From a bacterium (GTDB lineage: Bacteria; Elusimicrobiota; Elusimicrobia; Elusimicrobiales; UBA9959): 64,000 nt of DNA. Positions within the stretch are counted from its first letter, which is position 1, and each line of letters begins with the position of its first letter. This document shows, in pieces, positions 1-64,000 of this stretch. The notes under the pieces were generated by a model. The model worked only from the letters and a program-made list of their open reading frames with translations. It did not search any database and had not been told where the DNA came from. Where the stretch lies: assembly GCA_021811405.1 (NCBI GenBank), contig JAJZOZ010000001.1:5103-69102 (forward strand), given 5' to 3'. The position numbers and the translations under genes are program-made.

Positions 1-662
1 TGGCTATTCTCCTGCTCTCTGCCTGTTCGGCCGGTCCCGCGGCGCTGCGCCGGGGCGGGGACGCCTACCCGGACTTCTCCGCCATGAGGGCCGCCTATGC
101 CGAGGGCGCGGATTATTCCCGCGAGGTCTACCCGCGCGGCTCCGCGGTCTCCGTGTTCGCGATGCACGGCGGGGACATCGAGGATTCCACCGCCAGGGTG
201 GCCCGCCGGATAGCCGGCAAGGACTTCAACCTGTACGTGTTCAGCGGCTGGCTGGGGCCGGACAGCTCCCGCATGCACGTGACCTCCACCCATTTCGACG
301 ACCCGGACGCGGTGCTGCTGGCCACCTCCTCCGTGCTGGGCATCTCCGTGCACGCCGAGGCCGACAGCGGGGCGCGGGTCTGCGTGGGAGGCTCCAACCG
401 CCTGGCCGCCGGCCTGGTCACGAGGCGCCTGCAGGAGGCGGGCTTCGCTGCGGAAACGCCGTGCGAGCGGCTGCCCGGCACTTCGCCGAAGAACCTGGTG
501 AACCTGCCGTCCTCGGGCGGGGTGCAGCTCGAGCTGACCCTGCGCCTGCTGGGCAGGCTGGAGAGGGACCGGGAGGCGCTGGCCGCCTTCAGCGGCGCCG
601 TGAGGATGGCCGCGTCCGAATTCGTCAGTTCAGAGAGCAAGTCTACCGGAGAGAACAAATGA
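1..662 (+). CDS. Poly-gamma-glutamate hydrolase family protein (PghP/YjqB-like), probable lipoprotein. The 5' end probably lies at or beyond the window edge.
   Basis: The reading frame is open from nt 3 and encodes AILLLSACS, a lipobox-like signal end, upstream of the listed ATG at 84. Family-typical motifs are present: AMHGGDIEDST (HGGxIExGT), ISVHAE..VCVGGSN and GGVQLELT. GC3 is high. Confidence 0.7.
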   Translation, partial: AILLLSACSAGPAALRRGGDAYPDFSAMRAAYAEGADYSREVYPRGSAVSVFAMHGGDIEDSTARVARRIAGKDFNLYVFSGWLGPDSSRMHVTSTHFDDPDAVLLATSSVLGISVHAEADSGARVCVGGSNRLAAGLVTRRLQEAGFAAETPCERLPGTSPKNLVNLPSSGGVQLELTLRLLGRLERDREALAAFSGAVRMAASEFVSSESKSTGENK

Positions 663-1759
663 AAAAGATCAGGATATTCGCTTTCGGCGGGAACGAGGTG
701 GCCCCGGTGGGCCTCAAGGACAAGGACGGCAAGACCATCAACCCCGACATAGCCATGCAGTGGCAGCGCACGGCCGAGACCGCGGCGCTCGTGGCCGACA
801 TCTTCAAGGCGCACCCGGAGGACAAGTACGTCATCACCCACGGCAACGGCCCTCAGGTGGGCAACATCATCCAGCGCGCCGAGATGTGCCGGCCCCAGCT
901 CTTCCCGCTGCCGCTGGACGTCTGCGTGGCCGACACGCAGGGCGCTATGTCCTACATGATGGCGCAGCTCAACAACGTGCTGAACATCCGCGGCATAGAC
1001 AACATCGTCGCCGGCGTGGTGACGCAGGTGGTGGTGGACAAGGACGACCCGGACTTCAAGAACCCGTCCAAGTACATCGGCCAGTCCTATACCGCCGAGG
1101 AGGCCAGGCAGCGCATGTCCGAGGGCTGGCAGATGAAGATGTACAAGAAGGACGCCGCCGGCAACGAGATCTGGCGCCGCGTCGTGCCCTCTCCCGCCCC
1201 CATCGACATAGTGGAGATAGACGCTATAGAGGCCCTGCTCGACAAGGGCATAGTGCCGATCACCGTGGGCGGCGGCGGCATCCCGGTACGCGAGGTGCCG
1301 GCCGAGGTAAAGGACGGCAAGGAGACCTACACCACCAATTTCGGCGTGAAGTTCTCCAAGCCGCACAAGGGCGGCAGGCCGCTAAAGATGTACACCGGCG
1401 TCGAGGCCGTCATAGACAAGGACCTGGCCAGCGCGCTGCTGGGCTGCATGCTGATGAAGCGCGCCAAGGCCCGCGGCGAAAAGGTGGAGGTCAGCCTCAC
1501 CATCTTCACCGGGGAGGACGGCGCCAAGCTGAACTACCAGAAGCCCGACGAGAAGGCGCTGCGCGTCATCAAGGTCAGCGAGCTCGAGGCCATCTACAAC
1601 CAGAAGCCGGCCCCGTTCCCCGCCGGCTCGATGGGGCCCAAGATCAAGGCCGTGATAGAGTTCATCAAGAACGGCGGCTCGGTGGCTTACATAGCCAAGA
1701 CAGAGCTGTTCGAGGCTACGCTCGAGGGCAAGGCCGGCACCACGGTGCTGCCGGGCTGA
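659..1759 (+). CDS. arcC: Carbamate kinase-like protein (366 aa, longer than typical ~310-aa enzymes)
   Basis: ATG at 659 starts MKKIRIFAFGGNEV. The hallmark motif HGNGPQVGN is present and the C-terminal end is GTTV. The 4-nt ATGA overlap with the upstream stop suggests translational coupling. Confidence 0.75.
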   Translation: MKKIRIFAFGGNEVAPVGLKDKDGKTINPDIAMQWQRTAETAALVADIFKAHPEDKYVITHGNGPQVGNIIQRAEMCRPQLFPLPLDVCVADTQGAMSYMMAQLNNVLNIRGIDNIVAGVVTQVVVDKDDPDFKNPSKYIGQSYTAEEARQRMSEGWQMKMYKKDAAGNEIWRRVVPSPAPIDIVEIDAIEALLDKGIVPITVGGGGIPVREVPAEVKDGKETYTTNFGVKFSKPHKGGRPLKMYTGVEAVIDKDLASALLGCMLMKRAKARGEKVEVSLTIFTGEDGAKLNYQKPDEKALRVIKVSELEAIYNQKPAPFPAGSMGPKIKAVIEFIKNGGSVAYIAKTELFEATLEGKAGTTVLPG

Positions 1760-1808
1760 GGAAATGAGGGATAAAGAGGGGGGGGCCGGCCAGGACCGGT
1801 ACGTCGAC

Positions 1809-2219
1809 ATGAGGCAGCTGCGGAAGTTCGTGCTGTACCCGCTCGCCGCGTTGTCCGGGGCCTATGTTCTCTATATCTGGCTCGGCCCCGCGCTGACCGG
1901 CGCCCGCATCTCCCTGGACCGGTATTCGGACCTCTCCCCCCTGGTCAGGCAGGCGAGGGAGGACTCTTTCACTTACGGGCAGGCTGCAGCTTACGGGGAC
2001 TCGCTGGCCGGGAAATACGCTATCTGGTGCGTGCAGAACAGGGAGGAGTGGAACGTGACCGTGGACGGCGATCCAGGGAAGCGCCTGAACGTGTCCAATT
2101 ATCCCGCCATGCCCGTGTACACGGGCAATAAGCACCAGGCCTGCGTGCCGATGCTGCTGCTGCTGGAAAAGTCCGGGACGGACGCCAGGGTGCGGGTTTT
2201 CTTTAAAGAGGCGCTATAA
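1809..2219 (+). CDS. Hypothetical membrane-anchored protein
   Basis: ORF with strong GC3 bias. There is one N-terminal hydrophobic segment (FVLYPLAALSGAYVLYIWLGPAL). I recognised no family. The start is uncertain (ATG 1764 or 1809). Confidence 0.45.
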   Translation: MRQLRKFVLYPLAALSGAYVLYIWLGPALTGARISLDRYSDLSPLVRQAREDSFTYGQAAAYGDSLAGKYAIWCVQNREEWNVTVDGDPGKRLNVSNYPAMPVYTGNKHQACVPMLLLLEKSGTDARVRVFFKEAL

Positions 2220-2222
2220 ACA

Positions 2223-3461
2223 ATGAAAAAGATAAAGACACTGCAGTGCATCAGGTGCGGAAAGGACCACAAGCTCGACGAGACCAAGTACAACTGTACA
2301 GCCTGCGGCGGCAACCTGCAGGTGCTCTACGACTATAACCTGATAAAGAAGCGGATGAATTTCGAGGAGCTCAGCGAGAACCAGGACCGCAGCATCTGGC
2401 GCTACCTGGACATACTGCCCGTCAGCAGCCTGAAGGACACGCCGCCGGTGCAGGTCGGCTGGACGCCGCTGTACCGGGCCGAGAAGATGGGCGACGAGAT
2501 AGGCGTGCCCAACCTCTACGTCAAGGACGACGGCCGCAACCCCAGCGCCTCGTTCAAGGACAGGGCCAGCGCCGTAGTGACCGCCCGGGCTATAGAACTG
2601 GAGGAAAAGGTCGTGACCTGCGCCTCCACCGGCAACGCGGCCTCGTCGCTGGCCTGCATGACCGGCAGCCTGGACATGAAGACGGTCATCTTCGTCCCGG
2701 AGACGGCGCCAGCCCCCAAGGTGGCCCAGCTGCTGGTCTACGGCGCGGCGGTCATCATGGTGAAGGGCACCTACGACGACGCTTTCGAACTGTGCCTGAA
2801 GGCCTCGCAGGAGTACGGCTGGTACAACCGCAGCACCGGCATCAACCCGTTCACGCGCGAGGGCAAGAAGACCTGCGCTTTCGAGATCTGCGAGCAGCTG
2901 GACTGGGAGACCCCGGACAAGGTGTTCGTGCCGGTGGGCGACGGCAACATCATCAGCGGCATCTGGAAGGGCTTCGTGGAGTTCCACCGCCTCGGCTTCA
3001 TAGACCGCCTGCCGCAGCTGGTCGCCGTGCAGGCCGAGAAGTCGGACGCGGTAAAGCGCGCCTTCGAGACCGGCGGGGATATCCAGCCCGTGAGCGGCCA
3101 GACCGTGGCCGACAGCATCTCCGTCAGCCTCCCGCGCGACGGCCTGGCCGCCGTGATGGCCGTGCGCGATTCGAAGGGCTTCGCCCTGAGCGTCACCGAC
3201 AACGAGATCCTGTCGGCCATCCCCGCGATAGCGCGCGGCTCCAACGTCTTCGCCGAGCCCGCGGCCGCGGCCACCTACGCCGGCCTGCTCAAGGCCGTGA
3301 GGGAGGAGAAGGTTAAGGAGAACGAGTCCGTGGTGCTGCTGGTGACCGGCAACGGCCTGAAGGACGTGCAGAGCGCGATGAAGTCCGTAGGCAAGCCCAT
3401 AGTCATTAAGCCGGAGCTGGCTGAGCTCAAGAAGGTGGTGGCGGACAACAAGCTGGTCTGA
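2223..3461 (+). CDS. thrC: Threonine synthase
   Basis: N-terminal zinc-ribbon-like motif CIRCG..CTACGG. PLP-lysine motif SFKDRAS. Overall length is 412 aa. A strong terminator follows. Confidence 0.85.
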   Translation: MKKIKTLQCIRCGKDHKLDETKYNCTACGGNLQVLYDYNLIKKRMNFEELSENQDRSIWRYLDILPVSSLKDTPPVQVGWTPLYRAEKMGDEIGVPNLYVKDDGRNPSASFKDRASAVVTARAIELEEKVVTCASTGNAASSLACMTGSLDMKTVIFVPETAPAPKVAQLLVYGAAVIMVKGTYDDAFELCLKASQEYGWYNRSTGINPFTREGKKTCAFEICEQLDWETPDKVFVPVGDGNIISGIWKGFVEFHRLGFIDRLPQLVAVQAEKSDAVKRAFETGGDIQPVSGQTVADSISVSLPRDGLAAVMAVRDSKGFALSVTDNEILSAIPAIARGSNVFAEPAAAATYAGLLKAVREEKVKENESVVLLVTGNGLKDVQSAMKSVGKPIVIKPELAELKKVVADNKLV

Positions 3462-3481
3462 AGTCCGCAGCAGTAATAAGG

Positions 3482-3512
3482 AAAGGGCCGCCGCCGGCGG
3501 CCCTTTGCTTTT
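3482..3512 (+). terminator. Rho-independent terminator after thrC
   Basis: Perfect 11-bp stem AAAGGGCCGCC / GGCGGCCCTTT with loop GCC, followed by GCTTTT. Confidence 0.8.
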
Positions 3513-3659
3513 CCCGCGGGCGGGGACAAGAGGCCCAGCGGGGCCTGGGCCTAAATAGGCCGCTTTCCTGGTACCAAAGCCTCTTATGGGGCCGTGCGGC
3601 AAGTGGTAGACTCTGAGTGATGAGTCGCGTTCCAACGGTATAAATGGAGGTCGTCCCGC

Positions 3660-4703
3660 ATGACTAACAAGATAGTCGCAGCACTCGCCTGCCTCGGCTT
3701 TGCCGCCTCGGCCGGCGCAGAAGTGAACTTCGATCAGAACATCGACGTCAAGAGCGTGGTAGAACAGGCCAAGAGCGTCGACGTGAAAGCCCCTTACCCG
3801 TATTACGGCCCCCACCGCGTGCGCTACAGCAGGGAATGCAGGAACTTCGGCTTCGGGGCCAGCCCCTTCGCCCAGTCTTCGGGACGGGAATTCATCAGCA
3901 GCACCGAATATATAGAGGACTGCCGGTTCATCCCCGCTCCTCCTAATCCTCCGCTCCCGCCGCCCCCGCCGCGGCCGAAGAAGACCAAGACCGCTGCGGA
4001 GAAGGACTACTACCCCGGCCAGCCCGGTTACCCTGGCTATAACGGCAACGACTACGGCCCGAACGGCGACTACACTTACCCCGGCAACTTCGGCGGGCAA
4101 CAGGGCCAGTGGTACTGCCGCGAGCGCATTGGGCAGGTCTTCCGCGCCAGCGCGCAGGTCAACCTGGCCCCCAGGCAGCTCTATCCCTGGGAGAGCGAGT
4201 CGTTCGCGGTCTGCATGGAGGGTCAGCGCGTGGACTTCGAGACCCGCAACTCCCCCTACAGCTACTCGGTGGACAGGCAGGGCCTCTACGACCTCACCTT
4301 CAACCTGACCCCCAACTACCGCAGGCCCACGCCTCCTGACGCCTCGGGCCTCAACCTCGCCGGCTTCGCGTTCCGCGACGGCAAGTTCGTGATGGCCATC
4401 GGCGACAGGTGGGCGGCCGAGTACGCCGGCGAGAAGGTGGAGATCCAGGTGGAGCTGATGAAGGACGGCTTCCTGTTCTTCAACAGCAGCAAGGGCAAGA
4501 AGACCTTCACGCTGGACACCGCCTCCAGCTACGAGCTCGCCTTCAACGAGGGCGACCTCACGAAGGACAAGGACTTCGTGGACGATTCCGGCGACGTGCG
4601 CGGCCCCAAGAAGTTCTACGTGAAGTGGGGCTTCCGCCGCATCGGCAGCGTCTCCACCAACGACTACATCAAGAAGGGCGACACCGACAAGATAACGCAG
4701 TAA
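3660..4703 (+). CDS. Secreted hypothetical protein with proline-rich linker
   Basis: RBS GGAGG lies 8-12 nt upstream. Signal peptide MTNKIVAALACLGFAASAGA. Contains the run PAPPNPPLPPPPPRPKK. No family recognised. Confidence 0.6.
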   Translation: MTNKIVAALACLGFAASAGAEVNFDQNIDVKSVVEQAKSVDVKAPYPYYGPHRVRYSRECRNFGFGASPFAQSSGREFISSTEYIEDCRFIPAPPNPPLPPPPPRPKKTKTAAEKDYYPGQPGYPGYNGNDYGPNGDYTYPGNFGGQQGQWYCRERIGQVFRASAQVNLAPRQLYPWESESFAVCMEGQRVDFETRNSPYSYSVDRQGLYDLTFNLTPNYRRPTPPDASGLNLAGFAFRDGKFVMAIGDRWAAEYAGEKVEIQVELMKDGFLFFNSSKGKKTFTLDTASSYELAFNEGDLTKDKDFVDDSGDVRGPKKFYVKWGFRRIGSVSTNDYIKKGDTDKITQ

Positions 4704-4722
4704 CGGCACGGCCCTGAAAGAG

Positions 4723-4761
4723 GTCCCCCGCGCGAGCCTGCGCGGGGGACTTTCTTTTTTT
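4723..4761 (+). terminator. Rho-independent terminator
   Basis: Stem GTCCCCCGCGC, loop gagcct, stem GCGCGGGGGAC, followed by TTTCTTTTTTT. Confidence 0.85.
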
Positions 4762-4773
4762 CCGCGGTAAATG

Positions 4774-4804
4774 AAGGACCCGCCGGCGTTAACGGCGGGC
4801 CCTT
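4774..4804 (-). terminator. Probable terminator for the convergent histidine kinase gene
   Basis: 12-bp stem with one mismatch (AAGGACCCGCCG / CGGCGGGCCCTT) and a 7-nt loop. It lies just downstream of the minus-strand stop at 4823. The T-tract on the minus strand is weak. Confidence 0.5.
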
Positions 4805-4822
4805 GCATTCCCTGCGCGGCCG

Positions 4823-6391
4823 TCAGGCCGGGAGGGCTATGGTTATGGCGGAGCCTTTCTGCAGCTGGGACTTGGCGAAGATGCGGCCGCCGTGGGCTTC
4901 CGCTATCTTCTTGGCGTAGGCCAGGCCCAGGCCCCAGCCCTCCACCTGGCCGGTGAAGGAGGCCTCCACCTGGTAGAACTTCTGGAAGATGTTCTCGAGC
5001 TCTTCCCCGGGGATGCCGGGGCCGTTGTCGCCCACCGAGATCAGCGCGTAGCCGTCCCTGGACTGGGCCGAGAGGATGACCAGCTTGTCCTTGGCCTGGT
5101 TGAACTTCACGGCGTTGTCTATCATGCCCTTGATGGCCGAGCCCAGCAGCTTGCGGTCGGCCTTTATGGTGACCGGCTCGGGAACCGCTATCTTTATGCT
5201 GACACCGGGGATCTCCTTGAGCCAGGCCTTGGCGCCCTCGGCGGCCTCGGTGAGGAACTCCGCGGCGTCGAACTCTATCCTGTTCAGCGCGGGCTGGTCC
5301 AGGTCCTCGGCCATCACGAAATTGAGCAGGCTCTCCACCAGGCGGTTCAGCTTCTGGCCCTGCGAGTTTATGGTGACGGCGGCCTTCTTGACCATTTCGG
5401 GCACCGCGGAGTTCTTCTCCGACTCGTCGCGCAGGATCTGCGCGAAGCCGTTGATGGAGGCCAGCGGGGTCTTAAGCTTGTGCGAGACCAGCGACAGGAA
5501 GTTGCGGGCCATCAGCTCTTCCAGCTTGCGGGCCGTGACGTCGGTGAACACCCAGAGCGTTCCTTCCGGAACCTCGCTGCCGTCCGGGTTCTCCTTGAAG
5601 AGCTTTATGGCCGAGGCGTCCATGAAGAACTTCTTGGGCTTGGCCCGGAAGAGCTCGAAGCGGCAGTGCTGGTCGGAGCAGGACAGCACGCTGTCCAGCT
5701 CCGGCTTGACCTCGAAATCGGCGAAGGCGTTCTTGACGTTGGTGAACTTGTACTTCTCGTGCTCCAGGTAGGTCTTCGCGGCGCTGTTGATCAGGATGAT
5801 CTCCCCGTCGGTGTCGGTGAGTATCGCGCCTTCCTTGATGCGCTTGAAGACTATTTCCAGCTTGCGCTTCTCCTCCTTGACCGTGGAGAAGAGCCTGGAG
5901 TTCTCTATGGCTATGGCCGCCTGGCTGGCGAAGGCCTCGAAATTGTTGCGGTCGGTGTCGGAGAACTCGCCGTCGATGCGGTTGATGGCCTGCACCACGC
6001 CTATCACCTTGCCCTTGATGATCATCGGGCAGGTCAGCAGGGACTTGGTCTGGAAGCCGCTCCTGGAGTCCGCCTTCTTGGAGTGGCGCGGGTCGTTGGC
6101 CGTGTCGTTGATGATGATGGAGCGGCCTTCCTTGGCGCAGGTGCCGGCTATGCCCTCGCCCAGCTTGAAGCGCATCTTCTGCACGTCCTCGGGCAGGCCG
6201 AGGGCCACGTCGAAATAGAGCTCCTGCGCTTTCTCGTCGAGCAGGTACAGCGAGGCGCGCTCCGCCCCGACCACGCGGGAAGCCAGGCGCATGATGGTGG
6301 TGAGCAGCTCGGAGATGTCCAGCTTCGAGGAGAGAAGCCGGCTGACCATCACCAGCATTTCAAGGCTTTCTTGCGATTGCGTTACCATCAT
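4823..6391 (-). CDS. GAF-PAS sensor histidine kinase (cytoplasmic)
   Basis: N-terminal GAF-like region (ERASLYLLDEK..GIAGTCAKEG). H-box FLSLVSHKLKTPL. N/G boxes DNAVKF and GDNGPGIP..GWGLGLAY. Confidence 0.8.
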   Translation of the reverse strand: MMVTQSQESLEMLVMVSRLLSSKLDISELLTTIMRLASRVVGAERASLYLLDEKAQELYFDVALGLPEDVQKMRFKLGEGIAGTCAKEGRSIIINDTANDPRHSKKADSRSGFQTKSLLTCPMIIKGKVIGVVQAINRIDGEFSDTDRNNFEAFASQAAIAIENSRLFSTVKEEKRKLEIVFKRIKEGAILTDTDGEIILINSAAKTYLEHEKYKFTNVKNAFADFEVKPELDSVLSCSDQHCRFELFRAKPKKFFMDASAIKLFKENPDGSEVPEGTLWVFTDVTARKLEELMARNFLSLVSHKLKTPLASINGFAQILRDESEKNSAVPEMVKKAAVTINSQGQKLNRLVESLLNFVMAEDLDQPALNRIEFDAAEFLTEAAEGAKAWLKEIPGVSIKIAVPEPVTIKADRKLLGSAIKGMIDNAVKFNQAKDKLVILSAQSRDGYALISVGDNGPGIPGEELENIFQKFYQVEASFTGQVEGWGLGLAYAKKIAEAHGGRIFAKSQLQKGSAITIALPA

Positions 6392-6402
6392 CTTGTCGGT
6401 TC

Positions 6403-7266
6403 CTAGAAGAAAAGCTGCACCAGCACCTTGTAGTAGCTCTTCGCGGGCGCGTTCTCTTCCTTGTAGGCGTCGTAAGCCAGGTCGAGCGTGCTGCGCTCGT
6501 TGAGGTTCATCTTGATGCCGCCTATCAGCGAGCCGGCCTTGCCTTCGCTCCTGAACGATATTTTACTATATCCCGCGTAAATATGGCTGTCGAAATCCGG
6601 CCGCATATTACGGGCGATCTGGGCCGAAAGCGCCCATTCCGGTATGGCCGTGACCTGGCGGAACACCCCGAGGTAGGCCAGCTCGGCCTGGTCCAGCGCC
6701 GGCTTGACCAGGTTGGCGTTGGACGCGCCGCCGCCCGGCTTCCGGAAGCCGGCCGCGGAGGCCAGGAAGTAGAACTGGCCGTAGAAGGACTTCTCCACCT
6801 GCAGTTCGCCGGCGGCCTGGGAGAACTCCTTGCGGTCCGGCGCGCCGGTCCCGGCCAGGAAGGCCTTCTGCCTGGCCCAGGCGCCGGAGAGTATCAGGTG
6901 GGCGTAGCTCTCGTCATCGGCCTCCTGCAGGGAGGTCAGCAGGTACAGCTTGCCCCCGTACGCGCCGGAGCGGGTATAGGAGGAGACCGGGTACAGGAAA
7001 GGCTTCAGCGAGACGAAATAGTTCCTGCCGGAGTACATCAGCGGGACCCGGAAAGAATAGACCCTCTCCCGGTAAGCGGCCGTGTCCTTGTAGAAGGAGA
7101 GGTTCAGCCCAGAGGAGAACGGGCTTTTTCCCTTGACGAAGGCCGTAAGCGAGTTCTTCTTGAGCCCGTTGGAACCGAAGGCGTAGTCGTTCTCCAGCCA
7201 CCAGGCGGCGGAGGCCTGGGCGGCCGCGGCGGCGGATATCAGCAGGGCCAGCAGGAGTCGCTTCAT
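6403..7266 (-). CDS. Outer-membrane beta-barrel protein, hypothetical
   Basis: Signal peptide MKRLLLALLISAAAAAQASA. Alternating amphipathic segments. C-terminal VLVQLFF (terminal Phe). Lies 11 nt upstream of the kinase gene on the same strand. Confidence 0.6.
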   Translation of the reverse strand: MKRLLLALLISAAAAAQASAAWWLENDYAFGSNGLKKNSLTAFVKGKSPFSSGLNLSFYKDTAAYRERVYSFRVPLMYSGRNYFVSLKPFLYPVSSYTRSGAYGGKLYLLTSLQEADDESYAHLILSGAWARQKAFLAGTGAPDRKEFSQAAGELQVEKSFYGQFYFLASAAGFRKPGGGASNANLVKPALDQAELAYLGVFRQVTAIPEWALSAQIARNMRPDFDSHIYAGYSKISFRSEGKAGSLIGGIKMNLNERSTLDLAYDAYKEENAPAKSYYKVLVQLFF

Positions 7267-7302
7267 CGTTTACATTATATATTAAAACGCCCGAAACATC
7301 GC

Positions 7303-7347
7303 GCGAAAATAAAAAGGCCTCCCGCGGTTTCCCGGGGGAGGCCTTTT
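7303..7347 (-). terminator. Rho-independent terminator after the repeat-protein gene
   Basis: Perfect 12-bp arms AAAAGGCCTCCC / GGGAGGCCTTTT. On the minus strand the hairpin is followed by TTTTTATTTT. Confidence 0.75.
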
Positions 7348-7360
7348 CGCTTGCCGGGCG

Positions 7361-8320
7361 TCAGGCCTGCTCGCCGACGAAGAGGAAGAAGTACTGCAGG
7401 AAGTCGTACAGGTCGCAGTTGACCAGGGTAATGTCGACCGGGCTGCGGTCCATGCCGCCCGTGATGCGGCCGCTGATCTTGTCGTAGGTCAGCTCCACCG
7501 GCGCGCGGTTGGCGTAGCCGGTCACGGTCACGGTCTTCGCGTCGGCGTTGCCCTCGTCCATGTTGAACTCCAGCTTCAGCGGGGCGTGGTTGGAATAGCC
7601 TTCCAGCAGGCCGTTCTTCCAGTTGACGGTATAGTGCACGGGGCTGTGGTTGGCGCCGCCGTCCACGGTGACCTCCTCCGGGCTCCAGCTGAACTTCAGG
7701 TCTACGGGGGAGTGGTTGGCGCCGCCCTTGATGGTCATGGCGTCATTGTCTATCTTTACGTCCACCGGGCTGAGGTTGATGCCGCCGGTGATGGTCCAGT
7801 TGACCTTGTCGATCTTCACGTCGACCGGGCTGTGGTTCATGCCGCCGGTGATCGAGCCCTGCTTTACGGCGTAGGAGGAGCGGCTCTTGTTGCCGAGGCC
7901 GAAGATGTCGTCGTAGACCTTCCGGCTCACCTTCACCTCGGTAATGTAGTAGTAGCGGGCCAGCCCGACCGCGCGGTCCGCCGCGTTCTGGCCGCTGACG
8001 TCCGCGAGCACCATGTAGCCGCCCAGGCCGTCCTGGTAGGCCTTGACCTTGAAGCCCGCTCCGGCGAGTTCGGAAAGGACTTTGTCGATGTCCTGGCGGC
8101 GCCCGACCATGCCGATGACGGCGTCGTTCATGTCGGACGAGGTATTGACCGAAATCTTACGCAGGGTGTTCCACTGGTTGGATTTGGGCGCCGCCGGGGT
8201 CGGTATTTCCAGGGCCGCCGGGGTAAGGCCGATGTCGCTGAGGGCTTTGTTCTCGGCCGCGCCTGCGGCGGTGAAGGCTGCGGCGATGATGGCGAGGGCT
8301 ATATAAGGGGCTTTCTTCAT
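7361..8320 (-). CDS. Exported protein with seven ~20-aa GG-x-N-H-S-P-V-D tandem repeats
   Basis: Start chosen at ATG 8320 (MKKAPYIALAIIAAAFTAAGA signal peptide, RBS GGAGG upstream) rather than the track start at 8467. The C-terminal half holds repeats such as GGMNHSPVDVKID, GGINLSPVDVKID, GGANHSPVDLKF, GGANHSPVHYTV, YSNHAPLKLEF, YANRAPVELTY and GGMDRSPVDITL. Confidence 0.65.
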   Translation of the reverse strand: MKKAPYIALAIIAAAFTAAGAAENKALSDIGLTPAALEIPTPAAPKSNQWNTLRKISVNTSSDMNDAVIGMVGRRQDIDKVLSELAGAGFKVKAYQDGLGGYMVLADVSGQNAADRAVGLARYYYITEVKVSRKVYDDIFGLGNKSRSSYAVKQGSITGGMNHSPVDVKIDKVNWTITGGINLSPVDVKIDNDAMTIKGGANHSPVDLKFSWSPEEVTVDGGANHSPVHYTVNWKNGLLEGYSNHAPLKLEFNMDEGNADAKTVTVTGYANRAPVELTYDKISGRITGGMDRSPVDITLVNCDLYDFLQYFFLFVGEQA

Positions 8321-8455
8321 TTGTCCTCCGGTTATACGTATATTCTGGCAGAATACGGCCGTGCGCGCAAAAGTCCGGGGACCCCTCTTCCGGCCGTTTT
8401 TTGGCCCACAGGAGATGGACCTTTGGGCCCAGGGGCGGCCTGGGCCTTGCCCCCC

Positions 8456-8484
8456 TTGACTAGTCAAGCGTACCCTGCTATCCT
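8456..8484 (+). promoter_or_regulatory. Sigma-70-type promoter for the C11 peptidase gene
   Basis: TTGACT-N17-TATCCT, 27 nt upstream of ATG 8512. The -35 box sits inside the perfect palindrome CTTGACTAGTCAAG (8455-8468). Confidence 0.55.
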
Positions 8485-8511
8485 ATTTGGCGTAGCGACC
8501 GGAGGAAATTT

Positions 8512-9894
8512 ATGAAAAAGTTCCTTGTTCCAGCTCTGTTAGCGGTAATAGCGGCCTCGCCGGCTCTCGCCGGGTCCGGGGACGCGCTCTCCAGCCTTGG
8601 CCTCTCCAAGTCCGCCGCGGTGGCCGTGCCGGCCGCCGCCGGCTCCGCGGCTCTCCCGGTGGAAAGGTCGGGGCCTAAAGAGTGGACCGTGATGGTCTTC
8701 ATCAACGGCAAGAACGACCTGGAGCTCGCCGGCCTCTACAACGTGAACCAGATGGAGCAGGTGGGGTCCAGCGGCAAGGTGAACATCGTGGTGGAGATGG
8801 GCCGCATGAACGGCCAGGCCCAGGGCGACGCTCACCAGGACGGCGACTGGACCGGCTCCCGGCGCATGCTGATAAAGAAGGATAAGGACGAGGAGAAGAT
8901 CACCTCGCCGGTCCTGATGAAGACCGAGAAGGTCGACATGGGCGACTACAAGCGCGCGGTCGACTTCGTGAAGTGGTCCAAGGAGAACTTCCCGGCCAAG
9001 CATTACATGCTGATCATCTGGAACCACGGCTCCGGGTTCATGGACCCCCGCAAGGAGCAGAAGGGCATCTCCTTCGACGACGAGACCGGCAACTACATCC
9101 GTACACCGCAGATCGGCCAGATACTGAGGGAGGCCGGCAAGGTGGACGTGCTGGCCTTCGACGCCTGCCTGATGCAGTCCGCCGAGGTGGATTATGAGGT
9201 GAAGGACAACGTCGACGTCATCGTGGGTTCCGAGGAGACCGTCCCCGCACTGGGCTATCCCTACAGCATGTTCCTCGGCGCGCTGGTCAAGAAGCCGGAT
9301 CTTAACGCCGAGCAACTGGGCGCGATAACCGTAGAGGCCTACAAGATGTTCTACGACAAGCTGGGCAAGCCCTCGCAGCTCTCCGCCGTGCGCGCCTCCA
9401 AGCTGGAGGGCTTCGCGCAGCGCATGAAGGACTTCTCCGCCCTGGCCAAGGACGCCGACGCGGCCGCCCTGAAGGCCGCCCGCGACGGAGTGATCCGCTA
9501 TGACGCGGTCGGCCCTTCCGACGCCAAGATGACCATCTCCTTCTACGGCGACGCGGCCCAGTTCGCCAAGCTGGCGGCCGACAACCTGAAGGACGGGGAC
9601 AAGGCGGCCGCGGTAAAGCAGAAGGCCGAGGAGCTGGGGGCCTTTATAGACGGGGAGCTCGTGATACACAAGGGTGCCACCGGCAAGAACCGCGCCGGGC
9701 ACGAGATGTCCGAGAGCCGCGGCATCTCGGTCTACCTGCCGCCGGCGGAGGCCAGGATACCCCAGGCCAAACTGGAGGGGATCTTCGAGGCGCCGTACAC
9801 GGACTTCGTCTTCGACAAGGCCTCCGGCTGGCACGACTTCGTGACCTTGCTTTACGCCAGCGCCGTCGCTCCCGCGCCGGCTCCCGCGAGATAG
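8512..9894 (+). CDS. Clostripain-family (peptidase C11) cysteine protease, secreted
   Basis: Signal peptide. WTVMVFINGKNDLE. Catalytic-dyad context IIWNHGSGF and LAFDACLM, typical of C11. Confidence 0.75.
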   Translation: MKKFLVPALLAVIAASPALAGSGDALSSLGLSKSAAVAVPAAAGSAALPVERSGPKEWTVMVFINGKNDLELAGLYNVNQMEQVGSSGKVNIVVEMGRMNGQAQGDAHQDGDWTGSRRMLIKKDKDEEKITSPVLMKTEKVDMGDYKRAVDFVKWSKENFPAKHYMLIIWNHGSGFMDPRKEQKGISFDDETGNYIRTPQIGQILREAGKVDVLAFDACLMQSAEVDYEVKDNVDVIVGSEETVPALGYPYSMFLGALVKKPDLNAEQLGAITVEAYKMFYDKLGKPSQLSAVRASKLEGFAQRMKDFSALAKDADAAALKAARDGVIRYDAVGPSDAKMTISFYGDAAQFAKLAADNLKDGDKAAAVKQKAEELGAFIDGELVIHKGATGKNRAGHEMSESRGISVYLPPAEARIPQAKLEGIFEAPYTDFVFDKASGWHDFVTLLYASAVAPAPAPAR

Positions 9895-9915
9895 CCCGCG
9901 GCTGAGCGATAGAAA

Positions 9916-9943
9916 ATACCCCGGCCAGCCGGGGTATTTTTTT
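9916..9943 (+). terminator. Rho-independent terminator
   Basis: Stem ATACCCCGG, loop CCAG, stem CCGGGGTAT, followed by TTTTTT. Confidence 0.85.
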
Positions 9944-10116
9944 GTCCCCACTGCCGGAGATCCCCCCCGGTCCTTATCTGCGGCGGTCCCGCTGCCGTTC
10001 CGCCGCGGCTTTTGAAGGCCGCGCGCGGGTATCATCGCGGGAACGGCATAGCTGACATGGCCGCGAACCGCCGGTTCCCATTGGCAGGGGTTGCGGCCAT
10101 TTGGCATAATAACACG

Positions 10117-11217
10117 ATGTCCCATATAAGGAACACGCAGAAGAACTCCGTCACGGGCAAATTGATGGGGCGCCTCCGGCTTTCCAGGGTGCTCAGCATC
10201 CCGGAGAAGGAGTTCTCCGCGTTCATAGCCGAGATAGAGGGCGACGACCTTTTCGGGGCGCTGGCCCGGCCGGCGCGGACTTCCGAGAAGGTCGTTTCGT
10301 ACAAGAGGTTCCCGCGCGGGACCTGGGCCAGGCAGGTGCAGTTCAACGAGGGGGTTTTCGCGGAAAGGCCTTCCATGGGGGTGCACGAGTTCCTGGCCGG
10401 CCGCGAGGATATCCTGCCCCTGTTGCGGCGCGTCGGAGAGAAGAGCTTCCTGGAGGATTTCCTCTACAGGGAGACTTCCCGCGGCCTCGAGGAGACCGCC
10501 GGCGCCCTGGGGCTGACCCTGGACGAGGCCGGCAGGATCATGGACTTCGTTAACGAGTTCCATCTCAAGCGGGAGATAGAGGGCGGCGGCGCTCCCGCCG
10601 CTTTGCCGGACGCTCTCAAGGAGCGCGGAGCCGACACGCCGGTGGCCCAGATCTACGCGGAAGGCGGGAACATAACCCTGTCCTACCTCTCCCTTTCTTC
10701 CGCCCGGGGCCGCTACGAGATAGATTATGCGCGGCTTAAGGCGCTGGAAAGGACGCTTCCGACGGAAAGGAAAAAGCGTCTCCGCGGCTTGATAGGCAAG
10801 ATGGAGCTGGCCAATATGCGCAAGGGCGTTCTCCACAATATCCTGCTGCAGCTGATAGACTGCCAGCATAAATACCTGATCACCGAGGAGGAGGACGACA
10901 TAAAGCCGGTCTCGCAGCGCGAGATAGCCCGTACGCTGGCGATAAATTCCGGGGTGTTGAACCGCATCGTTTCGGGCAAATCCCTCGCGCTGGCGTCGGG
11001 GCGCGCGGTGCCGATGGGCTCGCTGTTCCTTTCCCGGAAGGACTGGATGAAGGCGGCGCTGGGCAGGCTGCTGGCCGAGCGCGGCGGCGAGTCCCCCGCG
11101 GACGGGGAGCTGGCCGCTCTCCTGCGCGAAAGGACCGGCGTCCGGGTCTCCCGCCGCTCGGTGAACGATTACCGCAGGGAGATAGCCGGGAAACTGCCGG
11201 GGAAGAGGGTCCGCTGA
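10117..11217 (+). CDS. Short, divergent sigma-54 (RpoN)-like factor (~366 aa)
   Basis: The C-terminal region aligns by eye to the sigma-54 DNA-binding domain. IKPVSQREIARTLAINSGVLNRIVSGKSLALASGRAVPMGSLF matches the [42 protein letters not shown] region. The RpoN-box-like VSRRSVNDYRREI matches ARRTVAKYRE. The N-terminus keeps only a remnant of region I (LRLSRVLSIPEKEFSAFIAEIEGDDLF). The start is uncertain (ATG 10117 versus 10012). Confidence 0.65.
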   Translation: MSHIRNTQKNSVTGKLMGRLRLSRVLSIPEKEFSAFIAEIEGDDLFGALARPARTSEKVVSYKRFPRGTWARQVQFNEGVFAERPSMGVHEFLAGREDILPLLRRVGEKSFLEDFLYRETSRGLEETAGALGLTLDEAGRIMDFVNEFHLKREIEGGGAPAALPDALKERGADTPVAQIYAEGGNITLSYLSLSSARGRYEIDYARLKALERTLPTERKKRLRGLIGKMELANMRKGVLHNILLQLIDCQHKYLITEEEDDIKPVSQREIARTLAINSGVLNRIVSGKSLALASGRAVPMGSLFLSRKDWMKAALGRLLAERGGESPADGELAALLRERTGVRVSRRSVNDYRREIAGKLPGKRVR

Positions 11218-11218
11218 T

Positions 11219-12676
11219 ATGGCCGACAAGACCTCAAGATGCAGCTCGCCGTACTGTTTCGACAGGCTCGGCGTGAGGATAATACTGAGCCTCGTCGCCT
11301 GCATAGCGCTCACCAGCGTCGCGGGGCTGTTCCGGGACCTGCGGCATAACAGGCGCTATATCCGCCACCGCGAGGGCGCCAAGGCCTCGTCGCAGGCGGC
11401 GGTGCTGCGCGCGTATCTCGAGCACGAGATGTTCGAGAGCGGCCATGACGGCACCAGGATAGCGCTGGAAGCCGTCAGGGGGCAGCCCAACCTGGAGGAC
11501 CTGCTCATACTGGACTCCAAACGCAAGGTCGTGCGCGCGCTGGACAGGAAGATGGAGGGGCGCACGGTGCCGTCCCCGTCCGCGGACGGCTGGGACGGAG
11601 AGTTCATCCGCATGGATTTCCCGATAAAGGCCAAGAAGGCCTGCTACCGCTGCCACGGCAGGGACAAGCAGCTGCTCGGGTACTTCGAGTTCGTGGTCTC
11701 CACCGTGGAGGCCTACGCCGACCTGAAGCGCTGGCAGCTCTCGCACATCCTGGCGGAGAGCGTCTCCCTCGCCGTCATCTGCGTGCTGGTCATATTCATC
11801 ATAGCGACCATGCTCAACCGCCCTTTGTCGGCCCTTTCGGCGGCCATGGCCAAGGCCGGCGGAGGGGATTACTCCGTGCGCGTTCCGGAGAACGTTTCCG
11901 GGGAGATGGGGGAGCTGGCCAGGCAGTTCAATTCCATGGCCGGGAAGCTGGAGGAGAACCGCGCGGAACTTGAGCGGCTTCACCGGGAGAGCATCTCGCA
12001 CATGGACAGGCTGGTCTCGCTCGGCGAGCTGGCGGCCAGCCTGGCCCACGAGATACGCAACCCGCTCGCCGGCATCGCGGCCGCCATACAGGTGCTGCAG
12101 CGCGACCTGCCCGCGGAGGACCGCCGCTCCTTCGTCCTTACCGAGGTGCTCAGGCAGGTGGCCCGGCTGAACAAGACGGTGGACAATCTGCTGAGCTATG
12201 CCCGGCCGGCGGCGCCGGTGATGTCCAGCGTGTCCCTGCCCGAGACCGCGGCCCGCGTGCTGTCCATCGTGGAGCCGCAGCTCAGGAAGCAGAACGTCTC
12301 GCTGGAAACGGACTGGAGCGGTCCCGTCGGCGCGGTGACGGCCGACCAGGGGCAGATGGAGCAGATACTGCTGAACCTGTGCCTCAATTCCCTGCAGGCG
12401 ATGCCCGCGGGGGGCAGGCTGCGGGTGGGCGTGAGGCCTTCGGACGACGGCTCCGCCGCGGTCCTGGAGGTGTCCGACACCGGCGTCGGGATCCCGGCCG
12501 ACAAGCTGTCCTCCATCTTCAAGCCTTTCTTCACCACCCGCGCCAAGGGCACCGGCCTCGGCCTGGCCATCGTGAAGAAGATAATAGAGTCCCACGGAGG
12601 AAGGATAGAGGTCTTCAGCGAGGAAGGCAAGGGCGCGCGTTTCATGGTGACCCTGCCTTCCGGGCCGGCGGCCTGA
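11219..12676 (+). CDS. Membrane sensor histidine kinase (HAMP-HisKA-HATPase) with a CXXCH haem-c motif in the periplasmic loop
   Basis: Two TM segments flank a ~130-aa loop containing KACYRCHGRD (nt 11642-11656). A HAMP region follows. H-box SLAHEIRNPLAGI. G-boxes DTGVGIP and GTGLGLAIV. Confidence 0.85.
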   Translation: MADKTSRCSSPYCFDRLGVRIILSLVACIALTSVAGLFRDLRHNRRYIRHREGAKASSQAAVLRAYLEHEMFESGHDGTRIALEAVRGQPNLEDLLILDSKRKVVRALDRKMEGRTVPSPSADGWDGEFIRMDFPIKAKKACYRCHGRDKQLLGYFEFVVSTVEAYADLKRWQLSHILAESVSLAVICVLVIFIIATMLNRPLSALSAAMAKAGGGDYSVRVPENVSGEMGELARQFNSMAGKLEENRAELERLHRESISHMDRLVSLGELAASLAHEIRNPLAGIAAAIQVLQRDLPAEDRRSFVLTEVLRQVARLNKTVDNLLSYARPAAPVMSSVSLPETAARVLSIVEPQLRKQNVSLETDWSGPVGAVTADQGQMEQILLNLCLNSLQAMPAGGRLRVGVRPSDDGSAAVLEVSDTGVGIPADKLSSIFKPFFTTRAKGTGLGLAIVKKIIESHGGRIEVFSEEGKGARFMVTLPSGPAA

Positions 12677-12679
12677 GCC

Positions 12680-14059
12680 ATGAAAAAAAGAGTGCTTGTA
12701 GTCGACGACGAGGACCTTATCCGCTGGTCGCTCAAGGACGAGCTGACGCGGGAGGGGTATACCGTGCTGAGCGTGGGCACGGCGGCCGAGGCCATTGAGC
12801 AGCTTTCCCGGGGCGGCGTGGACGTCACCATCTCCGACATCAATCTGGGCGACGGCAGCGGCCTGGACATCCTCAGGTACGCCAGGGAGAACCTGCCGTC
12901 CATGCCGGTGGTGCTGATGACGGCCTACGGCGACGTGAACGGCGCTGTGGACGCGATGCGCAGCGGCGCGGCCCACTACATCTCCAAGCCCTTCGACCTG
13001 TCAGTGCTGCGCATGGAGCTGGAAAAGGTGTGCGAGACCAGCAGCCTCCGGGACCAGGTGCTCGACACGCAGGAGCGGCGCCGGCGCCGCTACAACTTCG
13101 GCTCCATAATAACCGGCGACGAGGGCATGAAGCGCGTTATCTCCGAGGCGGTCATGATGGCGGCCAATCCTTCCGCCACCGTGCTGATACAGGGCGAAAG
13201 CGGCACCGGCAAGGACCTGATGGCGCGGGCGCTGCATTACGAAAGCCCGAGGGCGGGCAAGCCGTTCCTCGAGATAAGCTGCACGGCCATCCCGGAGAAC
13301 CTGCTGGAGAGCGAGCTGTTCGGCTACGAGAAGGGGGCCTTCACGGACGCCAAAGGGCAGAAGAAGGGCTTCTTCGACACCGCCGACGGCGGCACCGTGT
13401 TCCTCAACGAGATAGGCCACATGCCGCTGACCCTGCAGGCCAAGCTGCTGCGGGTGATAGAGGACAAGGTGTTCATGCGGCTGGGCGGCACCGAGGAGAC
13501 CGCCTGCGACGTGCGCATCATAGCGGCCACCAACGAGGACCTGCAGGAGGCCGTCAGGAAGGGCGGCTTCAGGGGGGACCTGTATTTCAGGCTTAACGTC
13601 CTGTCCGTCAGCCTGCCGCCGCTCAGGGAGCGCAAGGGGGACATACTGCCCCTGGCCGGGCATTTCCTGGCCCGCTTCAGCGGGGAGATGCGCAAGGACG
13701 TCCCGGTCCTTTCGGAGGAGGCGCAGGCCGTGATGACGGCCTATCGCTGGCCCGGCAACATCAGGGAGCTGCGCAACGTGATGGAGCGGGTGATGATACT
13801 CGGCGCGGGCAGGGAGATAGCCGGCGTATGGATGCGGGAACAGATAGGAAAGACCTCCGGCCTGGGCGCCGCCCCGTCCGGAGAGGTCTGCTTCAGGCTG
13901 CCGCCGGAGGGGATCTCGCTGGAAGCTGTAGAGAAGGACTTCATCAGGCAGGCCCTGGAATCTGCCGGCGGCAACCAGGTGAAAGCGGCGCGCCTCCTGG
14001 GCATCAGCCGGGACGCCTTGCGCTACCGGCTGGAAAAGCACGGGCTGCGCTATTCCTGA
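12680..14059 (+). CDS. Sigma-54-dependent response regulator (NtrC family enhancer-binding protein)
   Basis: Receiver domain (VLVVDDE..DINLGDGSG). AAA+ Walker A GESGTGKD. GAFTGA-type loop EKGAFTDA. The motifs ESELFGYE and RELRN. C-terminal Fis-type HTH (AARLLGISRDALRYRLEKHG). Confidence 0.9.
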   Translation: MKKRVLVVDDEDLIRWSLKDELTREGYTVLSVGTAAEAIEQLSRGGVDVTISDINLGDGSGLDILRYARENLPSMPVVLMTAYGDVNGAVDAMRSGAAHYISKPFDLSVLRMELEKVCETSSLRDQVLDTQERRRRRYNFGSIITGDEGMKRVISEAVMMAANPSATVLIQGESGTGKDLMARALHYESPRAGKPFLEISCTAIPENLLESELFGYEKGAFTDAKGQKKGFFDTADGGTVFLNEIGHMPLTLQAKLLRVIEDKVFMRLGGTEETACDVRIIAATNEDLQEAVRKGGFRGDLYFRLNVLSVSLPPLRERKGDILPLAGHFLARFSGEMRKDVPVLSEEAQAVMTAYRWPGNIRELRNVMERVMILGAGREIAGVWMREQIGKTSGLGAAPSGEVCFRLPPEGISLEAVEKDFIRQALESAGGNQVKAARLLGISRDALRYRLEKHGLRYS

Positions 14060-14078
14060 GCGCCGCGGGCCCGCGCGC

Positions 14079-14094
14079 TGGCAGGGTTGCTGCG
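14079..14094 (+). promoter_or_regulatory. Candidate sigma-54 (-24/-12) promoter upstream of the 15-haem cytochrome operon
   Basis: TGGCAGGGTTGCTGCG has GG and GC with correct 12-nt register (consensus TGGCAC-N5-TTGCA). It lies 45 nt upstream of ATG 14139, directly after the EBP gene. Confidence 0.6.
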
Positions 14095-14138
14095 CGCTTA
14101 ATTTCGTATAGAATACCTGAATATAATCGGAGAGTGCT

Positions 14139-15452
14139 ATGCGTATCCAGCGTTATATCCCGATCATGCTCCTGCTGTGCGCCGCCGCGCGCGGCCGGGC
14201 GGCCGCGGCGCCGGTTTCACCTGACGTTATAACCACTACGCCCGCCTGCGTGGAGTGCCATAAGAAGGTGGTCTCGTCCAAGTTCACGCACGGTCCGGTC
14301 GGAGTGAAAATGTGCAGGGTGTGCCACTCGGACGAGAAACCGGCACAGGACCCCGCGAAGCATCATGTCTTCTCGTTCCCGAAGCCGCAGCCGGAACTGT
14401 GCCTGGAATGCCACGTGGACGTGCGCGAGAGCCTCAGGTCCGGCAAGATGACGCACGGCGCCATCGAGGCCGGCGGCTGCACTTCCTGCCACGATCCGCA
14501 CGGCTCCGGCCAGAAGTTCTTCCTGCGCGGGGAGAACATGGACGCGCTCTGTTCCAACTGCCACGGGAAAAAGACCGGCGGCGCCGTGGTCCACCGGCCG
14601 GTGAAGGCCTCGTGCATGCTGTGCCACGAGCCGCACGCGTCCGGCGGCAGCCACCTTCTCAAGACCGACACCCCGGAACTCTGCCTGGGCTGCCACCAGC
14701 AGGTGAAGACGGAGCTTTCCGGCAAGTACGTCCACGGCCCGGTGCAGACCGGCTGCCAGACCTGCCATGACCCGCACAGCGCGCCCAAGCCGTACCTGCT
14801 GAAGTCCGACGCGAAGAAGGAGCTCTGCCTGGGCTGCCACGCGGACATGGCCAAGGCGCTGAAGAACGCCAAGCGCCCGCACCCCGCCGTGGAATCGGCC
14901 GGCTGCATCGGCTGCCACAGCCCCCACGCGTCGGGGCAGCCGAAGATGCTGCTGAAGCCGATGAAGGAGCTCTGCCTGGGCTGCCACGCGGACAAGGCCG
15001 CGGAGCTGGGCAGCAAGTTCCTGCACGGCCCGGTGCGCCTGAACGAATGCCAGGGCTGCCATGACCCGCACGGGGCGGACAACCCCAACATCCTCAAGGA
15101 ATATTTCCCGGAGGACTTCTACAACTCGTACAAGGAAGGCCTGTACGCCCTGTGCTTCGAATGCCACGAGAAGAACATCGCCAGCGAACCCAGGACCGCC
15201 AAGCTGACCAACTTCCGCAACGGCGACGTGAACCTGCATTACGTCCACGTCCATTCCGAGAAGGGACGCAGCTGCAAAGCGTGCCACCAGGTGCACGGCG
15301 GCCGCCAGGAGAAGCACGTCCGGGAGAGCGTGCCGTTCGGCTCCTGGCCGCTGCCCATCGTGTACAGGAAGACCGCCACCGGCGGCAGCTGCAACGTCGG
15401 CTGCCATAACCCCAAGTCCTACGACCGCGTGAAAGAGGTGGAGAACAAATGA
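14139..15452 (+). CDS. Multihaem c-type cytochrome, 14 CXXCH plus 1 CXXXCH (437 aa)
   Basis: Signal peptide MRIQRYIPIMLLLCAAARGRAAAAP. Motifs counted in the translation: CVECH, CRVCH, CLECH, CTSCH, CSNCH, CMLCH, CLGCH, CQTCH, CLGCH, CIGCH, CLGCH, CQGCH, CFECH, CKACH and CNVGCH. Confidence 0.9.
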   Translation: MRIQRYIPIMLLLCAAARGRAAAAPVSPDVITTTPACVECHKKVVSSKFTHGPVGVKMCRVCHSDEKPAQDPAKHHVFSFPKPQPELCLECHVDVRESLRSGKMTHGAIEAGGCTSCHDPHGSGQKFFLRGENMDALCSNCHGKKTGGAVVHRPVKASCMLCHEPHASGGSHLLKTDTPELCLGCHQQVKTELSGKYVHGPVQTGCQTCHDPHSAPKPYLLKSDAKKELCLGCHADMAKALKNAKRPHPAVESAGCIGCHSPHASGQPKMLLKPMKELCLGCHADKAAELGSKFLHGPVRLNECQGCHDPHGADNPNILKEYFPEDFYNSYKEGLYALCFECHEKNIASEPRTAKLTNFRNGDVNLHYVHVHSEKGRSCKACHQVHGGRQEKHVRESVPFGSWPLPIVYRKTATGGSCNVGCHNPKSYDRVKEVENK

Positions 15453-16417
15453 GATACATCGTAAGAGCGTTCGTCGTGCTGGCCTTCGGCCTGCCGTTCT
15501 GCGCGGGCGTCTCCCGCTGCGAAGCCAACCCGCTGCGGAACCTGGAACTGGGGGCCGCCGCTTTCCCGTTCTCCCTGCCGGACACGAACGGGAACGCGGT
15601 AAGCCTGGACAAGTTCAAGGGGCGGCCCGTGGTGGTCTGTTACTGGCGTGAAGGCCAGTTCTACTCCAAAAAGATGCTCGAGGTCATGACGCGCGCGCAG
15701 GCCAAGTTCGGCGGCAAGGGCGTGGAGTTCCTCTCCATCACAAGGACCGCGGGCGCCGAAGCCCCAAAGGTGTCCACGATGCCTTTCCCGGTGCTGCTGG
15801 ACGACCAGGAGAAGGTCTACGGGGATTACGGCCTGTTCATACTGCCTACCACGTTCGTGCTGGACGGCGGGCACCGCCTCAAGGCTTATTTTTCCAGCTA
15901 CCAGGAGGAGTCCGGACCGGAGCTGGACAAGATACTGTCGGAGATGCTCGGCCTAAAGGCGACGCCGGCGCCCGCCCCGCGCTACGCGGCGGTGCAGGGC
16001 ATGGCTGACCCGGAGCTCAACCTCGCCCGCGAGCTGCTGAAGGAGGGCAAGGCTGCCGAGGCCCTGCCGCTGCTGGAGAAAGGGCTGCGCGGCGCGGCGT
16101 CAGGCGACGCCGCGGAGCTGAAGCTGCTGTCCGCCCAGGCGCTGATGCAGCTGTCGCGCCTGGAGGAGGCCAAAGCGAGGCTGGAGGGCTGCCTGAAGGA
16201 CGATCCCGCCTCGCACGAGGCGCAGCTGCTGCTGGGCAGGACCCTTTTCCTGATGGGCCGCTACGAGCCCGCGGAAGAGGCCCTCAAAAAGTCCATGGGC
16301 CTGAACCCGCATTCCGAAAAGGCGCATTATTACCTCGGGGAGCTGTATGAGAAGACAGGCCGCAAAGATCTGGCGCTGGCCGAATACCGCGCGGCGCTTG
16401 AGCGTATATACAGGTAG
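15449..16417 (+). CDS. Exported thioredoxin-fold (TlpA/ResA-like) domain lacking the CXXC motif, fused to TPR repeats
   Basis: Signal peptide. The redoxin-like stretch FSLPDTNGNAVSLDKFKGRPVVVCYWREGQFYS stands where WxxWCxxC is expected. The C-terminal half is TPR-like (AEALPLLEKGL.., AHYYLGELYEKTGRKDLALAEYRAALE). ATGA overlap with the upstream gene. Confidence 0.65.
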   Translation: MRYIVRAFVVLAFGLPFCAGVSRCEANPLRNLELGAAAFPFSLPDTNGNAVSLDKFKGRPVVVCYWREGQFYSKKMLEVMTRAQAKFGGKGVEFLSITRTAGAEAPKVSTMPFPVLLDDQEKVYGDYGLFILPTTFVLDGGHRLKAYFSSYQEESGPELDKILSEMLGLKATPAPAPRYAAVQGMADPELNLARELLKEGKAAEALPLLEKGLRGAASGDAAELKLLSAQALMQLSRLEEAKARLEGCLKDDPASHEAQLLLGRTLFLMGRYEPAEEALKKSMGLNPHSEKAHYYLGELYEKTGRKDLALAEYRAALERIYR

Positions 16418-16928
16418 CGCCGCCGCGCTGCTGCTGGCCGGCTGCCTGGCGTCCGTCCGCCTGGCTTCCGTGCACGCGCCCTACGGGCGGCATAATTGCG
16501 AGGCCTGCCACGACGTGGGCGGCACGCTGGCCAGGGGGGTTTCGGCCTCTTCCTATTCGGACCGCGTGAAGGAAGAGGCCGCCGGCGGGGACTATTCCCT
16601 TTCGCCCGGCGAGGAAGTCCCCTCGCTTCTCCGCTACCGGGTGGACAGGCTTTGTTTCCAGTGCCACCGGGAGCTGGACCCGGCCTCTCCGGGCTACGAG
16701 GGGAAATGGCTGCACGGTCCGTTCCAGGCCGGCGTGTGCCTGGCCTGCCATCAACCGCACGAATCCGCGAACCCCCGTCTTCTGGTGGCCTATCCGGTGG
16801 AGAAGCTCTGTTCCATGTGCCATTCCGGGTTCCACGGCAAGGAGGGGGCCTCCCGTTATCCCGGGAAGCCATGCCTGGCCTGCCATTCCCCGCATTCCCA
16901 GGAGAAAGCCGCCAGGACCCCGGACTGA
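16347..16928 (+). CDS. Pentahaem c-type cytochrome, probable lipoprotein
   Basis: Lipobox LLAGC. CXXCH motifs CEACH, CFQCH, CLACH, CSMCH and CLACH. The start is uncertain: ATG 16347 overlaps the upstream gene by 71 nt, and an alternative TTG at 16398 gives MSVYTGSAAALLLAGC. Confidence 0.7.
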   Translation: MRRQAAKIWRWPNTARRLSVYTGSAAALLLAGCLASVRLASVHAPYGRHNCEACHDVGGTLARGVSASSYSDRVKEEAAGGDYSLSPGEEVPSLLRYRVDRLCFQCHRELDPASPGYEGKWLHGPFQAGVCLACHQPHESANPRLLVAYPVEKLCSMCHSGFHGKEGASRYPGKPCLACHSPHSQEKAARTPD

Positions 16929-16933
16929 GGGGG

Positions 16934-17698
16934 TTATTTCAGTTTTTTCAGGCTTTCCCGCACCTGTATGGTGAACGGATGCGCCGGTCCCAGCGCTTTT
17001 TCCGCCAGGGCCAGGGCCGTCTTGTACCGCGCGCGGGCCTCGGCCGGCCTGTCCAGGTCGCGGTAAAGGTCGCCCAGATTGCTCAGCGTGATGGCCATGT
17101 TGGGGTTGCCGTGGCCGAAGCTGCCGCCGCAGAGGTCTACGGCCCTCTTGAAAAGAGCCTCGGCGCGCGCGGGGTCCTTGCGCTGGTGGCAGACCTTCGC
17201 CAGGTTGTTCAGCGTGGCGACCACGTCGGAGATGTCGGCTCCGGGGGTCTTGTCGTAATAGGAGAGGGTGGTCTCGAAGGCTTTCTGGGCCGCCTCCAGC
17301 TTGCCTTCTTTCTGGTAAACGGCTCCCAGATTGTTCAGCGCGGTCATGGCCTGGGCCGAGGTCTCGCCGTAGGATTTCGCCGCCAGGGAGAACACCTCGC
17401 CGGCCAGCGGCTCGGCGGCGGAGAAATCGCCGCGGTCATAGTACAGCTTGGCGAGCAGGCCGACGTTGCCGGCCAGCCGGATGTCTCCGGACCGGAAGAT
17501 CTTCCTGGCCAGTTTCAGCGCTTTCCCGGCCTCCTGCACGGCCATCTCTCCCTGTCCATGCTTCGAATATACCGCGGCTTTATCCATGCTCTCCTGCCAG
17601 GCCGGCAGGTCCTTTTCGCTGTTCACGCAGGCGGAAAGCGCCAGGATGATGATAGCCGGGACTAGAGCGGCGCGGTAGCGGATGTTATAAGAGGGCAT
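16934..17698 (-). CDS. TPR-repeat lipoprotein
   Basis: Signal peptide plus lipobox ALSAC. Repeated TPR_12-like units (LNNLGAVYQKEGKLEAAQKAFE, LNNLAKVCHQRKDPARAEALFKRA, LSNLGDLYRDLDRPAEARARYKTA). Confidence 0.8.
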   Translation of the reverse strand: MPSYNIRYRAALVPAIIILALSACVNSEKDLPAWQESMDKAAVYSKHGQGEMAVQEAGKALKLARKIFRSGDIRLAGNVGLLAKLYYDRGDFSAAEPLAGEVFSLAAKSYGETSAQAMTALNNLGAVYQKEGKLEAAQKAFETTLSYYDKTPGADISDVVATLNNLAKVCHQRKDPARAEALFKRAVDLCGGSFGHGNPNMAITLSNLGDLYRDLDRPAEARARYKTALALAEKALGPAHPFTIQVRESLKKLK

Positions 17699-17816
17699 TC
17701 GTATCTCCTTAAGAGCTTGTTGCGTAGATCCAGAACCTGCGGCAATTGCGGCTTTTGGGCTGCGGCTTCGTCGCTTACGGCCCCGGCTTCGAGGCCGCCG
17801 ATGGCCTGTTATCGCG

Positions 17817-17833
17817 TGGCAGCATTGCTGCCA
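17817..17833. promoter_or_regulatory. Candidate sigma-54 (-24/-12) promoter, perfectly palindromic
   Basis: TGGCAGCATTGCTGCCA reads TGGCAG-N5-CTGC on the + strand and TGGCAG-CAATG-CTGC on the - strand. It lies 20 nt upstream of ATG 17853, and 119 nt upstream of the divergent TPR gene start at 17698. Confidence 0.55.
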
Positions 17834-17852
17834 TGATAATAAATGACGCGTT

Positions 17853-18227
17853 ATGCTGTCTATATTGATCGTGGACGATGAGCCGCTGATAAACTGGTCG
17901 CTGGGCCAGGTCTTCGAAGGCGCCGGCTACGCCGTGACCCTGGCCGAAAGCGGCGAGGAGGCCGAGGCGCTGGCCATGGCCGGCCGTTTCGACGTGGTAT
18001 TGACGGACGTTAAGATGAAAGGCATGACCGGGTTCGAGCTCCTCCGGCGGCTGAAAGCGGGCCTTCCGGGGGTCAAGGTGGTCCTGATGACGGCTTTCTC
18101 CGGAGAGGCGGAAAAGGACGCCTCCTTACGGGAAGGCGCCGACGATTTCATACGCAAGCCTTTCAATGTGGCGGAGGTGGTCCAGCGGGTGCGGGCGCTG
18201 CTCGCAGGGGCGGAGTGCGCGTTTTAA
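17853..18227 (+). CDS. Single-domain response regulator (CheY-like receiver)
   Basis: ILIVDDE. Phospho-acceptor context DVVLTDVKMKGMTG. The motifs LMTAF and KPF. Confidence 0.85.
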   Translation: MLSILIVDDEPLINWSLGQVFEGAGYAVTLAESGEEAEALAMAGRFDVVLTDVKMKGMTGFELLRRLKAGLPGVKVVLMTAFSGEAEKDASLREGADDFIRKPFNVAEVVQRVRALLAGAECAF

Positions 18228-18248
18228 CGCGATTTGCGTCAAATCGCG
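18228..18248. repeat. Perfect inverted repeat CGCGATTT-GCGTC-AAATCGCG immediately after the receiver gene stop
   Basis: 8-bp arms with a 5-nt loop starting 1 nt after the TAA stop. The following sequence, CATTGTTTG, is only weakly T-rich. It could be an attenuating hairpin or an operator. Confidence 0.4.
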
Positions 18249-18307
18249 CATTGTTTGCTATGATATTACGGAAATTCCGTGCATCTGTGATCTGGAGCCG
18301 ACCTTCC

Positions 18308-19297
18308 ATGCGCCATAGTATCAGAAAGAACCCGTGCGGCCCCCGCCGCCTGCTCCGCGCCGCTGCTGTCCTCTGCCCGCTGCTCTGTCTTGCCGCCCTT
18401 TCCTGGGCCGGGAAGAAGGACAACGCGCCCGACCCTTTTTACGCCAGGCACACGGCCGAGGCCGGAAAGTTCGCCGGTAAGGGGCACGTCCATACTCCGG
18501 TGGCGAAGAACGTCTGCAGCCCGTGCCACGCGTCGGCGGAAGACCCGAAGAAGCTCTCCGCCGAGGGCAATGAGCTGTGCTTCTCCTGCCACTCCGCGCT
18601 GAAGAAGGACCTTAAGAAGAAGAAGGTCCACGAGCCCTTCTCCGGCATGCCCTGCTCCACCTGCCACGACCCGCATTCCTCCGGAGAGGCCGCCAACCTC
18701 GTTTCCCCGGTCAGGGAGCTCTGCTCCATGTGCCATGACGTCTCAGCTACCGGTACGGCGGCCGCGCACGGCGGCGTCAGGACGATGAAGAAGGACTGCA
18801 CGCTGTGCCATTCCCCGCACGCCTCCGACAACGGCAAGCTGCTGCTGGAGGGAAAAACGCATCCCTCTTTCGAAGCCGGCTCCTGCGGTACCTGCCACGC
18901 CGAGCCGGGCCCGGACGGCGAGGCGAAGCTTTCCGGTTCCGCGGGCAGCGCGTGCCTTATGTGCCACGGGGACCTGCAGGACGCCATGAAGGAGAAGTCG
19001 GCGCACCGGCCTTTCCTGTCCGGCGCCTGCGAGAAATGCCATTTTCCCCATGTAGGCAAGTTCCGGGCCTTCACGCTCTCGGAGCCAGAGCTGATGTGCC
19101 GCTCCTGCCACGCGGGCATCCAGGATAACGGCCACCCGGTGGTCGGACACCTTTCCCACGATCCCGGCAAAAAGAATCCCCTGGACAAGTCACGGCCGTT
19201 CGACTGCGTTTCCTGCCACAAGCCGCACGCTTCCGCTTTCGGAAAGCTGCTGGTGAAAGAGCCGGGGGAACTGTGCCTGGCCTGCCATGAGCAGTGA
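18308..19297 (+). CDS. Multihaem c-type cytochrome, 11 CXXCH (329 aa)
   Basis: Start taken at ATG 18308 (MRHSIRKNP..LLCLAALSWAG signal). Motifs: CSPCH, CFSCH, CSTCH, CSMCH, CTLCH, CGTCH, CLMCH, CEKCH, CRSCH, CVSCH and CLACH. Confidence 0.85.
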   Translation: MRHSIRKNPCGPRRLLRAAAVLCPLLCLAALSWAGKKDNAPDPFYARHTAEAGKFAGKGHVHTPVAKNVCSPCHASAEDPKKLSAEGNELCFSCHSALKKDLKKKKVHEPFSGMPCSTCHDPHSSGEAANLVSPVRELCSMCHDVSATGTAAAHGGVRTMKKDCTLCHSPHASDNGKLLLEGKTHPSFEAGSCGTCHAEPGPDGEAKLSGSAGSACLMCHGDLQDAMKEKSAHRPFLSGACEKCHFPHVGKFRAFTLSEPELMCRSCHAGIQDNGHPVVGHLSHDPGKKNPLDKSRPFDCVSCHKPHASAFGKLLVKEPGELCLACHEQ

Positions 19298-19381
19298 GGA
19301 ACTCCGGGGGGCGGGGAAAAGGCGCGAGCAATAGAGCGCTGATTTGCGGGTACAGCGGGGCTTATCCTTAAAGGAGTTTTT

Positions 19382-20428
19382 ATGCGGTCCATCGTGCTGT
19401 CTTTGGCGGTTATGGGCGGTCTCTTCGCGGTGTACGGGACGCCGGCGGCGGCCGCCGCCGAAGCGAAAGAAATAGTCTTCCCGGCTCCGCCCGACGTGCC
19501 GCGCATAAAATATCTCAGAAGCCTCGCGCGGGAATCCGATATTTCCGGCCGGAAATCCGGCATGTGGGGCAAGTTCCTCAACGCCATCACCGGCAAGGAG
19601 GCGTCCAACATCTTCATGACCAGGCCGTACGACGTCTGCGCCGACACCGGCAGCGTCTACGTCTCGGACAGCGAGGGCGGGGCCGTGGTGGCGTTCAACC
19701 TGCAGAGCGGGAAAGCCTACAAGATCGGCGGCACGCTGGAGGGGAGGCTGGTCTCCCCGATGGGAGTGGCGCTGGATTCCTCGGGCAGGCTTTTCGTGGC
19801 GGATTCGGCCGGGGACACGATAAAGGTCTTTTCAGTGAACGGAGATTTTCTTTTTCGCTTCGGCCTTTCCGGCTCCGGGCCCGGGCAGTTGAAAAAGCCG
19901 CTGGACGTGACCTATGACCGCGGGCGCGACAGGATACTGGTGGCGGACAGCGGCAACGCGCGGATACAGATTTTCGACACCGCCGGAAAGTTCATAGCCC
20001 AGATAGGGAGCCGCGGGACCGCCGACGGCCAGTTCTCCATTCCGGTCGGGGTGGCCGTGGCCCCGGACGGGCGGGTGATCGTCTCTGATACCATGCTCTG
20101 CCGGGTGCAGGAATTCTCACCTGACGGGAAGTTCCTCCTGAAGTTCGGCGAGCAGGGGGACAGCCTGGGCTACTTCGCCCGGCCCAAGGGAGTGGCCACG
20201 GACAGCGACGGGAACATCTACGTGGCGGACGCGCTTTTCAGCGCGATACAGATCTTCGATCCGAAGGGCGAGCTGCTGATGCATTTCGGGGCCGAGGGCG
20301 GCGAGCCCGGCGCTTTCCAGCTGCCCATCGGCGTCTACGTGGACGACCAGGACAAGGTCTATATCGCCGATTCTTTCAACCAGCGCGTCCAGGTCTTCCA
20401 GTACCTGAAGCAGCCTAAAGCGCCTTAG
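19382..20428 (+). CDS. Exported NHL-repeat six-bladed beta-propeller protein (paralog 1 of 4)
   Basis: RBS AAAGGAG and a signal peptide. Repeated NHL-type units (P.GVA.D..G.I.V.D..N.R.Q.F). Conserved N-terminal VFPAPPDVPRIKYL and C-terminal QRVQVFQYLK. Confidence 0.85.
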   Translation: MRSIVLSLAVMGGLFAVYGTPAAAAAEAKEIVFPAPPDVPRIKYLRSLARESDISGRKSGMWGKFLNAITGKEASNIFMTRPYDVCADTGSVYVSDSEGGAVVAFNLQSGKAYKIGGTLEGRLVSPMGVALDSSGRLFVADSAGDTIKVFSVNGDFLFRFGLSGSGPGQLKKPLDVTYDRGRDRILVADSGNARIQIFDTAGKFIAQIGSRGTADGQFSIPVGVAVAPDGRVIVSDTMLCRVQEFSPDGKFLLKFGEQGDSLGYFARPKGVATDSDGNIYVADALFSAIQIFDPKGELLMHFGAEGGEPGAFQLPIGVYVDDQDKVYIADSFNQRVQVFQYLKQPKAP

Positions 20429-20478
20429 GACCGGCCGGGGCGCCGGAATATGACGCCGATCGCGGAGCCTGCGGTCCC

Positions 20479-20508
20479 TTGACAACGGCGCGGCCGCGGG
20501 GGTATACT
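20479..20508 (+). promoter_or_regulatory. Sigma-70-type promoter
   Basis: TTGACA-N18-TATACT, about 30 nt upstream of GTG 20539. Confidence 0.55.
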
Positions 20509-20538
20509 TCGCTAAGAACGCGCCGTACCGGAGGAGCG

Positions 20539-21102
20539 GTGAAAACCAAGGTCATACTTCTTTTCATGTCGGTGACGCTGCTGCTGGCTTATTTCGCGCA
20601 TAGACGCGGGAAGCCGGTGACGGTCCCTTCCGACCTGCGCGATTCCGTGATAACCGTTCATGGCTCTTCCGGGGTTCCCGGTTTGGCGCCGCAGTGCCTG
20701 TCCGGCGGCCTTCCGCACAGGGCCGCGGCCGCCGCCGCCTGGGACGGCGGCGGAGCGCTCGCCGCCGGCGTTCAGTCTTCCCCGATGGCGCAGGGAGTAT
20801 ATTCCTGCCTGTCCTGCCATGACGGCACGGTGGCGCCGGCGGATAAGTCGTATTCGGCCGCGCTCGGCTTTTCCGGCGGCGCGCCGGAGGGCGGCTCCGC
20901 CGGAAATCACCCGGTGGGCGTGGATTACGGGGAGGCCATGCGCGCCCGCCCAGGCGAGTACAATGACCCGCATTCCAACCCGGATATCAGGCTTTCCGGG
21001 AACAAGGTCACGTGTCTTTCCTGCCATGCCAGCGAACTGACGGCCGGCCTGCAAATGCCCGGCGGCCAGACCGCTCTTTGTCTCTCCTGTCACAGGCTTT
21101 GA
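20539..21102 (+). CDS. Small c-type cytochrome, 3 CXXCH, divergent member of the tetrahaem family with a degenerate first haem site
   Basis: GTG start preceded by GGAGGAG. TM/signal segment VILLFMSVTLLLAYFA. The motif CLSCH occurs three times, and GNHPVGVDY is present. The position of the first motif reads CLSGGLPH. Confidence 0.7.
   Translation: MKTKVILLFMSVTLLLAYFAHRRGKPVTVPSDLRDSVITVHGSSGVPGLAPQCLSGGLPHRAAAAAAWDGGGALAAGVQSSPMAQGVYSCLSCHDGTVAPADKSYSAALGFSGGAPEGGSAGNHPVGVDYGEAMRARPGEYNDPHSNPDIRLSGNKVTCLSCHASELTAGLQMPGGQTALCLSCHRL
20994..21102 (+). repeat. Direct repeat copy A (3' end of the trihaem cytochrome gene)
   Basis: About 90% identical by eye to 28422-28530, with a perfect 59-nt core (21016-21074 = 28444-28502). 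Confidence 0.9.
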
Positions 21103-21450
21103 GCGCGCTTACCGCCTGCTCCGGCTTTTTGCCGGACCGGCCGGAAGATCGCGTGCCTTTTACCGGGCGTTCACTGATCGATGGATACGCTGAGGGCTTG
21201 TTTTCTGGCGTCCGCTTCATTGCCTGTTCCGCGGATCGCGGAGTCCGCCCGCGGCGGACGCCGCCCCTTGCCCGCATACCGCGTGTATGCCCGCTCATCG
21301 CGGCTTGTTCCCGGACAGCGCCGCTGAGCGCCACCCACAGCCGTCTCCGGCCTATGGCCGTGCCAGGAGCTATGCCCGTCGAACAGCCAAATCCGGGCCG
21401 CCATAAGTCATATTGCTTATGCGCGGGCCGGTTAATGAGGAAATACTGTT

Positions 21451-22512
21451 ATGCGTAATCCACCCGCCAGACCCGTCCAGCGTAGTTTATGGAGCGCGTT
21501 CGCCGCCAAATGCGCCATTGCCCTTTTCGCCGGCAGTTTGGCGGGGCCGATCGCCGCGCATGGCCAGGACATCGTCTTTCCGCCGGCTCCGGATGCTCCG
21601 CGCGTGCGCTATCTGTACAGCCTCAGCGGGCCGCAGGACATCAAGCCGAAAGTGTCCGGGTTCAGGGCTTTTCTGCTGAAGCTTGCCGGTAAAGGCCCGC
21701 GGTCCGGCCAGGCCATGGTGCGGCCTTACGGCGTGTACGCCGCCTCCGGCCGCGTCTTTGTAGCCGATACCGGCGGCATGGCCGTGGCGGTGTTCGACCG
21801 CGGCGCAAAACGGCTGACGAGGATCGGCGGTTCGCGGGAGGGCAGCCTTATCAATCCGATCGATGTTGCAGCCGATGAGGCCGGCAATATCTACGTTACG
21901 GATTCCGGGCTGAATCTGGTCAAGGTTTACGGGCCGGACGGGAACTTCCTGAGGCAACTGGGCACGGCTTCGGGACTGTCGCATCCCACGGGCATCGTTT
22001 ACGACGCCGGCCGCAAACGGCTGATCGTCGCCGATACGGGGAACTCCCGCCTGGTCCTGTTCGACGCGGGCGGGAAAATGTCGGGGACTATAGGCCGCCG
22101 GGGAACGGAAAAGGGGGACATGTCGGTGCCGATAAATCTGGCGCTGGACAGGGAAGGCGATATCTATGTCGTGGAGAACATGCTCAGCCGCGTCCAGATA
22201 TATTCTCCGGAGGGGGTTTTTCTTTCGCAGTTCGGCAAAAACGGCGACCTGCCGGGCTATTTCGCCAGGCCAAGAGGCATAGCCCTTGACAGCGACGGCA
22301 ATATTTATGTCGTTGACGCCTTGATGAATATGGTGCAGATTTTCGACCGGGAAGGGAAACTGCTGCTGTTCTTCGGAGGCGGCGGCGCGGAGCCGGGCAC
22401 GTTCCAGCTGCCTGCCGGAATTTTCATAGATCCGGAGGACCGTATTTATGTGGTGGATTCCAACAATAGGCGTGTCCAGGTTTTCCAGTATCTGAAGCCG
22501 CCTCCGAAATAG
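21451..22512 (+). CDS. Exported NHL-repeat beta-propeller protein (paralog 2 of 4)
   Basis: Signal peptide. IVFPPAPDAPRVRYL. NHL units. C-terminal RRVQVFQYLKPPPK. Confidence 0.85.
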   Translation: MRNPPARPVQRSLWSAFAAKCAIALFAGSLAGPIAAHGQDIVFPPAPDAPRVRYLYSLSGPQDIKPKVSGFRAFLLKLAGKGPRSGQAMVRPYGVYAASGRVFVADTGGMAVAVFDRGAKRLTRIGGSREGSLINPIDVAADEAGNIYVTDSGLNLVKVYGPDGNFLRQLGTASGLSHPTGIVYDAGRKRLIVADTGNSRLVLFDAGGKMSGTIGRRGTEKGDMSVPINLALDREGDIYVVENMLSRVQIYSPEGVFLSQFGKNGDLPGYFARPRGIALDSDGNIYVVDALMNMVQIFDREGKLLLFFGGGGAEPGTFQLPAGIFIDPEDRIYVVDSNNRRVQVFQYLKPPPK

Positions 22513-22625
22513 GGCTTGCGGCAGAAAACCGTTTGTGCGGGATTTCCCCCGGTCTGCGTGAAATCACCCGGATTTGCGGCGGCCGGAACAGCGGTTTCCA
22601 TTGGGAAAGGCGCGTTGCGGGGTGT

Positions 22626-22641
22626 TGGCAGAAACGCTGCA
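22626..22641 (+). promoter_or_regulatory. Candidate sigma-54 (-24/-12) promoter
   Basis: TGGCAGAAACGCTGCA has correct GG/GC register. It lies 88 nt upstream of ATG 22730. The palindrome CTTGACATGTCAAG (22661-22674) lies in the presumed 5' UTR. Confidence 0.65.
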
Positions 22642-22729
22642 CTAAGGATATATGGCGGGGCTTGACATGTCAAGTGCCGCGGCCGCGGCGGGGAAAATGC
22701 GCGGGGGACAGAGGAAACGGGGAGGCGTT

Positions 22730-23365
22730 ATGAAGAAACATGAATCCGTGTGGGCGGGCATGCTTATAGCGTGTGCCCTTGTTCTGCCGGCGCGGCCGGC
22801 GCGCGCAGTGGTTGCGGGTTCCCTGCACGACTTCACCGCGGCCCCGTATTCGCTGCTCACCACCTGTTCGGGCTGCCACGTGCCGCACCAGACCAAGACG
22901 AATGTCCCGTTATGGGCGCACGCGACATCCACGTATACCTACACATTGTATAACCAGAACGCGGCGTATGTCGTGAAAAGCCCCGCCTTCACTTACGATG
23001 CGTCCCCGAGCGCCCTCACGGGCAGCAAATCGCTGTTATGCCTGGGCTGCCATGACGGTACGGTGGCGGTATCCGGCACGAACTATATCACGCAGGCCTC
23101 GGCCTCCTGGATACTTTATGACGCCGGAGCGAAGGTGGGCGGCCAGGCGAGCGCCAATCCGTCGGCCGGCCTGAAAGGCAGCCATCCTATCGGTGTCGTC
23201 TACCAGGCGGTGGCGGGGAAATATAATGATATCTCGCTCGACCCCGATGTGAAGCTGGACAGCACCAAGGTCCAATGCACTTCGTGCCACAACCCGCACA
23301 ACCTGTTCCCCAAGATGCTGGTGAAATCAGGCGCCGCGCTCTGCACCACCTGCCATATAAAGTAA
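22730..23365 (+). CDS. Tetrahaem c-type cytochrome (211 aa), cassette A
   Basis: Start at ATG 22730 (RBS GGGGAGG, signal MKKHESVWAGMLIACALVLPARPARA). Motifs CSGCHVPH, CLGCHDG, CTSCHNPH and CTTCHIK, plus NVPLWAH and GSHPIGVVY. Confidence 0.85.
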   Translation: MKKHESVWAGMLIACALVLPARPARAVVAGSLHDFTAAPYSLLTTCSGCHVPHQTKTNVPLWAHATSTYTYTLYNQNAAYVVKSPAFTYDASPSALTGSKSLLCLGCHDGTVAVSGTNYITQASASWILYDAGAKVGGQASANPSAGLKGSHPIGVVYQAVAGKYNDISLDPDVKLDSTKVQCTSCHNPHNLFPKMLVKSGAALCTTCHIK

Positions 23366-23437
23366 CGCGCGGCAGGAACGGCCCGCCGGGGTTTTTAAGC
23401 ACGGGGGCCGCTGTTTCCGGGAATCCAGGATGATAAA

Positions 23438-24490
23438 ATGCGCTGGAAAACGGCCGGCATCAGTCTGAAAACGCTGAAGTTTCCAGCCATGCTGCTGGCT
23501 ATAGCGTTCACGGCAGCCGCCGCGGCGTCCGTTGGCGGGCGTGTCTGGCCCCCGGCCCCGGATAAGGCGCGGATCCGGCTGATAGCCGTGCTTCCCGAAG
23601 CGGCGCAGGAGGACAATGCCGGGCCGCTTTTTCTGAAAATTTTACGCCGCCTGGCCGGCCTGAAGCCGGGCAAGCGCCGCGGTCCGGGGTTTGTGCGCCC
23701 CACAGGCGTGGCCGTGCGCGGCCGCGTCGTCTATGCCGCAGACCCGGGAGCCGGAGGCGTTGTCATCTATGACACCGAAAAACGTTCCTGCAGCCTGATT
23801 CCGGCCAACCGCCGCAACCGCCTGCCTTCTCCGGTAGGAGTGGCGGCGGCTTCCGACGGGAGCATATTCGTCAGCGATTCCCGGCTGCGGAAAGTTCTTC
23901 TGTTCGACGCCGGAGGCCGCGCCAGCGGCGAACTTAAACCCCCGCCGGGCGCTTTCATGCGGCCGGGTGGTCTGGCTCTGGACGAGGCCCGCGGCCGGCT
24001 GTGGGTGGCCGACGCTGCGGCGCATATGATCTACGCCTATTCTCTCGGCGGAGAATACCTGTTTTCCATCGGCGCGCGGGGCCAGGCGCCCGGCAGTTTC
24101 AATTATCCCACCTATCTCTGGGCCGATACGCGCACAGGAGCCCTGTGGGTCTGCGACTCCGGCAACTTCCGCGTCCAGTCCCTTGACGCCGCCGGGCGGC
24201 CGACAGGGGCTCTGGGGCGCAACGGCAACTGCCCCGGTTATCTGGCGCGGCCGCGCGGCGTGGCCGCAGATTCCGAAGGCCACGTCTATGTGGCGGACGG
24301 CGCGATGTCCGCCGTGCAGATATTTGACGAGAGCGGGCGGTTATTGCTGTATTTCGGAGAGCGGGGCGGCCAACCGGGCGAGTTCTATCTGCCGGGGGGG
24401 GTGTTCATTGACGGCGACGACAGGATATATGTCGCCGATACCTATAACGCCAGGGTGCAGGTATTCCAGTACCTGAAGGACGCGCCATGA
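23438..24490 (+). CDS. Exported NHL-repeat beta-propeller protein (paralog 3 of 4), cassette A
   Basis: Signal peptide. VWPPAPDKARIRLI. NHL units. C-terminal ARVQVFQYLKDAP. ATGA overlap with the next gene. Confidence 0.85.
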   Translation: MRWKTAGISLKTLKFPAMLLAIAFTAAAAASVGGRVWPPAPDKARIRLIAVLPEAAQEDNAGPLFLKILRRLAGLKPGKRRGPGFVRPTGVAVRGRVVYAADPGAGGVVIYDTEKRSCSLIPANRRNRLPSPVGVAAASDGSIFVSDSRLRKVLLFDAGGRASGELKPPPGAFMRPGGLALDEARGRLWVADAAAHMIYAYSLGGEYLFSIGARGQAPGSFNYPTYLWADTRTGALWVCDSGNFRVQSLDAAGRPTGALGRNGNCPGYLARPRGVAADSEGHVYVADGAMSAVQIFDESGRLLLYFGERGGQPGEFYLPGGVFIDGDDRIYVADTYNARVQVFQYLKDAP

Positions 24491-26367
24491 AGAAAATGTC
24501 CGCCGCTGCCGCCTCCGCCGCGCCGGCCGCCATTTCGCTGCTTCTGGCCGGCGCGCTGTTCCCGCCTCCGGCGCGCGCGCTTGTCGTCGCCGGTTCTAAA
24601 CACGATCTCTCTCCCGGTTCGGGCACGTCCCAGACCTGCATATTCTGCCACACGGCCCACCAGGCCAAGCGGAACGTCCCGCTGTGGAATCATTACGTGA
24701 CCACCCAGACCTTCACCTTCTACTCCTCCAACCATCTCAACACCTACCTCGCCATCGCCGCCCCGACCATGGCCGACCTCCCCGGAACTCGCACGGAGCT
24801 GTGCCTGTCCTGCCATGACGGGATGACGGCCCTCGGAGGCCTCTACAATCTGGGCGGGGAAACCATTTCAAAACCCCCGGCCGTTACGGGCCCCGCCAAC
24901 CTGGGCACTAACCTCGCCGACGACCACCCGGTGCTTTACGACGTCAAGCCCGGCGCGGGTCCGCCCGGCTCGCCCGGCACCGACCCCGAGATACAACTGC
25001 CGCTTGCCGGCGACGCGGTCAAGGTCTACGGCGCCGCCAACAGGGTGGAGTGCACTTCCTGCCATGACCCGCATGATAACCAGTTCGGCCATTTCCTGGT
25101 CAAATCCAACGCCAACGCGGCCATCTGCACGACATGTCACATAAAATCCGGCTTTTCCGCCTCCGCGCACGCGACTTCCGTCGTGGCCTATACTCCGCCA
25201 GGCGAAGCGGCGACCACCGTCGGCGAGTGGTCATGCCGGAACTGCCACCGTTCCCACGGGGCGTCCGCGACGCAGGCCTACATCCTGCGCGGAGCCGAGG
25301 AGGCCACCTGCTACCAGTGCCACGGCAATCCTCCCCTGGCCGGCGCCAGGAATATGCAGGCGCTCTTTCTCAAAGCCTCCAGACACCCGACGGAAACGGT
25401 CTCGGCCAGGCATAAGGACCCGGAGACGGACGGCTCCAATTTCACGTATTCGCCGCTCAACAACAGGCATGCGGAATGCCAGGACTGCCATAATCCGCAC
25501 CAGGCCAAGACCGGCACCCATACCGCGCCCGCCAATAACATCTCGAACGTACTGCTGGGCCAGTGGGGCGTGGAACCCTCTGACGGCGCGATCTGGACCG
25601 CGGCCATCGCCTATGTCCGCCAGGTCTTCGCTAACACGACAGGCTACAAGGAGTACCAACTCTGTCTCAAGTGCCACTCCTACTACGCCTTCGGCGCCAT
25701 ACCCGCTCCCAATATCACGGACCAGACCGTCGAGTTCAATATCAATAACAAGGCCGCTCATCCTGTCCGCGCGGGTCTCAGCGGCCAGACCGGGAGCGTT
25801 GCTCCGAAGGCTTTGACGGCCGGCCAGATGTCGGCGCCGTGGACGACCGCCGGCACCCAGACGATGTACTGCTCGGACTGCCACGATTCTGACGTCGCTG
25901 CCGATCCCAAGGGTCCGCATGGCTCGGCCGGAACGTGGCTCAAGAAAGGCCCCAACGTCTACTGGCCCAGGGACGCCGCTCTGGCGCTGTATACGCTGGG
26001 CGCCAACAACACTACCGACGCGCATCTGGCGGGACTTTTCTGCCGCAACTGCCATCCTTTGAGAAGCGCGACAGCAAATACCTGGTACAACAACGCCCAC
26101 CAGGAGCACAGTGGGGCGCAGGTAAGCAATGTCCCCTGCGTGGCCTGCCATGTGGTGGTCCCGCACGGCTCGCGCCGCGGGCGGCTCATCGGCTACGCGG
26201 CTGAAAGCGCCCCCTACAACAACAACGGCGCGGGAACCCTTGAAAAACTCGTGCTGAGCGGCTTTAAGAAAGCGACGACCCCCGTAGGATACGTCACGGG
26301 AAACTGTTACTCCACCGTCGCGGGATGCAGTTCGGTGCATACGAACGCGGGTGGCTATGATCCCTGA
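24487..26367 (+). CDS. 11-haem c-type cytochrome (626 aa), cassette A
   Basis: Signal peptide. 11 CXXCH motifs: CIFCH, CLSCH, CTSCH, CTTCH, CRNCH, CYQCH, CQDCH, CLKCH, CSDCH, CRNCH and CVACH. The first ~215 aa are homologous to the small tetrahaem proteins. Confidence 0.9.
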   Translation: MKKMSAAAASAAPAAISLLLAGALFPPPARALVVAGSKHDLSPGSGTSQTCIFCHTAHQAKRNVPLWNHYVTTQTFTFYSSNHLNTYLAIAAPTMADLPGTRTELCLSCHDGMTALGGLYNLGGETISKPPAVTGPANLGTNLADDHPVLYDVKPGAGPPGSPGTDPEIQLPLAGDAVKVYGAANRVECTSCHDPHDNQFGHFLVKSNANAAICTTCHIKSGFSASAHATSVVAYTPPGEAATTVGEWSCRNCHRSHGASATQAYILRGAEEATCYQCHGNPPLAGARNMQALFLKASRHPTETVSARHKDPETDGSNFTYSPLNNRHAECQDCHNPHQAKTGTHTAPANNISNVLLGQWGVEPSDGAIWTAAIAYVRQVFANTTGYKEYQLCLKCHSYYAFGAIPAPNITDQTVEFNINNKAAHPVRAGLSGQTGSVAPKALTAGQMSAPWTTAGTQTMYCSDCHDSDVAADPKGPHGSAGTWLKKGPNVYWPRDAALALYTLGANNTTDAHLAGLFCRNCHPLRSATANTWYNNAHQEHSGAQVSNVPCVACHVVVPHGSRRGRLIGYAAESAPYNNNGAGTLEKLVLSGFKKATTPVGYVTGNCYSTVAGCSSVHTNAGGYDP

Positions 26368-26434
26368 ATCCCGCCGTTGCGCCGGGAGAAGGTGATGCCG
26401 GCCGGAATGGTTCCCGGGTTGGGAGGGCGAACTC

Positions 26435-28108
26435 ATGCGCCGCCATACCAGCTGTCTGCTCTGCGTTTTCTGGCTGCTGAAGGCGGCCGTACCCGCAGCG
26501 CGAGCGCAATCCCCGTACGCAGCGTCCGGCCGGCTCGGCTGGTCCTATGACGACGTCATGGTCCGGACCCCGGAGGGAAGCAGGCGCATCGCGATAGCCG
26601 GCCAGAAGTACAATCTGAACCTCCGGGGACCGTTCGGCCTGCCGGGGATCGGCGAAGGCTTCGCCACGCTCGACTATTCTGAAGGGAGGAACCTCTCGCA
26701 GGTCGTCGCAGGCGGGGGCGCCGCCCAGAAGCTGGTCGGGTATTCTATCGGCGGCAGCTTCCTCCCGCCGGAGGCGCGCGAATTCGTGTCGCTTGGCGGG
26801 ACGTTCGCGCGGAATTCCGACCGCACGGCCTGGGGCGCGGGTCCGCCCAGGAATCTCACGGACACGAGCTATGACGGCAATATCGGCCTGACGCTGCCCG
26901 GGCTGCCGAGCCTGCAGCTGAGCTGTCAGAACCTTCAGCGCCGCGACAGCGCCGAAGGCGCGCCGGCCAGCCAGGATATCATAACGTGGCGGGAGCGCGC
27001 GTCGTACGCCAAGGGCCCTCTGCGCTGGAATTACTTCCGCACCCGGCAGGATACAAGAGCCCTCGGTCCGGGAGTCCGGAGTTCCGGCAACGACGACCTT
27101 TCCACCGACCTGTCCCTGGACTATCCCGCTCTGCGCGTGCGCGGCCTGCGAAGCCTGGCCCTGCGCGCCTCGTTTACCCGCCAGGCGTTCGACAGCGCCG
27201 GGAACCGGAGGACGCAGCAGTCTATCGGCGAGAGCGGCTATCTCACCACGGCGCTTTCGCGCAGCGGACGGTTCGAGTCATATCTCGGCTACGGCGAGAG
27301 CTTTTCCCGCATCGCCGGGGAAAAAAGCCTGCGCTCCAGCCATAACCTGAGCCTGGTCAGCCAGTCGGTTTCGTCGCGCTGGAATGTGAACAACCAGGCC
27401 AAGTACTCCGCGGCCTCCGGCCCCGGCGTAAGCGGCCAGAGTCTCGACGAGAATTTCAACGCGGAGTCGCCGAGGTTCGGCAAATACTTCGTCTACTATC
27501 TGCAGAGCGCCGGCAGCGTCCGCTGGGGGGGATCCGGCGGAGGGACGGCCGGAGAATCGGCGTTGCAAAAACTCTCCTTCTATCCCCGCCCGGAACTGGA
27601 TGTCTACTGCCAGCAGAGCTACTCGGGTTCGGGCGCCAGGCTTGGCCGGGCGCGCGAGGACAGCCTCGGCTGGGCCGCGGGCGTCAATTGGCGGCCCGGC
27701 AGCCTTCTGGAAACCGCCGCCGACTACAGTCGGCAACGCGGCCGCGGTCTTCTTACTGACCAGCTGACGTTAAGTTATAAAGCCTTTCCGCTGGACAGTA
27801 TGACCATAGGATGCGGTTATTCCCTGCAGCGTACCCGGACTTACCGGCCGCTGCCGATGGAATCCGTGTACGGCACATTCAAAGCCGACCTTGGATATCG
27901 CCCGGCCGAGGGCCTCTCGCTGGACGCCAGCCTCCTGCGGCAACGGTTTGCCGGGGAGAATCCGGGCCGGCCAGGCGCCATGGATTATTCCCTGTCGGCG
28001 CTATACCAGCTGGGCGCAGTCGAAATGAGCGTTAAATACGAAAACCGCGCGATTTCAACGGTCAACGAATACAGCCGTCTGGCAGCGGAGTTCAGCCGGA
28101 ATTTTTAG
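26435..28108 (+). CDS. Large outer-membrane beta-barrel protein (557 aa), cassette A; putative porin partner of the cytochromes
   Basis: RBS GGGAGGG. Signal peptide ending AARAQ. Ser/Gly/Tyr/Arg-rich alternating beta-strand pattern throughout. C-terminal AAEFSRNF (terminal Phe). Paralog of 38586-40289. Confidence 0.7.
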   Translation: MRRHTSCLLCVFWLLKAAVPAARAQSPYAASGRLGWSYDDVMVRTPEGSRRIAIAGQKYNLNLRGPFGLPGIGEGFATLDYSEGRNLSQVVAGGGAAQKLVGYSIGGSFLPPEAREFVSLGGTFARNSDRTAWGAGPPRNLTDTSYDGNIGLTLPGLPSLQLSCQNLQRRDSAEGAPASQDIITWRERASYAKGPLRWNYFRTRQDTRALGPGVRSSGNDDLSTDLSLDYPALRVRGLRSLALRASFTRQAFDSAGNRRTQQSIGESGYLTTALSRSGRFESYLGYGESFSRIAGEKSLRSSHNLSLVSQSVSSRWNVNNQAKYSAASGPGVSGQSLDENFNAESPRFGKYFVYYLQSAGSVRWGGSGGGTAGESALQKLSFYPRPELDVYCQQSYSGSGARLGRAREDSLGWAAGVNWRPGSLLETAADYSRQRGRGLLTDQLTLSYKAFPLDSMTIGCGYSLQRTRTYRPLPMESVYGTFKADLGYRPAEGLSLDASLLRQRFAGENPGRPGAMDYSLSALYQLGAVEMSVKYENRAISTVNEYSRLAAEFSRNF

Positions 28109-28421
28109 CCCCCATGTTCTATAAGCGCGCCGGCGCCGATTTGTGTTTTACCGCCTTCGGCGCGCTGTCCGGGTATGCCTGAAAAACCGGCGCCCCCTCT
28201 TCCAAGGCCATAAGCCTTTAACGAGGTGAAAACGCAAATATTAAAATTAGTATATTCATCATTTTACCGCCGGCTATTCTTTCGGCGATCCGTTCCCCTG
28301 AACAGTTCCCGTACCGCAGCTCTTCCTGAATTTGCCCGCGGTTCTATTACAACTTCACGGTCAGGCTTAAAATATGGATCTTGCCCGGGTCGCCTATCTT
28401 GCTGGCGAAAAGGCGTAGTTG

Positions 28422-28530
28422 TTCCGGCGACAAGGTGACCTGCCTTTCCTGCCATGCCAGCGAACTGACGGCCGGCCTGCAAATGCCCGGCGGCCAGACC
28501 GCCCTCTGCCTCGCCTGCCACAGGCTGTGA
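28422..28530 (+). pseudogene. Orphan 3' fragment of a cytochrome gene (direct repeat copy B)
   Basis: Encodes ..GDKVTCLSCHASELTAGLQMPGGQTALCLACHRL*, nearly identical to the C-terminus of the 20539-21102 product. The frame is closed by TGA at 28327. There is no signal peptide and no ATG or RBS. An AT-rich patch lies upstream. Confidence 0.75.
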
Positions 28531-28563
28531 GCTCGCCCCGCCGCCGGCCGCCCCTCCGGGCGG

Positions 28564-29841
28564 TCAGCGCTCCCCGCCCCGGTCCAGCCCGAACAAGGTC
28601 CTGACAGCGCTTATCTTCGCCAGCGTCTCCTCGTCCGTACCGTTCCCGCCGTTCTTGAGGCCGGTGATGGGAGCGTGCAGGATCCTGCCGAGGACCCGCC
28701 TGGTGACCACGTCCAGCAGCTCGCGGTCCCGCTCCCCGAAGCGGCCGGCGTGCTTCTCCACCTCGCTGCGGCGGATCTCCTCGAAGAGCTCCGTCAGCTC
28801 CCTGATCGTGGGACCGGCGGCGAGGGAGAGGTGCCAGCGGGTGAACGCGGCGAGCTCCTCCTCTACGATAGTCCTCACCTTGGCGGCTTCGCGCGTCCGC
28901 TTGTCCAGGTTCTGGTCCACGATGCGCTGGAGGGCGTCGATATCGTGAAGGAAAACGTTGCCGACCTCGTCCGCGAGCGGGTCGATATTGCGGGGGACCC
29001 CGATGTCGATAAGGAAGAGCGGGCCGCGGTCGCGCTCGCGTTCCCCCATGGCCCGGCGTACGTCCTCCGCCCTGAGAACGTAGTCCGGCGCGGAGACCGA
29101 GCTGATGACGATGTCGGCCCGGCGCAGGTGGGTGTGAAGGGCGTCGAAGTCCACCGCCGTGCCCCCCAGCTTCCCCGCGACCTCCTCCGCCTTGCCGCGC
29201 GTGCGGTTGGTTATCAGCAGGTCCCGGACGCCCCTGCCGGCGAGGTGCCTGCCGGTCAGTTCGCCCGTTTCCCCGGCCCCTATGAGAAGGACGCGTTTCT
29301 GGTCCAGGCGCTCGAAGATCTTAGCGGCCAGCTCGGCGGCGGCGAAGCTGACGGAGACGGCGCCCTCGCCTATCCCGGTCTCAGCGCGGCTGCGCTTCCC
29401 GACGTGGAACGCCGTCTGGAAGAGCCGGTTCAGGAGCAGCCCGCTGGTGGAAAGCTCCGCGGCGAGGGAGAAGGCGTCCTTCACCTGCCCCAGGATCTGC
29501 ACGTCGCCCAGGACCATGGAGTCCAGGCCGGAGGCCAGCTCGAAGAGATGCTTCGCCGCCTCGCCGGAGCGGAGGGCGTAGAAATGCCCCGGGCGGGCCG
29601 CCTGCCGCGCCCCCTTGAAGTCCACCAGGAAATCCCGCAGCCGCTCCGGCCGCGGCTCGCCGGACGGGGAGACGGCGTAGGCCTCGGTCCTGTTGCAGGT
29701 GGAGACCAGGACGCATTCGCTGAACGCGCCGCTGCGCAGCGCGGGCAGCGCCTCCCGGAGCTCCTCGCGCGAGAAGCAGAGCTTCTCGCGGACGTCTACG
29801 GGAGCGGTCCTGTGGTTGAGTCCGACGCAGAGAAGGTCCAT
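28564..29841 (-). CDS. hemA: Glutamyl-tRNA reductase
   Basis: MDLLCVGLNHRTAPVDVREK. The motifs STCNRTE and GAGETGEL (NADPH site). Length 425 aa. Confidence 0.9.
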   Translation of the reverse strand: MDLLCVGLNHRTAPVDVREKLCFSREELREALPALRSGAFSECVLVSTCNRTEAYAVSPSGEPRPERLRDFLVDFKGARQAARPGHFYALRSGEAAKHLFELASGLDSMVLGDVQILGQVKDAFSLAAELSTSGLLLNRLFQTAFHVGKRSRAETGIGEGAVSVSFAAAELAAKIFERLDQKRVLLIGAGETGELTGRHLAGRGVRDLLITNRTRGKAEEVAGKLGGTAVDFDALHTHLRRADIVISSVSAPDYVLRAEDVRRAMGERERDRGPLFLIDIGVPRNIDPLADEVGNVFLHDIDALQRIVDQNLDKRTREAAKVRTIVEEELAAFTRWHLSLAAGPTIRELTELFEEIRRSEVEKHAGRFGERDRELLDVVTRRVLGRILHAPITGLKNGGNGTDEETLAKISAVRTLFGLDRGGER

Positions 29842-29862
29842 GGTTTGGCCGGAGGAACGCGC

Positions 29863-30687
29863 TCAGCTGAAATTGTGGAAGCCGCGGAAAAAGAGATTTA
29901 TGACGGTCATGGAGAGCAGGGCCAGGGCGAACCCCAGGATGGACAGGACGGCGAACTTCTTGCCGTACCAGCCCGCCGCCTCCCTCAGCCCGAGGCCGGC
30001 GCCGTACACCAGCCAGATGAGCGCGGTGCCGATGAGCTTCGGGTCCACGTAGGAATGCCCCGGGAACGCCCTGGCCAGCCACGCCATGCCGACCGCTATC
30101 GCCACGGTCAGGAAGAAAAAGCCCGTCGCCGTCGAGATGAAGCTCAGCCTTTCGAGTACCTCCAGGCTGGGCAGGCGCTCGTAGACGACGCCGAGCCGGC
30201 TGGACTTTATCTCGTGATAGAGCATCAGGTAGAGGAAGCCGTAGACGGCCGCGATCGCGAGCGCCGCGTAGCCGAGCAGCGCGCCGGAAACGTGTATCCC
30301 GAGAAGCCGGCTCTTCAGGACTGGATCCACGTCGGTCCTGTTCACGATCAGCAGCGAGGAGGCGAGCTGGAAGAGCAGCGGGAGACCGAGGATGAAACAG
30401 CCGGTGCCCTTCACCTTGGTCCAGTACTCCAGCAGGAAGTACGCGAGCGAAATGCTGAAGGCGATGACCGAGAGTATCTCCGGAAGGCTGGTGATGGGCG
30501 GGTGTCCCAGAAAGACCGTCCGGGCGAGCAGATAAGTGAGATGGACGGAAAGCGCGGCGATAAGCAGCGGCGTCTTGGCGGTCTTCGCGACGGGGCTCGC
30601 GCTGAAGAACGCCCTGGCGTACGCCGCTACTGTTGCCAGGTAAAGGAGCGGCAGCAGAGCGTTCAACGCGGTTATTGCATGGTTCAT
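29863..30687 (-). CDS. Cytochrome c assembly (CcsA/HemX-like) integral membrane protein
   Basis: About 8 predicted TM segments immediately upstream of hemA, as in hemA-hemX arrangements. The start at ATG 30687 is supported by the promoter at 30731-30759, so the track start at 30759 is rejected. Confidence 0.6.
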   Translation of the reverse strand: MNHAITALNALLPLLYLATVAAYARAFFSASPVAKTAKTPLLIAALSVHLTYLLARTVFLGHPPITSLPEILSVIAFSISLAYFLLEYWTKVKGTGCFILGLPLLFQLASSLLIVNRTDVDPVLKSRLLGIHVSGALLGYAALAIAAVYGFLYLMLYHEIKSSRLGVVYERLPSLEVLERLSFISTATGFFFLTVAIAVGMAWLARAFPGHSYVDPKLIGTALIWLVYGAGLGLREAAGWYGKKFAVLSILGFALALLSMTVINLFFRGFHNFS

Positions 30688-30730
30688 TGCCGTGTGCCGT
30701 AACGAAAAAACATACTGACCGGCCGGTTCA

Positions 30731-30759
30731 AGTTTATGTAAATCGTGTGTCGAAGTCAA
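30731..30759 (-). promoter_or_regulatory. Sigma-70-type promoter for the ccsA-like/hemA operon
   Basis: On the minus strand, TTGACT (30759-30754), N17, TAAACT (30736-30731). Confidence 0.55.
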
Positions 30760-31137
30760 GGGATAGGCCTGCCCCTGGATACGGGACCGGATGGGGGCTG
30801 CGCCGCGCGGCAGGGCGCTGTATCGGGAAGGACGGGGGGTCTTGGTCCTGGCGTCTCTGCCGGGAAATTTCCGCCTCCCTGCTATGGTATTTTCTGGAGA
30901 GTGTTTACATATTATAACGGGAAAGCCTCTTTATTAATGATTTATCTATATTATATATCAATGAAGGGGGTTGCGGGAAGCCAATTGTCATAATTTGGTC
31001 AAAAAACGCAGGGGTGGGGGTTTTCCCCCATGGGCAGAGCCCCCGGTTTTCATCAAAGCGCGGCATTCAGCTGGAAATAGGCTTGATGGACTTCAGATCT
31101 GCCGTTTCCCTATGAGAAATGCCGTCTTTGGCGGCTA

Positions 31138-31153
31138 TGGCAGGAATGCTGCA
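31138..31153 (+). promoter_or_regulatory. Candidate sigma-54 (-24/-12) promoter for cassette B
   Basis: TGGCAGGAATGCTGCA has correct register. It lies 79 nt upstream of ATG 31233. It overlaps the inverted repeat CTGCAC-N8-GTGCAG (31149-31168). An AT-rich tract at about 30900-30990 lies upstream. Confidence 0.65.
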
Positions 31154-31232
31154 CCAGTATTTGTGCAGTACCAGGCGGGTGTCTGGATTTTACAGGAAGA
31201 AAACAGCGAAAACGAAAATTATGGAGGAGATA

Positions 31233-31892
31233 ATGAAAAAGGCGAAAATCGCGGGTCTGCTGATAGCGATCTGCGCGATAACCACCGGTGTACAGCCGCT
31301 TCATGCTGCCATTGCCGGTTCAAAGCACGACTTCCGCCAGACCGGCGGTGGTTTTCCGATAACCGGCGTCACCGAGATGTGCGTGACCTGCCATGTGCCG
31401 CACAGGCCTCTGGTCAATGTTCCCCTGTGGAATCACTCGATCAGCTCGTATACCTACACGCTCTACAACCAGAACGCCGAGTACGCTTCCGGCAACAGCG
31501 CGGCTTACGACGCTTCCCCCAGCGGCCTGCAGAACTCCAAGTCCAGGCTGTGCATGTCCTGCCATGACGGTTCCGTCGCCGTGGCCAGCTCGGTGAAGAT
31601 ACAGAGCGCTTCCAACAACTGGATCCTCTGGGACAACGGCGCGGCCGTGGCCAACGGCTCCGGCACCGGCAACACCGGCATGAAGGGCTCCCACCCCGTG
31701 GCCGTCAACTACGCCACCGTGCAGACCGCCAACCCCACTGATTACGTGGCGGCCGCCAGCCTCGTGGACGTGAAACTCGACGCCGGCAAAGTGCAGTGCA
31801 CCACCTGCCACAACCCGCACAACAAGTACAACAAGATGCTCGTGGCGGACAACGCCGGCAGCGCGCTGTGCCTTAAGTGCCACATAAAGTAA
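31233..31892 (+). CDS. Tetrahaem c-type cytochrome (219 aa), cassette B
   Basis: RBS GGAGGAG. Signal MKKAKIAGLLIAICAITTGVQPLHA. GSKHDF. Motifs CVTCHVPH, CMSCHDG, CTTCHNPH and CLKCHIK. NVPLWNH. GSHPVAVNY. Confidence 0.9.
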   Translation: MKKAKIAGLLIAICAITTGVQPLHAAIAGSKHDFRQTGGGFPITGVTEMCVTCHVPHRPLVNVPLWNHSISSYTYTLYNQNAEYASGNSAAYDASPSGLQNSKSRLCMSCHDGSVAVASSVKIQSASNNWILWDNGAAVANGSGTGNTGMKGSHPVAVNYATVQTANPTDYVAAASLVDVKLDAGKVQCTTCHNPHNKYNKMLVADNAGSALCLKCHIK

Positions 31893-31980
31893 AGGGTATA
31901 GCGGGTCCCCTGAGGGCCTGACAGTACATAAGACGCCGGGCGCCACACACGCCCCCGGCGGCTTATTGAAGGGGGCGATG

Positions 31981-32008
31981 TTTACGCGGGAGGACGAAAA
32001 GGTATAAT
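31981..32008 (+). promoter_or_regulatory. Possible internal sigma-70-type promoter
   Basis: TTTACG-N16-TATAAT, 46 nt upstream of ATG 32055. The -35 box is weak. Confidence 0.35.
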
Positions 32009-32054
32009 TTATCCGGGTTTTTTCCGGCCGGATGTCCGGAGCCCGCTGATCAGG

Positions 32055-33077
32055 ATGAAAAAACTGCTGCTCTGTCTTCTTCTTGTCCCGCTTGCCATCG
32101 GCCCGGCCGCGGCCGGGGAGAAGCCGGTCTGGCCGGCTCCGCCGGACAAGCCGCGTATAGAGTATCTGGAAACCCTGACGGCCGGCAAGAGGGCGGACGG
32201 AAAGCGCGGGAAATTCGGGAAAATGCTGGATTTCCTGCTGGGCGTGGTGTCGGGCGGCCGCTCCGAGCAGGAGTTCTTGCGGCCTACCGGCATATGGGTC
32301 ACCGAGAACGCGGTTTTCGTCGCGGATCCGGGCGTCGGCCGCGTCATGGTGCGCGACAAGGCTTCCGGGAAGTCCCGTTGGGTGCCGTCCGCCAGGCGGC
32401 ACAGGATGCCGTTCCCGGTGGGCGTGGCGGTAGCGCCGGACGGCAGGCTTTTCGTAAGCGATCCGGAGCTGGGAGGGGTTTCGGTCTTTGATCCGGAAGG
32501 AAAGCCCCTTCCCGGGCTGGCGGCGCCTCCGCAGGGGTTCCAGCGCCCTACCGGCCTGGCCCTGGACGCGAAGCTCTCGCGGCTCTACGTGTCCGACACC
32601 GGCACGCATTCCGTTTCCGCCTACGGCCTGGATGGCCGCTATCTTTTCACTTTCGGAGGCCGGGGCGGCGGCGCCGGGGAGCTGAACTACCCCACCTATC
32701 TCTGGGCCGACTCCGGCACCGGGAGGGTGCTGGTCTGTGATTCCGGGAATTTCCGGGTCAGGATATTCGACCCGGAGGGCAAGCCCGCCGGAGGTTTCGG
32801 GGAGATGGGCGACAGGCCCGGGTATCTGGCCAGGCCCAGAGGCATAGCCGCCGATTCTGACGGCGACGTCTATTCGGTCGACGGGGCGCTGGAGGCGGTG
32901 CAGATCTTCGACGAAAAGGGCCGGCTGCTGCTGTACTTCGGGGAGAGCGGCGGCGCGCCGGGTTATTTCTCGATGCCGGGAGGGATATTCGTGGACGGAC
33001 AGGACAGGATATACGTGGCGGATTCGTTCAACTCCCGGGTGCAGGTTTTCCAGTACCTCAAGGCGGACGCACGATGA
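32055..33077 (+). CDS. Exported NHL-repeat beta-propeller protein (paralog 4 of 4), cassette B
   Basis: Signal MKKLLLCLLLVPLAIGPAAA. VWPAPPDKPRIEYL. NHL units. C-terminal SRVQVFQYLKADAR. ATGA overlap with the next gene. Confidence 0.85.
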   Translation: MKKLLLCLLLVPLAIGPAAAGEKPVWPAPPDKPRIEYLETLTAGKRADGKRGKFGKMLDFLLGVVSGGRSEQEFLRPTGIWVTENAVFVADPGVGRVMVRDKASGKSRWVPSARRHRMPFPVGVAVAPDGRLFVSDPELGGVSVFDPEGKPLPGLAAPPQGFQRPTGLALDAKLSRLYVSDTGTHSVSAYGLDGRYLFTFGGRGGGAGELNYPTYLWADSGTGRVLVCDSGNFRVRIFDPEGKPAGGFGEMGDRPGYLARPRGIAADSDGDVYSVDGALEAVQIFDEKGRLLLYFGESGGAPGYFSMPGGIFVDGQDRIYVADSFNSRVQVFQYLKADAR

Positions 33078-34981
33078 GCGCGCTTTCCAGGACCATACTT
33101 TTCCCGGCGGCCTTGCTGGCCTTCGCCGCGGCCCCGTGCCGCGCAGCCTCCATAGTGAACTCCAAGCACGACATGTCCTCGCTGTCGGCCACCACCGGGC
33201 CCAAGTCGCTCTCCACCAGCGAGCGCTGCGTTTTCTGCCATACTCCGCACAGGGCCGGCGTGAACGTGCCGCTCTGGAACCAGTCGGTCACCACCCAGAC
33301 CTTCACTTTCTATTCCTCCAACTACGTCAACACCTACCTGGGCATGGCCGTCCCGACCATGGCGAAGCTGGCCGGCTCCCGCACCAAGCTCTGCCTCTCC
33401 TGCCACGACGGCATGACCGCGCCCGGCAGCGTGTTCAATCTGGGCGGGACCGGCGGCCGGCTGAACATGAGCGGTCCGCTGGGCTCCGCTTCCACCCTCG
33501 GCGTGAACCTGGCCGACGACCACCCGGTCCTTTACGGCGTAAACCCGGGCGCGGGTCCCCCGGTCCAGCCGGGGACCGACCCCGAGATACAGCTGCCGCC
33601 CGCCGGGGACAAGGTAAAGGTGTACGGCGCGGAGAACCTGGTGGAATGCACCTCCTGCCATAACCCGCACGATAACCAATACGGCCATTTCCTGGTCAAG
33701 TCCAACGCCAACGGCGCGCTCTGCACCACCTGCCATTACAAGACCGGCTTCTCCGCCAGCGCGCATAAGCTGTCGGCCGTCTCCTATACTCCGCCCGGGG
33801 AGAGCCCCACCACCGTGGGCGAGTGGGCCTGCCGCGACTGCCACCGTTCGCACGGGGCGTCCTCGGTGCAGGCTTACCTGCTGAGCGGCGCGGAAGAGGC
33901 CACTTGTTACGCCTGCCACGGCAATCCGCCGCTTACCGGGGCCAGGAACCTGAAACTTACCGTAGGCAAAGCCTACAAGCACCCGGTTGAGACCGTCTCC
34001 GGCAGGCACAAGGACCCGGAGACGGATGGCGCCAATTTTACGTATTCGCCGCTCAACAACAGGCATGCGGAATGCCAGGACTGCCATAATCCGCATCAGG
34101 CCAAGTCCGGCACGCATGTCGCCCCGACCAACGTCATTTCCAGCGTCCTGCTGGGCCAGTGGGGCGTGGAACCGGCCTACGGCACGGCCAGCTGGACGCA
34201 GCCCACCAGCTATTCCAGGAAGGTATTCGCCGACACGCTGAACTACAGGGAATACCAGCTCTGTCTCAAATGCCATTCCTCGTACGCGTTCGGGACTACG
34301 CCCCCGCCCGGAATAACGGACCAGTCGATAGAACTGAGCATAAATAACCGCGGCGCCCATCCGGTGATACGGGGGCTTAACAGCCAGACCGGCAGCACCA
34401 GCCCCAAGCCGCTGGCGGCCAACCAGCTTTCCAGCCCCTGGTCCGCCGCGCGCGGAACGCAGACCATGTACTGCTCGGACTGCCACGGCCCGGACAGCAC
34501 AACGGATCCCAAGGGTCCGCACGGTTCCGCCGGAGAACACATCTTGTCCGGGCCGAACGTCTACTGGCCCAGGAAACCCGGGGGGGCGCTCTACACTCTG
34601 GACGACTTCCCCGGGGGGAACAACTCCGGCGCCAACACCTCGGCTGGCCTGTTCTGCCTGAACTGCCACCCGATGTACTCCGGAACCAGTTTCTTCAACA
34701 ACGTCCACATGGAGCATAATCAGAAGAATCAGGGCGTTACTCATGCCTGCGTCGGCTGCCATCAGGTGATCCCGCACGGCTCAAAACGCTCCCGGCTTAT
34801 AGGCTATGCCTCCGACCAGGCGCCTTACAACTATAACGGGACGGGGGCGTTCGATAAGCTGGTCCTGTCCGGGTTCAAGAAGGCGACCAGCCCTACCGGT
34901 TATGTGAAAACGAACTGCTACGCTCCTGTTTCCGGTTGCAGCAGCGAGCACGGGATCAACTCGGGCGGATATGATCCATGA
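33074..34981 (+). CDS. 11-haem c-type cytochrome (635 aa), cassette B
   Basis: Motifs CVFCH, CLSCH, CTSCH, CTTCH, CRDCH, CYACH, CQDCH, CLKCH, CSDCH, CLNCH and CVGCH. Collinear with 24487-26367. Confidence 0.9.
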   Translation: MSALSRTILFPAALLAFAAAPCRAASIVNSKHDMSSLSATTGPKSLSTSERCVFCHTPHRAGVNVPLWNQSVTTQTFTFYSSNYVNTYLGMAVPTMAKLAGSRTKLCLSCHDGMTAPGSVFNLGGTGGRLNMSGPLGSASTLGVNLADDHPVLYGVNPGAGPPVQPGTDPEIQLPPAGDKVKVYGAENLVECTSCHNPHDNQYGHFLVKSNANGALCTTCHYKTGFSASAHKLSAVSYTPPGESPTTVGEWACRDCHRSHGASSVQAYLLSGAEEATCYACHGNPPLTGARNLKLTVGKAYKHPVETVSGRHKDPETDGANFTYSPLNNRHAECQDCHNPHQAKSGTHVAPTNVISSVLLGQWGVEPAYGTASWTQPTSYSRKVFADTLNYREYQLCLKCHSSYAFGTTPPPGITDQSIELSINNRGAHPVIRGLNSQTGSTSPKPLAANQLSSPWSAARGTQTMYCSDCHGPDSTTDPKGPHGSAGEHILSGPNVYWPRKPGGALYTLDDFPGGNNSGANTSAGLFCLNCHPMYSGTSFFNNVHMEHNQKNQGVTHACVGCHQVIPHGSKRSRLIGYASDQAPYNYNGTGAFDKLVLSGFKKATSPTGYVKTNCYAPVSGCSSEHGINSGGYDP

Positions 34982-36273
34982 GAAAGCTGCTGGTCTCGCC
35001 CCGCACGGCGCTGGCGCTGATGGGGGCGATAGCGGCGGCCTGCTGCGCGGCTTCCTTCGTGCCGCAGATAGCCGACAGCAGCCCGGCCGTTATCGGGGCT
35101 TGGAGGAGTGCCAGCCCGCTGACTTACCGGCTGGCCGGGGTCCTGCGGCTTGACAGGATATATACTTCTCCATGGTTCCTGCTGCTGGTAGCCGCGGCCG
35201 GCGTGGTGCTTGCCTATTCGGTCCGGCTGCAGTTCCGCGGCTGCCTTTCCGGCCTGGCCGGGAGCGGCGCGCCGGCGGTCCAGTTCCCGGGCCAGGGGCG
35301 CTTGTCCGCGGCGCTGTCAGCCAGAGGGTATTCCATGCTTCCGGCATCGGCAGGAGAGGCCCGTTTCGCGGCCAACAGGCCTGGTCGGTGGGGCTCGCCT
35401 GTCTTTCATCTCGGGCTGCTGCTGGTGATAGTCGCCGCCTTCCTGACGTTCGCGTTCCAGCAGAGAGGCTTCGTGCAGCTGATAGAGGGCGAGGTCTTCG
35501 ACGGCGCCGCCGCCGATTTCCTTACCGTGAACAATGGGCCGCTGGCCGGCCGCTTTTTGGTGCCGTTCAGCCTGCGCATGAACAAACTGGAGCAGGCATA
35601 CTGGGGGAACGGACAACCCAGGGATTTCGGCAGCCGGGTGGACTTCCTGGAGGAAAGCGGCAGGCCGGCGCCGGCTCTGATCTCGGTAAACAACCCCTTC
35701 CGCCGGCGCGGCGTGACGGTGTACCAGTCGCCCTATTACGGCTACAGCGTGTCGCTGGCGCTGAAAAGACCGGCCGGCGCGGAAACGCTGACGCATTTCC
35801 TGCTGGACAGGGCCGCCGTCCCTTCGAGGCCTGCGGTCGGTGGGGCGGATTTCCCCGGTACGGGCTATCTTTTCTGGCTCGAATTCCTGCCGGACGCGGC
35901 CGGACGGTCGTTCTTCGTGAAGGACCCGGTACTGAAGGCCCGCGTGACGGAAGGCGGCCGCGTGGTCTTCGACGGCCCCGTTCCGATGGACGGCACGGTG
36001 CGGGTCGGAGCGGATTCCCTGCGCGTGGCGGCCGTACGCGGCTGGAGCGGGCTCGTGTTCGTCCGCGACAGGTGGCAGGGGCTGGCGTACGCGGGACTGG
36101 GGCTTTGCGTCCTGGGGGCCGCGCTGATGTTCCTGCTGCCGTATCGCGAGCTGGCCGTGGCGCTTCCGGACGCCGGCGAAGCTGTGGTCCGGGCGGTTTC
36201 GGGCAGGGAGATGGACCTGCTGCGTGAAGAGGCGCGCGACATAGAGGCTGAACTTAAAAAATGGAAGGAATGA
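34978..36273 (+). CDS. ResB/CcsB-like cytochrome c biogenesis protein (System II)
   Basis: Membrane topology of an N-terminal TM pair, a large soluble loop and a C-terminal TM. It sits directly upstream of, and is coupled to, ccsA. The assignment rests mainly on context and architecture. Confidence 0.6.
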   Translation: MRKLLVSPRTALALMGAIAAACCAASFVPQIADSSPAVIGAWRSASPLTYRLAGVLRLDRIYTSPWFLLLVAAAGVVLAYSVRLQFRGCLSGLAGSGAPAVQFPGQGRLSAALSARGYSMLPASAGEARFAANRPGRWGSPVFHLGLLLVIVAAFLTFAFQQRGFVQLIEGEVFDGAAADFLTVNNGPLAGRFLVPFSLRMNKLEQAYWGNGQPRDFGSRVDFLEESGRPAPALISVNNPFRRRGVTVYQSPYYGYSVSLALKRPAGAETLTHFLLDRAAVPSRPAVGGADFPGTGYLFWLEFLPDAAGRSFFVKDPVLKARVTEGGRVVFDGPVPMDGTVRVGADSLRVAAVRGWSGLVFVRDRWQGLAYAGLGLCVLGAALMFLLPYRELAVALPDAGEAVVRAVSGREMDLLREEARDIEAELKKWKE

Positions 36274-37085
36274 CCCCTCTTAAGGCCGGGATACTGCTGC
36301 ACTGGGCCGCGGTGACGCTCTATATACTCTCTACGGTGGCCTACGCGGCCGCAGCGACTTTTTCCCGTGAGAGCCTGCTGAAGAAGGGCTGGTGGCTGGC
36401 GCTGGCCGGACTTCTGCCGCACAGCGCCGCCCTGGCGCTGCGCTGGTACGCCACCGGGCACGGCCCGTACATGGCGAAATACGAGGTGTTCTCTTCCAAC
36501 GCCTGGGTGGCCGTACTCATGTTCCTGGTATTCTCCAAAAAGATACCGCGCCTCAGGGCGGCCGGTTACGTGGTGCTGCCCGCTTCCTTCCTGATGATGA
36601 CGGCAGGCTTGTTCACAAGCCCGGAGCTGCGTTTTCTGCCGCCGTCGCTCAGGAGCTTCTGGCTGGTGCTGCATACGGTGTTCGCCAAACTGGCCGTCGG
36701 AGGCATACTCATCGCGGTGGGGGCCTCCATCCTGTACCTGGTCAGGGAAAGGAAGGGCGGCGCGGAGGCGGCCTCCCTCCCGGCGCTGGACGACTATGCC
36801 GGCCGTTTCGCCGGCTTCGGCTTCATTTTCTGGACCATCATGACGGCCGCCGGCGCCATCTGGGCCAATGAGACCTGGGGCCGCTACTGGGGCTGGGACC
36901 CCATAGAGACCTGGTCCCTCATCACCTGGCTGCTTTTCGGCTCCTACCTGCACGGCCGCCGCTCCCTGGGCTGGCGCGGCGGGAAGGCCGCCTGGGTATT
37001 GCTCGGCTGCTTTGTCCTGTCGCTGGCCACGGTGTTCGTCATCCCGTTCGTCTTCGACACGCTCCACGGGGAGTACTTCAGATGA
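36261..37085 (+). CDS. ccsA: Cytochrome c-type biogenesis protein CcsA/ResC (System II haem handling)
   Basis: WWD-type haem-handling motif WGRYWGWDPIETWSLITWL. Polytopic membrane protein with conserved His residues. Confidence 0.85.
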   Translation: MEGMTPLKAGILLHWAAVTLYILSTVAYAAAATFSRESLLKKGWWLALAGLLPHSAALALRWYATGHGPYMAKYEVFSSNAWVAVLMFLVFSKKIPRLRAAGYVVLPASFLMMTAGLFTSPELRFLPPSLRSFWLVLHTVFAKLAVGGILIAVGASILYLVRERKGGAEAASLPALDDYAGRFAGFGFIFWTIMTAAGAIWANETWGRYWGWDPIETWSLITWLLFGSYLHGRRSLGWRGGKAAWVLLGCFVLSLATVFVIPFVFDTLHGEYFR

Positions 37086-38593
37086 AGGCCAAGGTCCTGC
37101 TGATGACGCCGCCCTATCACTGCGGCGTGGTGGAAGCCGCCGGCACCTGGGTGCCGCTGGCGCTGGCGTCCGTGGCCGGCGGCCTCTCCCGCGCCGGCTA
37201 CGAGGTGGAGATCTACGACGCGATGGCCAAGTACTCGGACTGGGCCGCTATCGAGGAGAAGCTCAGGTCCTCGAACCCCGACTTCGTGGGGACCACGGCC
37301 TTCACGGCCACGGTCAACGACGCCGTCAGGGCGCTGGCGCTGGCCAAGCGCGTCAAGCCGGGCGTGGTAACGTTGCTGGGCGGCATCCATCCCAACTTCC
37401 AGTGGAAGGAGCTCCTCGAGGCGGAGGATTCGCCGGTGGATTACGTGGTCAGGGGGGAGGGCGAGGTGACGGCGCCCCGCCTGCTGGACGCCATAACCTG
37501 CGGGGAGCCGCCGGAGCGCGTGCGGGGGATAGCGCTGCGCGACGCTTCCGGCAGGGCCTTCGCCACGGCATCCAGGCCGCTGATAGAGGACCTCGACGCC
37601 CACCCGGCCGCGTGGGAGCTGCTCGACTGGAAGGACTACACTTTCTATCCCCGGCCCGGCTCCGTCTCGGGCCTGATCTCCTCGTCGCGCGGCTGCACCG
37701 AGGCCTGCTCCTTCTGCAGCCAGCAGAAGTTCTGGTCCCAGAGCTGGAGGGCGAAGTCCCCGGAGGCCTTCGTCGGCGAGATAGAGCTGCTGCGCAAGGA
37801 GTTCGGCGTCTCCATAGCGATGGTCGCCGACGAGACGCCCACCAAGGACCGCGCGCGCTGGCGCAGGATACTGGACCTGCTGATAGCCAGGAAGCTCGAC
37901 TTCGAGCTGATGCTGGAGACCCGCGTGGACGATATCCTGCGCGACCGCGACTGGCTGGACGACTACCGGCGGGCGGGCATAATGCACATTTACGTGGGGG
38001 TGGAATCCGGCTCGCAGGAGACGCTGGATACCTTCAAGAAGAACCTTAAGACGGAGCAGTCCAAAGAGGCCATAAAGCTGATAAACGAGGCCGGGATAAT
38101 CAGCGAAACGGCCTTCGTGCTGGGCATGCCGGGGGAGACGCCGGAGTCCATACGGCGCACCACGGACCTGGCCCTGGAGTACGGTCCCGACATGGCCTTC
38201 TTCATGGCCATAGCCCCGTGGCCGTATTCCGACATCTACAGGGAGCTCAAGCCCCTGGTGGAGACGGACGACTACTCGCTCTACAACCTGGTGCGCGCCG
38301 TGGTCAAGCCCAGGGCGATGACCCGCGCCGAGGTGGAGGCGGAGCTGGCCTCCGCCTTCAGGAAATTCTACATGCACCGGCTCAAGGGGCTGGAGAAAAT
38401 GCCGCCCTTCAAGCGGGAGTACATGCTTGCCGTGACCAGGCTGCTGGCCTCGCACTCCTACCTCAAGGAGCAGATGAAGGGGATGGGGGGCTCGGCCGGC
38501 ATGCCGGAGGAGGTGCTGCGCGTTCTCGGCGCGGCCGGCGTCGCGCTCACGGAGGCGGCGCGGCCGGGCTCCGCGGATAAAAAGCATGCGTGA
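37082..38593 (+). CDS. B12-binding-domain radical SAM enzyme (class B rSAM)
   Basis: N-terminal cobalamin-binding-like domain (VLLMTPP..DFVGTTAFT..LLGGIHPN). The CX3CX2C cluster motif is SSRGCTEACSFCSQQ. ATGA overlaps at both ends embed it in the operon. Confidence 0.8.
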   Translation: MKAKVLLMTPPYHCGVVEAAGTWVPLALASVAGGLSRAGYEVEIYDAMAKYSDWAAIEEKLRSSNPDFVGTTAFTATVNDAVRALALAKRVKPGVVTLLGGIHPNFQWKELLEAEDSPVDYVVRGEGEVTAPRLLDAITCGEPPERVRGIALRDASGRAFATASRPLIEDLDAHPAAWELLDWKDYTFYPRPGSVSGLISSSRGCTEACSFCSQQKFWSQSWRAKSPEAFVGEIELLRKEFGVSIAMVADETPTKDRARWRRILDLLIARKLDFELMLETRVDDILRDRDWLDDYRRAGIMHIYVGVESGSQETLDTFKKNLKTEQSKEAIKLINEAGIISETAFVLGMPGETPESIRRTTDLALEYGPDMAFFMAIAPWPYSDIYRELKPLVETDDYSLYNLVRAVVKPRAMTRAEVEAELASAFRKFYMHRLKGLEKMPPFKREYMLAVTRLLASHSYLKEQMKGMGGSAGMPEEVLRVLGAAGVALTEAARPGSADKKHA

Positions 38594-40289
38594 GCCGCGT
38601 CCCGGCAGGCCGTGGCGCGCCGGCGTCCTGGCGGCCTCCGCTTCATTGGCCGTCTGCGCCGCTTCCGCCAGCGGCGGGCAATACCATTATTCCGGCAAGC
38701 TGGACTGGAGGTTCGAGAGCGTCGCGGTAAGGACCCCGGCCGGAAAGACCACCACCTCCATGGGTTCCCATGTCTACAGCCTGAATCTGGACGGGCCTCT
38801 GGGAACGCCGCTCATCGGCAACGGAAACCTGGGGCTGACCCTGCAGGGGGGGAAGAGCCTCTCCAACGTGGTGGCCGCGCGCAAGTCCTCGCAGGAACTG
38901 ACCGGCTATAACTTCGGGGCCACGCTGCTCCCCCCTCCGCTTAGAAGGTTCATTAATCTCTCCCCCAACTTCAGCAGGAGCGTCAATAAGACGTCCTGGG
39001 GCGACGGCGCGCTGCATAACATAACCGACGCCGCTTCCGGGGTCACGGCCGGGCTGACGCTGCCGAAACTGCCGACCTATTCCGTCACCTATCAGAAACT
39101 GAGGCGCACCGACGACAGCAGCTACGCTTCCGACCAGGAGACGGACATCATGGACGAGCGCGCGCTTTATATGAAAGGCGTGCTGAGGGCGGAATACCAG
39201 CGCCGCCGGCAGACGACGCGCGATCTGCTGGGAAGGTCACCGGATAACGAGGTGGACAGCGTGAACTCCAGCGTCGACCTGAACGACGCGGATTTCAACA
39301 GGCTGGGCCTGCGCTCCTACTTCATGCGGGTCTCGTACGCCGGCCAGACCAATCGGTCCGTAGGCAGCACCAGTCAAAGAGGGGTTTCCTCGCTTTTCAA
39401 TCTCACCTCCAGGACGGTCCGTTCCGGGGGGGTGAAATCCTATCTCGGATACACGCAGGGCCTTAACCGCGATCTGGTCTCGAAGGCGCGCACGTCCAAT
39501 TCCGATGTAACCGCCTACAGCTCCTATTCCGGTTCCAGCGGCACCATAAACAACCAGCTGCAGTTCAGGAATATCGACGGACCCGCGGGAGCGGACCGTT
39601 CCGTCAGCGACAACCTGAACTCGGAGGTCACGCTGTTCAACGGCCTGGCCGGCCACAGGCTGCAGCTGGCAGAGACTCTCTCGTGGGGGGCGCAGGGCGC
39701 CCGCGGCACCGACCTGATAGAACAGCGCGTTTCGGTATATCCCGCCGCGAAATACGACTTCTACGTGGACCAGCGCTACTCTGCCGCACGTTCCGCGGCC
39801 GCCGGGGCGCTGAACCAGGGGCTTGGCTGGGGCGGCGGCGTCAACTGGAGGCCGGCCTATTACGCCCGCGGGGACATGAGCTATCAGGAAGACCTCGGTT
39901 CCGACCTCGCGAAGGGCAGCAAGACCAGGTCGGATACGGTCACCATGAAGTTCTCCGCCGAGCCCGCGGTCGGCCTCTCGGCCACTCTTATCTGCGCCTT
40001 TTATTCCAACAGCGCCGAGCTCGTCAGGTCCAGGAACGGCACTCTTTCGCTGGAAACCGCCTATTCCGTGACCCCGGCCCTGACGTTCTCCGGCAGCCTG
40101 TACCGGACGGACACGCGGCAGCGTTTCCGGCCGGACGGAGGGCGGGCCAGGACGGTCTCTTTGGATTACAGCGCCAGGATGGTCTACAACATCGGCCGTA
40201 CCACGCTTTCCCTGCTGTACGAATCCAGGGAAGCCTCAGTCTTCAACGCGTATTCGCGCTTCGGCGCTTTCCTTACGCGGACCATTTAA
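38586..40289 (+). CDS. Large outer-membrane beta-barrel protein (567 aa), cassette B; paralog of 26435-28108
   Basis: Signal peptide. The N-terminal region is alignable with the cassette A barrel (YSGKLDWRFESVAVRTPAG..YSLNLDGPLG versus ASGRLGWSYDDVMVRTPEG..YNLNLRGPFG). The same strand-like composition is seen throughout. Confidence 0.7.
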   Translation: MREPRPGRPWRAGVLAASASLAVCAASASGGQYHYSGKLDWRFESVAVRTPAGKTTTSMGSHVYSLNLDGPLGTPLIGNGNLGLTLQGGKSLSNVVAARKSSQELTGYNFGATLLPPPLRRFINLSPNFSRSVNKTSWGDGALHNITDAASGVTAGLTLPKLPTYSVTYQKLRRTDDSSYASDQETDIMDERALYMKGVLRAEYQRRRQTTRDLLGRSPDNEVDSVNSSVDLNDADFNRLGLRSYFMRVSYAGQTNRSVGSTSQRGVSSLFNLTSRTVRSGGVKSYLGYTQGLNRDLVSKARTSNSDVTAYSSYSGSSGTINNQLQFRNIDGPAGADRSVSDNLNSEVTLFNGLAGHRLQLAETLSWGAQGARGTDLIEQRVSVYPAAKYDFYVDQRYSAARSAAAGALNQGLGWGGGVNWRPAYYARGDMSYQEDLGSDLAKGSKTRSDTVTMKFSAEPAVGLSATLICAFYSNSAELVRSRNGTLSLETAYSVTPALTFSGSLYRTDTRQRFRPDGGRARTVSLDYSARMVYNIGRTTLSLLYESREASVFNAYSRFGAFLTRTI

Positions 40290-40458
40290 ACCCAAAAGGA
40301 GCCAGGCTGTCGAAACGGAGTCCACGCTGATTCCTTGCCGCGGGCAGGCTGAATGGTATCCAGCAATTATCCAGCCGCGGAGGCGGTAAAAGTTTTAATT
40401 TGTTAGAATTAATGTTGCGGTCCAATCCTGTACTGTCCGGTCTTGAGGTGCGCAACTG

Positions 40459-41991
40459 ATGGATCAGATCCTTATCCTGGATTTCGGCAGCCAGTACACC
40501 CAGCTCATCGCCCGCAGGCTGCGCAGCCTGCGGGTTTATTGCGAAATACTCCCGTACGGCGCCCCGGTGGAGGACATCCTCTCGCGGTCGCCTAAGGGCA
40601 TCATCCTCTCCGGAGGCCCGTCGAGCGTATACGACAAGGCCGCGCCGAAGCCCGACCCCGCCGTGTTCAACCTCGGCGTGCCGGTGCTGGGCGTCTGCTA
40701 CGGCATGCAGCTGCTCGCGCACGAGTTCGGCGGCAAGGTGGCCAAGGCCGCCAGCCGCGAGTACGGCTTCAGCAAGCTGAAGGTCTTGAAAGGCTCGCGC
40801 CTCTTCAAAGGCATAGGCAAAGAGGTCAATGTCTGGATGAGCCACGGCGACGAGGTGAAGAAAGTCCCTGCCGGCTACCACATGACCGCCAGGGCCGACG
40901 GCTCCGACATCACGGCTATGGAGAACCCGGACCGCGGCCATTACGCGCTGCAGTTCCACCCCGAGGTGCACCATACCGAGAGCGGGACGAAGATGCTGGA
41001 GAACTTCGCGCGCGGAGTCTGCGGCTACAGGGACCGCTGGTCCCCGGCCTCCTTCCTCAAGGACAGCATCGCGGAAATTAAACGCCAGGCCGGCGGCAGC
41101 GCCGTGATCTGCGGCCTCTCCGGCGGGGTGGATTCCTCCGTCGCGGCGGTGCTCGCGCACAAGGCCATCGGCAATAAATTGAAGTGCATCTTCGTGGACA
41201 CCGGCGTGCTGCGCCACGGCGACCGCGAGCGCATGACGGAAGTCTTCAAGAAGAAGTTCGGTTACAGCCTGAAGATAGTGGACGCTTCCGCTCTGTTCCT
41301 CGGGCGGCTGAAGGGAGTGACCTCGCCGGAGAAGAAGCGCAAGATCATCGGCCACACCTTCATCGAGGTCTTCGACCGCGAAGCGAAAAAGGTGAAAGGC
41401 GCGAAGTTCCTGCTGCAGGGCACGCTGTACCCCGACGTGATAGAGTCGGTGTCCGTGAAGGGGCCGTCGGCCGTCATCAAGAGCCACCACAACGTGGGCG
41501 GTCTGCCCGCGAAGATGAAGATGGGCCTGATAGAGCCTCTGCGCTACTTCTTTAAGGACGAGGTCCGCGAGCTCGGCCGCAGCCTGAGGATACCGGAGAG
41601 CGTGCTGATGCTGCACCCGTTCCCGGGGCCCGGCCTCTCGATACGCGTGCTCGGCGAAGTGACGCCCGACAGGCTGAAGATACTGCGCGAAGCGGACCGC
41701 GTGATGCGCGAGGAGATCGGGAAGGCCGGCTGGTACGATAAAATATGGCAGGCCTTCTGCGTGCTGCTCCCGGTGCGGTCCGTCGGCGTGATGGGCGACG
41801 AGCGCTCCTACGAATACACTATAGCGATACGCTGCGTGAGCTCGGTGGACGGCATGACGGCCGACTGGAGCCGCCTGCCGCACGACCTGCTGCAGAAGAT
41901 CTCGTCGCGGATAGTCGGCGAGGTGCGCGGCGTCAACCGCGTGGTCTACGACGTTACCTCGAAACCGCCCGCCACGATAGAGTGGGAGTGA
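40459..41991 (+). CDS. guaA: GMP synthase (glutamine-hydrolysing)
   Basis: ILILDFGSQYTQLIARR. The motifs GVCYGMQ and SGGVDSSV. C-terminal PPATIEWE. Confidence 0.95.
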   Translation: MDQILILDFGSQYTQLIARRLRSLRVYCEILPYGAPVEDILSRSPKGIILSGGPSSVYDKAAPKPDPAVFNLGVPVLGVCYGMQLLAHEFGGKVAKAASREYGFSKLKVLKGSRLFKGIGKEVNVWMSHGDEVKKVPAGYHMTARADGSDITAMENPDRGHYALQFHPEVHHTESGTKMLENFARGVCGYRDRWSPASFLKDSIAEIKRQAGGSAVICGLSGGVDSSVAAVLAHKAIGNKLKCIFVDTGVLRHGDRERMTEVFKKKFGYSLKIVDASALFLGRLKGVTSPEKKRKIIGHTFIEVFDREAKKVKGAKFLLQGTLYPDVIESVSVKGPSAVIKSHHNVGGLPAKMKMGLIEPLRYFFKDEVRELGRSLRIPESVLMLHPFPGPGLSIRVLGEVTPDRLKILREADRVMREEIGKAGWYDKIWQAFCVLLPVRSVGVMGDERSYEYTIAIRCVSSVDGMTADWSRLPHDLLQKISSRIVGEVRGVNRVVYDVTSKPPATIEWE

Positions 41992-42183
41992 CTGTGAATA
42001 TTGATCTTCCCGAGGTCAGCGGACGACACGGGGAGCGGATAAGCAAAACCGTCGCGGAGGCCGAGGCTTGCGTAAGCGACGAGGCCGAGTGGCGAGGCGC
42101 GCGCACGGTGTGCGCGACGCCGTGTTTTGCGTTCCGGTCCCCGGGGCGGACGCGTAAGACAGGATTGTCTAAAGGAGACTGCG

Positions 42184-43644
<1,461 letters not shown>

Positions 43645-43683
43645 GGCGCCGTTGTGCTATAGTATATCCTGTCAGGGGGAACT

Positions 43684-44106
43684 ATGCGCAAGATACTGCT
43701 GGTGGAAGACGATAAGTCGCTCCTGGTGCTGCTGAGGCATTGCCTGGAGACCGAAGGCTACATGGTGGTAGCTGCCGAGACGGGCGGGGCCGCCATGAAC
43801 TGGCTGAAGGAATCGCGTTTCGACCTGGCCCTGCTGGACCTGACGCTGCCCGACATGAACGGGGCCGAGATCTGCGCCTCGATCAAGGAGAGCCCGAGGA
43901 CCAGGTCCACCCCGGTGATAATACTGACCGGCAACACCTCCAACGAGGCGAGGATAAGGACCGGGCTGGAGGCTAACGCCGATCTTTTCCTCAACAAGCC
44001 CATCGACCCGGCCGACCTCAGGAAGGCGGTCAAGACCATAATCGAAGCGGCCGAGCGGAAGAAGCTGCTGCTGCGCCGCTCCATAAAGGACAGGCTGGGG
44101 GAATAA
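43684..44106 (+). CDS. Single-domain response regulator
   Basis: ILLVEDD. The motifs DLALLDLTLPDMNG and KP. Confidence 0.8.
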   Translation: MRKILLVEDDKSLLVLLRHCLETEGYMVVAAETGGAAMNWLKESRFDLALLDLTLPDMNGAEICASIKESPRTRSTPVIILTGNTSNEARIRTGLEANADLFLNKPIDPADLRKAVKTIIEAAERKKLLLRRSIKDRLGE

Positions 44107-44114
44107 CGGCCTGC

Positions 44115-44156
44115 CGCGAAAAAAGGCCGCCGGGTGACCGGCGGCCTTTTTTCGCG
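44115..44156. terminator. Bidirectional Rho-independent terminator between convergent genes
   Basis: Palindrome CGCGAAAAAAGGCCGCCGG-gtga-CCGGCGGCCTTTTTTCGCG. Confidence 0.9.
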
Positions 44157-44166
44157 GAGCTGGAGG

Positions 44167-44949
44167 CTACTTCCCCTTGAAATCCGGCTTGCGCTTCTCG
44201 AGGAAGGCGGCTATGCCCTCCTCGTAGTCGCCGCTGTTGTAGACCTTCCGCCGCAGCGCCTGGATGCGTTCGAACGACTCCGGGCTTATAGGGTGCGCCT
44301 CCGAAAGGATGCGGAACTGCTCCTTTACCACCGAGACCGCCAGCGGCGAGTTGGCAGCTATGGTCTTGGCGAGGTTGAAGGTGAAATCCTCTATCTCGCG
44401 GGAGCTTATCAGGTGGTTCAGGATGCCGAAGTGGTAGGCGCGCTCGGCCTTCACGGGCTCCGCGGTGAAGAACATCTCCTTGGCGATGTTGCTGCCCACG
44501 CGGTTGATGAAGTGCATGATGCCGGAGGCGTTGTACGGCAGGCCCATCTTCACGGGCGTGATGGCGAAGGAGGCCGTCTCGTCCCCGACGGCGAGGTCGC
44601 AGGTGACGGCGAGGTCGGTGGCGCCGCCCCAGACGCTGCCCTGTATCATGGCTATGACCGGGCCGGGGAAGGCCTGGATCGCGCGGAAGGCGGTCTCCAT
44701 CGGGCTGTCGTAGGCCAGCGGGTCGTGGTGCACCTTAGGCAGCTGCGTGATGTCGTGCCCGGCGGACCAGACCCGCGCGCCGGGCTCGGCCCGGAGGATG
44801 ACCACGTTCACCTTCTTCTTCTTGAAATCCTCCAGGGCGTTCGTCAGCTGCTTGCACAGCTCCAGGCTCAGCGCGTTGCGCCTGGCCGGGTTGTTGAGCG
44901 TCATAACGCCTATGCCTTCCTTGATGTCCCTGAGAATCAGCTGGTCCAT
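44167..44949 (-). CDS. Enoyl-CoA hydratase/crotonase-family protein (methylmalonyl-CoA decarboxylase-like)
   Basis: Start at ATG 44949 (RBS GGGAGGAC). GVMTLNNPARRNALS. FSAGHD-like segment (VWSAGHDI). G.VWGGA. C-terminal EGIAAFLEKRKP. The 673-aa track ORF upstream extension is rejected. Confidence 0.85.
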   Translation of the reverse strand: MDQLILRDIKEGIGVMTLNNPARRNALSLELCKQLTNALEDFKKKKVNVVILRAEPGARVWSAGHDITQLPKVHHDPLAYDSPMETAFRAIQAFPGPVIAMIQGSVWGGATDLAVTCDLAVGDETASFAITPVKMGLPYNASGIMHFINRVGSNIAKEMFFTAEPVKAERAYHFGILNHLISSREIEDFTFNLAKTIAANSPLAVSVVKEQFRILSEAHPISPESFERIQALRRKVYNSGDYEEGIAAFLEKRKPDFKGK

Positions 44950-45012
44950 AGTCCTCCCGCCGGCGGCGTCGCAACCGGGGCCGCCGGCCGGGTCTAATTG
45001 TATAATTTTAGG

Positions 45013-46272
45013 ATGAAGATCTCCCTGCTGTTCCTTTCCCTGCTCGCGGCTCCCGCCGCGGTCTCCGCCGGGGCGGCGGACCCGGGGCTGGCGGCCGGGA
45101 AGGCGGCCGCGCTGGTGGCCGAAAGTCCTTCGGGCGCGGAGGAGCTGTTCACGGCCGAGTTCTTCAGGCATATCTCGCTGGACAGGCTGAACGCGCTGTT
45201 CCGCGGCCTGTATGCGGGGCAGGGGCCGGTCAAGTCCGTGGTCCTGTCGAGTTCCGGCCCTTATTCCGGGCATTATTTCTTCGACACGGGACGCGGTTGG
45301 CGCATACCGGCCGCGCTCTCGGTGGACCCGCGGAGCGGCAAAATAGACGGACTTTTCTTCGGCGGTCCGTACAAGCTGGACGCGAAGCTGGCCGACGTCC
45401 GAACGGAGCTGGCCGCCCTGCCCGGGCGCAAAGGCCTGCTGGTCGAGCGCCTGGGGAAAGCACCTGAATCGCTCGAGTCGCTGTGGCCGGGCGAGGAGTT
45501 CGCGGTGGGACCGGCCTTCGAGCTCTACGTGCTGGCCGCGGCGGTCAAGGACGGGCTGCCGTGGGAAAGGGTGGTCAGGCTCAGGGACGTAGACAGATCC
45601 CCGCCCGGCGGCCGCCTGCGGGACTGGCCGGCCGGCTCGCCGCTCACCGCGCACACGCTGGCCGCGATGATGATCTCCGAGAGCGACGGCACCGCCGCAG
45701 ACGCGCTCATCTCCGAGGTGGGCAGGGGGAACATAGAAAGGAGCCTGCCCGCGCTCGGGCATTCGGTCCCGGAGCGGATGCGCCCTTTCCTGAAGACCTC
45801 GGAGATGTTCAGGCTTAAGTCCGATACCGGGTCCGCGCTGAAGTACATGAACCTCTCCCCCGGGGACAAGTACGCCTACCTGCGCTCCATGCCCCCGGCC
45901 CTGCCGGAGGCTGAGCGCCCGGGCCAGTCCCCCTTCGGGATAGACAAGATCGAGTGGTTCGCCTCCCCGGCCGACCTCTGCCGTCTGATGGGCTGGTTCG
46001 CGGAGCGCGGCGGGGATGCCCTGGGCATACTGGCGGTGAACCCGGGCCTGAAGGAGGCCTCCGAAGGCTTCTCCTACGCGGGCTATAAGGGCGGCTCCGG
46101 GCCCGGGGTGCTCTCCGCCACCTGGCTGCTCAGGGACAAGGGCGGGGAGTGGCTTTGCCTTTCCTCCTCCTGGAACGACCCGGCCCATGACCTGGACGAG
46201 GGGAAGTTCTTCGGCCTGATGGGGACGGCCCTGCGGGCGCTGTCCGGCAGGACCGGGCCGGCGGGCCCTTGA
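45013..46272 (+). CDS. Secreted class A beta-lactamase-fold-like protein with apparently degenerate catalytic motif
   Basis: Signal MKISLLFLSLLAAPAAVSA. The SDN-loop-like segment ISESDGTAADALI and the KTG-like segment YKGGSGPG are present. The S-x-x-K position reads GPAFELYVLAAAV. Confidence 0.45.
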   Translation: MKISLLFLSLLAAPAAVSAGAADPGLAAGKAAALVAESPSGAEELFTAEFFRHISLDRLNALFRGLYAGQGPVKSVVLSSSGPYSGHYFFDTGRGWRIPAALSVDPRSGKIDGLFFGGPYKLDAKLADVRTELAALPGRKGLLVERLGKAPESLESLWPGEEFAVGPAFELYVLAAAVKDGLPWERVVRLRDVDRSPPGGRLRDWPAGSPLTAHTLAAMMISESDGTAADALISEVGRGNIERSLPALGHSVPERMRPFLKTSEMFRLKSDTGSALKYMNLSPGDKYAYLRSMPPALPEAERPGQSPFGIDKIEWFASPADLCRLMGWFAERGGDALGILAVNPGLKEASEGFSYAGYKGGSGPGVLSATWLLRDKGGEWLCLSSSWNDPAHDLDEGKFFGLMGTALRALSGRTGPAGP

Positions 46273-46297
46273 CAGTAATCAAGCCTCTTATTACACT
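46269..46297 (+). promoter_or_regulatory. Sigma-70-type promoter
   Basis: TTGACA-N17-TACACT, 39 nt upstream of ATG 46337. Confidence 0.5.
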
Positions 46298-46336
46298 TTA
46301 AATAACGCGCACACGCGGTAACATAAGGATACGGCT

Positions 46337-48193
46337 ATGAACAGACTATTACTTTCAGCGGTCCTGGCGGCGCTCGCGGCGGCCCCCTCGTTCGCCCAGC
46401 TCGCCCCGGCCGACAAGACGCTGATCACGGAATGCACGGACAACGTCGACCCGGCCAAGAAAGGGCTTTCCCCCGAGAGGGCCGACAGCTGCGTGAAGGC
46501 CCTCAACGACGGCCAGCCGCCGCTGATCGCCCGCTATTCCCAGGAGGACCCCGAGGCCGCGGATATCCTCATAGCCCGCAATAACGCGCTGCTCGACCTC
46601 AAGCGCATAGTGGTCAAGCAGGAGTGGTACCACGGCGCCACGGCCCTCTCCCGCGTGATGGAGAAGCCGGACTGCACCCTCTGCGACATGGGCCTGGGCC
46701 CCAAGCCCGAGACGGCCTTCGACTGGATAGGGAAATACGCCTCCGACCGCCTGGAGAAGACCAAGGTCACCGTGCGCACCTGGGACGTGCTGGGCCCGAT
46801 ACGCACCGGTTCGCTCGCCTCTCCCGATTACGGCATGGACAAGGCCTCCTGGAACGAGCAGGGCATGCTCGAGCGCTATTCCGAGCTGTCCAAATGGGCC
46901 CGGAAGGAGACCGACAAGCTGGTCGCCATCTCCGCCGATCCGGCCGCGGCCTCCAAGCTCAAGATAGACGACCTGGTCAAGGTGCTCAGGGAGGACCTGA
47001 TCTTCAGCTCCGACGCCCCGTACAGGGCCAAGCTGGACGCGCTGTCCAAGACCGTAAAGGAGAGCGCCGGCAAGCCGGTGGCCCCCACCACCGCGGACAA
47101 GAAGGGCAAGGACCTTTCCACCGCCAGCGACAGGCTGGCCGCGCTGAGCCCCGACAACCACGGCGAATACCTGGCGCAGACCTTCGACAACGCCGGCGCG
47201 GCGCGCCCCGGCGCCTTCCCGGAGGGGTCGGGCAAGCCCGCGGCAGGCACCGGCGGCGGCGCCGGCGTGAAGCCTATCACCCCGGTCAAGATGACGGCCG
47301 ACCAGGAGAAGGCGCTCGGCGAAGCAATGATCCGCATGGACAAGGACGGCAAGCCCACCGGCTACCTGGTGGACGTGATGAACGAGACCGAGGCCGGCAA
47401 GCGCACCGTGGCCTTCTACGGCGACCCCAAGTACGCCAAGGCCGGCAGCAACAAGCTGAACTTCGGCTTCCAGCGCGAAGAGGGCGTCTTCGGCTTCTGG
47501 TCGCCGGCCAACAAGAATATCGTGGTGAACAGCGAGGTCGCCGAGGAGTTCGCGGCCAAGCGCGGCATGACCGTGGAGCAGCTGATGAAGGATAAGGACG
47601 GGATGCGCGACCTCGCGCTCTACATCTCGCCCACCTTCGTGCACGAGTCAGAGCACCAGAACCAGACCGCCCGCGCGATAGACGCCGGGATAGACTACGT
47701 GAAGTTCTCCAACGGCAACAGCACCGACCCGTACACCCGGGCGAAGGAGAACCTCTCCAACAAGTGGTCCGCCGAGCACATGATCGAGTACTGCTCCAAG
47801 CACGGCGGCGCCGGGTGCTTCCAGAACTTCCACGAGATGCACGCCGACAACGCCGACAAGTTCATGCAGGGCGGCATGGAGGCCCTCGACACGCTGAAGG
47901 CCCCGCTCTACCCGCGCATAGACAGCCTGGAGGGCGGCGCGGCGCGCGAGTTCAAGCAGGCCCAGTCCTACGCCGCCTACCTGAAGACGCTGGAGGACAA
48001 GAACCGCACCAGCCCCGCCTCGATGACGGCGCAGGAGAAGAAGGACATGGCCGACTACCGGGAGCTGATGAACACCCGCTTCAAGTGGTACACGATGATG
48101 TACCGCGAGAGCGTGGATAACGAGGCGGAGGCGCTGGCCTTCAGGAAGAAATACGGCGGCGCGGGGCTCGGGCTCTCCGTGCCGGCGCTGTAA
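46337..48193 (+). CDS. Secreted hypothetical protein with HExxH motif (possible zincin-like metalloprotein)
   Basis: Signal MNRLLLSAVLAALAAAPSFAQ. One HESEH motif (TFVHESEHQNQ). Lys/Asp-rich overall. No family recognised. Confidence 0.55.
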   Translation: MNRLLLSAVLAALAAAPSFAQLAPADKTLITECTDNVDPAKKGLSPERADSCVKALNDGQPPLIARYSQEDPEAADILIARNNALLDLKRIVVKQEWYHGATALSRVMEKPDCTLCDMGLGPKPETAFDWIGKYASDRLEKTKVTVRTWDVLGPIRTGSLASPDYGMDKASWNEQGMLERYSELSKWARKETDKLVAISADPAAASKLKIDDLVKVLREDLIFSSDAPYRAKLDALSKTVKESAGKPVAPTTADKKGKDLSTASDRLAALSPDNHGEYLAQTFDNAGAARPGAFPEGSGKPAAGTGGGAGVKPITPVKMTADQEKALGEAMIRMDKDGKPTGYLVDVMNETEAGKRTVAFYGDPKYAKAGSNKLNFGFQREEGVFGFWSPANKNIVVNSEVAEEFAAKRGMTVEQLMKDKDGMRDLALYISPTFVHESEHQNQTARAIDAGIDYVKFSNGNSTDPYTRAKENLSNKWSAEHMIEYCSKHGGAGCFQNFHEMHADNADKFMQGGMEALDTLKAPLYPRIDSLEGGAAREFKQAQSYAAYLKTLEDKNRTSPASMTAQEKKDMADYRELMNTRFKWYTMMYRESVDNEAEALAFRKKYGGAGLGLSVPAL

Positions 48194-48208
48194 AGGAAGG
48201 AGCGGGCC

Positions 48209-48781
48209 ATGAAAAAACCTCTGCTTTACGTTTCGCTGCTGCTGGCGGCCTGCCCGGCGCTGGCCACCGCCCCCGCTCCGCGGGTCTATACCGAGGGCAA
48301 GTACTTCACCGTACAGGTGCCTGAGGGCTGGGTGAAGAAGGAGGAGGGCCTCGGCCTTTCCGACGCCGACAAGAAGGTGTACGGCTCCGACTTCTTCGGC
48401 CCGTATTCGGGGGAGCTGGGCGTCAGGCTGGGGGTGCATTACTACGCGCCAGGCAACCAGTTGCAGCCCACCGCCGAGAAGTTCATAAAGCTGCATTCCG
48501 CCCCGGCCATAGGGGTCAACCTGGACGGCAAGGTCTACGGCAAGGTCAAGGAGGGCAAGGCCGGCAGCTATTACGCCAGGGTCTTCGAGCGCAAGACCTA
48601 CGAGTACAAGCCGGAGAACGCGCTGCACCCCAAGAAGATACACGTCTACGAGAAGTTCTACGTGGTGCCAGTGAAGAACGGCTTCTACGTGCTGAGCTAC
48701 TACGCCCCGATGGACCTGGCCAAGGCCAACCTGAAGGCGTTCGAGACCGCCGTCTCCTCGTTCAAGCCGCTGACGCGCTGA
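48209..48781 (+). CDS. Secreted hypothetical protein (190 aa)
   Basis: RBS GGAAGGAG. Signal MKKPLLYVSLLLAACPALA. Followed by a strong terminator. Confidence 0.6.
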   Translation: MKKPLLYVSLLLAACPALATAPAPRVYTEGKYFTVQVPEGWVKKEEGLGLSDADKKVYGSDFFGPYSGELGVRLGVHYYAPGNQLQPTAEKFIKLHSAPAIGVNLDGKVYGKVKEGKAGSYYARVFERKTYEYKPENALHPKKIHVYEKFYVVPVKNGFYVLSYYAPMDLAKANLKAFETAVSSFKPLTR

Positions 48782-48801
48782 ACCGGCGCGGAGCGGGAGG
48801 A

Positions 48802-48834
48802 AAGGGCCCCGGGAGACCGGGGCCCTTCTTTTTT
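48802..48834 (+). terminator. Rho-independent terminator
   Basis: Stem GGGCCCCGG, loop gaga, stem CCGGGGCCC, followed by TTCTTTTTT. Confidence 0.85.
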
Positions 48835-48856
48835 CGCAGTGTAGTATAATCCTTGT

Positions 48857-50314
48857 ATGCCGCTGAAGAACGACGCGCCGGAGCAGGGCTCGCTGAAGTC
48901 CCCCCAGGAACCCGCCCTCAGGGCGCTTTACAAAAAGACCTTCGGGCCGGAGCCGGATACCTTCGAGCCGCTGCGGGCCGACGCTTCCGCGCGCAGGCTC
49001 TTCCGCCTCGGCGACGGGAAGAGGACCGCGGTCGGCGTGTTCGGCCCGGACAAGGCCGAGAACCGCGCTTTCCTCTCCTTCTCCGGCCAGTTCCGCGCGG
49101 CGGGCCTGCCGGTGCCGGAGATCTACGCCGAGGACCAGGCCCAGGGCATATACCTGGAGGAGGACCTCGGCTCCACCACGCTCTTCGAGTACCTCAGCGC
49201 CGAGCGCAAGGGGCCGGAGCTGCCGCCGCAGGTCATGGCCGCCTACCTTAAAGTCCTGGACTGGCTGCCGAAGTTCCAGGCGCAGGTGAAGGCCGGCCTG
49301 GACCTGAGGCACTGCTACCCGCGCGCCGCCTTCGACCGGCAGTCGGTGATGTGGGACCTCAATTACTTCAAATATTATTTCCTCAAGCTGGCGAAGATCC
49401 CCTTCAACGAGGACAAGCTGGAGGCGGATTTCTCGCGCTTCGCGGACCTGCTGCTGGAAGCCCCGTCGGACCATTTCCTCTACCGCGACTTCCAGAGCCG
49501 CAACATCATGCTGCGCGACGGCGAGCCGTGGTTCATAGACTACCAGGGCGGGCGCCGGGGCGCGGCGCAGTACGACGTGGCCTCGCTGCTCTACGACGCC
49601 AAGGCCGACCTGCAGCCGGAGGACAGGGCCTCGCTGCGCGAGGCCTACCTGAAGGCCTCCGGGCAGGACGCCGGCGGGTTCATGCGCTACTATTACGCCT
49701 TCGTCTACGCGCGCATCATGCAGGCGATGGGCGCCTACGGCCTGCGCGGCTTCTACGAGCGCAAGACCCATTTCCTCGCCAGCGTGCCGTACGCGGTGCG
49801 CAACATCGAGTGGCTGCTGCGCAACGCCGAGCTGCCGGTGAAGCTGCCGGAGCTGACCGCCTGCTTCAAGCGGATAGCGGCCTCCTCCTACCTGCGCCAG
49901 TTCGGCAAGTCCAGGCTGGGCCTGACGGTGCGCGTGACGAGCTTCTCGTTCAAGAACGGCGTCCCTCTCGACGACCGCGGCCACGGCGGCGGCTTCGTGT
50001 TCGACTGCCGCGCGCTCCCCAACCCGGGCCGCTACGAGCAGTACGCCCAGCTGACCGGCAGGGACAAGCCGGTGGCGGATTTCCTGAAGGGCGAGGCCGA
50101 GGTGGAGCGCTTCCTGCGGGGCGTCTTCGCCATAACCGGCCAGAGCGTGGAGAACTACCTCTCCCGCAACTTCACCTCGCTGTCGGTCTCCTTCGGCTGC
50201 ACCGGCGGCCGGCACCGTTCCGTATACTGCGCCGAGGCCCTGGCCGCGCACCTGCGGAAGAATTACGGCGCGCGCGTGGAGCTGACGCACCGGGAGCTGG
50301 GACCCGCCAGATGA
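48857..50314 (+). CDS. Fusion protein: AmgK-like anomeric sugar kinase (APH-fold phosphotransferase) plus RapZ C-terminal-like domain
   Basis: The N-terminal ~340 aa carry YRDFQSRNIMLRDGEPWFIDYQGGRRGAAQYDVASLL, a typical APH/AmgK catalytic loop. The C-terminal ~130 aa carry FVFDCRALPNPGRY..LTGRDKPVADFL..VSFGCTGGRHRSVYCAE, which matches the RapZ C-terminal signature (D.R.LPNP, GCTGG.HRSV). Confidence 0.7.
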   Translation: MPLKNDAPEQGSLKSPQEPALRALYKKTFGPEPDTFEPLRADASARRLFRLGDGKRTAVGVFGPDKAENRAFLSFSGQFRAAGLPVPEIYAEDQAQGIYLEEDLGSTTLFEYLSAERKGPELPPQVMAAYLKVLDWLPKFQAQVKAGLDLRHCYPRAAFDRQSVMWDLNYFKYYFLKLAKIPFNEDKLEADFSRFADLLLEAPSDHFLYRDFQSRNIMLRDGEPWFIDYQGGRRGAAQYDVASLLYDAKADLQPEDRASLREAYLKASGQDAGGFMRYYYAFVYARIMQAMGAYGLRGFYERKTHFLASVPYAVRNIEWLLRNAELPVKLPELTACFKRIAASSYLRQFGKSRLGLTVRVTSFSFKNGVPLDDRGHGGGFVFDCRALPNPGRYEQYAQLTGRDKPVADFLKGEAEVERFLRGVFAITGQSVENYLSRNFTSLSVSFGCTGGRHRSVYCAEALAAHLRKNYGARVELTHRELGPAR

Positions 50315-51021
50315 AGGCGATGGTCTTCGCAGCCGGCCTGGGCACCAGGCTGCGCCCGCTCACGGATACCGTTCCCAAGGCCCTCGTGGACGTGAACGGC
50401 CGCCCGATGCTCTGGCACGTGCTGGGGAGGCTGGCCGCGGCCGGCGTCACCGAGGCCGTGGTCAACACGCACCATTTCCACGAGAAGATAGCGGAGTTCG
50501 TCGCGGCCGGCGGTACGCGCGGCATCCGGGTGACGCTTTCCCGCGAGGAGGAGTTCCCGCTGGAGACCGGCGGCGGCCTGAAGAAGGCCGCGGCGCTGCT
50601 CTCCGGCGGCGGCCCTCTCCTCGCCTGCAACGCCGACGTCTGGAGCGAGCTGGACCTGAAGGCGCTGCTGGCGGCTCACGCCGCCTCCGGCGCGCTGGCC
50701 ACGCTGGCCGTCCGCGAACGCCCGTCGAAGCGGCGGCTGCTGTTCGACGGGGAGATGAACCTGAAGGGCAGGGAGGGGGAAGCCCCGGGCCCGGGCCTGC
50801 GGCCGCTGGCCTTCAGCGGCATCCAGGCCGTTTCCCCGGAGCTCTTCGGGAAGATGACGGAGGAGGGGGTCTTCTCCATAACCTCCGTCTACCTGCGGCT
50901 GGCCGCCGCCGGGGAGAAGGTCCGCGGCTTCCCGGACGCGTCCCCTTTCTGGAGCGACATCGGCGACCTGGAGCGCCTCGAGGGCGTCCGCCTGCGCGCC
51001 TCGTCTATATCGGCCCGGTAA
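50311..51021 (+). CDS. Sugar-1-phosphate nucleotidyltransferase (MurU-like)
   Basis: MKAMVFAAGLGTRLRPLTDTVPKALV (G-x-G-T-R motif). ATGA overlap with the kinase gene. Confidence 0.75.
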   Translation: MKAMVFAAGLGTRLRPLTDTVPKALVDVNGRPMLWHVLGRLAAAGVTEAVVNTHHFHEKIAEFVAAGGTRGIRVTLSREEEFPLETGGGLKKAAALLSGGGPLLACNADVWSELDLKALLAAHAASGALATLAVRERPSKRRLLFDGEMNLKGREGEAPGPGLRPLAFSGIQAVSPELFGKMTEEGVFSITSVYLRLAAAGEKVRGFPDASPFWSDIGDLERLEGVRLRASSISAR

Positions 51022-51040
51022 AAATATATAATACGCTTGT

Positions 51041-52081
51041 ATGACCTCATTGATGACCGCGGTGCTGCTGGCGGCCTCCCCCGCTTTTTCGGCCCCCCAG
51101 CCTTCTTCCTGCTTCGACAACGCCGTTCCCTGCGCGGCCTCCTCCGCCGCCCTGCCGGCCCCGGCGCTGCCCGCCCCGCTGGCCGCGGGCCGGCCGGTGG
51201 TGATCTCCATCGTCGGCATAGATTTCACCGAGCTCGGCTTCGGCAAGCTCGAGCTGTCCTACCTGAAGAAGATACTTCACTTCTTCAGGCCCGGTGCCGG
51301 GCTGGACGAGTCCGAGTTCCGGACGCGCCTTTCCAGCGTGGGGCAGGACCTGGAGATGGCCGAGTATTACAAGAAGTCCGACGCCGGGGCAGCGGCGGCC
51401 GGCAAGTACCCGGACAATTACCTGGATTCCAGGCTGGCGGACGTGCTGCCGGCGGACAAGTACGAGATAGTGCCGGTGCGCTGGTCGCGCGATCCCGATG
51501 AGAGCGAGCAGGCCCTGCCGCTGGTCGAGGCCGAGATCCGGAACACCTTCGCCAAGGCCAGCTCGGAGGGGCGCCCCGTCTACCTGGTGGCCCACAGCTG
51601 GGGGACTATGCTCGCCCATACCGCGCTGAACCGCATGGCCGTCTCTGACCCGCGGGTGCGCATAGACAAGCTGATCACGCTCGGCTCGCCGCTGGTGCCG
51701 TCCACCTGGTGGATGAAGATCTTCACCGAGCACGAGGTGAACGCGGGCCACCTGCAGAGCTTCGTCTCCAAGCCGGCCAACGTCGGCTACTGGGTCAACC
51801 TCTGGGCCGGCAACGACTATTTCTCCAACGAGATAAAGGCCGCGGACAAGAACATCCGCGAGGACGGCTTCACCGAGGACCTGGTCAGAAGGGTAAAGGC
51901 GGCGGCGCAGCAGGACCATTCCCTGGGGGAGAAAGCGCTGCGCGACCTGTTCTTCCTGAAGAGCCTGAAGAGCTGGCATTTCGCCTATATTTTCGATTAC
52001 CAGGTATACCTGAAGACCCTGAAGGAAAGCCACGAGAAGGCGATCTTCGCCCCGGTGATCTCCGGGGAGCTGGGCAAGTAG
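51041..52081 (+). CDS. Secreted alpha/beta-hydrolase (lipase/esterase-like, AHSxG nucleophile elbow)
   Basis: Signal peptide. YLVAHSWGTMLAHTAL has an A-H-S-x-G elbow, as in small Bacillus-type lipases. Confidence 0.5.
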   Translation: MTSLMTAVLLAASPAFSAPQPSSCFDNAVPCAASSAALPAPALPAPLAAGRPVVISIVGIDFTELGFGKLELSYLKKILHFFRPGAGLDESEFRTRLSSVGQDLEMAEYYKKSDAGAAAAGKYPDNYLDSRLADVLPADKYEIVPVRWSRDPDESEQALPLVEAEIRNTFAKASSEGRPVYLVAHSWGTMLAHTALNRMAVSDPRVRIDKLITLGSPLVPSTWWMKIFTEHEVNAGHLQSFVSKPANVGYWVNLWAGNDYFSNEIKAADKNIREDGFTEDLVRRVKAAAQQDHSLGEKALRDLFFLKSLKSWHFAYIFDYQVYLKTLKESHEKAIFAPVISGELGK

Positions 52082-52088
52082 GCCGCAT

Positions 52089-52556
52089 ATGATAGTGGCC
52101 AGCCTCAAGCACGCCGACAGGCAGTCCCCCGGAACCGAAGGGCTTTCGAAGGCCTTCGCCTTCCTGCGGCGGCCCGGCCTGGCGGAGCTGGCGGACGGCA
52201 GGTACCCGATAGACGGGGACAGGGTGTACGCGCTCGCGCAGCGCTACTCCACCGAGGCCGGCGGCGCGGAGCCGCGCTTCGAGGCCCACCGCGATTTCAT
52301 CGACGTGCAGTACCTCGTCGCCGGCTCAGAGGTCATAGGCTGGGCGCCCCTGTCCGCGGTGGAGATTTCGGAGCCTTACGACTCCGGCAAGGACGCCTGT
52401 TTCGGGCGGGCGCGCGGCTGGACGCCGGTCCGGCTGGGCCCGGGCGACCTGGCGGTGCTCTACCCGGAGGACGCCCACGCCCCGCGGCTGGCCGACGGGG
52501 CCCCGGGCCCCGTGGCGAAGATAGTGGTGAAGGTGAGCGTGGCGGACGGGATATGA
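52089..52556 (+). CDS. YhcH/YjgK/YiaL (DUF386) family protein
   Basis: Size of 155 aa. FEAHRDFIDVQYLVAGSEVIGW and YPEDAHAP are typical of this cupin-like family. Confidence 0.6.
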   Translation: MIVASLKHADRQSPGTEGLSKAFAFLRRPGLAELADGRYPIDGDRVYALAQRYSTEAGGAEPRFEAHRDFIDVQYLVAGSEVIGWAPLSAVEISEPYDSGKDACFGRARGWTPVRLGPGDLAVLYPEDAHAPRLADGAPGPVAKIVVKVSVADGI

Positions 52557-52936
52557 CTTTCAAGGAACTGGTACGGTCGGCTATCTGCGGCGAGATGGAG
52601 GACATCTCGGCCTGCGTTACGGACGGGGAGGCCTTCCCCGCGGCGGCCGCCTTCTACGGCGGTCTTGCCGACGAGAAACGGGAGCGCCTCAAGGAGCTCG
52701 GGCGCATCTTCCGGGAGGGCACCGGCTTCCGCCAGCGCCGCATAGAGGCTTCCAGGTCGCTGGAGGCCTCGCTGCGCGCGCGCGCGGCCAGGGCGTCCGA
52801 GGCGGCCTCGGTCTACGCCGCGCTGGTCAGGCAGATGAACAAGCCGGAATATAAAGAGGCGCTGAAGGCTTTCGGGGACAGGGAGCTGATAATACTGGGC
52901 GAGGTGCGGGCTTTCCAGGCGGGGCTGAAAAAATAG
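52553..52936 (+). CDS. Hypothetical protein (127 aa)
   Basis: Coupled ATGA start and high GC3. No family recognised. Confidence 0.45.
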   Translation: MTFKELVRSAICGEMEDISACVTDGEAFPAAAAFYGGLADEKRERLKELGRIFREGTGFRQRRIEASRSLEASLRARAARASEAASVYAALVRQMNKPEYKEALKAFGDRELIILGEVRAFQAGLKK

Positions 52937-52955
52937 GCAGGGCGAGCCCCGCGGC

Positions 52956-52985
52956 AGGCCGGTCAGCGCGACCGGCCTTTTTTTA
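52956..52985 (+). terminator. Rho-independent terminator overlapping the 3' end of the convergent gene
   Basis: Stem AGGCCGGTC, loop agcgc, stem GACCGGCCT, followed by TTTTTTT. Confidence 0.75.
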
Positions 52986-54678
52986 TTTCCTCCGTCCTGG
53001 CCAGGTTGTCCGCCGCGCTCCGCAGGCCGGGGTCTATGCCGAGGGCTTTCCTGAAAAGCTTTTCCGCCCCGTCGAGGTCCCCGCGGCCCGCCAGCAGTAC
53101 GCCGTAGTCGTTGAGGGCCTCGGTGTCGGCCGGGTCGTCCGCCAGGACGCGCCGGTAAAGCCCCTCGGCCTCTTCCGCGCGGCCCATCGCCGCCTCCGAG
53201 CGGGCCAGCACCAGCAGCGCCGGCGCGTAGCCGGGATGCAGGCGGAGCAGGTCCATCAGGGCCGCGGCCGCTTCCTTGTCCCGGCCGGAGCCGCGCAGCA
53301 CCGTGTAGCGGTTGAACAGGGCCTCTTCGTCACCGGGCTTAAGCGCCAGCTCCGCGTCCAGCGCCTTCAGCGCTCCCGCCTCGTCGCCGTCCTTCCAGCG
53401 CGCCAGCGCCAGCCCGCCCAGGTAGGACGGCTCGCCCGGCGCCTCGGCGGCTATGCGCTCCAGCAGCAGCCTGCTCTTCTGGAAGCGCCCCCTCAGGTAA
53501 TACTCGCGCGCCAGGTTGTAGAGCATCGGCTTCGAAGTGGAGGTCAGCGCCGCGTTCTCGTAGATCTTCAGGTCGGTGCCGCGCTTCGGGATATTGAGCG
53601 CGGAGGCCAGCGCGAAGACCGCGGCGGCCGCGGCCAGGGCGCGCCGGCCGGCAGCTTTTTGCGCCAGCTTGTCCGAGGCCCAGAGGAACAGCCCGGCGTT
53701 GGACAGGTAGACCCAGTGGTCCAGCATCAGGTCGTTGGCGGCCAGCAGCGGGAACTTCGGGGCCAGGTTCAGCAGGTACCAGCCGGCGCACAGAACGGAG
53801 GCGCGGCTTCCCTTCTTCAGGATCAGCAGCGCGGCGGCGGCCAGCGCCGGCAGGGCCGTCCAGTTGAGCGCGGCCAGCTGCGGCTGCATGCGGTGAGAGT
53901 GCATGTCGAAAGGCAGCGCCGCCTCCTTCAGGTAGACCAGCAGCGCCTGGGGCACCTTCAGGAACAGCCCCGCCGCCACCGGGCCGGCGCCGCGCGAGAA
54001 CAGGCCCATGCCGAGCGCTTCGTGGCGCAGCAGCAGGTAGACCGGGACGAAGGCCAGGAAAGGGATCAGCTTGCGGTACTCGGCGCGCGGCCGGCGCAGG
54101 TACCACAGGCAGAGGGCGGCCAGCGCGGGGGTTATCACGCCGTTCTCCTTGAAGCCGCAGGCGGCCAGGAAAAGCAGGAAGGACCAGGCGGCGCGGCCGC
54201 GCAGGAACAGCGGCAGCGAGGCGGCCATGCAGGCCCCCGAGGCCAGCTCCGCGCGCCCGGCTATGACGAGCATCTGCTCCACGGCCGCCGGGTGCGCCGC
54301 CAGCAGTACAGCCGCCCAGAGGGAGGCGCCCCTGCCGAAGCCCAGCTGTAGCGCCAGGAAGAAGAACAGCACGGCCGCCGCGGCGTGGAAGGCGAAATTG
54401 GTCAGGTGATAGCCGAACGGCCTCAGCCCCCACAGCGAGAAATCGGCCATGTTGCTGACGGTCTGCAGCGGCCTGTAATAGTTGAGCCCCTGATCGAAGG
54501 GGTCGCCCCTGAAAGCGCGGGCCAGGTTGGCGGCGCTCATTGAGATATGCGGGTTACCCTCTATCATGCGGTGGTCGTCCCACAGGAAGCCCACCCGCAG
54601 GGTCAGGCCGAAGGCCAGCAGCGCCGCGAGCAGGATGCCCGCCGCGGCCGCGGATCTTTTGCCGGGGTCGTTCAGCAC
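52963..54678 (-). CDS. GT-C-type (PMT/TMTC-like) polytopic membrane glycosyltransferase with C-terminal TPR repeats
   Basis: N-terminal motif VGFLWDDHRMIEGNP. About 10 TM segments. The C-terminal ~200 aa are TPR repeats. Confidence 0.6.
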   Translation of the reverse strand: MLNDPGKRSAAAAGILLAALLAFGLTLRVGFLWDDHRMIEGNPHISMSAANLARAFRGDPFDQGLNYYRPLQTVSNMADFSLWGLRPFGYHLTNFAFHAAAAVLFFFLALQLGFGRGASLWAAVLLAAHPAAVEQMLVIAGRAELASGACMAASLPLFLRGRAAWSFLLFLAACGFKENGVITPALAALCLWYLRRPRAEYRKLIPFLAFVPVYLLLRHEALGMGLFSRGAGPVAAGLFLKVPQALLVYLKEAALPFDMHSHRMQPQLAALNWTALPALAAAALLILKKGSRASVLCAGWYLLNLAPKFPLLAANDLMLDHWVYLSNAGLFLWASDKLAQKAAGRRALAAAAAVFALASALNIPKRGTDLKIYENAALTSTSKPMLYNLAREYYLRGRFQKSRLLLERIAAEAPGEPSYLGGLALARWKDGDEAGALKALDAELALKPGDEEALFNRYTVLRGSGRDKEAAAALMDLLRLHPGYAPALLVLARSEAAMGRAEEAEGLYRRVLADDPADTEALNDYGVLLAGRGDLDGAEKLFRKALGIDPGLRSAADNLARTEEIKKGRSR

Positions 54679-54737
54679 GAGGAGATTATAGCAAGTACTC
54701 CGGGCGCTGCCGCCCCGGAAAAAGATAGAATGGAGGC

Positions 54738-55517
54738 ATGAGCAGGATCGCGGACGGCTCCGAGGTGTACTGGGACGGCGGGCAGTACGACGCCTTCAAC
54801 ACGCCCTACGAGGACGACCTCCCCTTTTACCTGGCCGAGGCCCGCAGGGCGCGGGGCCCGGTGCTGGAGCTGGCCTGCGGCACGGGCCGGCTCGCCCTGC
54901 CGCTGAAGAAAGCGGGGGCGGATATCACCGGCCTGGACTTCTCCGGGCCCATGCTGAAGCGCGCCCGCGCCAAAGCCCGGGAAGCCGGCCTGGACCTGCC
55001 GCTGGTAAAGGGCGACGCGAGGAAATTCTCCTTGGGCCGCCGGTTCAGGCTGGTCTTCATGGCCTTCAACTCAATGCAGCACCTGGGCAGAAGGGAGGAC
55101 CTGGAAGGTCTTTTTTCCTCGGTGAAGAAGGCGCTGGCCCCGGGCGGCAGGTTCATCTTCGACGTCTTCAACCCGGACCCCCGCTACCTTTCCCGGGACC
55201 CCGACGAACTGCTGCCTGTGGCTTATTACGACGACCCGTCCGGCCCGGGCAAGATGCTGGTGAACGAGCAGTACAGCTACGACAAGGCCGCGCAGGTGTC
55301 CAGGCTGGTCTGGCATTACAGGCGCGAGAGCGACGGCCATACCGTCAAAAAATCCTTGAATCTCCGGTGTTTTTTTCCGGAGGAGCTGCTGGTCCTTGTG
55401 CATTACAACGGCTTCAGGGTGCTGAGGCGGTACGGCGACTTCTCGCGCGCCCCCTTCACGGCCTCCTCGGGAAAGCAGGTGCTGGTCTGCGCCCCGCGCC
55501 CCGCCGGCCGGCGCTAG
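54738..55517 (+). CDS. Class I SAM-dependent methyltransferase
   Basis: Motif I VLELACGTGRL. Post-I segment ITGLDFS. Confidence 0.8.
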   Translation: MSRIADGSEVYWDGGQYDAFNTPYEDDLPFYLAEARRARGPVLELACGTGRLALPLKKAGADITGLDFSGPMLKRARAKAREAGLDLPLVKGDARKFSLGRRFRLVFMAFNSMQHLGRREDLEGLFSSVKKALAPGGRFIFDVFNPDPRYLSRDPDELLPVAYYDDPSGPGKMLVNEQYSYDKAAQVSRLVWHYRRESDGHTVKKSLNLRCFFPEELLVLVHYNGFRVLRRYGDFSRAPFTASSGKQVLVCAPRPAGRR

Positions 55518-55572
55518 CCCCGTCCCCGGTCTCCTTGTAAAGGCTCCCCGCATTTGCTATTATTAACCTACT

Positions 55573-55878
55573 ATGAATACCTATGAGTTAATGCTGATAA
55601 TCAATCCCCAGCTTACGGACGCCGAGGTAGGGGAAGCGATCGAGAAGGCCAAGAAGACCCTGACCGACGAGAAGGGCGAGGTCCTCTCCGAGGACCGCAT
55701 CGGCCGCAAGAAATTCGCGCACGCCGTCGGCAAGAACCGCGACGGCTATTACGTCTACATGAAGGTGAAGGCCTCCCCCGAGAGCCTGAAGACCATACAG
55801 CACGCCCTCAAGCTGCAGGAGACCGTGCTGCGCGCCATGATGATGAAGGCCGCCGTAGAGCCCGTAAAGAAGGCCTGA
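55573..55878 (+). CDS. rpsF: 30S ribosomal protein S6
   Basis: MNTYELMLIINP...GRKKFAH. Context rpsF-ssb-rpsR-rplI. Confidence 0.9.
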   Translation: MNTYELMLIINPQLTDAEVGEAIEKAKKTLTDEKGEVLSEDRIGRKKFAHAVGKNRDGYYVYMKVKASPESLKTIQHALKLQETVLRAMMMKAAVEPVKKA

Positions 55879-55885
55879 GCCAGCC

Positions 55886-56332
55886 ATGGATATACGCGTA
55901 CCGGAGCTTAACCAGGTTATGATCGCGGGTCGCCTGACGCGCGACCCCGAGCTGCGCTTCACCCAGAAACAGCAGGGCGTAGTTTCCCTGTCCGTGGCCG
56001 TGAACCGCCGCTACCAGGACCAGGCCTCCGGCGAGTGGAAGGACGACACCACTTTCGTGCCGGTCACCGTCTGGGGCCCGGCCGCGGAGCGCTGCAAGGA
56101 GAAGATGCGCAAGGGCAGCCCGGTGCTGGTGGAGGGCCGCCTCACGGCGTCCGAGTACACCGACAAGGCCGGCCAGAAGCGCAAGGAACTCAAGATCACC
56201 GCGCGCCGCGTGCAGCTGATGGCCTACGGCTCCGCCGAGGCGGGAGAGGGCGGCGCTAAAGAGGCCGAAGAGATACAGGCGGACCCGGAGCCCAAGGGCG
56301 ACTCGTCCGGCATAGAGGAAGTCCCGTTCTAA
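55886..56332 (+). CDS. ssb: Single-stranded DNA-binding protein
   Basis: OB-fold N-terminus NQVMIAGRLTRDPELRFT. Acidic tail ending IEEVPF. Confidence 0.9.
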   Translation: MDIRVPELNQVMIAGRLTRDPELRFTQKQQGVVSLSVAVNRRYQDQASGEWKDDTTFVPVTVWGPAAERCKEKMRKGSPVLVEGRLTASEYTDKAGQKRKELKITARRVQLMAYGSAEAGEGGAKEAEEIQADPEPKGDSSGIEEVPF

Positions 56333-56427
56333 CCCTTTAAAGCCCGGAGCGGCCGGTCCGGCAGGCGCCGGGCCCAAGAGAGCTTTGCCGGGATACGAGC
56401 CAACAGGAACAGTACTAGGAGCGAATT

Positions 56428-56733
56428 ATGGAGAACAAAGAAACCACCCCGAAGCCGGCCGAGGCCGCGCCCGCCGCCGCCCCGAGGCCCTACGCCGGTC
56501 CGCGCCGCCCCGGCGGCCGCAGGTTCGCGCCGCGCCGCAAGGTATGCAGGCTGTGCGCCGAGAAGATCGAGCTGGTGGACTACAAGCAGACCCAGATAGT
56601 CAAGAGCTTCTGCACCGACACCGGCAAGATCCTTTCCCGCCGCATCACCGGCGCGTGCGCCAGGCACCAGCGCCAGATCATGAGGGCGGTGAAGATCAAC
56701 CGCAACCTGTCCATCATGCCCTACAACGGCTAA
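56428..56733 (+). CDS. rpsR: 30S ribosomal protein S18
   Basis: VDYKQTQIVKSFCTDTGKILSRRITG...HQRQIMRAVKINRNLSIMPY. Confidence 0.9.
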   Translation: MENKETTPKPAEAAPAAAPRPYAGPRRPGGRRFAPRRKVCRLCAEKIELVDYKQTQIVKSFCTDTGKILSRRITGACARHQRQIMRAVKINRNLSIMPYNG

Positions 56734-56745
56734 CGGAGCTAAATC

Positions 56746-57195
56746 ATGAAAGTGATACTCAAGAAAGACGTGTACAAGGTCGGCCGGTCCGGCGAGATCA
56801 AGAACGTTAAGGACGGCTACGCCCGCAACTTCCTGATGCCCCGCGGCCTCGCGGAGACCGCCACCCCCGGCGCGCTGCGCGCGTGGAAGAACTCCGCCGA
56901 GAAGCGCACCAAGCGCGTCGCGGCCGAGGACGCCGCGCTGGACGAGCTGGCCAAGCGCCTCGGCGCGATAACGCTCTCGTTCTCCCGCCCGGTCTCGGAA
57001 GAGGGCGTGATGTTCGGTTCCGTGGCCAAGAGCGACATCATCAAGAACCTGGCCGCCGCCGATATAGAGATACACAAGGACATGATACGCCTGCCGGCCT
57101 CGATAAAGGCCGTCGGCACCTTCGAGGTGGAGATAGCGCTCAAGCCGCATATCGCCGCCAAGATCAAGGTCGCGGTTTCAGCCCAGAGCAAGTAA
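56746..57195 (+). CDS. rplI: 50S ribosomal protein L9
   Basis: [36 protein letters not shown]. Confidence 0.9.
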
Positions 57196-57305
57196 GCAGC
57201 TTCAACCCGCCGGGCCCCCGCACTAAGTCTGCGCTGGCTCGGCGGGTCGTTTTTCAGGCCGCGCCCCCGGGGGGGCGGCGCCGATCCGGACGGGGTAACA
57301 CCACC

Positions 57306-58691
57306 ATGAGCTATAACAAGGTTCCTCCGCATTCCACCGAGGCGGAAATGGCCGTGCTCGGCGCTCTGCTCATAGACAAGGACGTCATCGACGGCATCAT
57401 CGAGGTCCTCCAACCCAAGCATTTCTACAGCGACGTGCACCGCCGGATCTACGAGGCCATCCTGGAGCTTTACCAGCGGCACATGCCGGTGGACGTGGTC
57501 ACGCTGACGGCCGAGCTGAAGAAGACCGACCGCCTGGAGGAGCTGGGCGGCCAGAAGTACCTGGCCGACCTGATGGAGAAGGTCTCCACGTCCGCGCACA
57601 CGCAGGCCTACGCCAACATCGTCAGGGAGAAGGCCCTGATGCGCGAGCTGATCCGCGTCTCCACCACCATCGTGGAGAAGACCCAGGACGGCGCGGAGCC
57701 GGTGGACAAGATCATAGATTTCGCCGAGCAGCAGATACTGCAGGTGGCGCAGACCAACACCGACCACGGTTTCTCTTCGGCGGACTCGCTGGCCGCGCAG
57801 ACGCTGGAGCGCATGGAGAAGCTGTTCTCCCAGCGCTCGCCGCTCACCGGCGTGCCGAGCGGCTTCCTGAAGCTCGACGGCATGACCGGCGGCTTCCAGA
57901 AGTCGGACCTGATCATCCTCGCGGCCCGGCCCTCGATGGGCAAGACCGCGCTGGCGCTCAACGTCGCCTACCACGCCTGCGTGGAGAAGAAGGTGCCCAC
58001 GGCCGTCTTCTCGATGGAAATGGACAAGCACTCCATCATGCAGCGCATGATCTGCAGCGCCGCCCGCGCCAACATCGGCGCCGTGCGCAAGGGGCTGCTG
58101 TCCAGGTCGGTCTGGCCGCAGCTGACCCGCGTCACGCAGACCGTCTCCGAGTCCCCGCTCTTCATCGACGACACGCCCGGCCTCAACATCCTCGACATCC
58201 GCAACCGCACCCGCAAGCTGATGACGCAGCTGAAGAACGAGGGCAAGGAGCTGGGCCTCGTCATCATCGACTACCTGCAGCTGATCCGCGGCGCCGGCAG
58301 GACCGAGAGCCGGCAGCAGGAGGTCTCCGAGATCTCCCGCCTGCTGAAGGACCTCGCCCGCAGCCTGAAGATCCCGGTGATCGCGCTGGCCCAGCTGAAC
58401 CGCCGTACCGAGGACAAGGGCCGCACCGACAACAAGCCGATGCTCTCCGACCTGCGCGACTCGGGCTCCATCGAGCAGGACGCCGACGTGGTGGCGATGA
58501 TCCACCGCGACGAGTACTACAAGCGCGAGGACCCCACCGTCAAGAACCAGGCCACGCTGATAGTCGCCAAGCACCGCAACGGCGAGGTCGGCGTGGTGGA
58601 CCTGGCCTTCTTCAGCGAGTACACGAAGTTCGAGAACCCGGCCGTCAAGGCGATAGAGGAAGAGCCGCTGCCGGAATCCACGGTCTTCTGA
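57306..58691 (+). CDS. dnaB: Replicative DNA helicase
   Basis: PPHSTEAEMAVLGALL. Walker A ARPSMGKTA. The motifs IDYLQL and LSDLRDSGSIEQDAD. Confidence 0.95.
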   Translation: MSYNKVPPHSTEAEMAVLGALLIDKDVIDGIIEVLQPKHFYSDVHRRIYEAILELYQRHMPVDVVTLTAELKKTDRLEELGGQKYLADLMEKVSTSAHTQAYANIVREKALMRELIRVSTTIVEKTQDGAEPVDKIIDFAEQQILQVAQTNTDHGFSSADSLAAQTLERMEKLFSQRSPLTGVPSGFLKLDGMTGGFQKSDLIILAARPSMGKTALALNVAYHACVEKKVPTAVFSMEMDKHSIMQRMICSAARANIGAVRKGLLSRSVWPQLTRVTQTVSESPLFIDDTPGLNILDIRNRTRKLMTQLKNEGKELGLVIIDYLQLIRGAGRTESRQQEVSEISRLLKDLARSLKIPVIALAQLNRRTEDKGRTDNKPMLSDLRDSGSIEQDADVVAMIHRDEYYKREDPTVKNQATLIVAKHRNGEVGVVDLAFFSEYTKFENPAVKAIEEEPLPESTVF

Positions 58692-58699
58692 GCCAGGCC

Positions 58700-59800
58700 A
58701 TGCCCCCTATGCTGCGACCTACCCGGGCCGAGATCAGTCTCGGGGCGGTGCGCGGCAATCTGAAAAAGCTGTCCGCCACGGCCGCCCCGGCGCGGCTGCT
58801 CTTCGTCGTCAAGGCGAACGCCTACGGCCACGGCGCCGCGGAGCTGGCGCGGCTGGCCGAGCGCGAGGGCCTGGCGTACGGCTTCGGCGTCTCCTGCGTG
58901 GAGGAGGGGCTCGCGCTGAGGGCCGCCGGCCTGAAGAGCCCGGTCCTGGTGCTCGGCAGCCTCTACCCTTTCGAGAGCTTCGTCGAGGCCATTAACTCCG
59001 GCATGATGGTGACGATAGCCAGCCTGGACGCGGCGCGCCAGGTGATAGAGGCCTCCCGCCGCCTAGGCCGGAAGGCCGAATGCCACATCAAGCTCGAGAC
59101 CGGCATGGGGCGCATCGGCGCCCGCCGGCCCTCGGTGCTGAAGATCTACGACGAGCTCTCGTCCTCCGGCGCCGTCGAGGTCTCCGGCCTCTACACCCAT
59201 CTTTCCAGCGCGGACACCGACCCGGACTACACCGGCCAGCAGCTTTCCATCTTCGGCGAGACCGTCTCCGACCTCGAGCAGCGCGGCGCCAAGGGCCTGA
59301 CCCTGCACGCGGCCAATTCCGCGGCCACGCTGCGCTACCCCGTCAGCCGGATGGACATGGTGCGCTGCGGCATAGCCGCCTACGGGCTGGCGGAGGGCTT
59401 CTCGCCCGCGATGCAGCTGAAGACCAGCGTGGTCTTCATAAAGAACGTGCGCGAGGGAGCCTACATCAGCTACAATAAGTCCTTCAGGGCGGACCGCGCG
59501 ATGAAGATAGCCACGATACCGGCCGGCTACGGGGACGGCTATATCAGGCGCTTCTCCAACAGGGCCGACGTGCTGATAGGCGGCAGGCGCTGCCGGGTGC
59601 TGGGGAACGTCACGATGGACATGACGATGGTGGACGTCACCGGCGTGAAGGAGGCGGCTGTCGGCTCGGAGGCCGTGCTGCTGGGCCGCCAGGGCGCCGA
59701 GGAGATAACGGCGGCCGAGCTGGCCGGGTTGGCCGGCACCATCACTTACGAGATAGTAACGCTGGTGACCGGCCGGGTGCCCCGGGTGTACGTGGAATGA
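58700..59800 (+). CDS. alr: Alanine racemase
   Basis: PLP-lysine context FVVKANAYGHG. C-terminal ITYEIVT. Confidence 0.9.
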   Translation: MPPMLRPTRAEISLGAVRGNLKKLSATAAPARLLFVVKANAYGHGAAELARLAEREGLAYGFGVSCVEEGLALRAAGLKSPVLVLGSLYPFESFVEAINSGMMVTIASLDAARQVIEASRRLGRKAECHIKLETGMGRIGARRPSVLKIYDELSSSGAVEVSGLYTHLSSADTDPDYTGQQLSIFGETVSDLEQRGAKGLTLHAANSAATLRYPVSRMDMVRCGIAAYGLAEGFSPAMQLKTSVVFIKNVREGAYISYNKSFRADRAMKIATIPAGYGDGYIRRFSNRADVLIGGRRCRVLGNVTMDMTMVDVTGVKEAAVGSEAVLLGRQGAEEITAAELAGLAGTITYEIVTLVTGRVPRVYVE

Positions 59801-60585
59801 AATACTGCGTTACCGAGAAGATAGGCCGGAAGGCCATGTCGCTGGCCGAGGCGCTGGGCGCCGGCGCGCTGATGTTCAAGTCGGTGCTCTTCTGGCTTTT
59901 CCGCTCGAGGCTGGAGGTCGCCGAGACGGTGAAGCAGTCGGTAAAGATCGGCGTGGACTCCCTGACCGTGGTGGCTCTGACCAGCTTCTTTACCGGCATG
60001 GTGCTGTCGCTGCAGACGGGCCATTCCTCGCAGAACCTCTTCAACGAGCCTCTTTACATCGGCACGATGGTCGCTTTCTCGATGCTCAAGGAGCTGGGCC
60101 CGGTGCTGACCTCCATCGTCGTGGCCGGCCGCGCCGGCGCCGTGGTGACGGCCGAGATCGGCACGATGCGCGTCACCGAGCAGATCGACGCGCTGTACAC
60201 GCTGGGGACCAACCCCACCCGCTACCTGCTGGTGCCGCGCTACATCGCCTTCATGATCATGCTGCCGCTGCTGACGGTGTTCGCGGATTTCCTGGGCATC
60301 ATCGGCGGCGCCCTCGTCGGGGTGGTGCGGCTGGACATCCCGACCAGCGTGTTCATGAACGACATCTACACCTACGTGGACGTCAAGGATTTCATGCACG
60401 GCTTCCTGAAGACCTTCTTCTTCGCCTTCATGATCGCCACGGTCTCCTGCTACAAGGGGCTCAGCACCAGCGGCGGGGCCGAGGGCGTCGGCAAGTCCAC
60501 CACGGAGGCCGTGGTGACCAGCATGGTGCTGGTGATGGTGCTGGACTATTTCATCAGCGCGCTGCTGGTGGCGGTGGGGGTGTGA
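59797..60585 (+). CDS. mlaE: Mla/Ttg2-type ABC transporter permease
   Basis: Polytopic protein with GRAGAVVTAEIGTMRVTEQIDAL, typical of MlaE. Confidence 0.85.
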   Translation: MKYCVTEKIGRKAMSLAEALGAGALMFKSVLFWLFRSRLEVAETVKQSVKIGVDSLTVVALTSFFTGMVLSLQTGHSSQNLFNEPLYIGTMVAFSMLKELGPVLTSIVVAGRAGAVVTAEIGTMRVTEQIDALYTLGTNPTRYLLVPRYIAFMIMLPLLTVFADFLGIIGGALVGVVRLDIPTSVFMNDIYTYVDVKDFMHGFLKTFFFAFMIATVSCYKGLSTSGGAEGVGKSTTEAVVTSMVLVMVLDYFISALLVAVGV

Positions 60586-60963
60586 GGAGCCTGTCGGGGC
60601 TTGGCTTCACCGGGCACGCTATCGGCCACACCGTGGCCGCGCTGCCGCTCGGCCTCGGCGCTTGCGCAAGCCTCGGCCTGCGCGAGCACCCGTTGAACCC
60701 AAGCCCCGCCCGGCTCCTGGTTGAGGTAATAATTGAGGGCGACGTGCGGGAGATGTGGCCCGAGTGCCTTCGCGGAGGCCCGAGCTTGCATAAGCGCGAG
60801 GGCCGGATGGCCGCGAAGCGGCCAGGTCTGCGTGATGAGCGGCGCGCACGGTGGCCGCTTGATGAGCATAGCTCCTGATGCGGCACGGGCATGGCCCAGT
60901 GCGCGACCGCGCGCCGAGGGACACATCTCCCGTACGGCGCACTAGGGGCTTGAATTTGAAGGT

Positions 60964-61713
60964 ATGATCGAAATAAGGAATTTGAACAAGGCTTTCGGGG
61001 AGCACAAGGTGCTCAAGGACATCTCCGTCGATATAAAGGAGGGGGAGCTGTTCAGCGTCATCGGGCCCTCCGGCATCGGCAAGAGCACCTTCATAAAGTG
61101 CGTCATCCGCCTGCTGCGCCCCGACAGCGGCCGCATAATCGTGGACGGCCAGGACATAGGTTCCACGAACAGCGAGTTCACGCTGGCCAAGGTGCGCCGC
61201 AGCTTCGCCTACCTGTTCCAGGAGGGCGCGCTGTTCGACTCGCTCACCGTCTTCGAGAACGTCTCTTTCGGGCTCAAGTACCTGACCGACAAGCCGAAGA
61301 GCGAATACCGCCGCATCGTGAAGGAGAAGCTCGCGCTGGTGGGCCTCAAGGACGTGGAGGACCTGAAGCCGGCCGAGCTCTCCGTCGGCATGAAGAAGCG
61401 CGTCTCGCTGGCCCGCTCTATAGCGGCCGAGCCCAAGTACATCCTCTACGACGAGCCCACCACGGGCCTGGACCCGGTCACCACCGGCATGGTAAAGGAC
61501 CTGATCACGGACATGAGGGCCAAGCTGGGCATCACCTCCGTGGTGGTCACCCACGACATGAAGCTGGCACTCGAGATCTCCAGCCGCGTCGCCATGCTCT
61601 ACGGCGGCGAGTTCGCCGAGGTGGCCGAGCCCGCCGCGTTCTGCAAGTCCCCGCACAAGGGGGTCCAGGAATTCATGAGGATCTCCGGCCTTTCCTCCGA
61701 CTGCAGGCCCTGA
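60964..61713 (+). CDS. mlaF: Mla-type ABC transporter ATP-binding protein
   Basis: Walker A GPSGIGKST. Signature LSVGMKKRVSLAR. Walker B ILYDEPT. Confidence 0.9.
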   Translation: MIEIRNLNKAFGEHKVLKDISVDIKEGELFSVIGPSGIGKSTFIKCVIRLLRPDSGRIIVDGQDIGSTNSEFTLAKVRRSFAYLFQEGALFDSLTVFENVSFGLKYLTDKPKSEYRRIVKEKLALVGLKDVEDLKPAELSVGMKKRVSLARSIAAEPKYILYDEPTTGLDPVTTGMVKDLITDMRAKLGITSVVVTHDMKLALEISSRVAMLYGGEFAEVAEPAAFCKSPHKGVQEFMRISGLSSDCRP

Positions 61714-61735
61714 GCCGCAAGGCAGACGCCGCCGC

Positions 61736-61764
61736 GCGGCCCGGCCCCCCGGGCCGCTTTTTTT
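61736..61764 (+). terminator. Rho-independent terminator between mlaF and mlaD
   Basis: Stem GCGGCCCGG, loop cccc, stem CCGGGCCGC, followed by TTTTTTT. It is immediately followed by TATAAT (61766-61771). Confidence 0.8.
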
Positions 61765-61818
61765 ATATAATGGATATCGCTATAGATATCATTCGGCCGC
61801 GGCAGCGGAAGGGGTCCC

Positions 61819-63111
61819 ATGAACGGCGAGATGAAGGTCGGTTTTTTCGTGCTGGTCGGTTCCGTGCTTTTCGGGACCGCCGTCTTCCTGCTGGGCGATT
61901 ACTCCTTCCAGAAGTTCTACCCCCTTAACGTCGAGTTCTCGGACGTGGCGGGCCTGCCGGACAAGGCCACCGTAAAGCTGTCGGGCGTCTCCGTGGGCAA
62001 GATCAAGCGCATCTACATCCAGGACGACAAGGTCATAGTGCAGCTGGCCATAAAGGAAGGCGTCAAGATCTACCGCGACGCGCGTTTCCTCGTGGGGGCC
62101 ACCAGCATGATAGGCTCCAAGTTCCTGCAGGTGGACCAGGGCAGCCCGGCGGCCGGCAAGCTGAAGGCCGGCGAGACCGTAAAGGGCGACGACGCGCTGC
62201 CGCTGGACCGCGCCATCGGAAAGGCCGTCAGCAGCCTGCAGAAGATGGTGGAGGAGATCAACGGCGAGGGCCGCCTGGCGCGCGACCTTAACGAGATAAT
62301 GAAGAACCTGCGGGAGATCACGGCCAACGTCAACGAGCTGGTCTCCAACAGCCAGCCGCACGCGGAGATGGTGGTGCAGCGGCTCGACACCATCACCGCC
62401 AAGCTCGACGCGATGCTGGACAAGACCAACGCCATAGTGGACAAGGTCAACAACGGCGAGGGCGTCGCCGGGGCGCTGGTCAGCGACCAGAAGATGAAGG
62501 CGGACGTGGCCGAGGCCGTCAGCAACATAAAGGACGCCAGCGTCTCGGTGAAGTCCGCGCTGGGGCGCGTGAGCGGCTTCCGCACCTACCTGAAGTGGGA
62601 CTATAAGAACGAGCCCCTGGCCCGCTCCTCCAAGAACGATTTCGGCGTTAAGATCTACCCCCGCGAGGGACGCTATTACTATCTCGGCGCGGCCAACATG
62701 ATAAACACCAAGGACAAGGCCAAGGGCACCGACTACGAGGTGATGAACACCGTGGACGCGCAGCTCGGCTGGGAAGTAGGCGGGTTCGACCTCTACGCCG
62801 GAATCATCCGCGGCTCGGGCGGCGCCGGCGCGCGCTGGCGCCCCTTCATGAACTCCAAGTGGGACCGCATAGCCCTGCTGGCCGAGGGCACCGAGTTCAC
62901 CCGCAACCGGACCATCAAGGGCAGGGATTTCAACAAGCCGCGCTACGACGTGGGCGTGGACCTGAAGCTCAACAAGTACGTTTCGGCCGGGGTGCGTCTC
63001 AACGACCTGGCGGAGACCAAGCGCGTAAACTATACCACCCGCGTGCTGTTCGAGGACAAGGACATAGCCTACCTGTTCGGCTTCGCCTCGCTGGGGTCGC
63101 TGAAGAAATAG
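61819..63111 (+). CDS. mlaD: MCE-domain (MlaD-like) protein with long C-terminal extension (430 aa)
   Basis: N-terminal TM segment. MCE motif VKLSGVSVGKIKRI. Confidence 0.8.
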   Translation: MNGEMKVGFFVLVGSVLFGTAVFLLGDYSFQKFYPLNVEFSDVAGLPDKATVKLSGVSVGKIKRIYIQDDKVIVQLAIKEGVKIYRDARFLVGATSMIGSKFLQVDQGSPAAGKLKAGETVKGDDALPLDRAIGKAVSSLQKMVEEINGEGRLARDLNEIMKNLREITANVNELVSNSQPHAEMVVQRLDTITAKLDAMLDKTNAIVDKVNNGEGVAGALVSDQKMKADVAEAVSNIKDASVSVKSALGRVSGFRTYLKWDYKNEPLARSSKNDFGVKIYPREGRYYYLGAANMINTKDKAKGTDYEVMNTVDAQLGWEVGGFDLYAGIIRGSGGAGARWRPFMNSKWDRIALLAEGTEFTRNRTIKGRDFNKPRYDVGVDLKLNKYVSAGVRLNDLAETKRVNYTTRVLFEDKDIAYLFGFASLGSLKK

Positions 63112-63113
63112 CC

Positions 63114-64000
63114 ATGAAGCTCAAGACCGTCTACCGCTGCCAGCAGTGCGGGCAATCCTCCCCCAAGTGGGCGGGACAGTGCCCCGGCTGCGGCGGCTGG
63201 AACACGCTGGTCGAGGAGGCCGAGGAACTGGTCTCCAGGGCGGCCTCCAAGGCCCGCGGTCTTACCGATTTTTCCGAGCCGCCGGTGAAGCTGTCCGAGG
63301 CCCGGGCCCTGAAGGCCGAGCACGCTTCCACGGGCATCTCCGAGCTGGACCGCGCGCTGGGCGGGGGCCTGGTGAAGGGCCAGGTGGTGCTGCTGGCCGG
63401 CCCTCCCGGCATCGGCAAGAGCACGCTGACGCTGGAGAGCTGCGCCGCGCTGGCCTCCGGCGCGTACAAGGCCGGGAAGGTGCTGTACGTCTCCGGCGAG
63501 GAGTCGCTCGCGCAGGTGGGCTCGCGCGCCGAGCGCCTGGGCGCCAAGTGCGACAACGTCTACCTGATGAGCGAGACCAACCTCGCGCGCGTGATAGAGG
63601 AGTTCCGCAAGATCAAGCCGGCCTTCCTCGTGATAGACTCCATCCAGACCGTCTACCATCCCGATTTCGTGGGCAGCCCGGGCTCGGTGGGCCAGATACG
63701 CGAGTGCGCCTCCGAGCTGCTGAAGATCGCCAAGTCCGCCGGCGTCCCTCTCTTCCTGCTGGGACACGTGACCAAGGAGGGTTCGCTCGCGGGCCCGAAG
63801 GTGCTCGAGCACATAGTGGACACTGTCCTCTATTTCGACGCGGAGAAGAGCAACGTCTTCCGCGTGCTGCGGCCGCACAAGAACCGCTTCGGCGCGGTGG
63901 ACGACGCCGGCATCTTCGAGATGACCGGCAGGGGCCTGCGTCCGGTGGCCGACGCCGGCCTGATGCTGGGGGAGTCCGACAGGGACAGGGCGCTGGCCGG
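63114..64000 (+). CDS. radA: DNA repair protein RadA (5' part; runs off the window)
   Basis: My own translation from ATG 63114 gives MKLKTVYRCQQCGQSSPKWAGQCPGCGGWNTLVEE (zinc finger) and Walker A GPPGIGKSTL. The frame stays open to the window end. This ORF is not in the supplied track because no stop is reached. Confidence 0.9.
   Translation, partial: MKLKTVYRCQQCGQSSPKWAGQCPGCGGWNTLVEEAEELVSRAASKARGLTDFSEPPVKLSEARALKAEHASTGISELDRALGGGLVKGQVVLLAGPPGIGKSTLTLESCAALASGAYKAGKVLYVSGEESLAQVGSRAERLGAKCDNVYLMSETNLARVIEEFRKIKPAFLVIDSIQTVYHPDFVGSPGSVGQIRECASELLKIAKSAGVPLFLLGHVTKEGSLAGPKVLEHIVDTVLYFDAEKSNVFRVLRPHKNRFGAVDDAGIFEMTGRGLRPVADAGLMLGESDRDRALA

Follow-up and report, generated by a model that had tools for sequence, protein, structure and literature searches.

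We analysed a window of 64,000 nucleotides (the whole stretch of DNA considered here) from an Elusimicrobia genome (MAG), in which a two-component pair is followed by a long series of multihaem cytochrome and beta-propeller genes (table 1). The same kinase and sigma54-activator pair was found upstream of the related clusters L038 and L040. Two of the larger cytochromes have relatives in Geobacter. The product of cyt437 is homologous to the 9-haem cytochrome that comes first in the Geobacter omcE cluster (phmmer E down to 3.3e-92 against the ORFs that precede NHL-OmcE in 18 Geobacter-type loci), and cyt329 is related to the second (8-haem) one (phmmer E=1e-15 to 1e-27). NHLa shared 31-38% identity with the NHL proteins beside OmcE in Geobacter loci. 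The candidate outer-membrane barrel matched no Pfam or NCBIfam family and retrieved only close homologues, and its AF2 model reached a pLDDT of 30; its position is that of the barrels in other clusters, all of which end in F. The earlier note had described four proteins, S1, L1, S2 and L2, and their positions, lengths and haem counts were all as it gave them.

Table 1. Genes and protein segments of the cytochrome cluster (positions in the window)
Feature	Position	Strand	Description
C11 peptidase	8512-9894		Clostripain-family (C11) peptidase gene
sigma-54-domain ORF	10012-11217		Between the C11 gene and the two-component regulator genes
Sensor kinase	11219-12676	+	HAMP/HisKA (Pfam); directly upstream of the cytochrome cluster
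Response regulator	12680-14059	+	sigma54-dependent (Pfam); two-component pair with the kinase
cyt437	14139-15452	+	14 CxxCH; Pfam Paired_CXXCH_1 x5
AhpC/TSA-TPR protein	15449-16417	+	Gene call and Pfam, source contig
cyt176	16398-16928	+	5-CxxCH cytochrome; frame overlaps the AhpC/TSA-TPR gene
cyt329	18308-19297	+	11-CxxCH cytochrome
NHLa	19382-20428	+	Six-bladed NHL beta-propeller; Pfam NHL E=1.3e-36
S0	20539-21102	+	187 aa, 3 CxxCH; degenerate OmcE-like small cytochrome; called as a gene on the source contig
NHLb	21451-22512	+	Beta-propeller; Pfam NHL E=6.6e-31
S1	22730-23365	+	211 aa, 4 CxxCH; standalone OmcE-family tetrahaem cytochrome, CHIK-stop
NHLc	23438-24490	+	Beta-propeller; Pfam NHL E=1.6e-31; stop overlaps L1 start by 4 bp (ATGA)
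L1	24487-26367	+	626 aa, 11 CxxCH
L1 N-module	24487-25146	+	Residues 1-220: signal peptide, N-arm His39, four CxxCH, ends at invariant Lys220
L1 C-terminal extension	25147-26367	+	Residues 221-626; seven further CxxCH
Candidate outer-membrane beta-barrel	26435-28108	+	557 aa, signal peptide, C-terminal ...SRNF
hemA	28564-29841	-	Glutamyl-tRNA reductase (Pfam, source contig); between the two cytochrome sets
CcsA-type protein	29863-30687	-	Cytochrome c assembly (Pfam, source contig); between the two cytochrome sets
S2	31233-31892	+	219 aa, 4 CxxCH; standalone OmcE-family tetrahaem cytochrome, CHIK-stop
NHLd	32055-33077	+	Beta-propeller; Pfam NHL E=2.2e-27; stop overlaps L2 start by 4 bp
L2	33074-34981	+	635 aa, 11 CxxCH; second L-type cytochrome, 7-haem extension
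L2 N-module	33074-33742	+	Residues 1-223, N-arm His32
resB	34978-36273	+	Pfam ResB; System II cytochrome c maturation; overlaps L2 by 4 bp
ccsB/ccsA	36261-37085	+	Pfam Cytochrom_C_asm; System II cytochrome c maturation

As judged from pairwise alignments, S1, S2 and the N-terminal parts of L1 and L2 (L1N and L2N) are one homologous module, with similarity far beyond chance. S1 matched residues 1-220 of L1 with 36.6% identity over 224 columns (106 bits, E=1.3e-29) and S2 matched residues 1-223 of L2 with 99 bits (E=1.2e-26), both E-values being computed for a database of 1e6 residues. The identity was 50.7% between S1 and S2 and 66% between L1N and L2N. A five-sequence module alignment held 22 invariant columns, and every one of the ordered landmarks listed in the earlier note was recovered there in its order. 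S0, a fifth copy just upstream of the range covered by that note, aligned with the C-terminal half of S1 (BLAST E=2.6e-14); its haem-1 motif and N-arm His are lost and its N-terminus is hydrophobic. Since the C-terminal extension of the large proteins did not match the module in BLAST, each of these proteins contains one module. S1 and S2 share one layout, in which a signal peptide and a short N-terminal arm with an H-D-F/L His precede four haems with eight conserved His. The chain ends two residues past the haem-4 His (CHIK-stop), exactly where L1 and L2 go on (CHIKSGF and CHYKTGF). This stop, which had been noticed in the two small proteins, turned out to be a rule of the family: 96 of 114 standalone relatives have four CxxCH motifs and end exactly two residues past the last one, and the N-arm motif xH(D/N)(F/L) occurs in 110 of 111. 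A CHxK end is found beyond OmcE as well, the 8-haem cytochromes of the Geobacter clusters ending in CHNK.

We found that this module matches both solved OmcE nanowire subunits. Residues 27-220 of L1 retrieved the Geobacter sulfurreducens OmcE filament (PDB 7TFS, E=3.6e-29) and the D. soudanensis OmcE nanowire (PDB 9YUQ, E=7.6e-25), and a profile of the L family covered the entire OmcE chains (E=1.8e-51 and 1.9e-34, respectively). S1 also matched both (9YUQ, E=3.2e-12; 7TFS, E=5.3e-9). OmcS was not matched in the PDB searches, either by the single sequences S1 and L1 or by the L-family profile. The eight His that ligate haem in OmcE are all conserved and occupy the same eight columns in the three groups OmcE, L and S. 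The likeness to OmcE (GSU0618, 7TFS; DSOUD_2954, 9YUQ) thus extends over the full length, with four CxxCH motifs, the same four extra His and the H-D-L/F motif of the N-arm, and S1 and S2 stop two residues past the haem-4 His. By homology, the shared module of about 200 residues is an OmcE-family tetrahaem domain. The kinship to OmcE-type building blocks, which the earlier note had offered as speculation, is therefore right at the family level, given these matches, the eight His and the omcE-type cluster. In OmcE filaments, one interfacial haem per subunit is ligated by a His of the adjacent subunit (PMC12954529, PMC9473688). The earlier note had named a firm placement among monomeric periplasmic cytochromes that supply every haem ligand in cis as the finding that would speak against its idea; instead, every solved relative is a filament in which a neighbouring subunit provides a haem-ligating His. 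The physiological role of OmcE filaments is debated (PMC11077965).

The gene neighbourhood points in the same direction. By the published definition, an omcE cluster consists of OmcE, two multihaem cytochromes, beta-propellers and a large barrel next to resB/ccsB, and resB/ccsB flank omcE clusters in Desulfuromonadia. The window likewise has NHL propellers, a large F-ending candidate barrel, two periplasmic multihaem cytochromes homologous to those of Geobacter, and resB/ccsB; the glycosyltransferase island is absent, as in the 'smallest' published cluster type. On its gene content, this neighbourhood is a sigma54-regulated omcE-type cluster in an Elusimicrobia genome. There are also differences. 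The host belongs to the Elusimicrobiota, a phylum outside the five from which published work lists OmcE homologues; the module occurs in five copies rather than a single one, and NHL genes number four; the barrel has about 555 residues rather than about 750, with no detectable homology; and two L-type fusions are present, against none in 31 Geobacter-type loci.

These L-type proteins are the novelty of the locus: no L-type was found within 10 kb of omcE in any of the 31 Geobacter-type loci. By alignment, L1 and L2 are members of a conserved fusion family in which an OmcE module is followed by an unbroken, His-bearing arm and then by a 7-haem extension. Proteins of this type (about 630 aa) are conserved in Elusimicrobiota, Bacteroidota and Ignavibacteria, and P0014, the evidence entry for L2, is 66% identical to L1. 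The eight OmcE His, that of the N-arm included, are invariant in 118 L-type proteins. In L1 the extension begins with the junction arm SGFSASAH, containing the invariant His228 (codon 25168-25170), and carries 19 conserved His, Met460 and a conserved Cys607/Cys614 pair. The corresponding His231 of L2 (codon 33764-33766) lies 10 residues past the haem-4 His221. PDB searches with L1 and with the L-family profile found no solved relative of the extension; the AF2 model of L1 had a mean pLDDT of 51.6 (about 30-50 in the N-module), and Foldseek returned no matches. All seven L-type loci (the two of the window, L036, L038, L039, L040 and L042) have an NHL gene overlapping the L start by 4 bp and a small OmcE-like gene in the same cluster. 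A candidate barrel of about 555 aa accompanies the L-type clusters, the exception being the second set of the window (S2-NHLd-L2), which has none of its own.

The spacing at the junction proved to be highly regular. Counted from the haem-4 His, the following His came at +10 in all 118 L-family members and in 21 of 31 divergent long relatives. P0196 is a natural tandem fusion of four abutting OmcE modules, in which the KHD His of the next module falls at +10, +10 and +18, and the last module is followed by a His at +9. When the two-residue tail of a standalone protein is added to the apparent mature N-arm (6-7 residues before its His, with signal-peptide cleavage sites read by eye), the same +9/+10 results. 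The match at +10 in tandem fusions is in part a trivial outcome of fusion without a linker. The arm motifs are also alike, S-A-H-x-T-S at the junction and T-K-H-N-L-S in the N-arm. Taken together, the N-module and the junction His of an L-type provide exactly nine invariant His for four haems.

Our best model, put forward tentatively and at somewhat less than an even chance, is that the L-types may be one-sided end-pieces of an OmcE-like polymer. The junction His appears to sit where the N-arm His of the next subunit falls in linker-less tandem fusions, so that it would close that haem in cis. The invariant N-arm His of the L-type itself would stay free and could plug into a preceding OmcE-like subunit. 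With this His free and the opposite site closed, the L-type could join a polymer of S-type or other OmcE-like subunits at one end only. It might then sit at the terminus, as a cap or tip that adds seven haems or as a base adaptor beside the barrel, and each NHL propeller, translationally coupled to its L-type gene, may be a dedicated partner in assembly or export. The authors of the OmcE nanowire work asked what terminates or tips OmcE filaments; they described the ideal stopper as an OmcE-like protein with nine His for four haems, and stated that omcE operons encode no candidate for it. The L-type N-module with its junction His fits that description, making it a candidate for an end-piece. 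His228 might simply ligate haem 5, because the extension has 19 conserved His and Met460 for its seven haems.

The S-types are only a possible polymerising partner, because the solved filament OmcEs resemble the N-module of the L proteins more closely than they resemble the S-types. The S proteins of the window scored only 40-50 bits against the solved OmcEs, compared with 91-105 bits for the L N-modules (against 7TFS, 40 bits for S1 and 105 for L1), and Geobacter OmcEs scored about 70-125 bits to L1N/L2N and about 42-76 to S1. The NJ topology agreed, with S1 and S2 on a separate, more distant branch, at weak bootstrap values (L monophyly in 67 of 200 replicates). The L N-modules are therefore the nearest relatives of filament OmcEs in this genome, and with all eight His invariant the L-type itself might polymerise through its OmcE module, giving an OmcE-like core with a 7-haem side branch on every subunit (a 'leaky' or decorated nanowire) and the S-types as minor or alternative subunits. 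Published OmcE-like proteins with an extra solvent-exposed haem offer a precedent. We consider this improbable: the tree support is weak, and the L-type chain runs on where the next N-arm begins in tandem fusions, with a His at the same +10, which suggests that the next-subunit site is filled in cis. OmcZ, moreover, cannot polymerise before its bulky C-terminal domain has been cleaved off (PMC12307469).

The OmcZ precedent also raises a further reading, by analogy with the processing of OmcZ(L) to OmcZ(S) by OzpA (PMC12307469), namely that the L-type could be a precursor that is cut after the invariant Lys220, so that an OmcE-like subunit is released and the seven remaining haems form a protein of their own. 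Such a cut would leave the ...CHxK C-terminus of the standalone members, and the Lys at +2 past the haem-4 His, their usual last residue, is present in 118 of 118 L-types. A C11 peptidase gene does occur in the window, but it is cut off from the cluster by the sigma-54-domain ORF and the two-component genes, and the gene tables of L038, L039, L040 and L042 contain no peptidase. The invariant +10 His and the conserved arm directly after the putative site favour an intact junction, and the same clusters already hold standalone genes, so we regard cleavage as very improbable.

A stronger competitor to the end-piece model, though we still think it unlikely, needs no polymer at all. The L-type would be the outer-surface terminal reductase of a monomeric Mtr/Pcc-like porin-cytochrome complex, its OmcE-like N-module docking at or into the barrel of about 555 aa and receiving electrons from cyt437 and cyt329, with the S-types as separate soluble or surface cytochromes. 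The L gene adjoins the candidate barrel in Elusimicrobia loci (a gap of 67 bp in the window; also L039 and L042); in Bacteroidota and Ignavibacteria, however, it is an S-type gene that lies beside the barrel. The L2 extension narrowly passed the Pfam threshold for MtrC/MtrF domain II/IV (37.6 against 30 bits), and the spare conserved His of the extension could serve all haems in cis; yet the N-arm His is invariant in L-types despite the ninth His at the junction, and trans ligation in filaments is all that the solved relatives of the module display. L1 and L2 have no lipobox (read by eye), so nothing obvious holds them at the surface, and 1-3 co-encoded standalone OmcE-like proteins are left without a role. 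Two published interpretations support such a conduit: a 2026 preprint (bioRxiv 10.64898/2026.05.27.727921) reads Acidobacteriota OmcE-like cytochromes with 8-13 haems ('porin-scaffold-cytochrome' cluster) as Mtr-like, and NHL-plus-cytochrome clusters of D. ferrophilus were interpreted as outer-membrane complexes (PMC5815863).

Several known systems resemble the locus in part. In MtrCAB, Geobacter Pcc/Ext and EET1 (the Acidobacteriota 'porin-scaffold-cytochrome' system), one cluster likewise encodes a candidate barrel together with multihaem cytochromes, some periplasmic and one extracellular, but the lipobox is absent from L1 and L2, and no significant homology to the MtrA, MtrB or MtrC families was found (NCBIfam scores far below the cut-offs). 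The EET1 preprint, the same 2026 source, also points out OmcE-like cytochromes that exceed four haems, and contains no analysis of the module junction. By description, DFE_448-451 and DFE_461-465 of D. ferrophilus IS5 (PMC5815863) are similar, their NHL genes being interspersed among genes for extracellular cytochromes and for periplasmic ones of 12 or 14 haems (cyt437 also has 14 CxxCH); their authors proposed membrane-extension nanowires, not cytochrome polymers. The OmcS nanowire, as described in PMC13194489, uses inter-subunit His ligation and is encoded with the paralogous OmcT, OscC and proposed secretion or folding factors; this osc cluster (Shen et al. 2025, cited there) appears to share the logic of a filament subunit with companions, while the PDB searches gave OmcS itself no sequence relationship to the present module. 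In OmcZ(L)/OmcZ(S), the haem domain that forms the nanowire has a C-terminal region behind it that is thought to bar polymerisation on that side (PMC12307469). That region is removed by the protease OzpA and the OmcZ ligands are all in cis, whereas the L-type extension bears seven haems and shows strong conservation, with no conserved protease alongside. An analogy for the proposed end-piece, and no more than an analogy, was drawn by the authors of the OmcE nanowire work: in chaperone-usher pili, the terminator and tip subunits are variants that share the polymerising fold but can join at one end alone, and their genes lie in one operon with that of the major subunit. The fold and chemistry are entirely unlike, and the device setting polarity here would be haem-His ligation rather than donor-strand exchange.

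Both types of haem protein described in the earlier note, the small standalone tetrahaem cytochromes S1 and S2 and the 11-haem L-type cytochromes L1 and L2, were found with the coordinates, lengths and haem counts that it had given. The Elusimicrobia MAG protein M0025_12130 was 100% identical to L1, and M0025_12165 corresponded to L2. The modules were aligned with MAFFT as five sequences (S1, S2, residues 1-226 of L1, residues 1-229 of L2, and S0, a fifth small cytochrome located outside the range of that note). The landmarks said to be shared by the small proteins and the N-termini of the large ones all occurred in order, with 22 invariant columns, and S1 and S2 indeed stopped at CHIK, whereas L1 and L2 read through and continued for ~405 residues past the standalone stop point. 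S1 and the N-terminal module of L1 (L1N, residues 1-220) were 36.6% identical over 224 columns (106 bits, E=1.3e-29, BLAST statistics), and S2 and the corresponding module of L2 (L2N, residues 1-223) scored 99 bits; on such pairwise statistics, chance can be excluded as the source of the similarity. The identity was 50.7% between S1 and S2 and 66% between L1N and L2N, as it was between the extensions L1C and L2C, and BLAST detected no similarity between module and extension. S0 was degenerate: it had lost the haem-1 CxxCH (now CLSGG), the His of the N-terminal arm and the NPH His while keeping three haem motifs, and thus lacked the full set of eight His ligands. Its match to S1 was confined to the C-terminal half (E=2.6e-14), and its N-terminus was hydrophobic, without an obvious cleavage site. 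S0 might act as a partner anchored in the membrane, or it might be a paralogue in decay.

Cytochromes and neighbouring features of the window (nucleotide positions)
Feature	Position	Strand	Length (aa)	CxxCH	Description
Peptidase gene	8512-9894	+			clostripain family
Regulatory genes	10012-14059	+			sigma-54 DNA-binding-domain ORF, HAMP/HisKA kinase, sigma54-dependent response regulator
AhpC/TSA-TPR gene	15449-16417	+			peroxiredoxin-like domain fused to TPR
S0	20539-21102	+	187 (as called on source contig)	3	degenerate small cytochrome
S1	22730-23365		211	4	small tetrahaem cytochrome
L1	24487-26367		626	11	L-type cytochrome
Candidate barrel	26435-28108		557		ORF ending SRNF
CcsA-type gene and hemA	28564-30687	-			cytochrome c assembly gene with hemA
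S2	31233-31892		219	4	small tetrahaem cytochrome
L2	33074-34981		635	11	L-type cytochrome
resB-ccsB	34978-37085	+			pair including the second CcsA-type gene
Radical SAM gene and ORF	37082-40289	+			B12-binding radical SAM; ORF without Pfam match

The earlier note had speculated that these proteins are related to the building blocks of OmcE nanowires, and at the family level this was correct, because L1, S1 and a family profile all matched solved OmcE subunits. In PDB sequence searches, residues 27-220 of L1 matched 7TFS, the OmcE filament of G. sulfurreducens (PMC12954529), with E=3.6e-29 and 9YUQ, the OmcE nanowire bundle of D. soudanensis WTL (bioRxiv 10.1101/2025.10.22.684050), with E=7.6e-25; S1 matched the same two entries with E=5.3e-9 and E=3.2e-12, respectively. 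The profile, built from 53 L-type proteins, matched both over their whole chains (7TFS, E=1.8e-51, profile 6-215 to chain 8-232; 9YUQ, E=1.9e-34), and its positions beyond 215 had no significant PDB sequence match. Pfam and NCBIfam recognized only a generic paired-CxxCH domain in the module. Eight His columns, those of the four CxxCH motifs and four further ones, were common to the OmcE, L and S groups. The N-module of 118 L-type proteins contained exactly these eight (39, 55, 58, 110, 147, 193, 196 and 218 in L1), all 100% conserved, including the N-arm His (His39), and 110 of the 111 standalone relatives carried the arm motif xH(D/N)(F/L). S1 and S2 had the size and end of standalone members (~200-280 aa, stopping two residues after the haem-4 His); L1 and L2 did not. 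An AF2 model of L1, computed from a 53-sequence alignment without haems, had a mean pLDDT of 51.6 (~30-50 in the N-module), and a Foldseek search of the PDB with this low-confidence model gave no meaningful match. We regard membership of the OmcE family, together with an omcE-type cluster, as almost certain, and with S1 and S2 the family gains new, divergent members from a phylum new to it.

The exhaustive search with S1 returned 2,760 representatives (50% clustering, E<=1e-3), of which the best 150 were sorted by length and comprised 114 short and 31 long relatives. Ninety-six of the short ones had four CxxCH motifs and stopped exactly two residues after the last. In 29 of the long ones the module stood at the N-terminus or headed a series of copies, 27 of the 31 also matched the L-extension profile, and a follow-up scan found no module in the long relative P0249. 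Among the candidates scored, at least 5,187 proteins shared the ~630-aa L architecture at E<=1e-5; the named carriers were Elusimicrobia, Ignavibacteriae and Bacteroidota. Geobacter OmcE proteins scored ~70-125 bits to L1N and L2N, ~45-100 to S2 and ~42-76 to S1, and 7TFS scored 105 bits to L1 and 40 to S1. A neighbour-joining tree, weakly supported in that L monophyly was recovered in 67 of 200 bootstraps, placed the solved OmcEs and their proteobacterial homologues beside the L N-modules, and the S-types of Elusimicrobia, Chlorobi, Bacteroidota and Ignavibacteria formed a separate clade. Because of these bit scores and this topology, the small proteins of the window, judged by sequence, belong to the OmcE family and yet are not the nearest kin of the proven filament formers.

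The gene neighbourhoods were then compared. In the published description, the omcE cluster lies beside resB/ccsB and combines OmcE with two multihaem cytochromes, a pair of beta-propeller lipoproteins and a large beta-barrel; OmcE homologues were listed from five phyla, Elusimicrobiota and Bacteroidota not among them (bioRxiv 10.1101/2025.10.22.684050). In the window, the cluster starts with a sigma54 two-component pair, the multihaem cytochrome cyt437, the AhpC/TPR protein, cyt176, a response regulator and cyt329, and goes on with NHL beta-propeller NHLa, S0, NHLb, S1, NHLc, L1 and the barrel ORF. Beyond this ORF, hemA and a ccsA-like gene lie on the opposite strand, followed by a second set of S2, NHLd, L2, resB, ccsB, the B12-radical SAM gene and an ORF of about 565-567 aa. 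Cyt437, with 14 CxxCH motifs, was homologous to the Geobacter 9-haem cytochrome (E down to 3e-92), and cyt329 was related to the 8-haem cluster cytochrome of Geobacter. Propellers, two multihaem cytochromes, resB/ccsB and a barrel, the last recognized only by its position, signal peptide and terminal Phe, were thus all present, and in composition the window locus belongs to the omcE type, with some additional paralogues; downstream of it were housekeeping genes, with no glycosyltransferase island. For comparison, 36 loci around OmcE relatives were taken from reference genomes. In the Geobacter-type order, resB and ccsB come first, then the 9-haem and the 8-haem cytochrome, an NHL lipoprotein and OmcE, in some cases a second NHL, a ~750-aa barrel ending in F, and glycosyltransferases. 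Within 10 kb of omcE in 31 loci of the Geobacter type, BLAST and phmmer found no protein with the L1 extension. The seven L-type loci examined were the two in the window, L036 (Chitinophagales), L038 (Ignavibacteria), L039 and L042 (Elusimicrobia), and L040. An NHL gene directly preceded the L gene in all seven, its stop overlapping the L start by 4 bp, and each cluster had one or two small OmcE-like genes. An unannotated ORF of ~550-560 aa ending in F was found in the L-type clusters, except in the second set of the window.

Several neighbouring genes may be recorded here. The regulatory genes lie directly upstream of the cluster, and a kinase and sigma54-activator pair also precedes the Ignavibacteria-type L clusters (L038 1-2324; L040 1-2340). 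The AhpC/TSA-TPR protein, an unusual companion for multihaem cytochromes, is encoded between cyt437 and cyt176 in frames overlapping by 4 and 20 bp; a ~280-aa unannotated ORF occupies its position in the Bacteroidota and Ignavibacteria clusters. The radical SAM gene and the ORF behind it follow resB/ccsB with overlaps of 4 bp and 8 bp, and the pair is kept on the related Elusimicrobia contig (L042 3584-6738), again beside resB/ccsB and an L-type cluster. The pair may take part in the maturation of cytochromes or haem. The two CcsA-type genes are separated, one, with hemA, lying between the two cytochrome sets and the other, in resB-ccsB, after L2. Several resB/ccsA copies were also present on L042, and this repetition suggests a dedicated maturation capacity for the haem-rich clusters.

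A different function for the L-types would be that of monomeric partners in an Mtr/Pcc-type porin-cytochrome conduit, a reading close to the alternative in the earlier note that the shared module docks into the barrel. The candidate barrel begins 67 bp past L1, and L2 was marginally over the threshold of the Pfam MtrC/MtrF II/IV domain (37.6 vs 30; L1, 23.2). However, no MtrA/DmsE, MtrB/PioB or MtrC/OmcA homology was found among the cluster components: scores to the NCBIfam DmsE-family decahaem model were 25-72 bits against a cut-off of 192, and the barrel had no match. Read by eye, the N-termini of L1 and L2 had signal-peptidase-I-type sites (cleaving ARA from LVV and CRA from AS, respectively) and no lipobox of a surface lipoprotein. 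An AF2 model of the barrel based on four homologues reached a pLDDT of 30, and barrels of the different cluster types were not linked by phmmer (no match) or hhalign (probability 0.5% and 2.6%). We consider the conduit role unlikely; if it were true, the nanowire fold would also be the docking domain of a large surface-cytochrome family.

Where the L-types pass the standalone stop, the first His beyond the haem-4 His stood at +10 in 118 of 118 L-family members (His228 in L1) and in 21 of the 31 divergent long relatives. The arm around it is conserved and reads CH-x-K-(T/S)-G-(W/Y/F)-x-x-(S/A)-(A/I/V)-H-x-T-S. The N-module and this junction His together supply nine invariant His for four haems. 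This spacing recurred elsewhere. For standalone proteins, the two-residue tail plus the apparent mature N-arm (6-7 residues before the His, from cleavage sites read by eye) amounts to +9/+10. The junction S-A-H-x-T-S resembles the N-arm T-K-H-N-L-S, and the junction His lies 22 residues before the next CxxCH, the N-arm His 19-20 before haem 1. P0196, a metagenomic protein of 1,400 aa (JGI/ENA, 23.9-kb contig), contained four tandem OmcE modules without linkers and 16 CxxCH motifs between residues ~18 and 799, the first module starting at residue 18. Counted from the haem-4 His of the module before, the (S/T)KHD His of each next module stood at +10, +10 and +18; behind the last module came a His at +9 and, after it, ~600 non-haem, repeat-rich residues. 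P0196 has the look of a naturally occurring covalent 'mini-wire'.

The His that OmcS donates in trans is His16 of a CxxCHxxH motif. In OmcE and OmcS filaments, the two His ligands of the interfacial haem come from different subunits, its own and the adjacent one (PMC12954529, PMC9473688). According to the nanowire authors, such ligation in trans leaves an unsatisfied haem at the filament end, the ideal stopper would resemble OmcE but offer nine His to its four haems, and omcE operons encode no tip candidate (bioRxiv 10.1101/2025.10.22.684050). Based on the junction, we propose, tentatively, that the L-type chain runs on as if the next subunit were fused to it. The junction His would close the open interfacial haem in cis, mimicking the N-terminal arm of the next subunit, and the L-type's own N-arm His, left free, would plug into the last ordinary subunit, making the L-type a one-sided end-piece of an OmcE-like polymer. 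The seven extra haems could then form a cap or tip head contacting minerals, or a base adaptor coupling the wire to the barrel. The NHL propeller might, as a translationally coupled partner, serve in assembly or export. End-pieces of this kind would define the polarity, termination and anchoring of the filament. This mechanism seems plausible for the L-types, if somewhat short of probable. The broader claim, that L-types and tandem proteins like P0196 are the missing end-pieces of OmcE nanowires, with a cis-closed haem and a seven-haem head, and are widespread outside Desulfuromonadia (in Elusimicrobiota, Bacteroidota and Ignavibacteria), is doubtful at present. Two further readings are each less probable than the conduit. 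The L-type might itself polymerise into a decorated filament, since its N-module retains every OmcE His. Alternatively, it might be a precursor cleaved after the invariant Lys, the only reading on which the C11 peptidase gene ~4 kb upstream of the cytochrome cluster (Peptidase_C11, E=2.7e-49) has a bearing; the gene tables of L038, L039, L040 and L042 contained no peptidase.

Across 118 L-types, the seven haems of the extension were accompanied by 19 conserved His, by Met460 and by a conserved Cys607/Cys614 pair. Counting His as proof of one spare ligand was rejected as not decisive, because about five conserved His of the extension are to spare. Met460 is nearly invariant and stands just before haem 9, and the Cys607/Cys614 pair is conserved along with His618; these residues exceed the bis-His needs of seven haems. 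They hint that the 'head' domain may hold a haem with His/Met ligation, a disulfide, or a site for a metal or substrate. A cryptic second OmcE module at L1 residues 309-523 (hhalign 84-91%, eight landmarks in order) was discarded because the same N-module profile aligned as well or better to the unrelated cluster cytochromes cyt437 and cyt329 (E 1e-7 to 1e-14), which indicates generic paired-CxxCH similarity. The CHxK stop was weakened as an interface constraint, since the 8-haem cytochromes of Geobacter clusters have a CHNK end as well and the stop is therefore not specific to OmcE. The 'ninth His' of S-types (LW(A/N)H) was dropped as a stopper feature, being 22% conserved among them.

How cytochrome nanowires start, terminate and acquire a tip or an anchor is an openly stated gap (bioRxiv 10.1101/2025.10.22.684050). 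A candidate end-piece is encoded inside the operon both here and in related loci, which span three phyla or more, and it comes with a checkable prediction: the haem would be closed in cis by the junction His at +10, leaving the N-arm His to act in trans. Our results also extend OmcE-type systems to Elusimicrobiota. Moreover, the four-module tandem protein and the 11-haem fusion indicate that nature uses the OmcE module as a concatenable unit, which is relevant to engineered conductive protein wires of defined length and defined ends. In the literature we found no description of omcE-type clusters that include a conserved family of 11-haem fusions, of the obligatory pairing of this family with genes for an NHL protein and a standalone OmcE-like protein, or of the junction His logic or tandem-module proteins. 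Extended OmcE-like proteins had been noticed earlier as five-haem OmcE variants (bioRxiv 10.1101/2025.10.22.684050), and NHL-plus-cytochrome clusters are already known from D. ferrophilus (PMC5815863). In a porin-scaffold-cytochrome cluster of Acidobacteriota, 'OmcE-like' cytochromes with 8-13 haems were read as Mtr-like conduits (bioRxiv 10.64898/2026.05.27.727921).

Follow-up and report, generated by a model that had tools for sequence, protein, structure and literature searches.

The gene at 37082-38593 of the window (the whole 64,000-nucleotide stretch of Elusimicrobiota DNA analysed here) encodes an intact class B radical SAM enzyme, as shown by its domains, its cluster motif and its fold. 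This protein belongs to an uncharacterised family that is the sister of BchE, not BchE itself, and its relatives in bacteria and archaea are found again and again beside ResB and CcsA, the two subunits of System II cytochrome maturation, and beside multihaem cytochromes. Its function can only be inferred. The reading that we favour, although it falls short of an even chance, is a cytoplasmic enzyme that would precede a dedicated System II and act either on haem or on the way it is handed over; substrate, chemistry and hand-over are all inferred in this proposal.

A class B radical SAM gene within a cytochrome operon

The gene lies in the second of two cytochrome cassettes of the window, termed A and B. 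The relevant features are as follows.

28564-29841, minus strand: hemA (glutamyl-tRNA reductase), divergent, just upstream of cassette B
29863-30759, minus strand: HemX-like PF01578 protein, divergent, just upstream of cassette B
31119-31892, plus strand: 257-aa tetrahaem cytochrome, first gene of cassette B (profile and motif count)
32055-33077, plus strand: NHL-repeat beta-propeller protein (profile match)
33074-34981, plus strand: 635-aa multihaem cytochrome with 11 CXXCH motifs (profile and motif count)
34978-36273, plus strand: ResB/CcsB-like partner of CcsA (PF05140 at 119.7 bits)
36261-37085, plus strand: CcsA, haem-handling synthase subunit of System II (PF01578, TIGR03144)
37082-38593, plus strand: BchE-sister class B radical SAM enzyme, 503 aa (profile matches, AF2 fold)
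37121-37483, plus strand: its N-terminal domain of the cobalamin-binding, Rossmann type, aa 14-134 (PF02310, AF2)
37676-38170, plus strand: its radical SAM core, aa 199-363 (PF04055)
37694-37717, plus strand: its CX3CX2C motif CTEACSFC, aa 205-212, [4Fe-4S] cluster ligands
38586-40289, plus strand: 567-aa secreted beta-rich protein, putative outer-membrane barrel, paralogue of 26435-28108

The reading frame of the radical SAM gene is uninterrupted over its 503 codons, and its start codon is backed by homology, the protein opening with MKAKVLLMTPPYHCG and the family consensus with MxKKVLLITPPYHCG. The Pfam B12-binding profile PF02310 matches residues 14-134 (93.6 bits, E 1e-26, cut-off 32.1), where the AF2 model displays a beta-alpha Rossmann pattern, and the Pfam Radical_SAM profile PF04055 matches residues 199-363 (89.5 bits, E 4e-25). 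None of 59 homologues departs from the three cysteines of the motif (C205, C209 and C212), and BchE keeps the same three. A B12-type domain combined with CX3CX2C inside a radical SAM core meets the criteria for class B membership, and this architecture, which an earlier note had read from sequence alone, thus held by Pfam, motif and fold. No signal peptide or transmembrane segment is evident, and the enzyme is thus taken as cytoplasmic.

The AF2 model (pLDDT 86.5) finds its best structural matches in AprD4, CysS, TsrM, TokK, MgmA and OxsB. Foldseek comparison with solved class B enzymes gave E values from 1e-19 to 1e-24 and a TM-score of about 0.65, and a sequence search of the PDB returned only distant class B matches (best E 2e-13). 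These enzymes, including the B12-independent AprD4, share the overall fold, but they are only 16-22% identical to the window protein and have unrelated substrates and genomic contexts. The B12-like domain of AprD4, which is the top match, binds no cobalamin. The use of B12 by the window enzyme is thus not assured, and cobalamin binding, for which no dependable sequence motif exists, is only inferred.

The junctions of the gene are tight. ATGA at 37082-37085 holds both its start and the stop of the CcsA-like ORF 36261-37085 (4-nt overlap), with a Shine-Dalgarno-like hexamer, GGGGAG, 8 nt upstream of the start, and its 3' end, ATGCGTGA at 38586-38593, is the 8-nt overlap with ORF 38586-40289. 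Overlaps of 4-13 nt join the whole run of NHL protein, 635-aa cytochrome, ResB, CcsA, radical SAM enzyme and 567-aa ORF, so that both overlaps and the operon membership proposed earlier held. A promoter and terminator scan of the cassette was uninformative.

The window CcsA matches PF01578, scores slightly below the cut-off of TIGR03144 (165.7 against 187.6 bits) and keeps the WWD domain and the conserved histidines (WGRYWGWDPIETW, GHGPY and YLHGR, with the transmembrane His also present). Such a CcsA, paired with an upstream ResB, meets the criterion for System II; to our knowledge, no definition of this system includes a radical SAM protein. The 635-aa cytochrome, which has orthologues upstream of ResB in Elusimicrobia and Nitrospirota loci, is likely to be a client of this maturation module. 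The cytochromes of the window carry canonical CXXCH motifs only. Cassette A consists of cytochrome, NHL protein, cytochrome and barrel, and lacks ResB, CcsA and the radical SAM gene, which in cassette B are inserted as a block between cytochrome and barrel. The 567-aa ORF has no match in Pfam or NCBIfam. Its AF2 model, built from two sequences only, reaches a pLDDT of 40 and is too weak for a fold search; since this low-confidence model is nearly all long beta-strands, the beta-barrel identity given in the earlier note is plausible but not shown. The accessory genes of other loci, namely a CopD-like 116-aa membrane protein, a LuxE-like enzyme, a SPASM radical SAM protein and an archaeal thioredoxin, were sought in the window and are absent. 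The 'f8' matches of this accessory-gene search were rejected as alternative-frame artefacts overlapping CcsA and the radical SAM gene.

Relation to BchE and other radical SAM families

The nearest characterised family is the tetrapyrrole enzyme BchE, which is a cyclase and not a methylase. The window protein scores 384.6 bits on the BchE model TIGR02026, with model positions 2-453 of 497 aligned; this is below the cut-off of 481.35 bits, and a true BchE from Thiodictyon, used as positive control, reaches 816 bits. Members of the family score 385-429 bits, and only about 10 clusters (at 50% identity) exceed 395 bits. Identity to true BchE is 35-37%, against 56-67% among the BchE sequences themselves, and in the tree the family forms a separate clade, with a long stem between it and BchE. 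The family itself is compact, with at least 52% identity from Elusimicrobia to Ca. Methanoperedens. Among positions at least 95% conserved in it, 75 are common to all three true BchE sequences examined and 38 differ in all three.

Both families have the two-domain class B architecture followed by a C-terminal helical region and align end to end, and their common conserved positions include RGCxxxCxFCSQxxFW. The substrate of BchE is a metalloporphyrin with propionate side chains. The C-terminus of the window protein is shorter (503 aa, compared with 550-680 aa for BchE), and the contexts differ as well: true bchE adjoins puhABCE, hemN and bchJ, whereas the window and 80 related loci show ResB, CcsA and cytochromes. 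No BchE structure is known to us that would allow active-site comparison.

The other models come far behind. The next NCBIfam matches are HpnR (150.2 bits), ApyD (128.3), HpnJ (124.9) and TIGR03975 (117.3), none of which reaches its cut-off (650, 750, 577.6 and 281.85 bits, respectively); a ladderane-lipid radical SAM model is also among these second-tier matches, and the HemW/HemN-related TIGR00539 is matched weakly (E 1.4e-6). HemN, AhbC/AhbD/NirJ, ChuW/HutW and HemW perform radical SAM chemistry on haem-type tetrapyrroles, or bind them, in the cytoplasm, but they lack a cobalamin domain, carry SPASM or HemN-type C-terminal domains and have only marginal sequence similarity to the window protein. 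Clear orthology to a characterised radical SAM enzyme of unrelated function, with a neighbourhood not conserved elsewhere, had been set beforehand as what would refute a role in this operon. This is not the case: the BchE score is below its cut-off, the other models are far lower and the neighbourhood is conserved in other lineages. The earlier suggestion of chemistry that methylates or rearranges carbons remains undecided.

A conserved neighbourhood in bacteria and archaea

Context was counted in 42 related loci whose sequence extends 5 kb or more to each side of the gene. In 29 of them a CcsA gene is found no more than 5 kb from the radical SAM gene; a distance of up to 10 kb raises the number to 34, and the two genes share a strand in all 34. 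In the remaining eight, no CcsA is found within 10 kb. Either CcsA or an ORF with at least four CXXCH motifs is present within 5 kb in 38 of the 42. These loci are not phylogenetically independent, and taxonomy labels of metagenome-assembled genomes may be wrong.

Relatives that have ResB/CcsA, multihaem cytochromes or both beside them occur in Elusimicrobia, Nitrospirota, Actinomycetota, Geobacterales, Desulfobulbales and Firmicutes (Thermincola), and in the archaea Ca. Methanoperedens and ANME-2, the linkage being seen with varying gene order in about nine lineages. The bacterial order is cytochrome-ResB-CcsA-radical SAM; that of Methanoperedens is cytochrome-radical SAM-thioredoxin-ResB-CcsA-giant cytochrome. 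The link therefore outlived both rearrangement and inter-domain transfer, and it is still present in members of 42-44% identity. Exceptions exist. In L021, L046 and L071/72 the gene directly adjoins multihaem cytochromes with no ResB/CcsA nearby, and cytochromes are missing altogether around the copies in L022, L029 and L092, the last being the SRPBCC fusion locus. The NHL protein occurs in only about 15 of 80 loci and the barrel homologue is restricted to the closest (Elusimicrobia-type) relatives; both had been listed in the earlier note as candidate substrates, and this rarity makes them unlikely. Of its remaining candidates, haem and cytochrome, haem is favoured over the polypeptide, without proof.

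The ResB-CcsA-radical SAM trio behaves as a unit. CcsAs adjacent to the radical SAM gene group together across phyla, away from the second CcsA copies of the same genomes; that of Thermincola is 41.7% identical to the window CcsA, versus 35.8% to its own paralogue. One contig (L096) holds two tandem trios, and the second of these abuts, on its downstream side, a sirohaem-dependent haem biosynthesis operon (sirohaem synthase, hemA, hemC, cobA/hemD, NirJ1, hemB and NirJ2). In Thermincola ferriacetica (L094), cytochrome, ResB, CcsA and a radical SAM::LuxE fusion are followed by a second ResB-CcsA pair adjoining hemA-hemC-hemD. With the hemA of the window, haem biosynthesis genes are thus adjacent in three settings. 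Two degenerate paralogues were also found: P0135 has lost all three cluster cysteines, and P0138 lacks several core motifs, although its gene stands between ResB-CcsA and the haem operon.

Natural fusions join the enzyme to a LuxE-like adenylating enzyme or to an SRPBCC (Polyketide_cyc2) ligand-binding domain, which points to a substrate that is hydrophobic or a small carboxylate. Both kinds of domain have their classical roles in connection with lipids. A third apparent fusion, the 1075-aa P0123, was rejected as a radical SAM-barrel protein: its C-terminal part bears a separate signal peptide and is homologous to the 567-aa ORF, and we read the protein as a merged gene call over the overlapping stop and start. 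Geobacterales clusters also hold a PMT-like glycosyltransferase and further B12-type radical SAM genes.

ResB and CcsA are constant partners, while the cytochromes vary, belonging to different families and ranging from about 200 to more than 3000 aa. A survey of 105 neighbouring cytochrome ORFs for CX3CH, CX4CH, CX2CK, lone CH and extra Cys found no unifying motif, and they share neither an atypical motif nor an extra conserved Cys/His pattern. CX4CH is frequent in the neighbouring cytochromes of Geobacterales but occurs neither in the window nor in the loci of Elusimicrobia and Nitrospirota, and is thus not unifying. A parallel is known from Wolinella succinogenes, where NrfI, CcsA1 and CcsA2 are CcsA/ResB-type sets that stand beside particular multihaem cytochromes and are presumably dedicated to them. 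No radical SAM partner is known for the Wolinella sets, and the motifs that these recognise are atypical (CX2CK, CX15CH), whereas the window cytochromes are canonical and the radical SAM protein is a conserved extra component.

A putative haem-directed step and its rivals

In the proposed mechanism, ResB, CcsA and the radical SAM enzyme would form a mobile three-gene module, a specialised System II set with the enzyme as third component, whose clients would be the large multihaem cytochromes that islands for extracellular electron transfer encode in both bacteria and archaea. The [4Fe-4S] cluster would split SAM to yield the 5'-deoxyadenosyl radical, which would attack the side chain of a tetrapyrrole, most probably haem b, and remove a hydrogen from one of its unactivated carbons. 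The cobalamin domain may then join the follow-up reaction, which could be the transfer of a methyl group or, as in BchE, a reaction that oxidises or cyclises a propionate. ResB/CcsA, translated together with the enzyme, would receive the product at the cytoplasmic side of the membrane and export it for attachment to the CXXCH sites of the neighbouring cytochromes. The analysis establishes the fold and the motifs, separates the protein from BchE and documents that its genes stay linked to ResB/CcsA, cytochromes and haem genes; none of the four steps is shown. The choice of haem b rests on a general point: the host lineages use protoporphyrin-, coproporphyrin- or sirohaem-dependent haem pathways, which converge only at haem b, so that any tetrapyrrole substrate shared by all of them should be haem b or else a precursor from before the pathways part.

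Haem is preferred over a cytochrome polypeptide as substrate, and this preference is not proven. There are no biochemical data for any member of the family. Known cryo-EM structures of Geobacter cytochrome filaments show ordinary haem c, which counts against the haem reading. The copies that adjoin cytochromes without ResB/CcsA (L021, L046, L071) would suit a protein substrate equally. A bolder version remains possible, in which haem b would be converted to a new derivative, methylated or oxidised on a side chain or bearing a BchE-like isocyclic ring; in some lineages the LuxE-like partner may activate the propionate, and co-evolved ResB/CcsA would export the derivative specifically and attach it to the cytochromes of extracellular electron transfer. 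If true, this would be a new haem cofactor common to metal-reducing bacteria and methane-oxidising archaea.

The first rival is a cytoplasmic modification of the apocytochrome, or of some other client destined for export, ahead of its passage through Sec, for example C-methylation or cross-linking near CXXCH, as class B enzymes do for MCR (MgmA, Mmp10) and RiPPs. It is supported by the copies directly adjoining cytochromes without nearby ResB/CcsA, by the presence of MgmA, a protein glutamine methylase, among the structural matches, and by the weak matches to RiPP methylase models (ApyD and TIGR03975). However, the neighbouring cytochromes differ in family and size and have no common atypical motif; no precursor peptide, RRE, peptide-binding domain or conserved small ORF was found beside the gene in a non-exhaustive peptide search; the RiPP and MCR models score far under BchE and under their own cut-offs; and the LuxE-like and SRPBCC fusions and the adjacency to haem operons are unexpected for a protein-modifying enzyme. 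We consider this explanation unlikely.

A second rival, also improbable, is an action on a hydrophobic non-tetrapyrrole (lipid, hopanoid or quinone) for the membrane or cofactor pool of extracellular electron transfer, the ResB/CcsA link being mere co-regulation. The fusions to a LuxE-like long-chain-acid ligase domain and to SRPBCC/Polyketide_cyc2 speak for it, as do the second-tier matches to HpnR, HpnJ and the ladderane-lipid model, the Geobacterales clusters with a glycosyltransferase and more B12-type radical SAM genes, and the SRPBCC-fusion locus, where cytochromes are lacking and a gene for menaquinone synthesis by the futalosine pathway lies close by. Against it, the full-length BchE match (385 bits) far exceeds those of HpnR and HpnJ (150 and 125). 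The same-strand, often overlapping linkage to CcsA in many lineages is hard to fit with co-regulation alone, and so is the duplicated trio abutting a haem operon. Lipid-type accessory genes are absent from the window.

It is also doubtful that the protein serves haem supply without a new product, either as a step of anaerobic haem biosynthesis or homeostasis or as a HemW-like loader of ResB/CcsA, its radical chemistry being vestigial or regulatory. The adjacent haem biosynthesis genes (window, L094 and L096), the degenerate paralogues P0135 and P0138 and the weak TIGR00539 match agree with this. However, CX3CX2C and many core residues are invariant across domains in the family proper, as for an active enzyme; a single shared biosynthetic step is unlikely because the host lineages use three different haem pathways; and most cytochrome-rich organisms mature their cytochromes without this protein.

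A true BchE is all but excluded: BchE is the best NCBIfam match and JGI labels several homologues 'anaerobic magnesium-protoporphyrin IX monomethyl ester cyclase', but score and identity are too low, the carriers (Methanoperedens, Geobacterales, Thermincola) are non-phototrophs and genes of the bch, puf and puh types are missing from the window.

System II is generally thought to need only ResB/CcsA and thiol reductants. A radical SAM protein travelling with ResB/CcsA in about nine lineages implies an unrecognised step in the making of multihaem cytochromes, possibly a modification, conditioning or hand-over of haem; the cytochromes concerned underlie metal reduction, electrode respiration and anaerobic methane oxidation. 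A search of the open-access literature found no description of the enzyme or of this link; subscription-only papers were outside its scope, and a prior description is not excluded. Many proteins that are now wrongly labelled 'anaerobic Mg-protoporphyrin cyclase' or 'RimO' also gain, through the linkage, a context that bears on their function. Cultured carriers include Thermincola ferriacetica, Geomonas, Geotalea and Geobacter argillaceus, and leave the hypothesis open to direct testing. One comparative-genomics paper on ANME (PMC9012536) describes Ccm alone as the maturation system of these archaea; a bacterial-type System II cassette is present in Ca. Methanoperedens and ANME-2.

The radical SAM gene and its cytochrome cassette

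The uninterrupted ORF 37082-38593 (+) encodes a class B radical SAM protein (rSAM) of 503 residues, in which Pfam recognises a B12-binding domain (residues 14-134, 93.6 bits) and a radical SAM core (residues 199-363, 89.5 bits) with the cluster motif CTEACSFC at residues 205-212. Its start and the stop of the preceding CcsA-like ORF lie in one ATGA, with the hexamer GGGGAG 8 nt 5' of this start, and the rSAM stop falls within ATGCGTGA, where the gene overlaps the next ORF by 8 nt. The two domains, the CTEACSFC motif, the 4-nt and 8-nt overlaps and the operon membership had all been described in the earlier note, and this description held. An AlphaFold2 model built with 59 homologues as input reached a mean pLDDT of 86.5, and its best PDB matches are class B radical SAM enzymes (AprD4, CysS, TsrM, TokK, MgmA and OxsB). 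The surrounding cassette B and its paralogue, cassette A, are made up as follows.

Genes of cassettes A and B
22652-23365, cassette A, cytochrome
23438-24490, cassette A, NHL protein
24487-26367, cassette A, 626-residue cytochrome
26435-28108, cassette A, 557-residue putative barrel
31119-31892, cassette B, tetrahaem cytochrome
32055-33077, cassette B, NHL propeller protein
33074-34981, cassette B, 11-haem cytochrome
34978-36273, cassette B, ResB
36261-37085, cassette B, CcsA (WWD domain intact, conserved histidines present)
37082-38593 (+), cassette B, rSAM
38586-40289, cassette B, beta-rich secreted protein of 567 residues, last gene

From the NHL gene through the 567-residue ORF, every junction of cassette B is an overlap of 4-13 nt, and these six genes thus look like one translationally coupled unit. 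The AlphaFold2 model of the last product consists nearly entirely of long beta-strands; since its pLDDT is only 40, the predicted beta-barrel assignment remains no more than plausible. Cassette A (22652-28108) has the same order of cytochrome, NHL, cytochrome and putative barrel, and the two barrels share 33% identity. It lacks ResB, CcsA and rSAM, however, so that cassette B looks as if this trio had been inserted en bloc between its cytochrome and its barrel. HemA (glutamyl-tRNA reductase) and a HemX-like PF01578 protein are encoded on the minus strand (28564-30759), in the interval separating the cassettes; the HemX-like protein has neither the WWD motif nor most of the conserved histidines.

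A distinct sister family of BchE

The top NCBIfam model for the rSAM is that of BchE, the anaerobic Mg-protoporphyrin IX monomethyl ester cyclase (TIGR02026; 384.6 bits over model positions 2-453 of 497), for which the cut-off is 481.35 bits; one true BchE scores 816 bits. All other NCBIfam models give at most 150 bits, and the HpnR, HpnJ, RiPP-methylase and MCR-methylase cut-offs are not reached either. The true BchE sequences compared are 56-67% identical among themselves, whereas their identity to the window protein is 35-37%, and their genes are located on phototroph plasmids, adjoining puh, hemN and bchJ. Close homologues of the rSAM, several of them misannotated as Mg-protoporphyrin cyclase or RimO, are found in Elusimicrobia-like contigs (69-77% identity), and those in Ca. 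Methanoperedens, ANME-2, Nitrospirota and other lineages still reach 53-60%. In a search of 1.84 billion cluster representatives, about 10 clusters at 50% identity exceed 395 bits, beyond which scores fall to about 290-330 bits, where true BchE-type proteins (P0134, P0136) appear. The homologues form a single tight clade in a neighbour-joining tree, separated from BchE by a long stem, although such trees, like the ORF-based gene calls, are rough. The sub-cut-off score, low BchE identity, compact clusters and separate clade therefore mark these proteins as a distinct, uncurated sister family of BchE. This family shares 75 of its conserved positions with BchE, but at 38 positions that are at least 95% conserved within it, 3/3 BchE sequences differ. 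The rSAM is related to BchE and is inferred to have a similar way of working.

Conserved linkage to System II

The neighbourhood was compared over 80 loci from species-representative genomes (52-69% identity to the window protein), using both searches with proteins of the window and de novo clustering. Common descent links these loci, many of which derive from MAGs whose taxonomy is uncertain.

Genes near the rSAM in all 80 loci, then in the 42 whose flanks both reach 5 kb or more
CcsA within 5 kb: 49/80; 29/42
CcsA at any position in the locus (within 10 kb): 54/80; 34/42
CcsA on the rSAM strand, among loci with CcsA: 53/54; 34/34
ResB within 6 kb: 45/80; 25/42
CcsA, or an ORF with at least four CXXCH, within 5 kb: 62/80; 38/42

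Genomes usually hold just a handful of CcsA genes. The linkage is judged, without a formal genome-wide control, to exceed by far what a random gene would show. It is seen in Elusimicrobia, Nitrospirota/Thermodesulfovibrionales, Actinomycetota, Geobacterales/Desulfuromonadales, Desulfobulbales, two Pseudomonadota MAGs, ANME-2 and Ca. Methanoperedens. The order is cytochrome-ResB-CcsA-rSAM in bacteria and ANME-2, and cytochrome-rSAM-(thioredoxin, opposite strand)-ResB-CcsA-giant cytochrome in Methanoperedens. Divergent members at 42-44% identity still retain this context: one (44%) lies in the order CcsA, small ORF, rSAM, two giant cytochromes, and another (42%) follows an NHL gene. The NHL protein accompanies the rSAM in only about 15 of 80 loci, and the barrel homologue is restricted to the closest relatives and to P0123, an apparent rSAM-barrel fusion that we read instead as a merged gene call.

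A second type of cluster occurs in Geobacterales and some Nitrospirota (L041, L044, L062, L067, L078, L079). Its CcsA-like protein keeps the WWD domain, lacks the first periplasmic histidine and is not paired with ResB; it is accompanied by a 445-residue B12-rSAM, a LuxE-like adenylating enzyme, a 116-residue CopD-like protein and a family rSAM. A search of the window found none of the three accessory genes (B12-rSAM, LuxE-like, CopD-like). The 116-residue protein, with three membrane helices, two invariant histidines (GFxHD...KH) and a weak CopD Pfam match, adjoins the rSAM in 35/80 loci (e.g. L041:11534-11884) and could be a haem- or metal-binding partner.

In the archaeal loci (L005/L081, L006, L011, L019, L040, L048; Ca. 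Methanoperedens, ANME-2), giant multihaem cytochromes are adjoined by a System II set of bacterial type (ResB, CcsA, plus thioredoxin in Methanoperedens); a detailed comparative-genomics paper on ANME describes only Ccm, i.e., System I (PMC9012536). Giant cytochromes beside the rSAM in Geobacterales (L046, L062, L073 and others) carry many CX4CH in addition to CXXCH motifs, one ORF having 17 and 41, respectively; no CX4CH is present in the window cytochromes.

Dedicated System II lyases adjoining special cytochromes are known in Wolinella; they are not known to have an rSAM partner. No account of a ResB/CcsA-linked rSAM was found in the open-access literature searched, the coverage of which was incomplete, so that a prior report is not excluded. 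With this reservation, the conserved association of this class B radical SAM subfamily with System II appears new, and would imply an unrecognised step in cytochrome c maturation.

Proposed role in haem modification

A functional tie of the rSAM to System II and multihaem cytochrome maturation is very likely, although there is no biochemistry for any member. Since the sequence lacks a signal peptide and membrane segments and opens directly with a Rossmann strand, the enzyme is taken to work in the cytoplasm. There, its [4Fe-4S] cluster would act with SAM to generate a 5'-deoxyadenosyl radical, which would attack an unactivated carbon on a tetrapyrrole side chain. The carrier lineages make haem by different routes, whose only meeting point is haem b; for this reason haem b is the most probable substrate. 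The cobalamin domain might aid oxidation/cyclisation, as proposed for BchE, or methyl transfer, cobalamin use not being deducible from the sequence. The co-translated ResB/CcsA would then receive the product, export it and ligate it to the cytochromes encoded alongside. Taken as a whole, with haem as substrate and in the same absence of biochemistry, this mechanism could as easily prove wrong as right.

Three lines of evidence are taken to link the module to haem and not to any single protein. In Thermincola ferriacetica Z-0001 (L094; PMC4582578), a giant cytochrome, ResB, CcsA and an rSAM fused to a LuxE-like adenylating domain are followed by NHL, cytochrome, ResB, CcsA, a sirohaem synthase-like gene, hemA, hemC and hemD/cobA. 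On contig L096, two trios stand in tandem. The first has the order cytochrome-ResB-CcsA-rSAM, with an rSAM that shares 50% identity with the window protein and reaches 403 bits against the BchE model; the second, after a GGDEF/EAL gene, is ResB-CcsA with the diverged paralogue P0138 (8001-9437), immediately followed by sirohaem synthase, hemA, hemC, cobA/hemD, NirJ1, hemB and NirJ2. Both NirJ proteins are above their own NCBIfam cut-offs, and the same run also holds a NirD/L-like (AsnC-type) regulator-family gene, belonging to the family type that includes sirohaem decarboxylase. Lastly, rSAM-adjacent CcsAs group together across phyla and domains, apart from the second CcsA copies of the same genomes. 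The hemA/HemX-like pair of the window echoes the haem-biosynthesis genes beside the module in Thermincola and L096.

The rSAM also occurs naturally fused to a LuxE-like enzyme that adenylates carboxylates and to an SRPBCC domain for hydrophobic ligands. These fusions suggest, by inference, a small carboxylate-bearing substrate, for which haem propionates are possible candidates. The C-terminus of the Thermincola LuxE fusion (P0127, L094 ~12700-12928) consists of 4-5 tandem copies of the peptide HSHPCSTVADEMLRA.

Among the rivals, modification of the apocytochrome before export remains possible. The partner cytochromes belong to differing sequence families (about 200 to more than 3000 residues), and a motif scan of the neighbouring cytochromes found no atypical haem motif common to all. 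Action on a lipid or quinone is unlikely, although fatty acids would also fit a carboxylate-bearing substrate. A haem-supply or chaperone role is likewise unlikely, given that catalytic motifs are invariant in the family proper. The idea stays alive for two degenerate offshoots, P0135, which has lost all three cluster cysteines, and P0138, which has lost several core motifs and sits between ResB-CcsA and the sirohaem-dependent haem operon; both may be non-catalytic haem-handling derivatives. That the rSAM is a true BchE can practically be ruled out, since it fails on score, identity, clade and context.

Additional cytochromes and NHL proteins (some of them within 18215-28108) are encoded elsewhere in the window, together with sigma-54-type regulators and the housekeeping genes guaA, guaB, dnaB and alr. 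At 14139-16417, the gene of a 437-residue doubled-CXXCH-type cytochrome overlaps the next gene by 4 nt; this encodes an AhpC/TSA-thioredoxin and TPR protein, which could be a ResA/CcsX-like thiol reductant of System II. Directly upstream of the cytochrome island (10012-14059) lie a sigma-54 DNA-binding-domain ORF, a HAMP histidine kinase and an NtrC-type sigma-54 activator.
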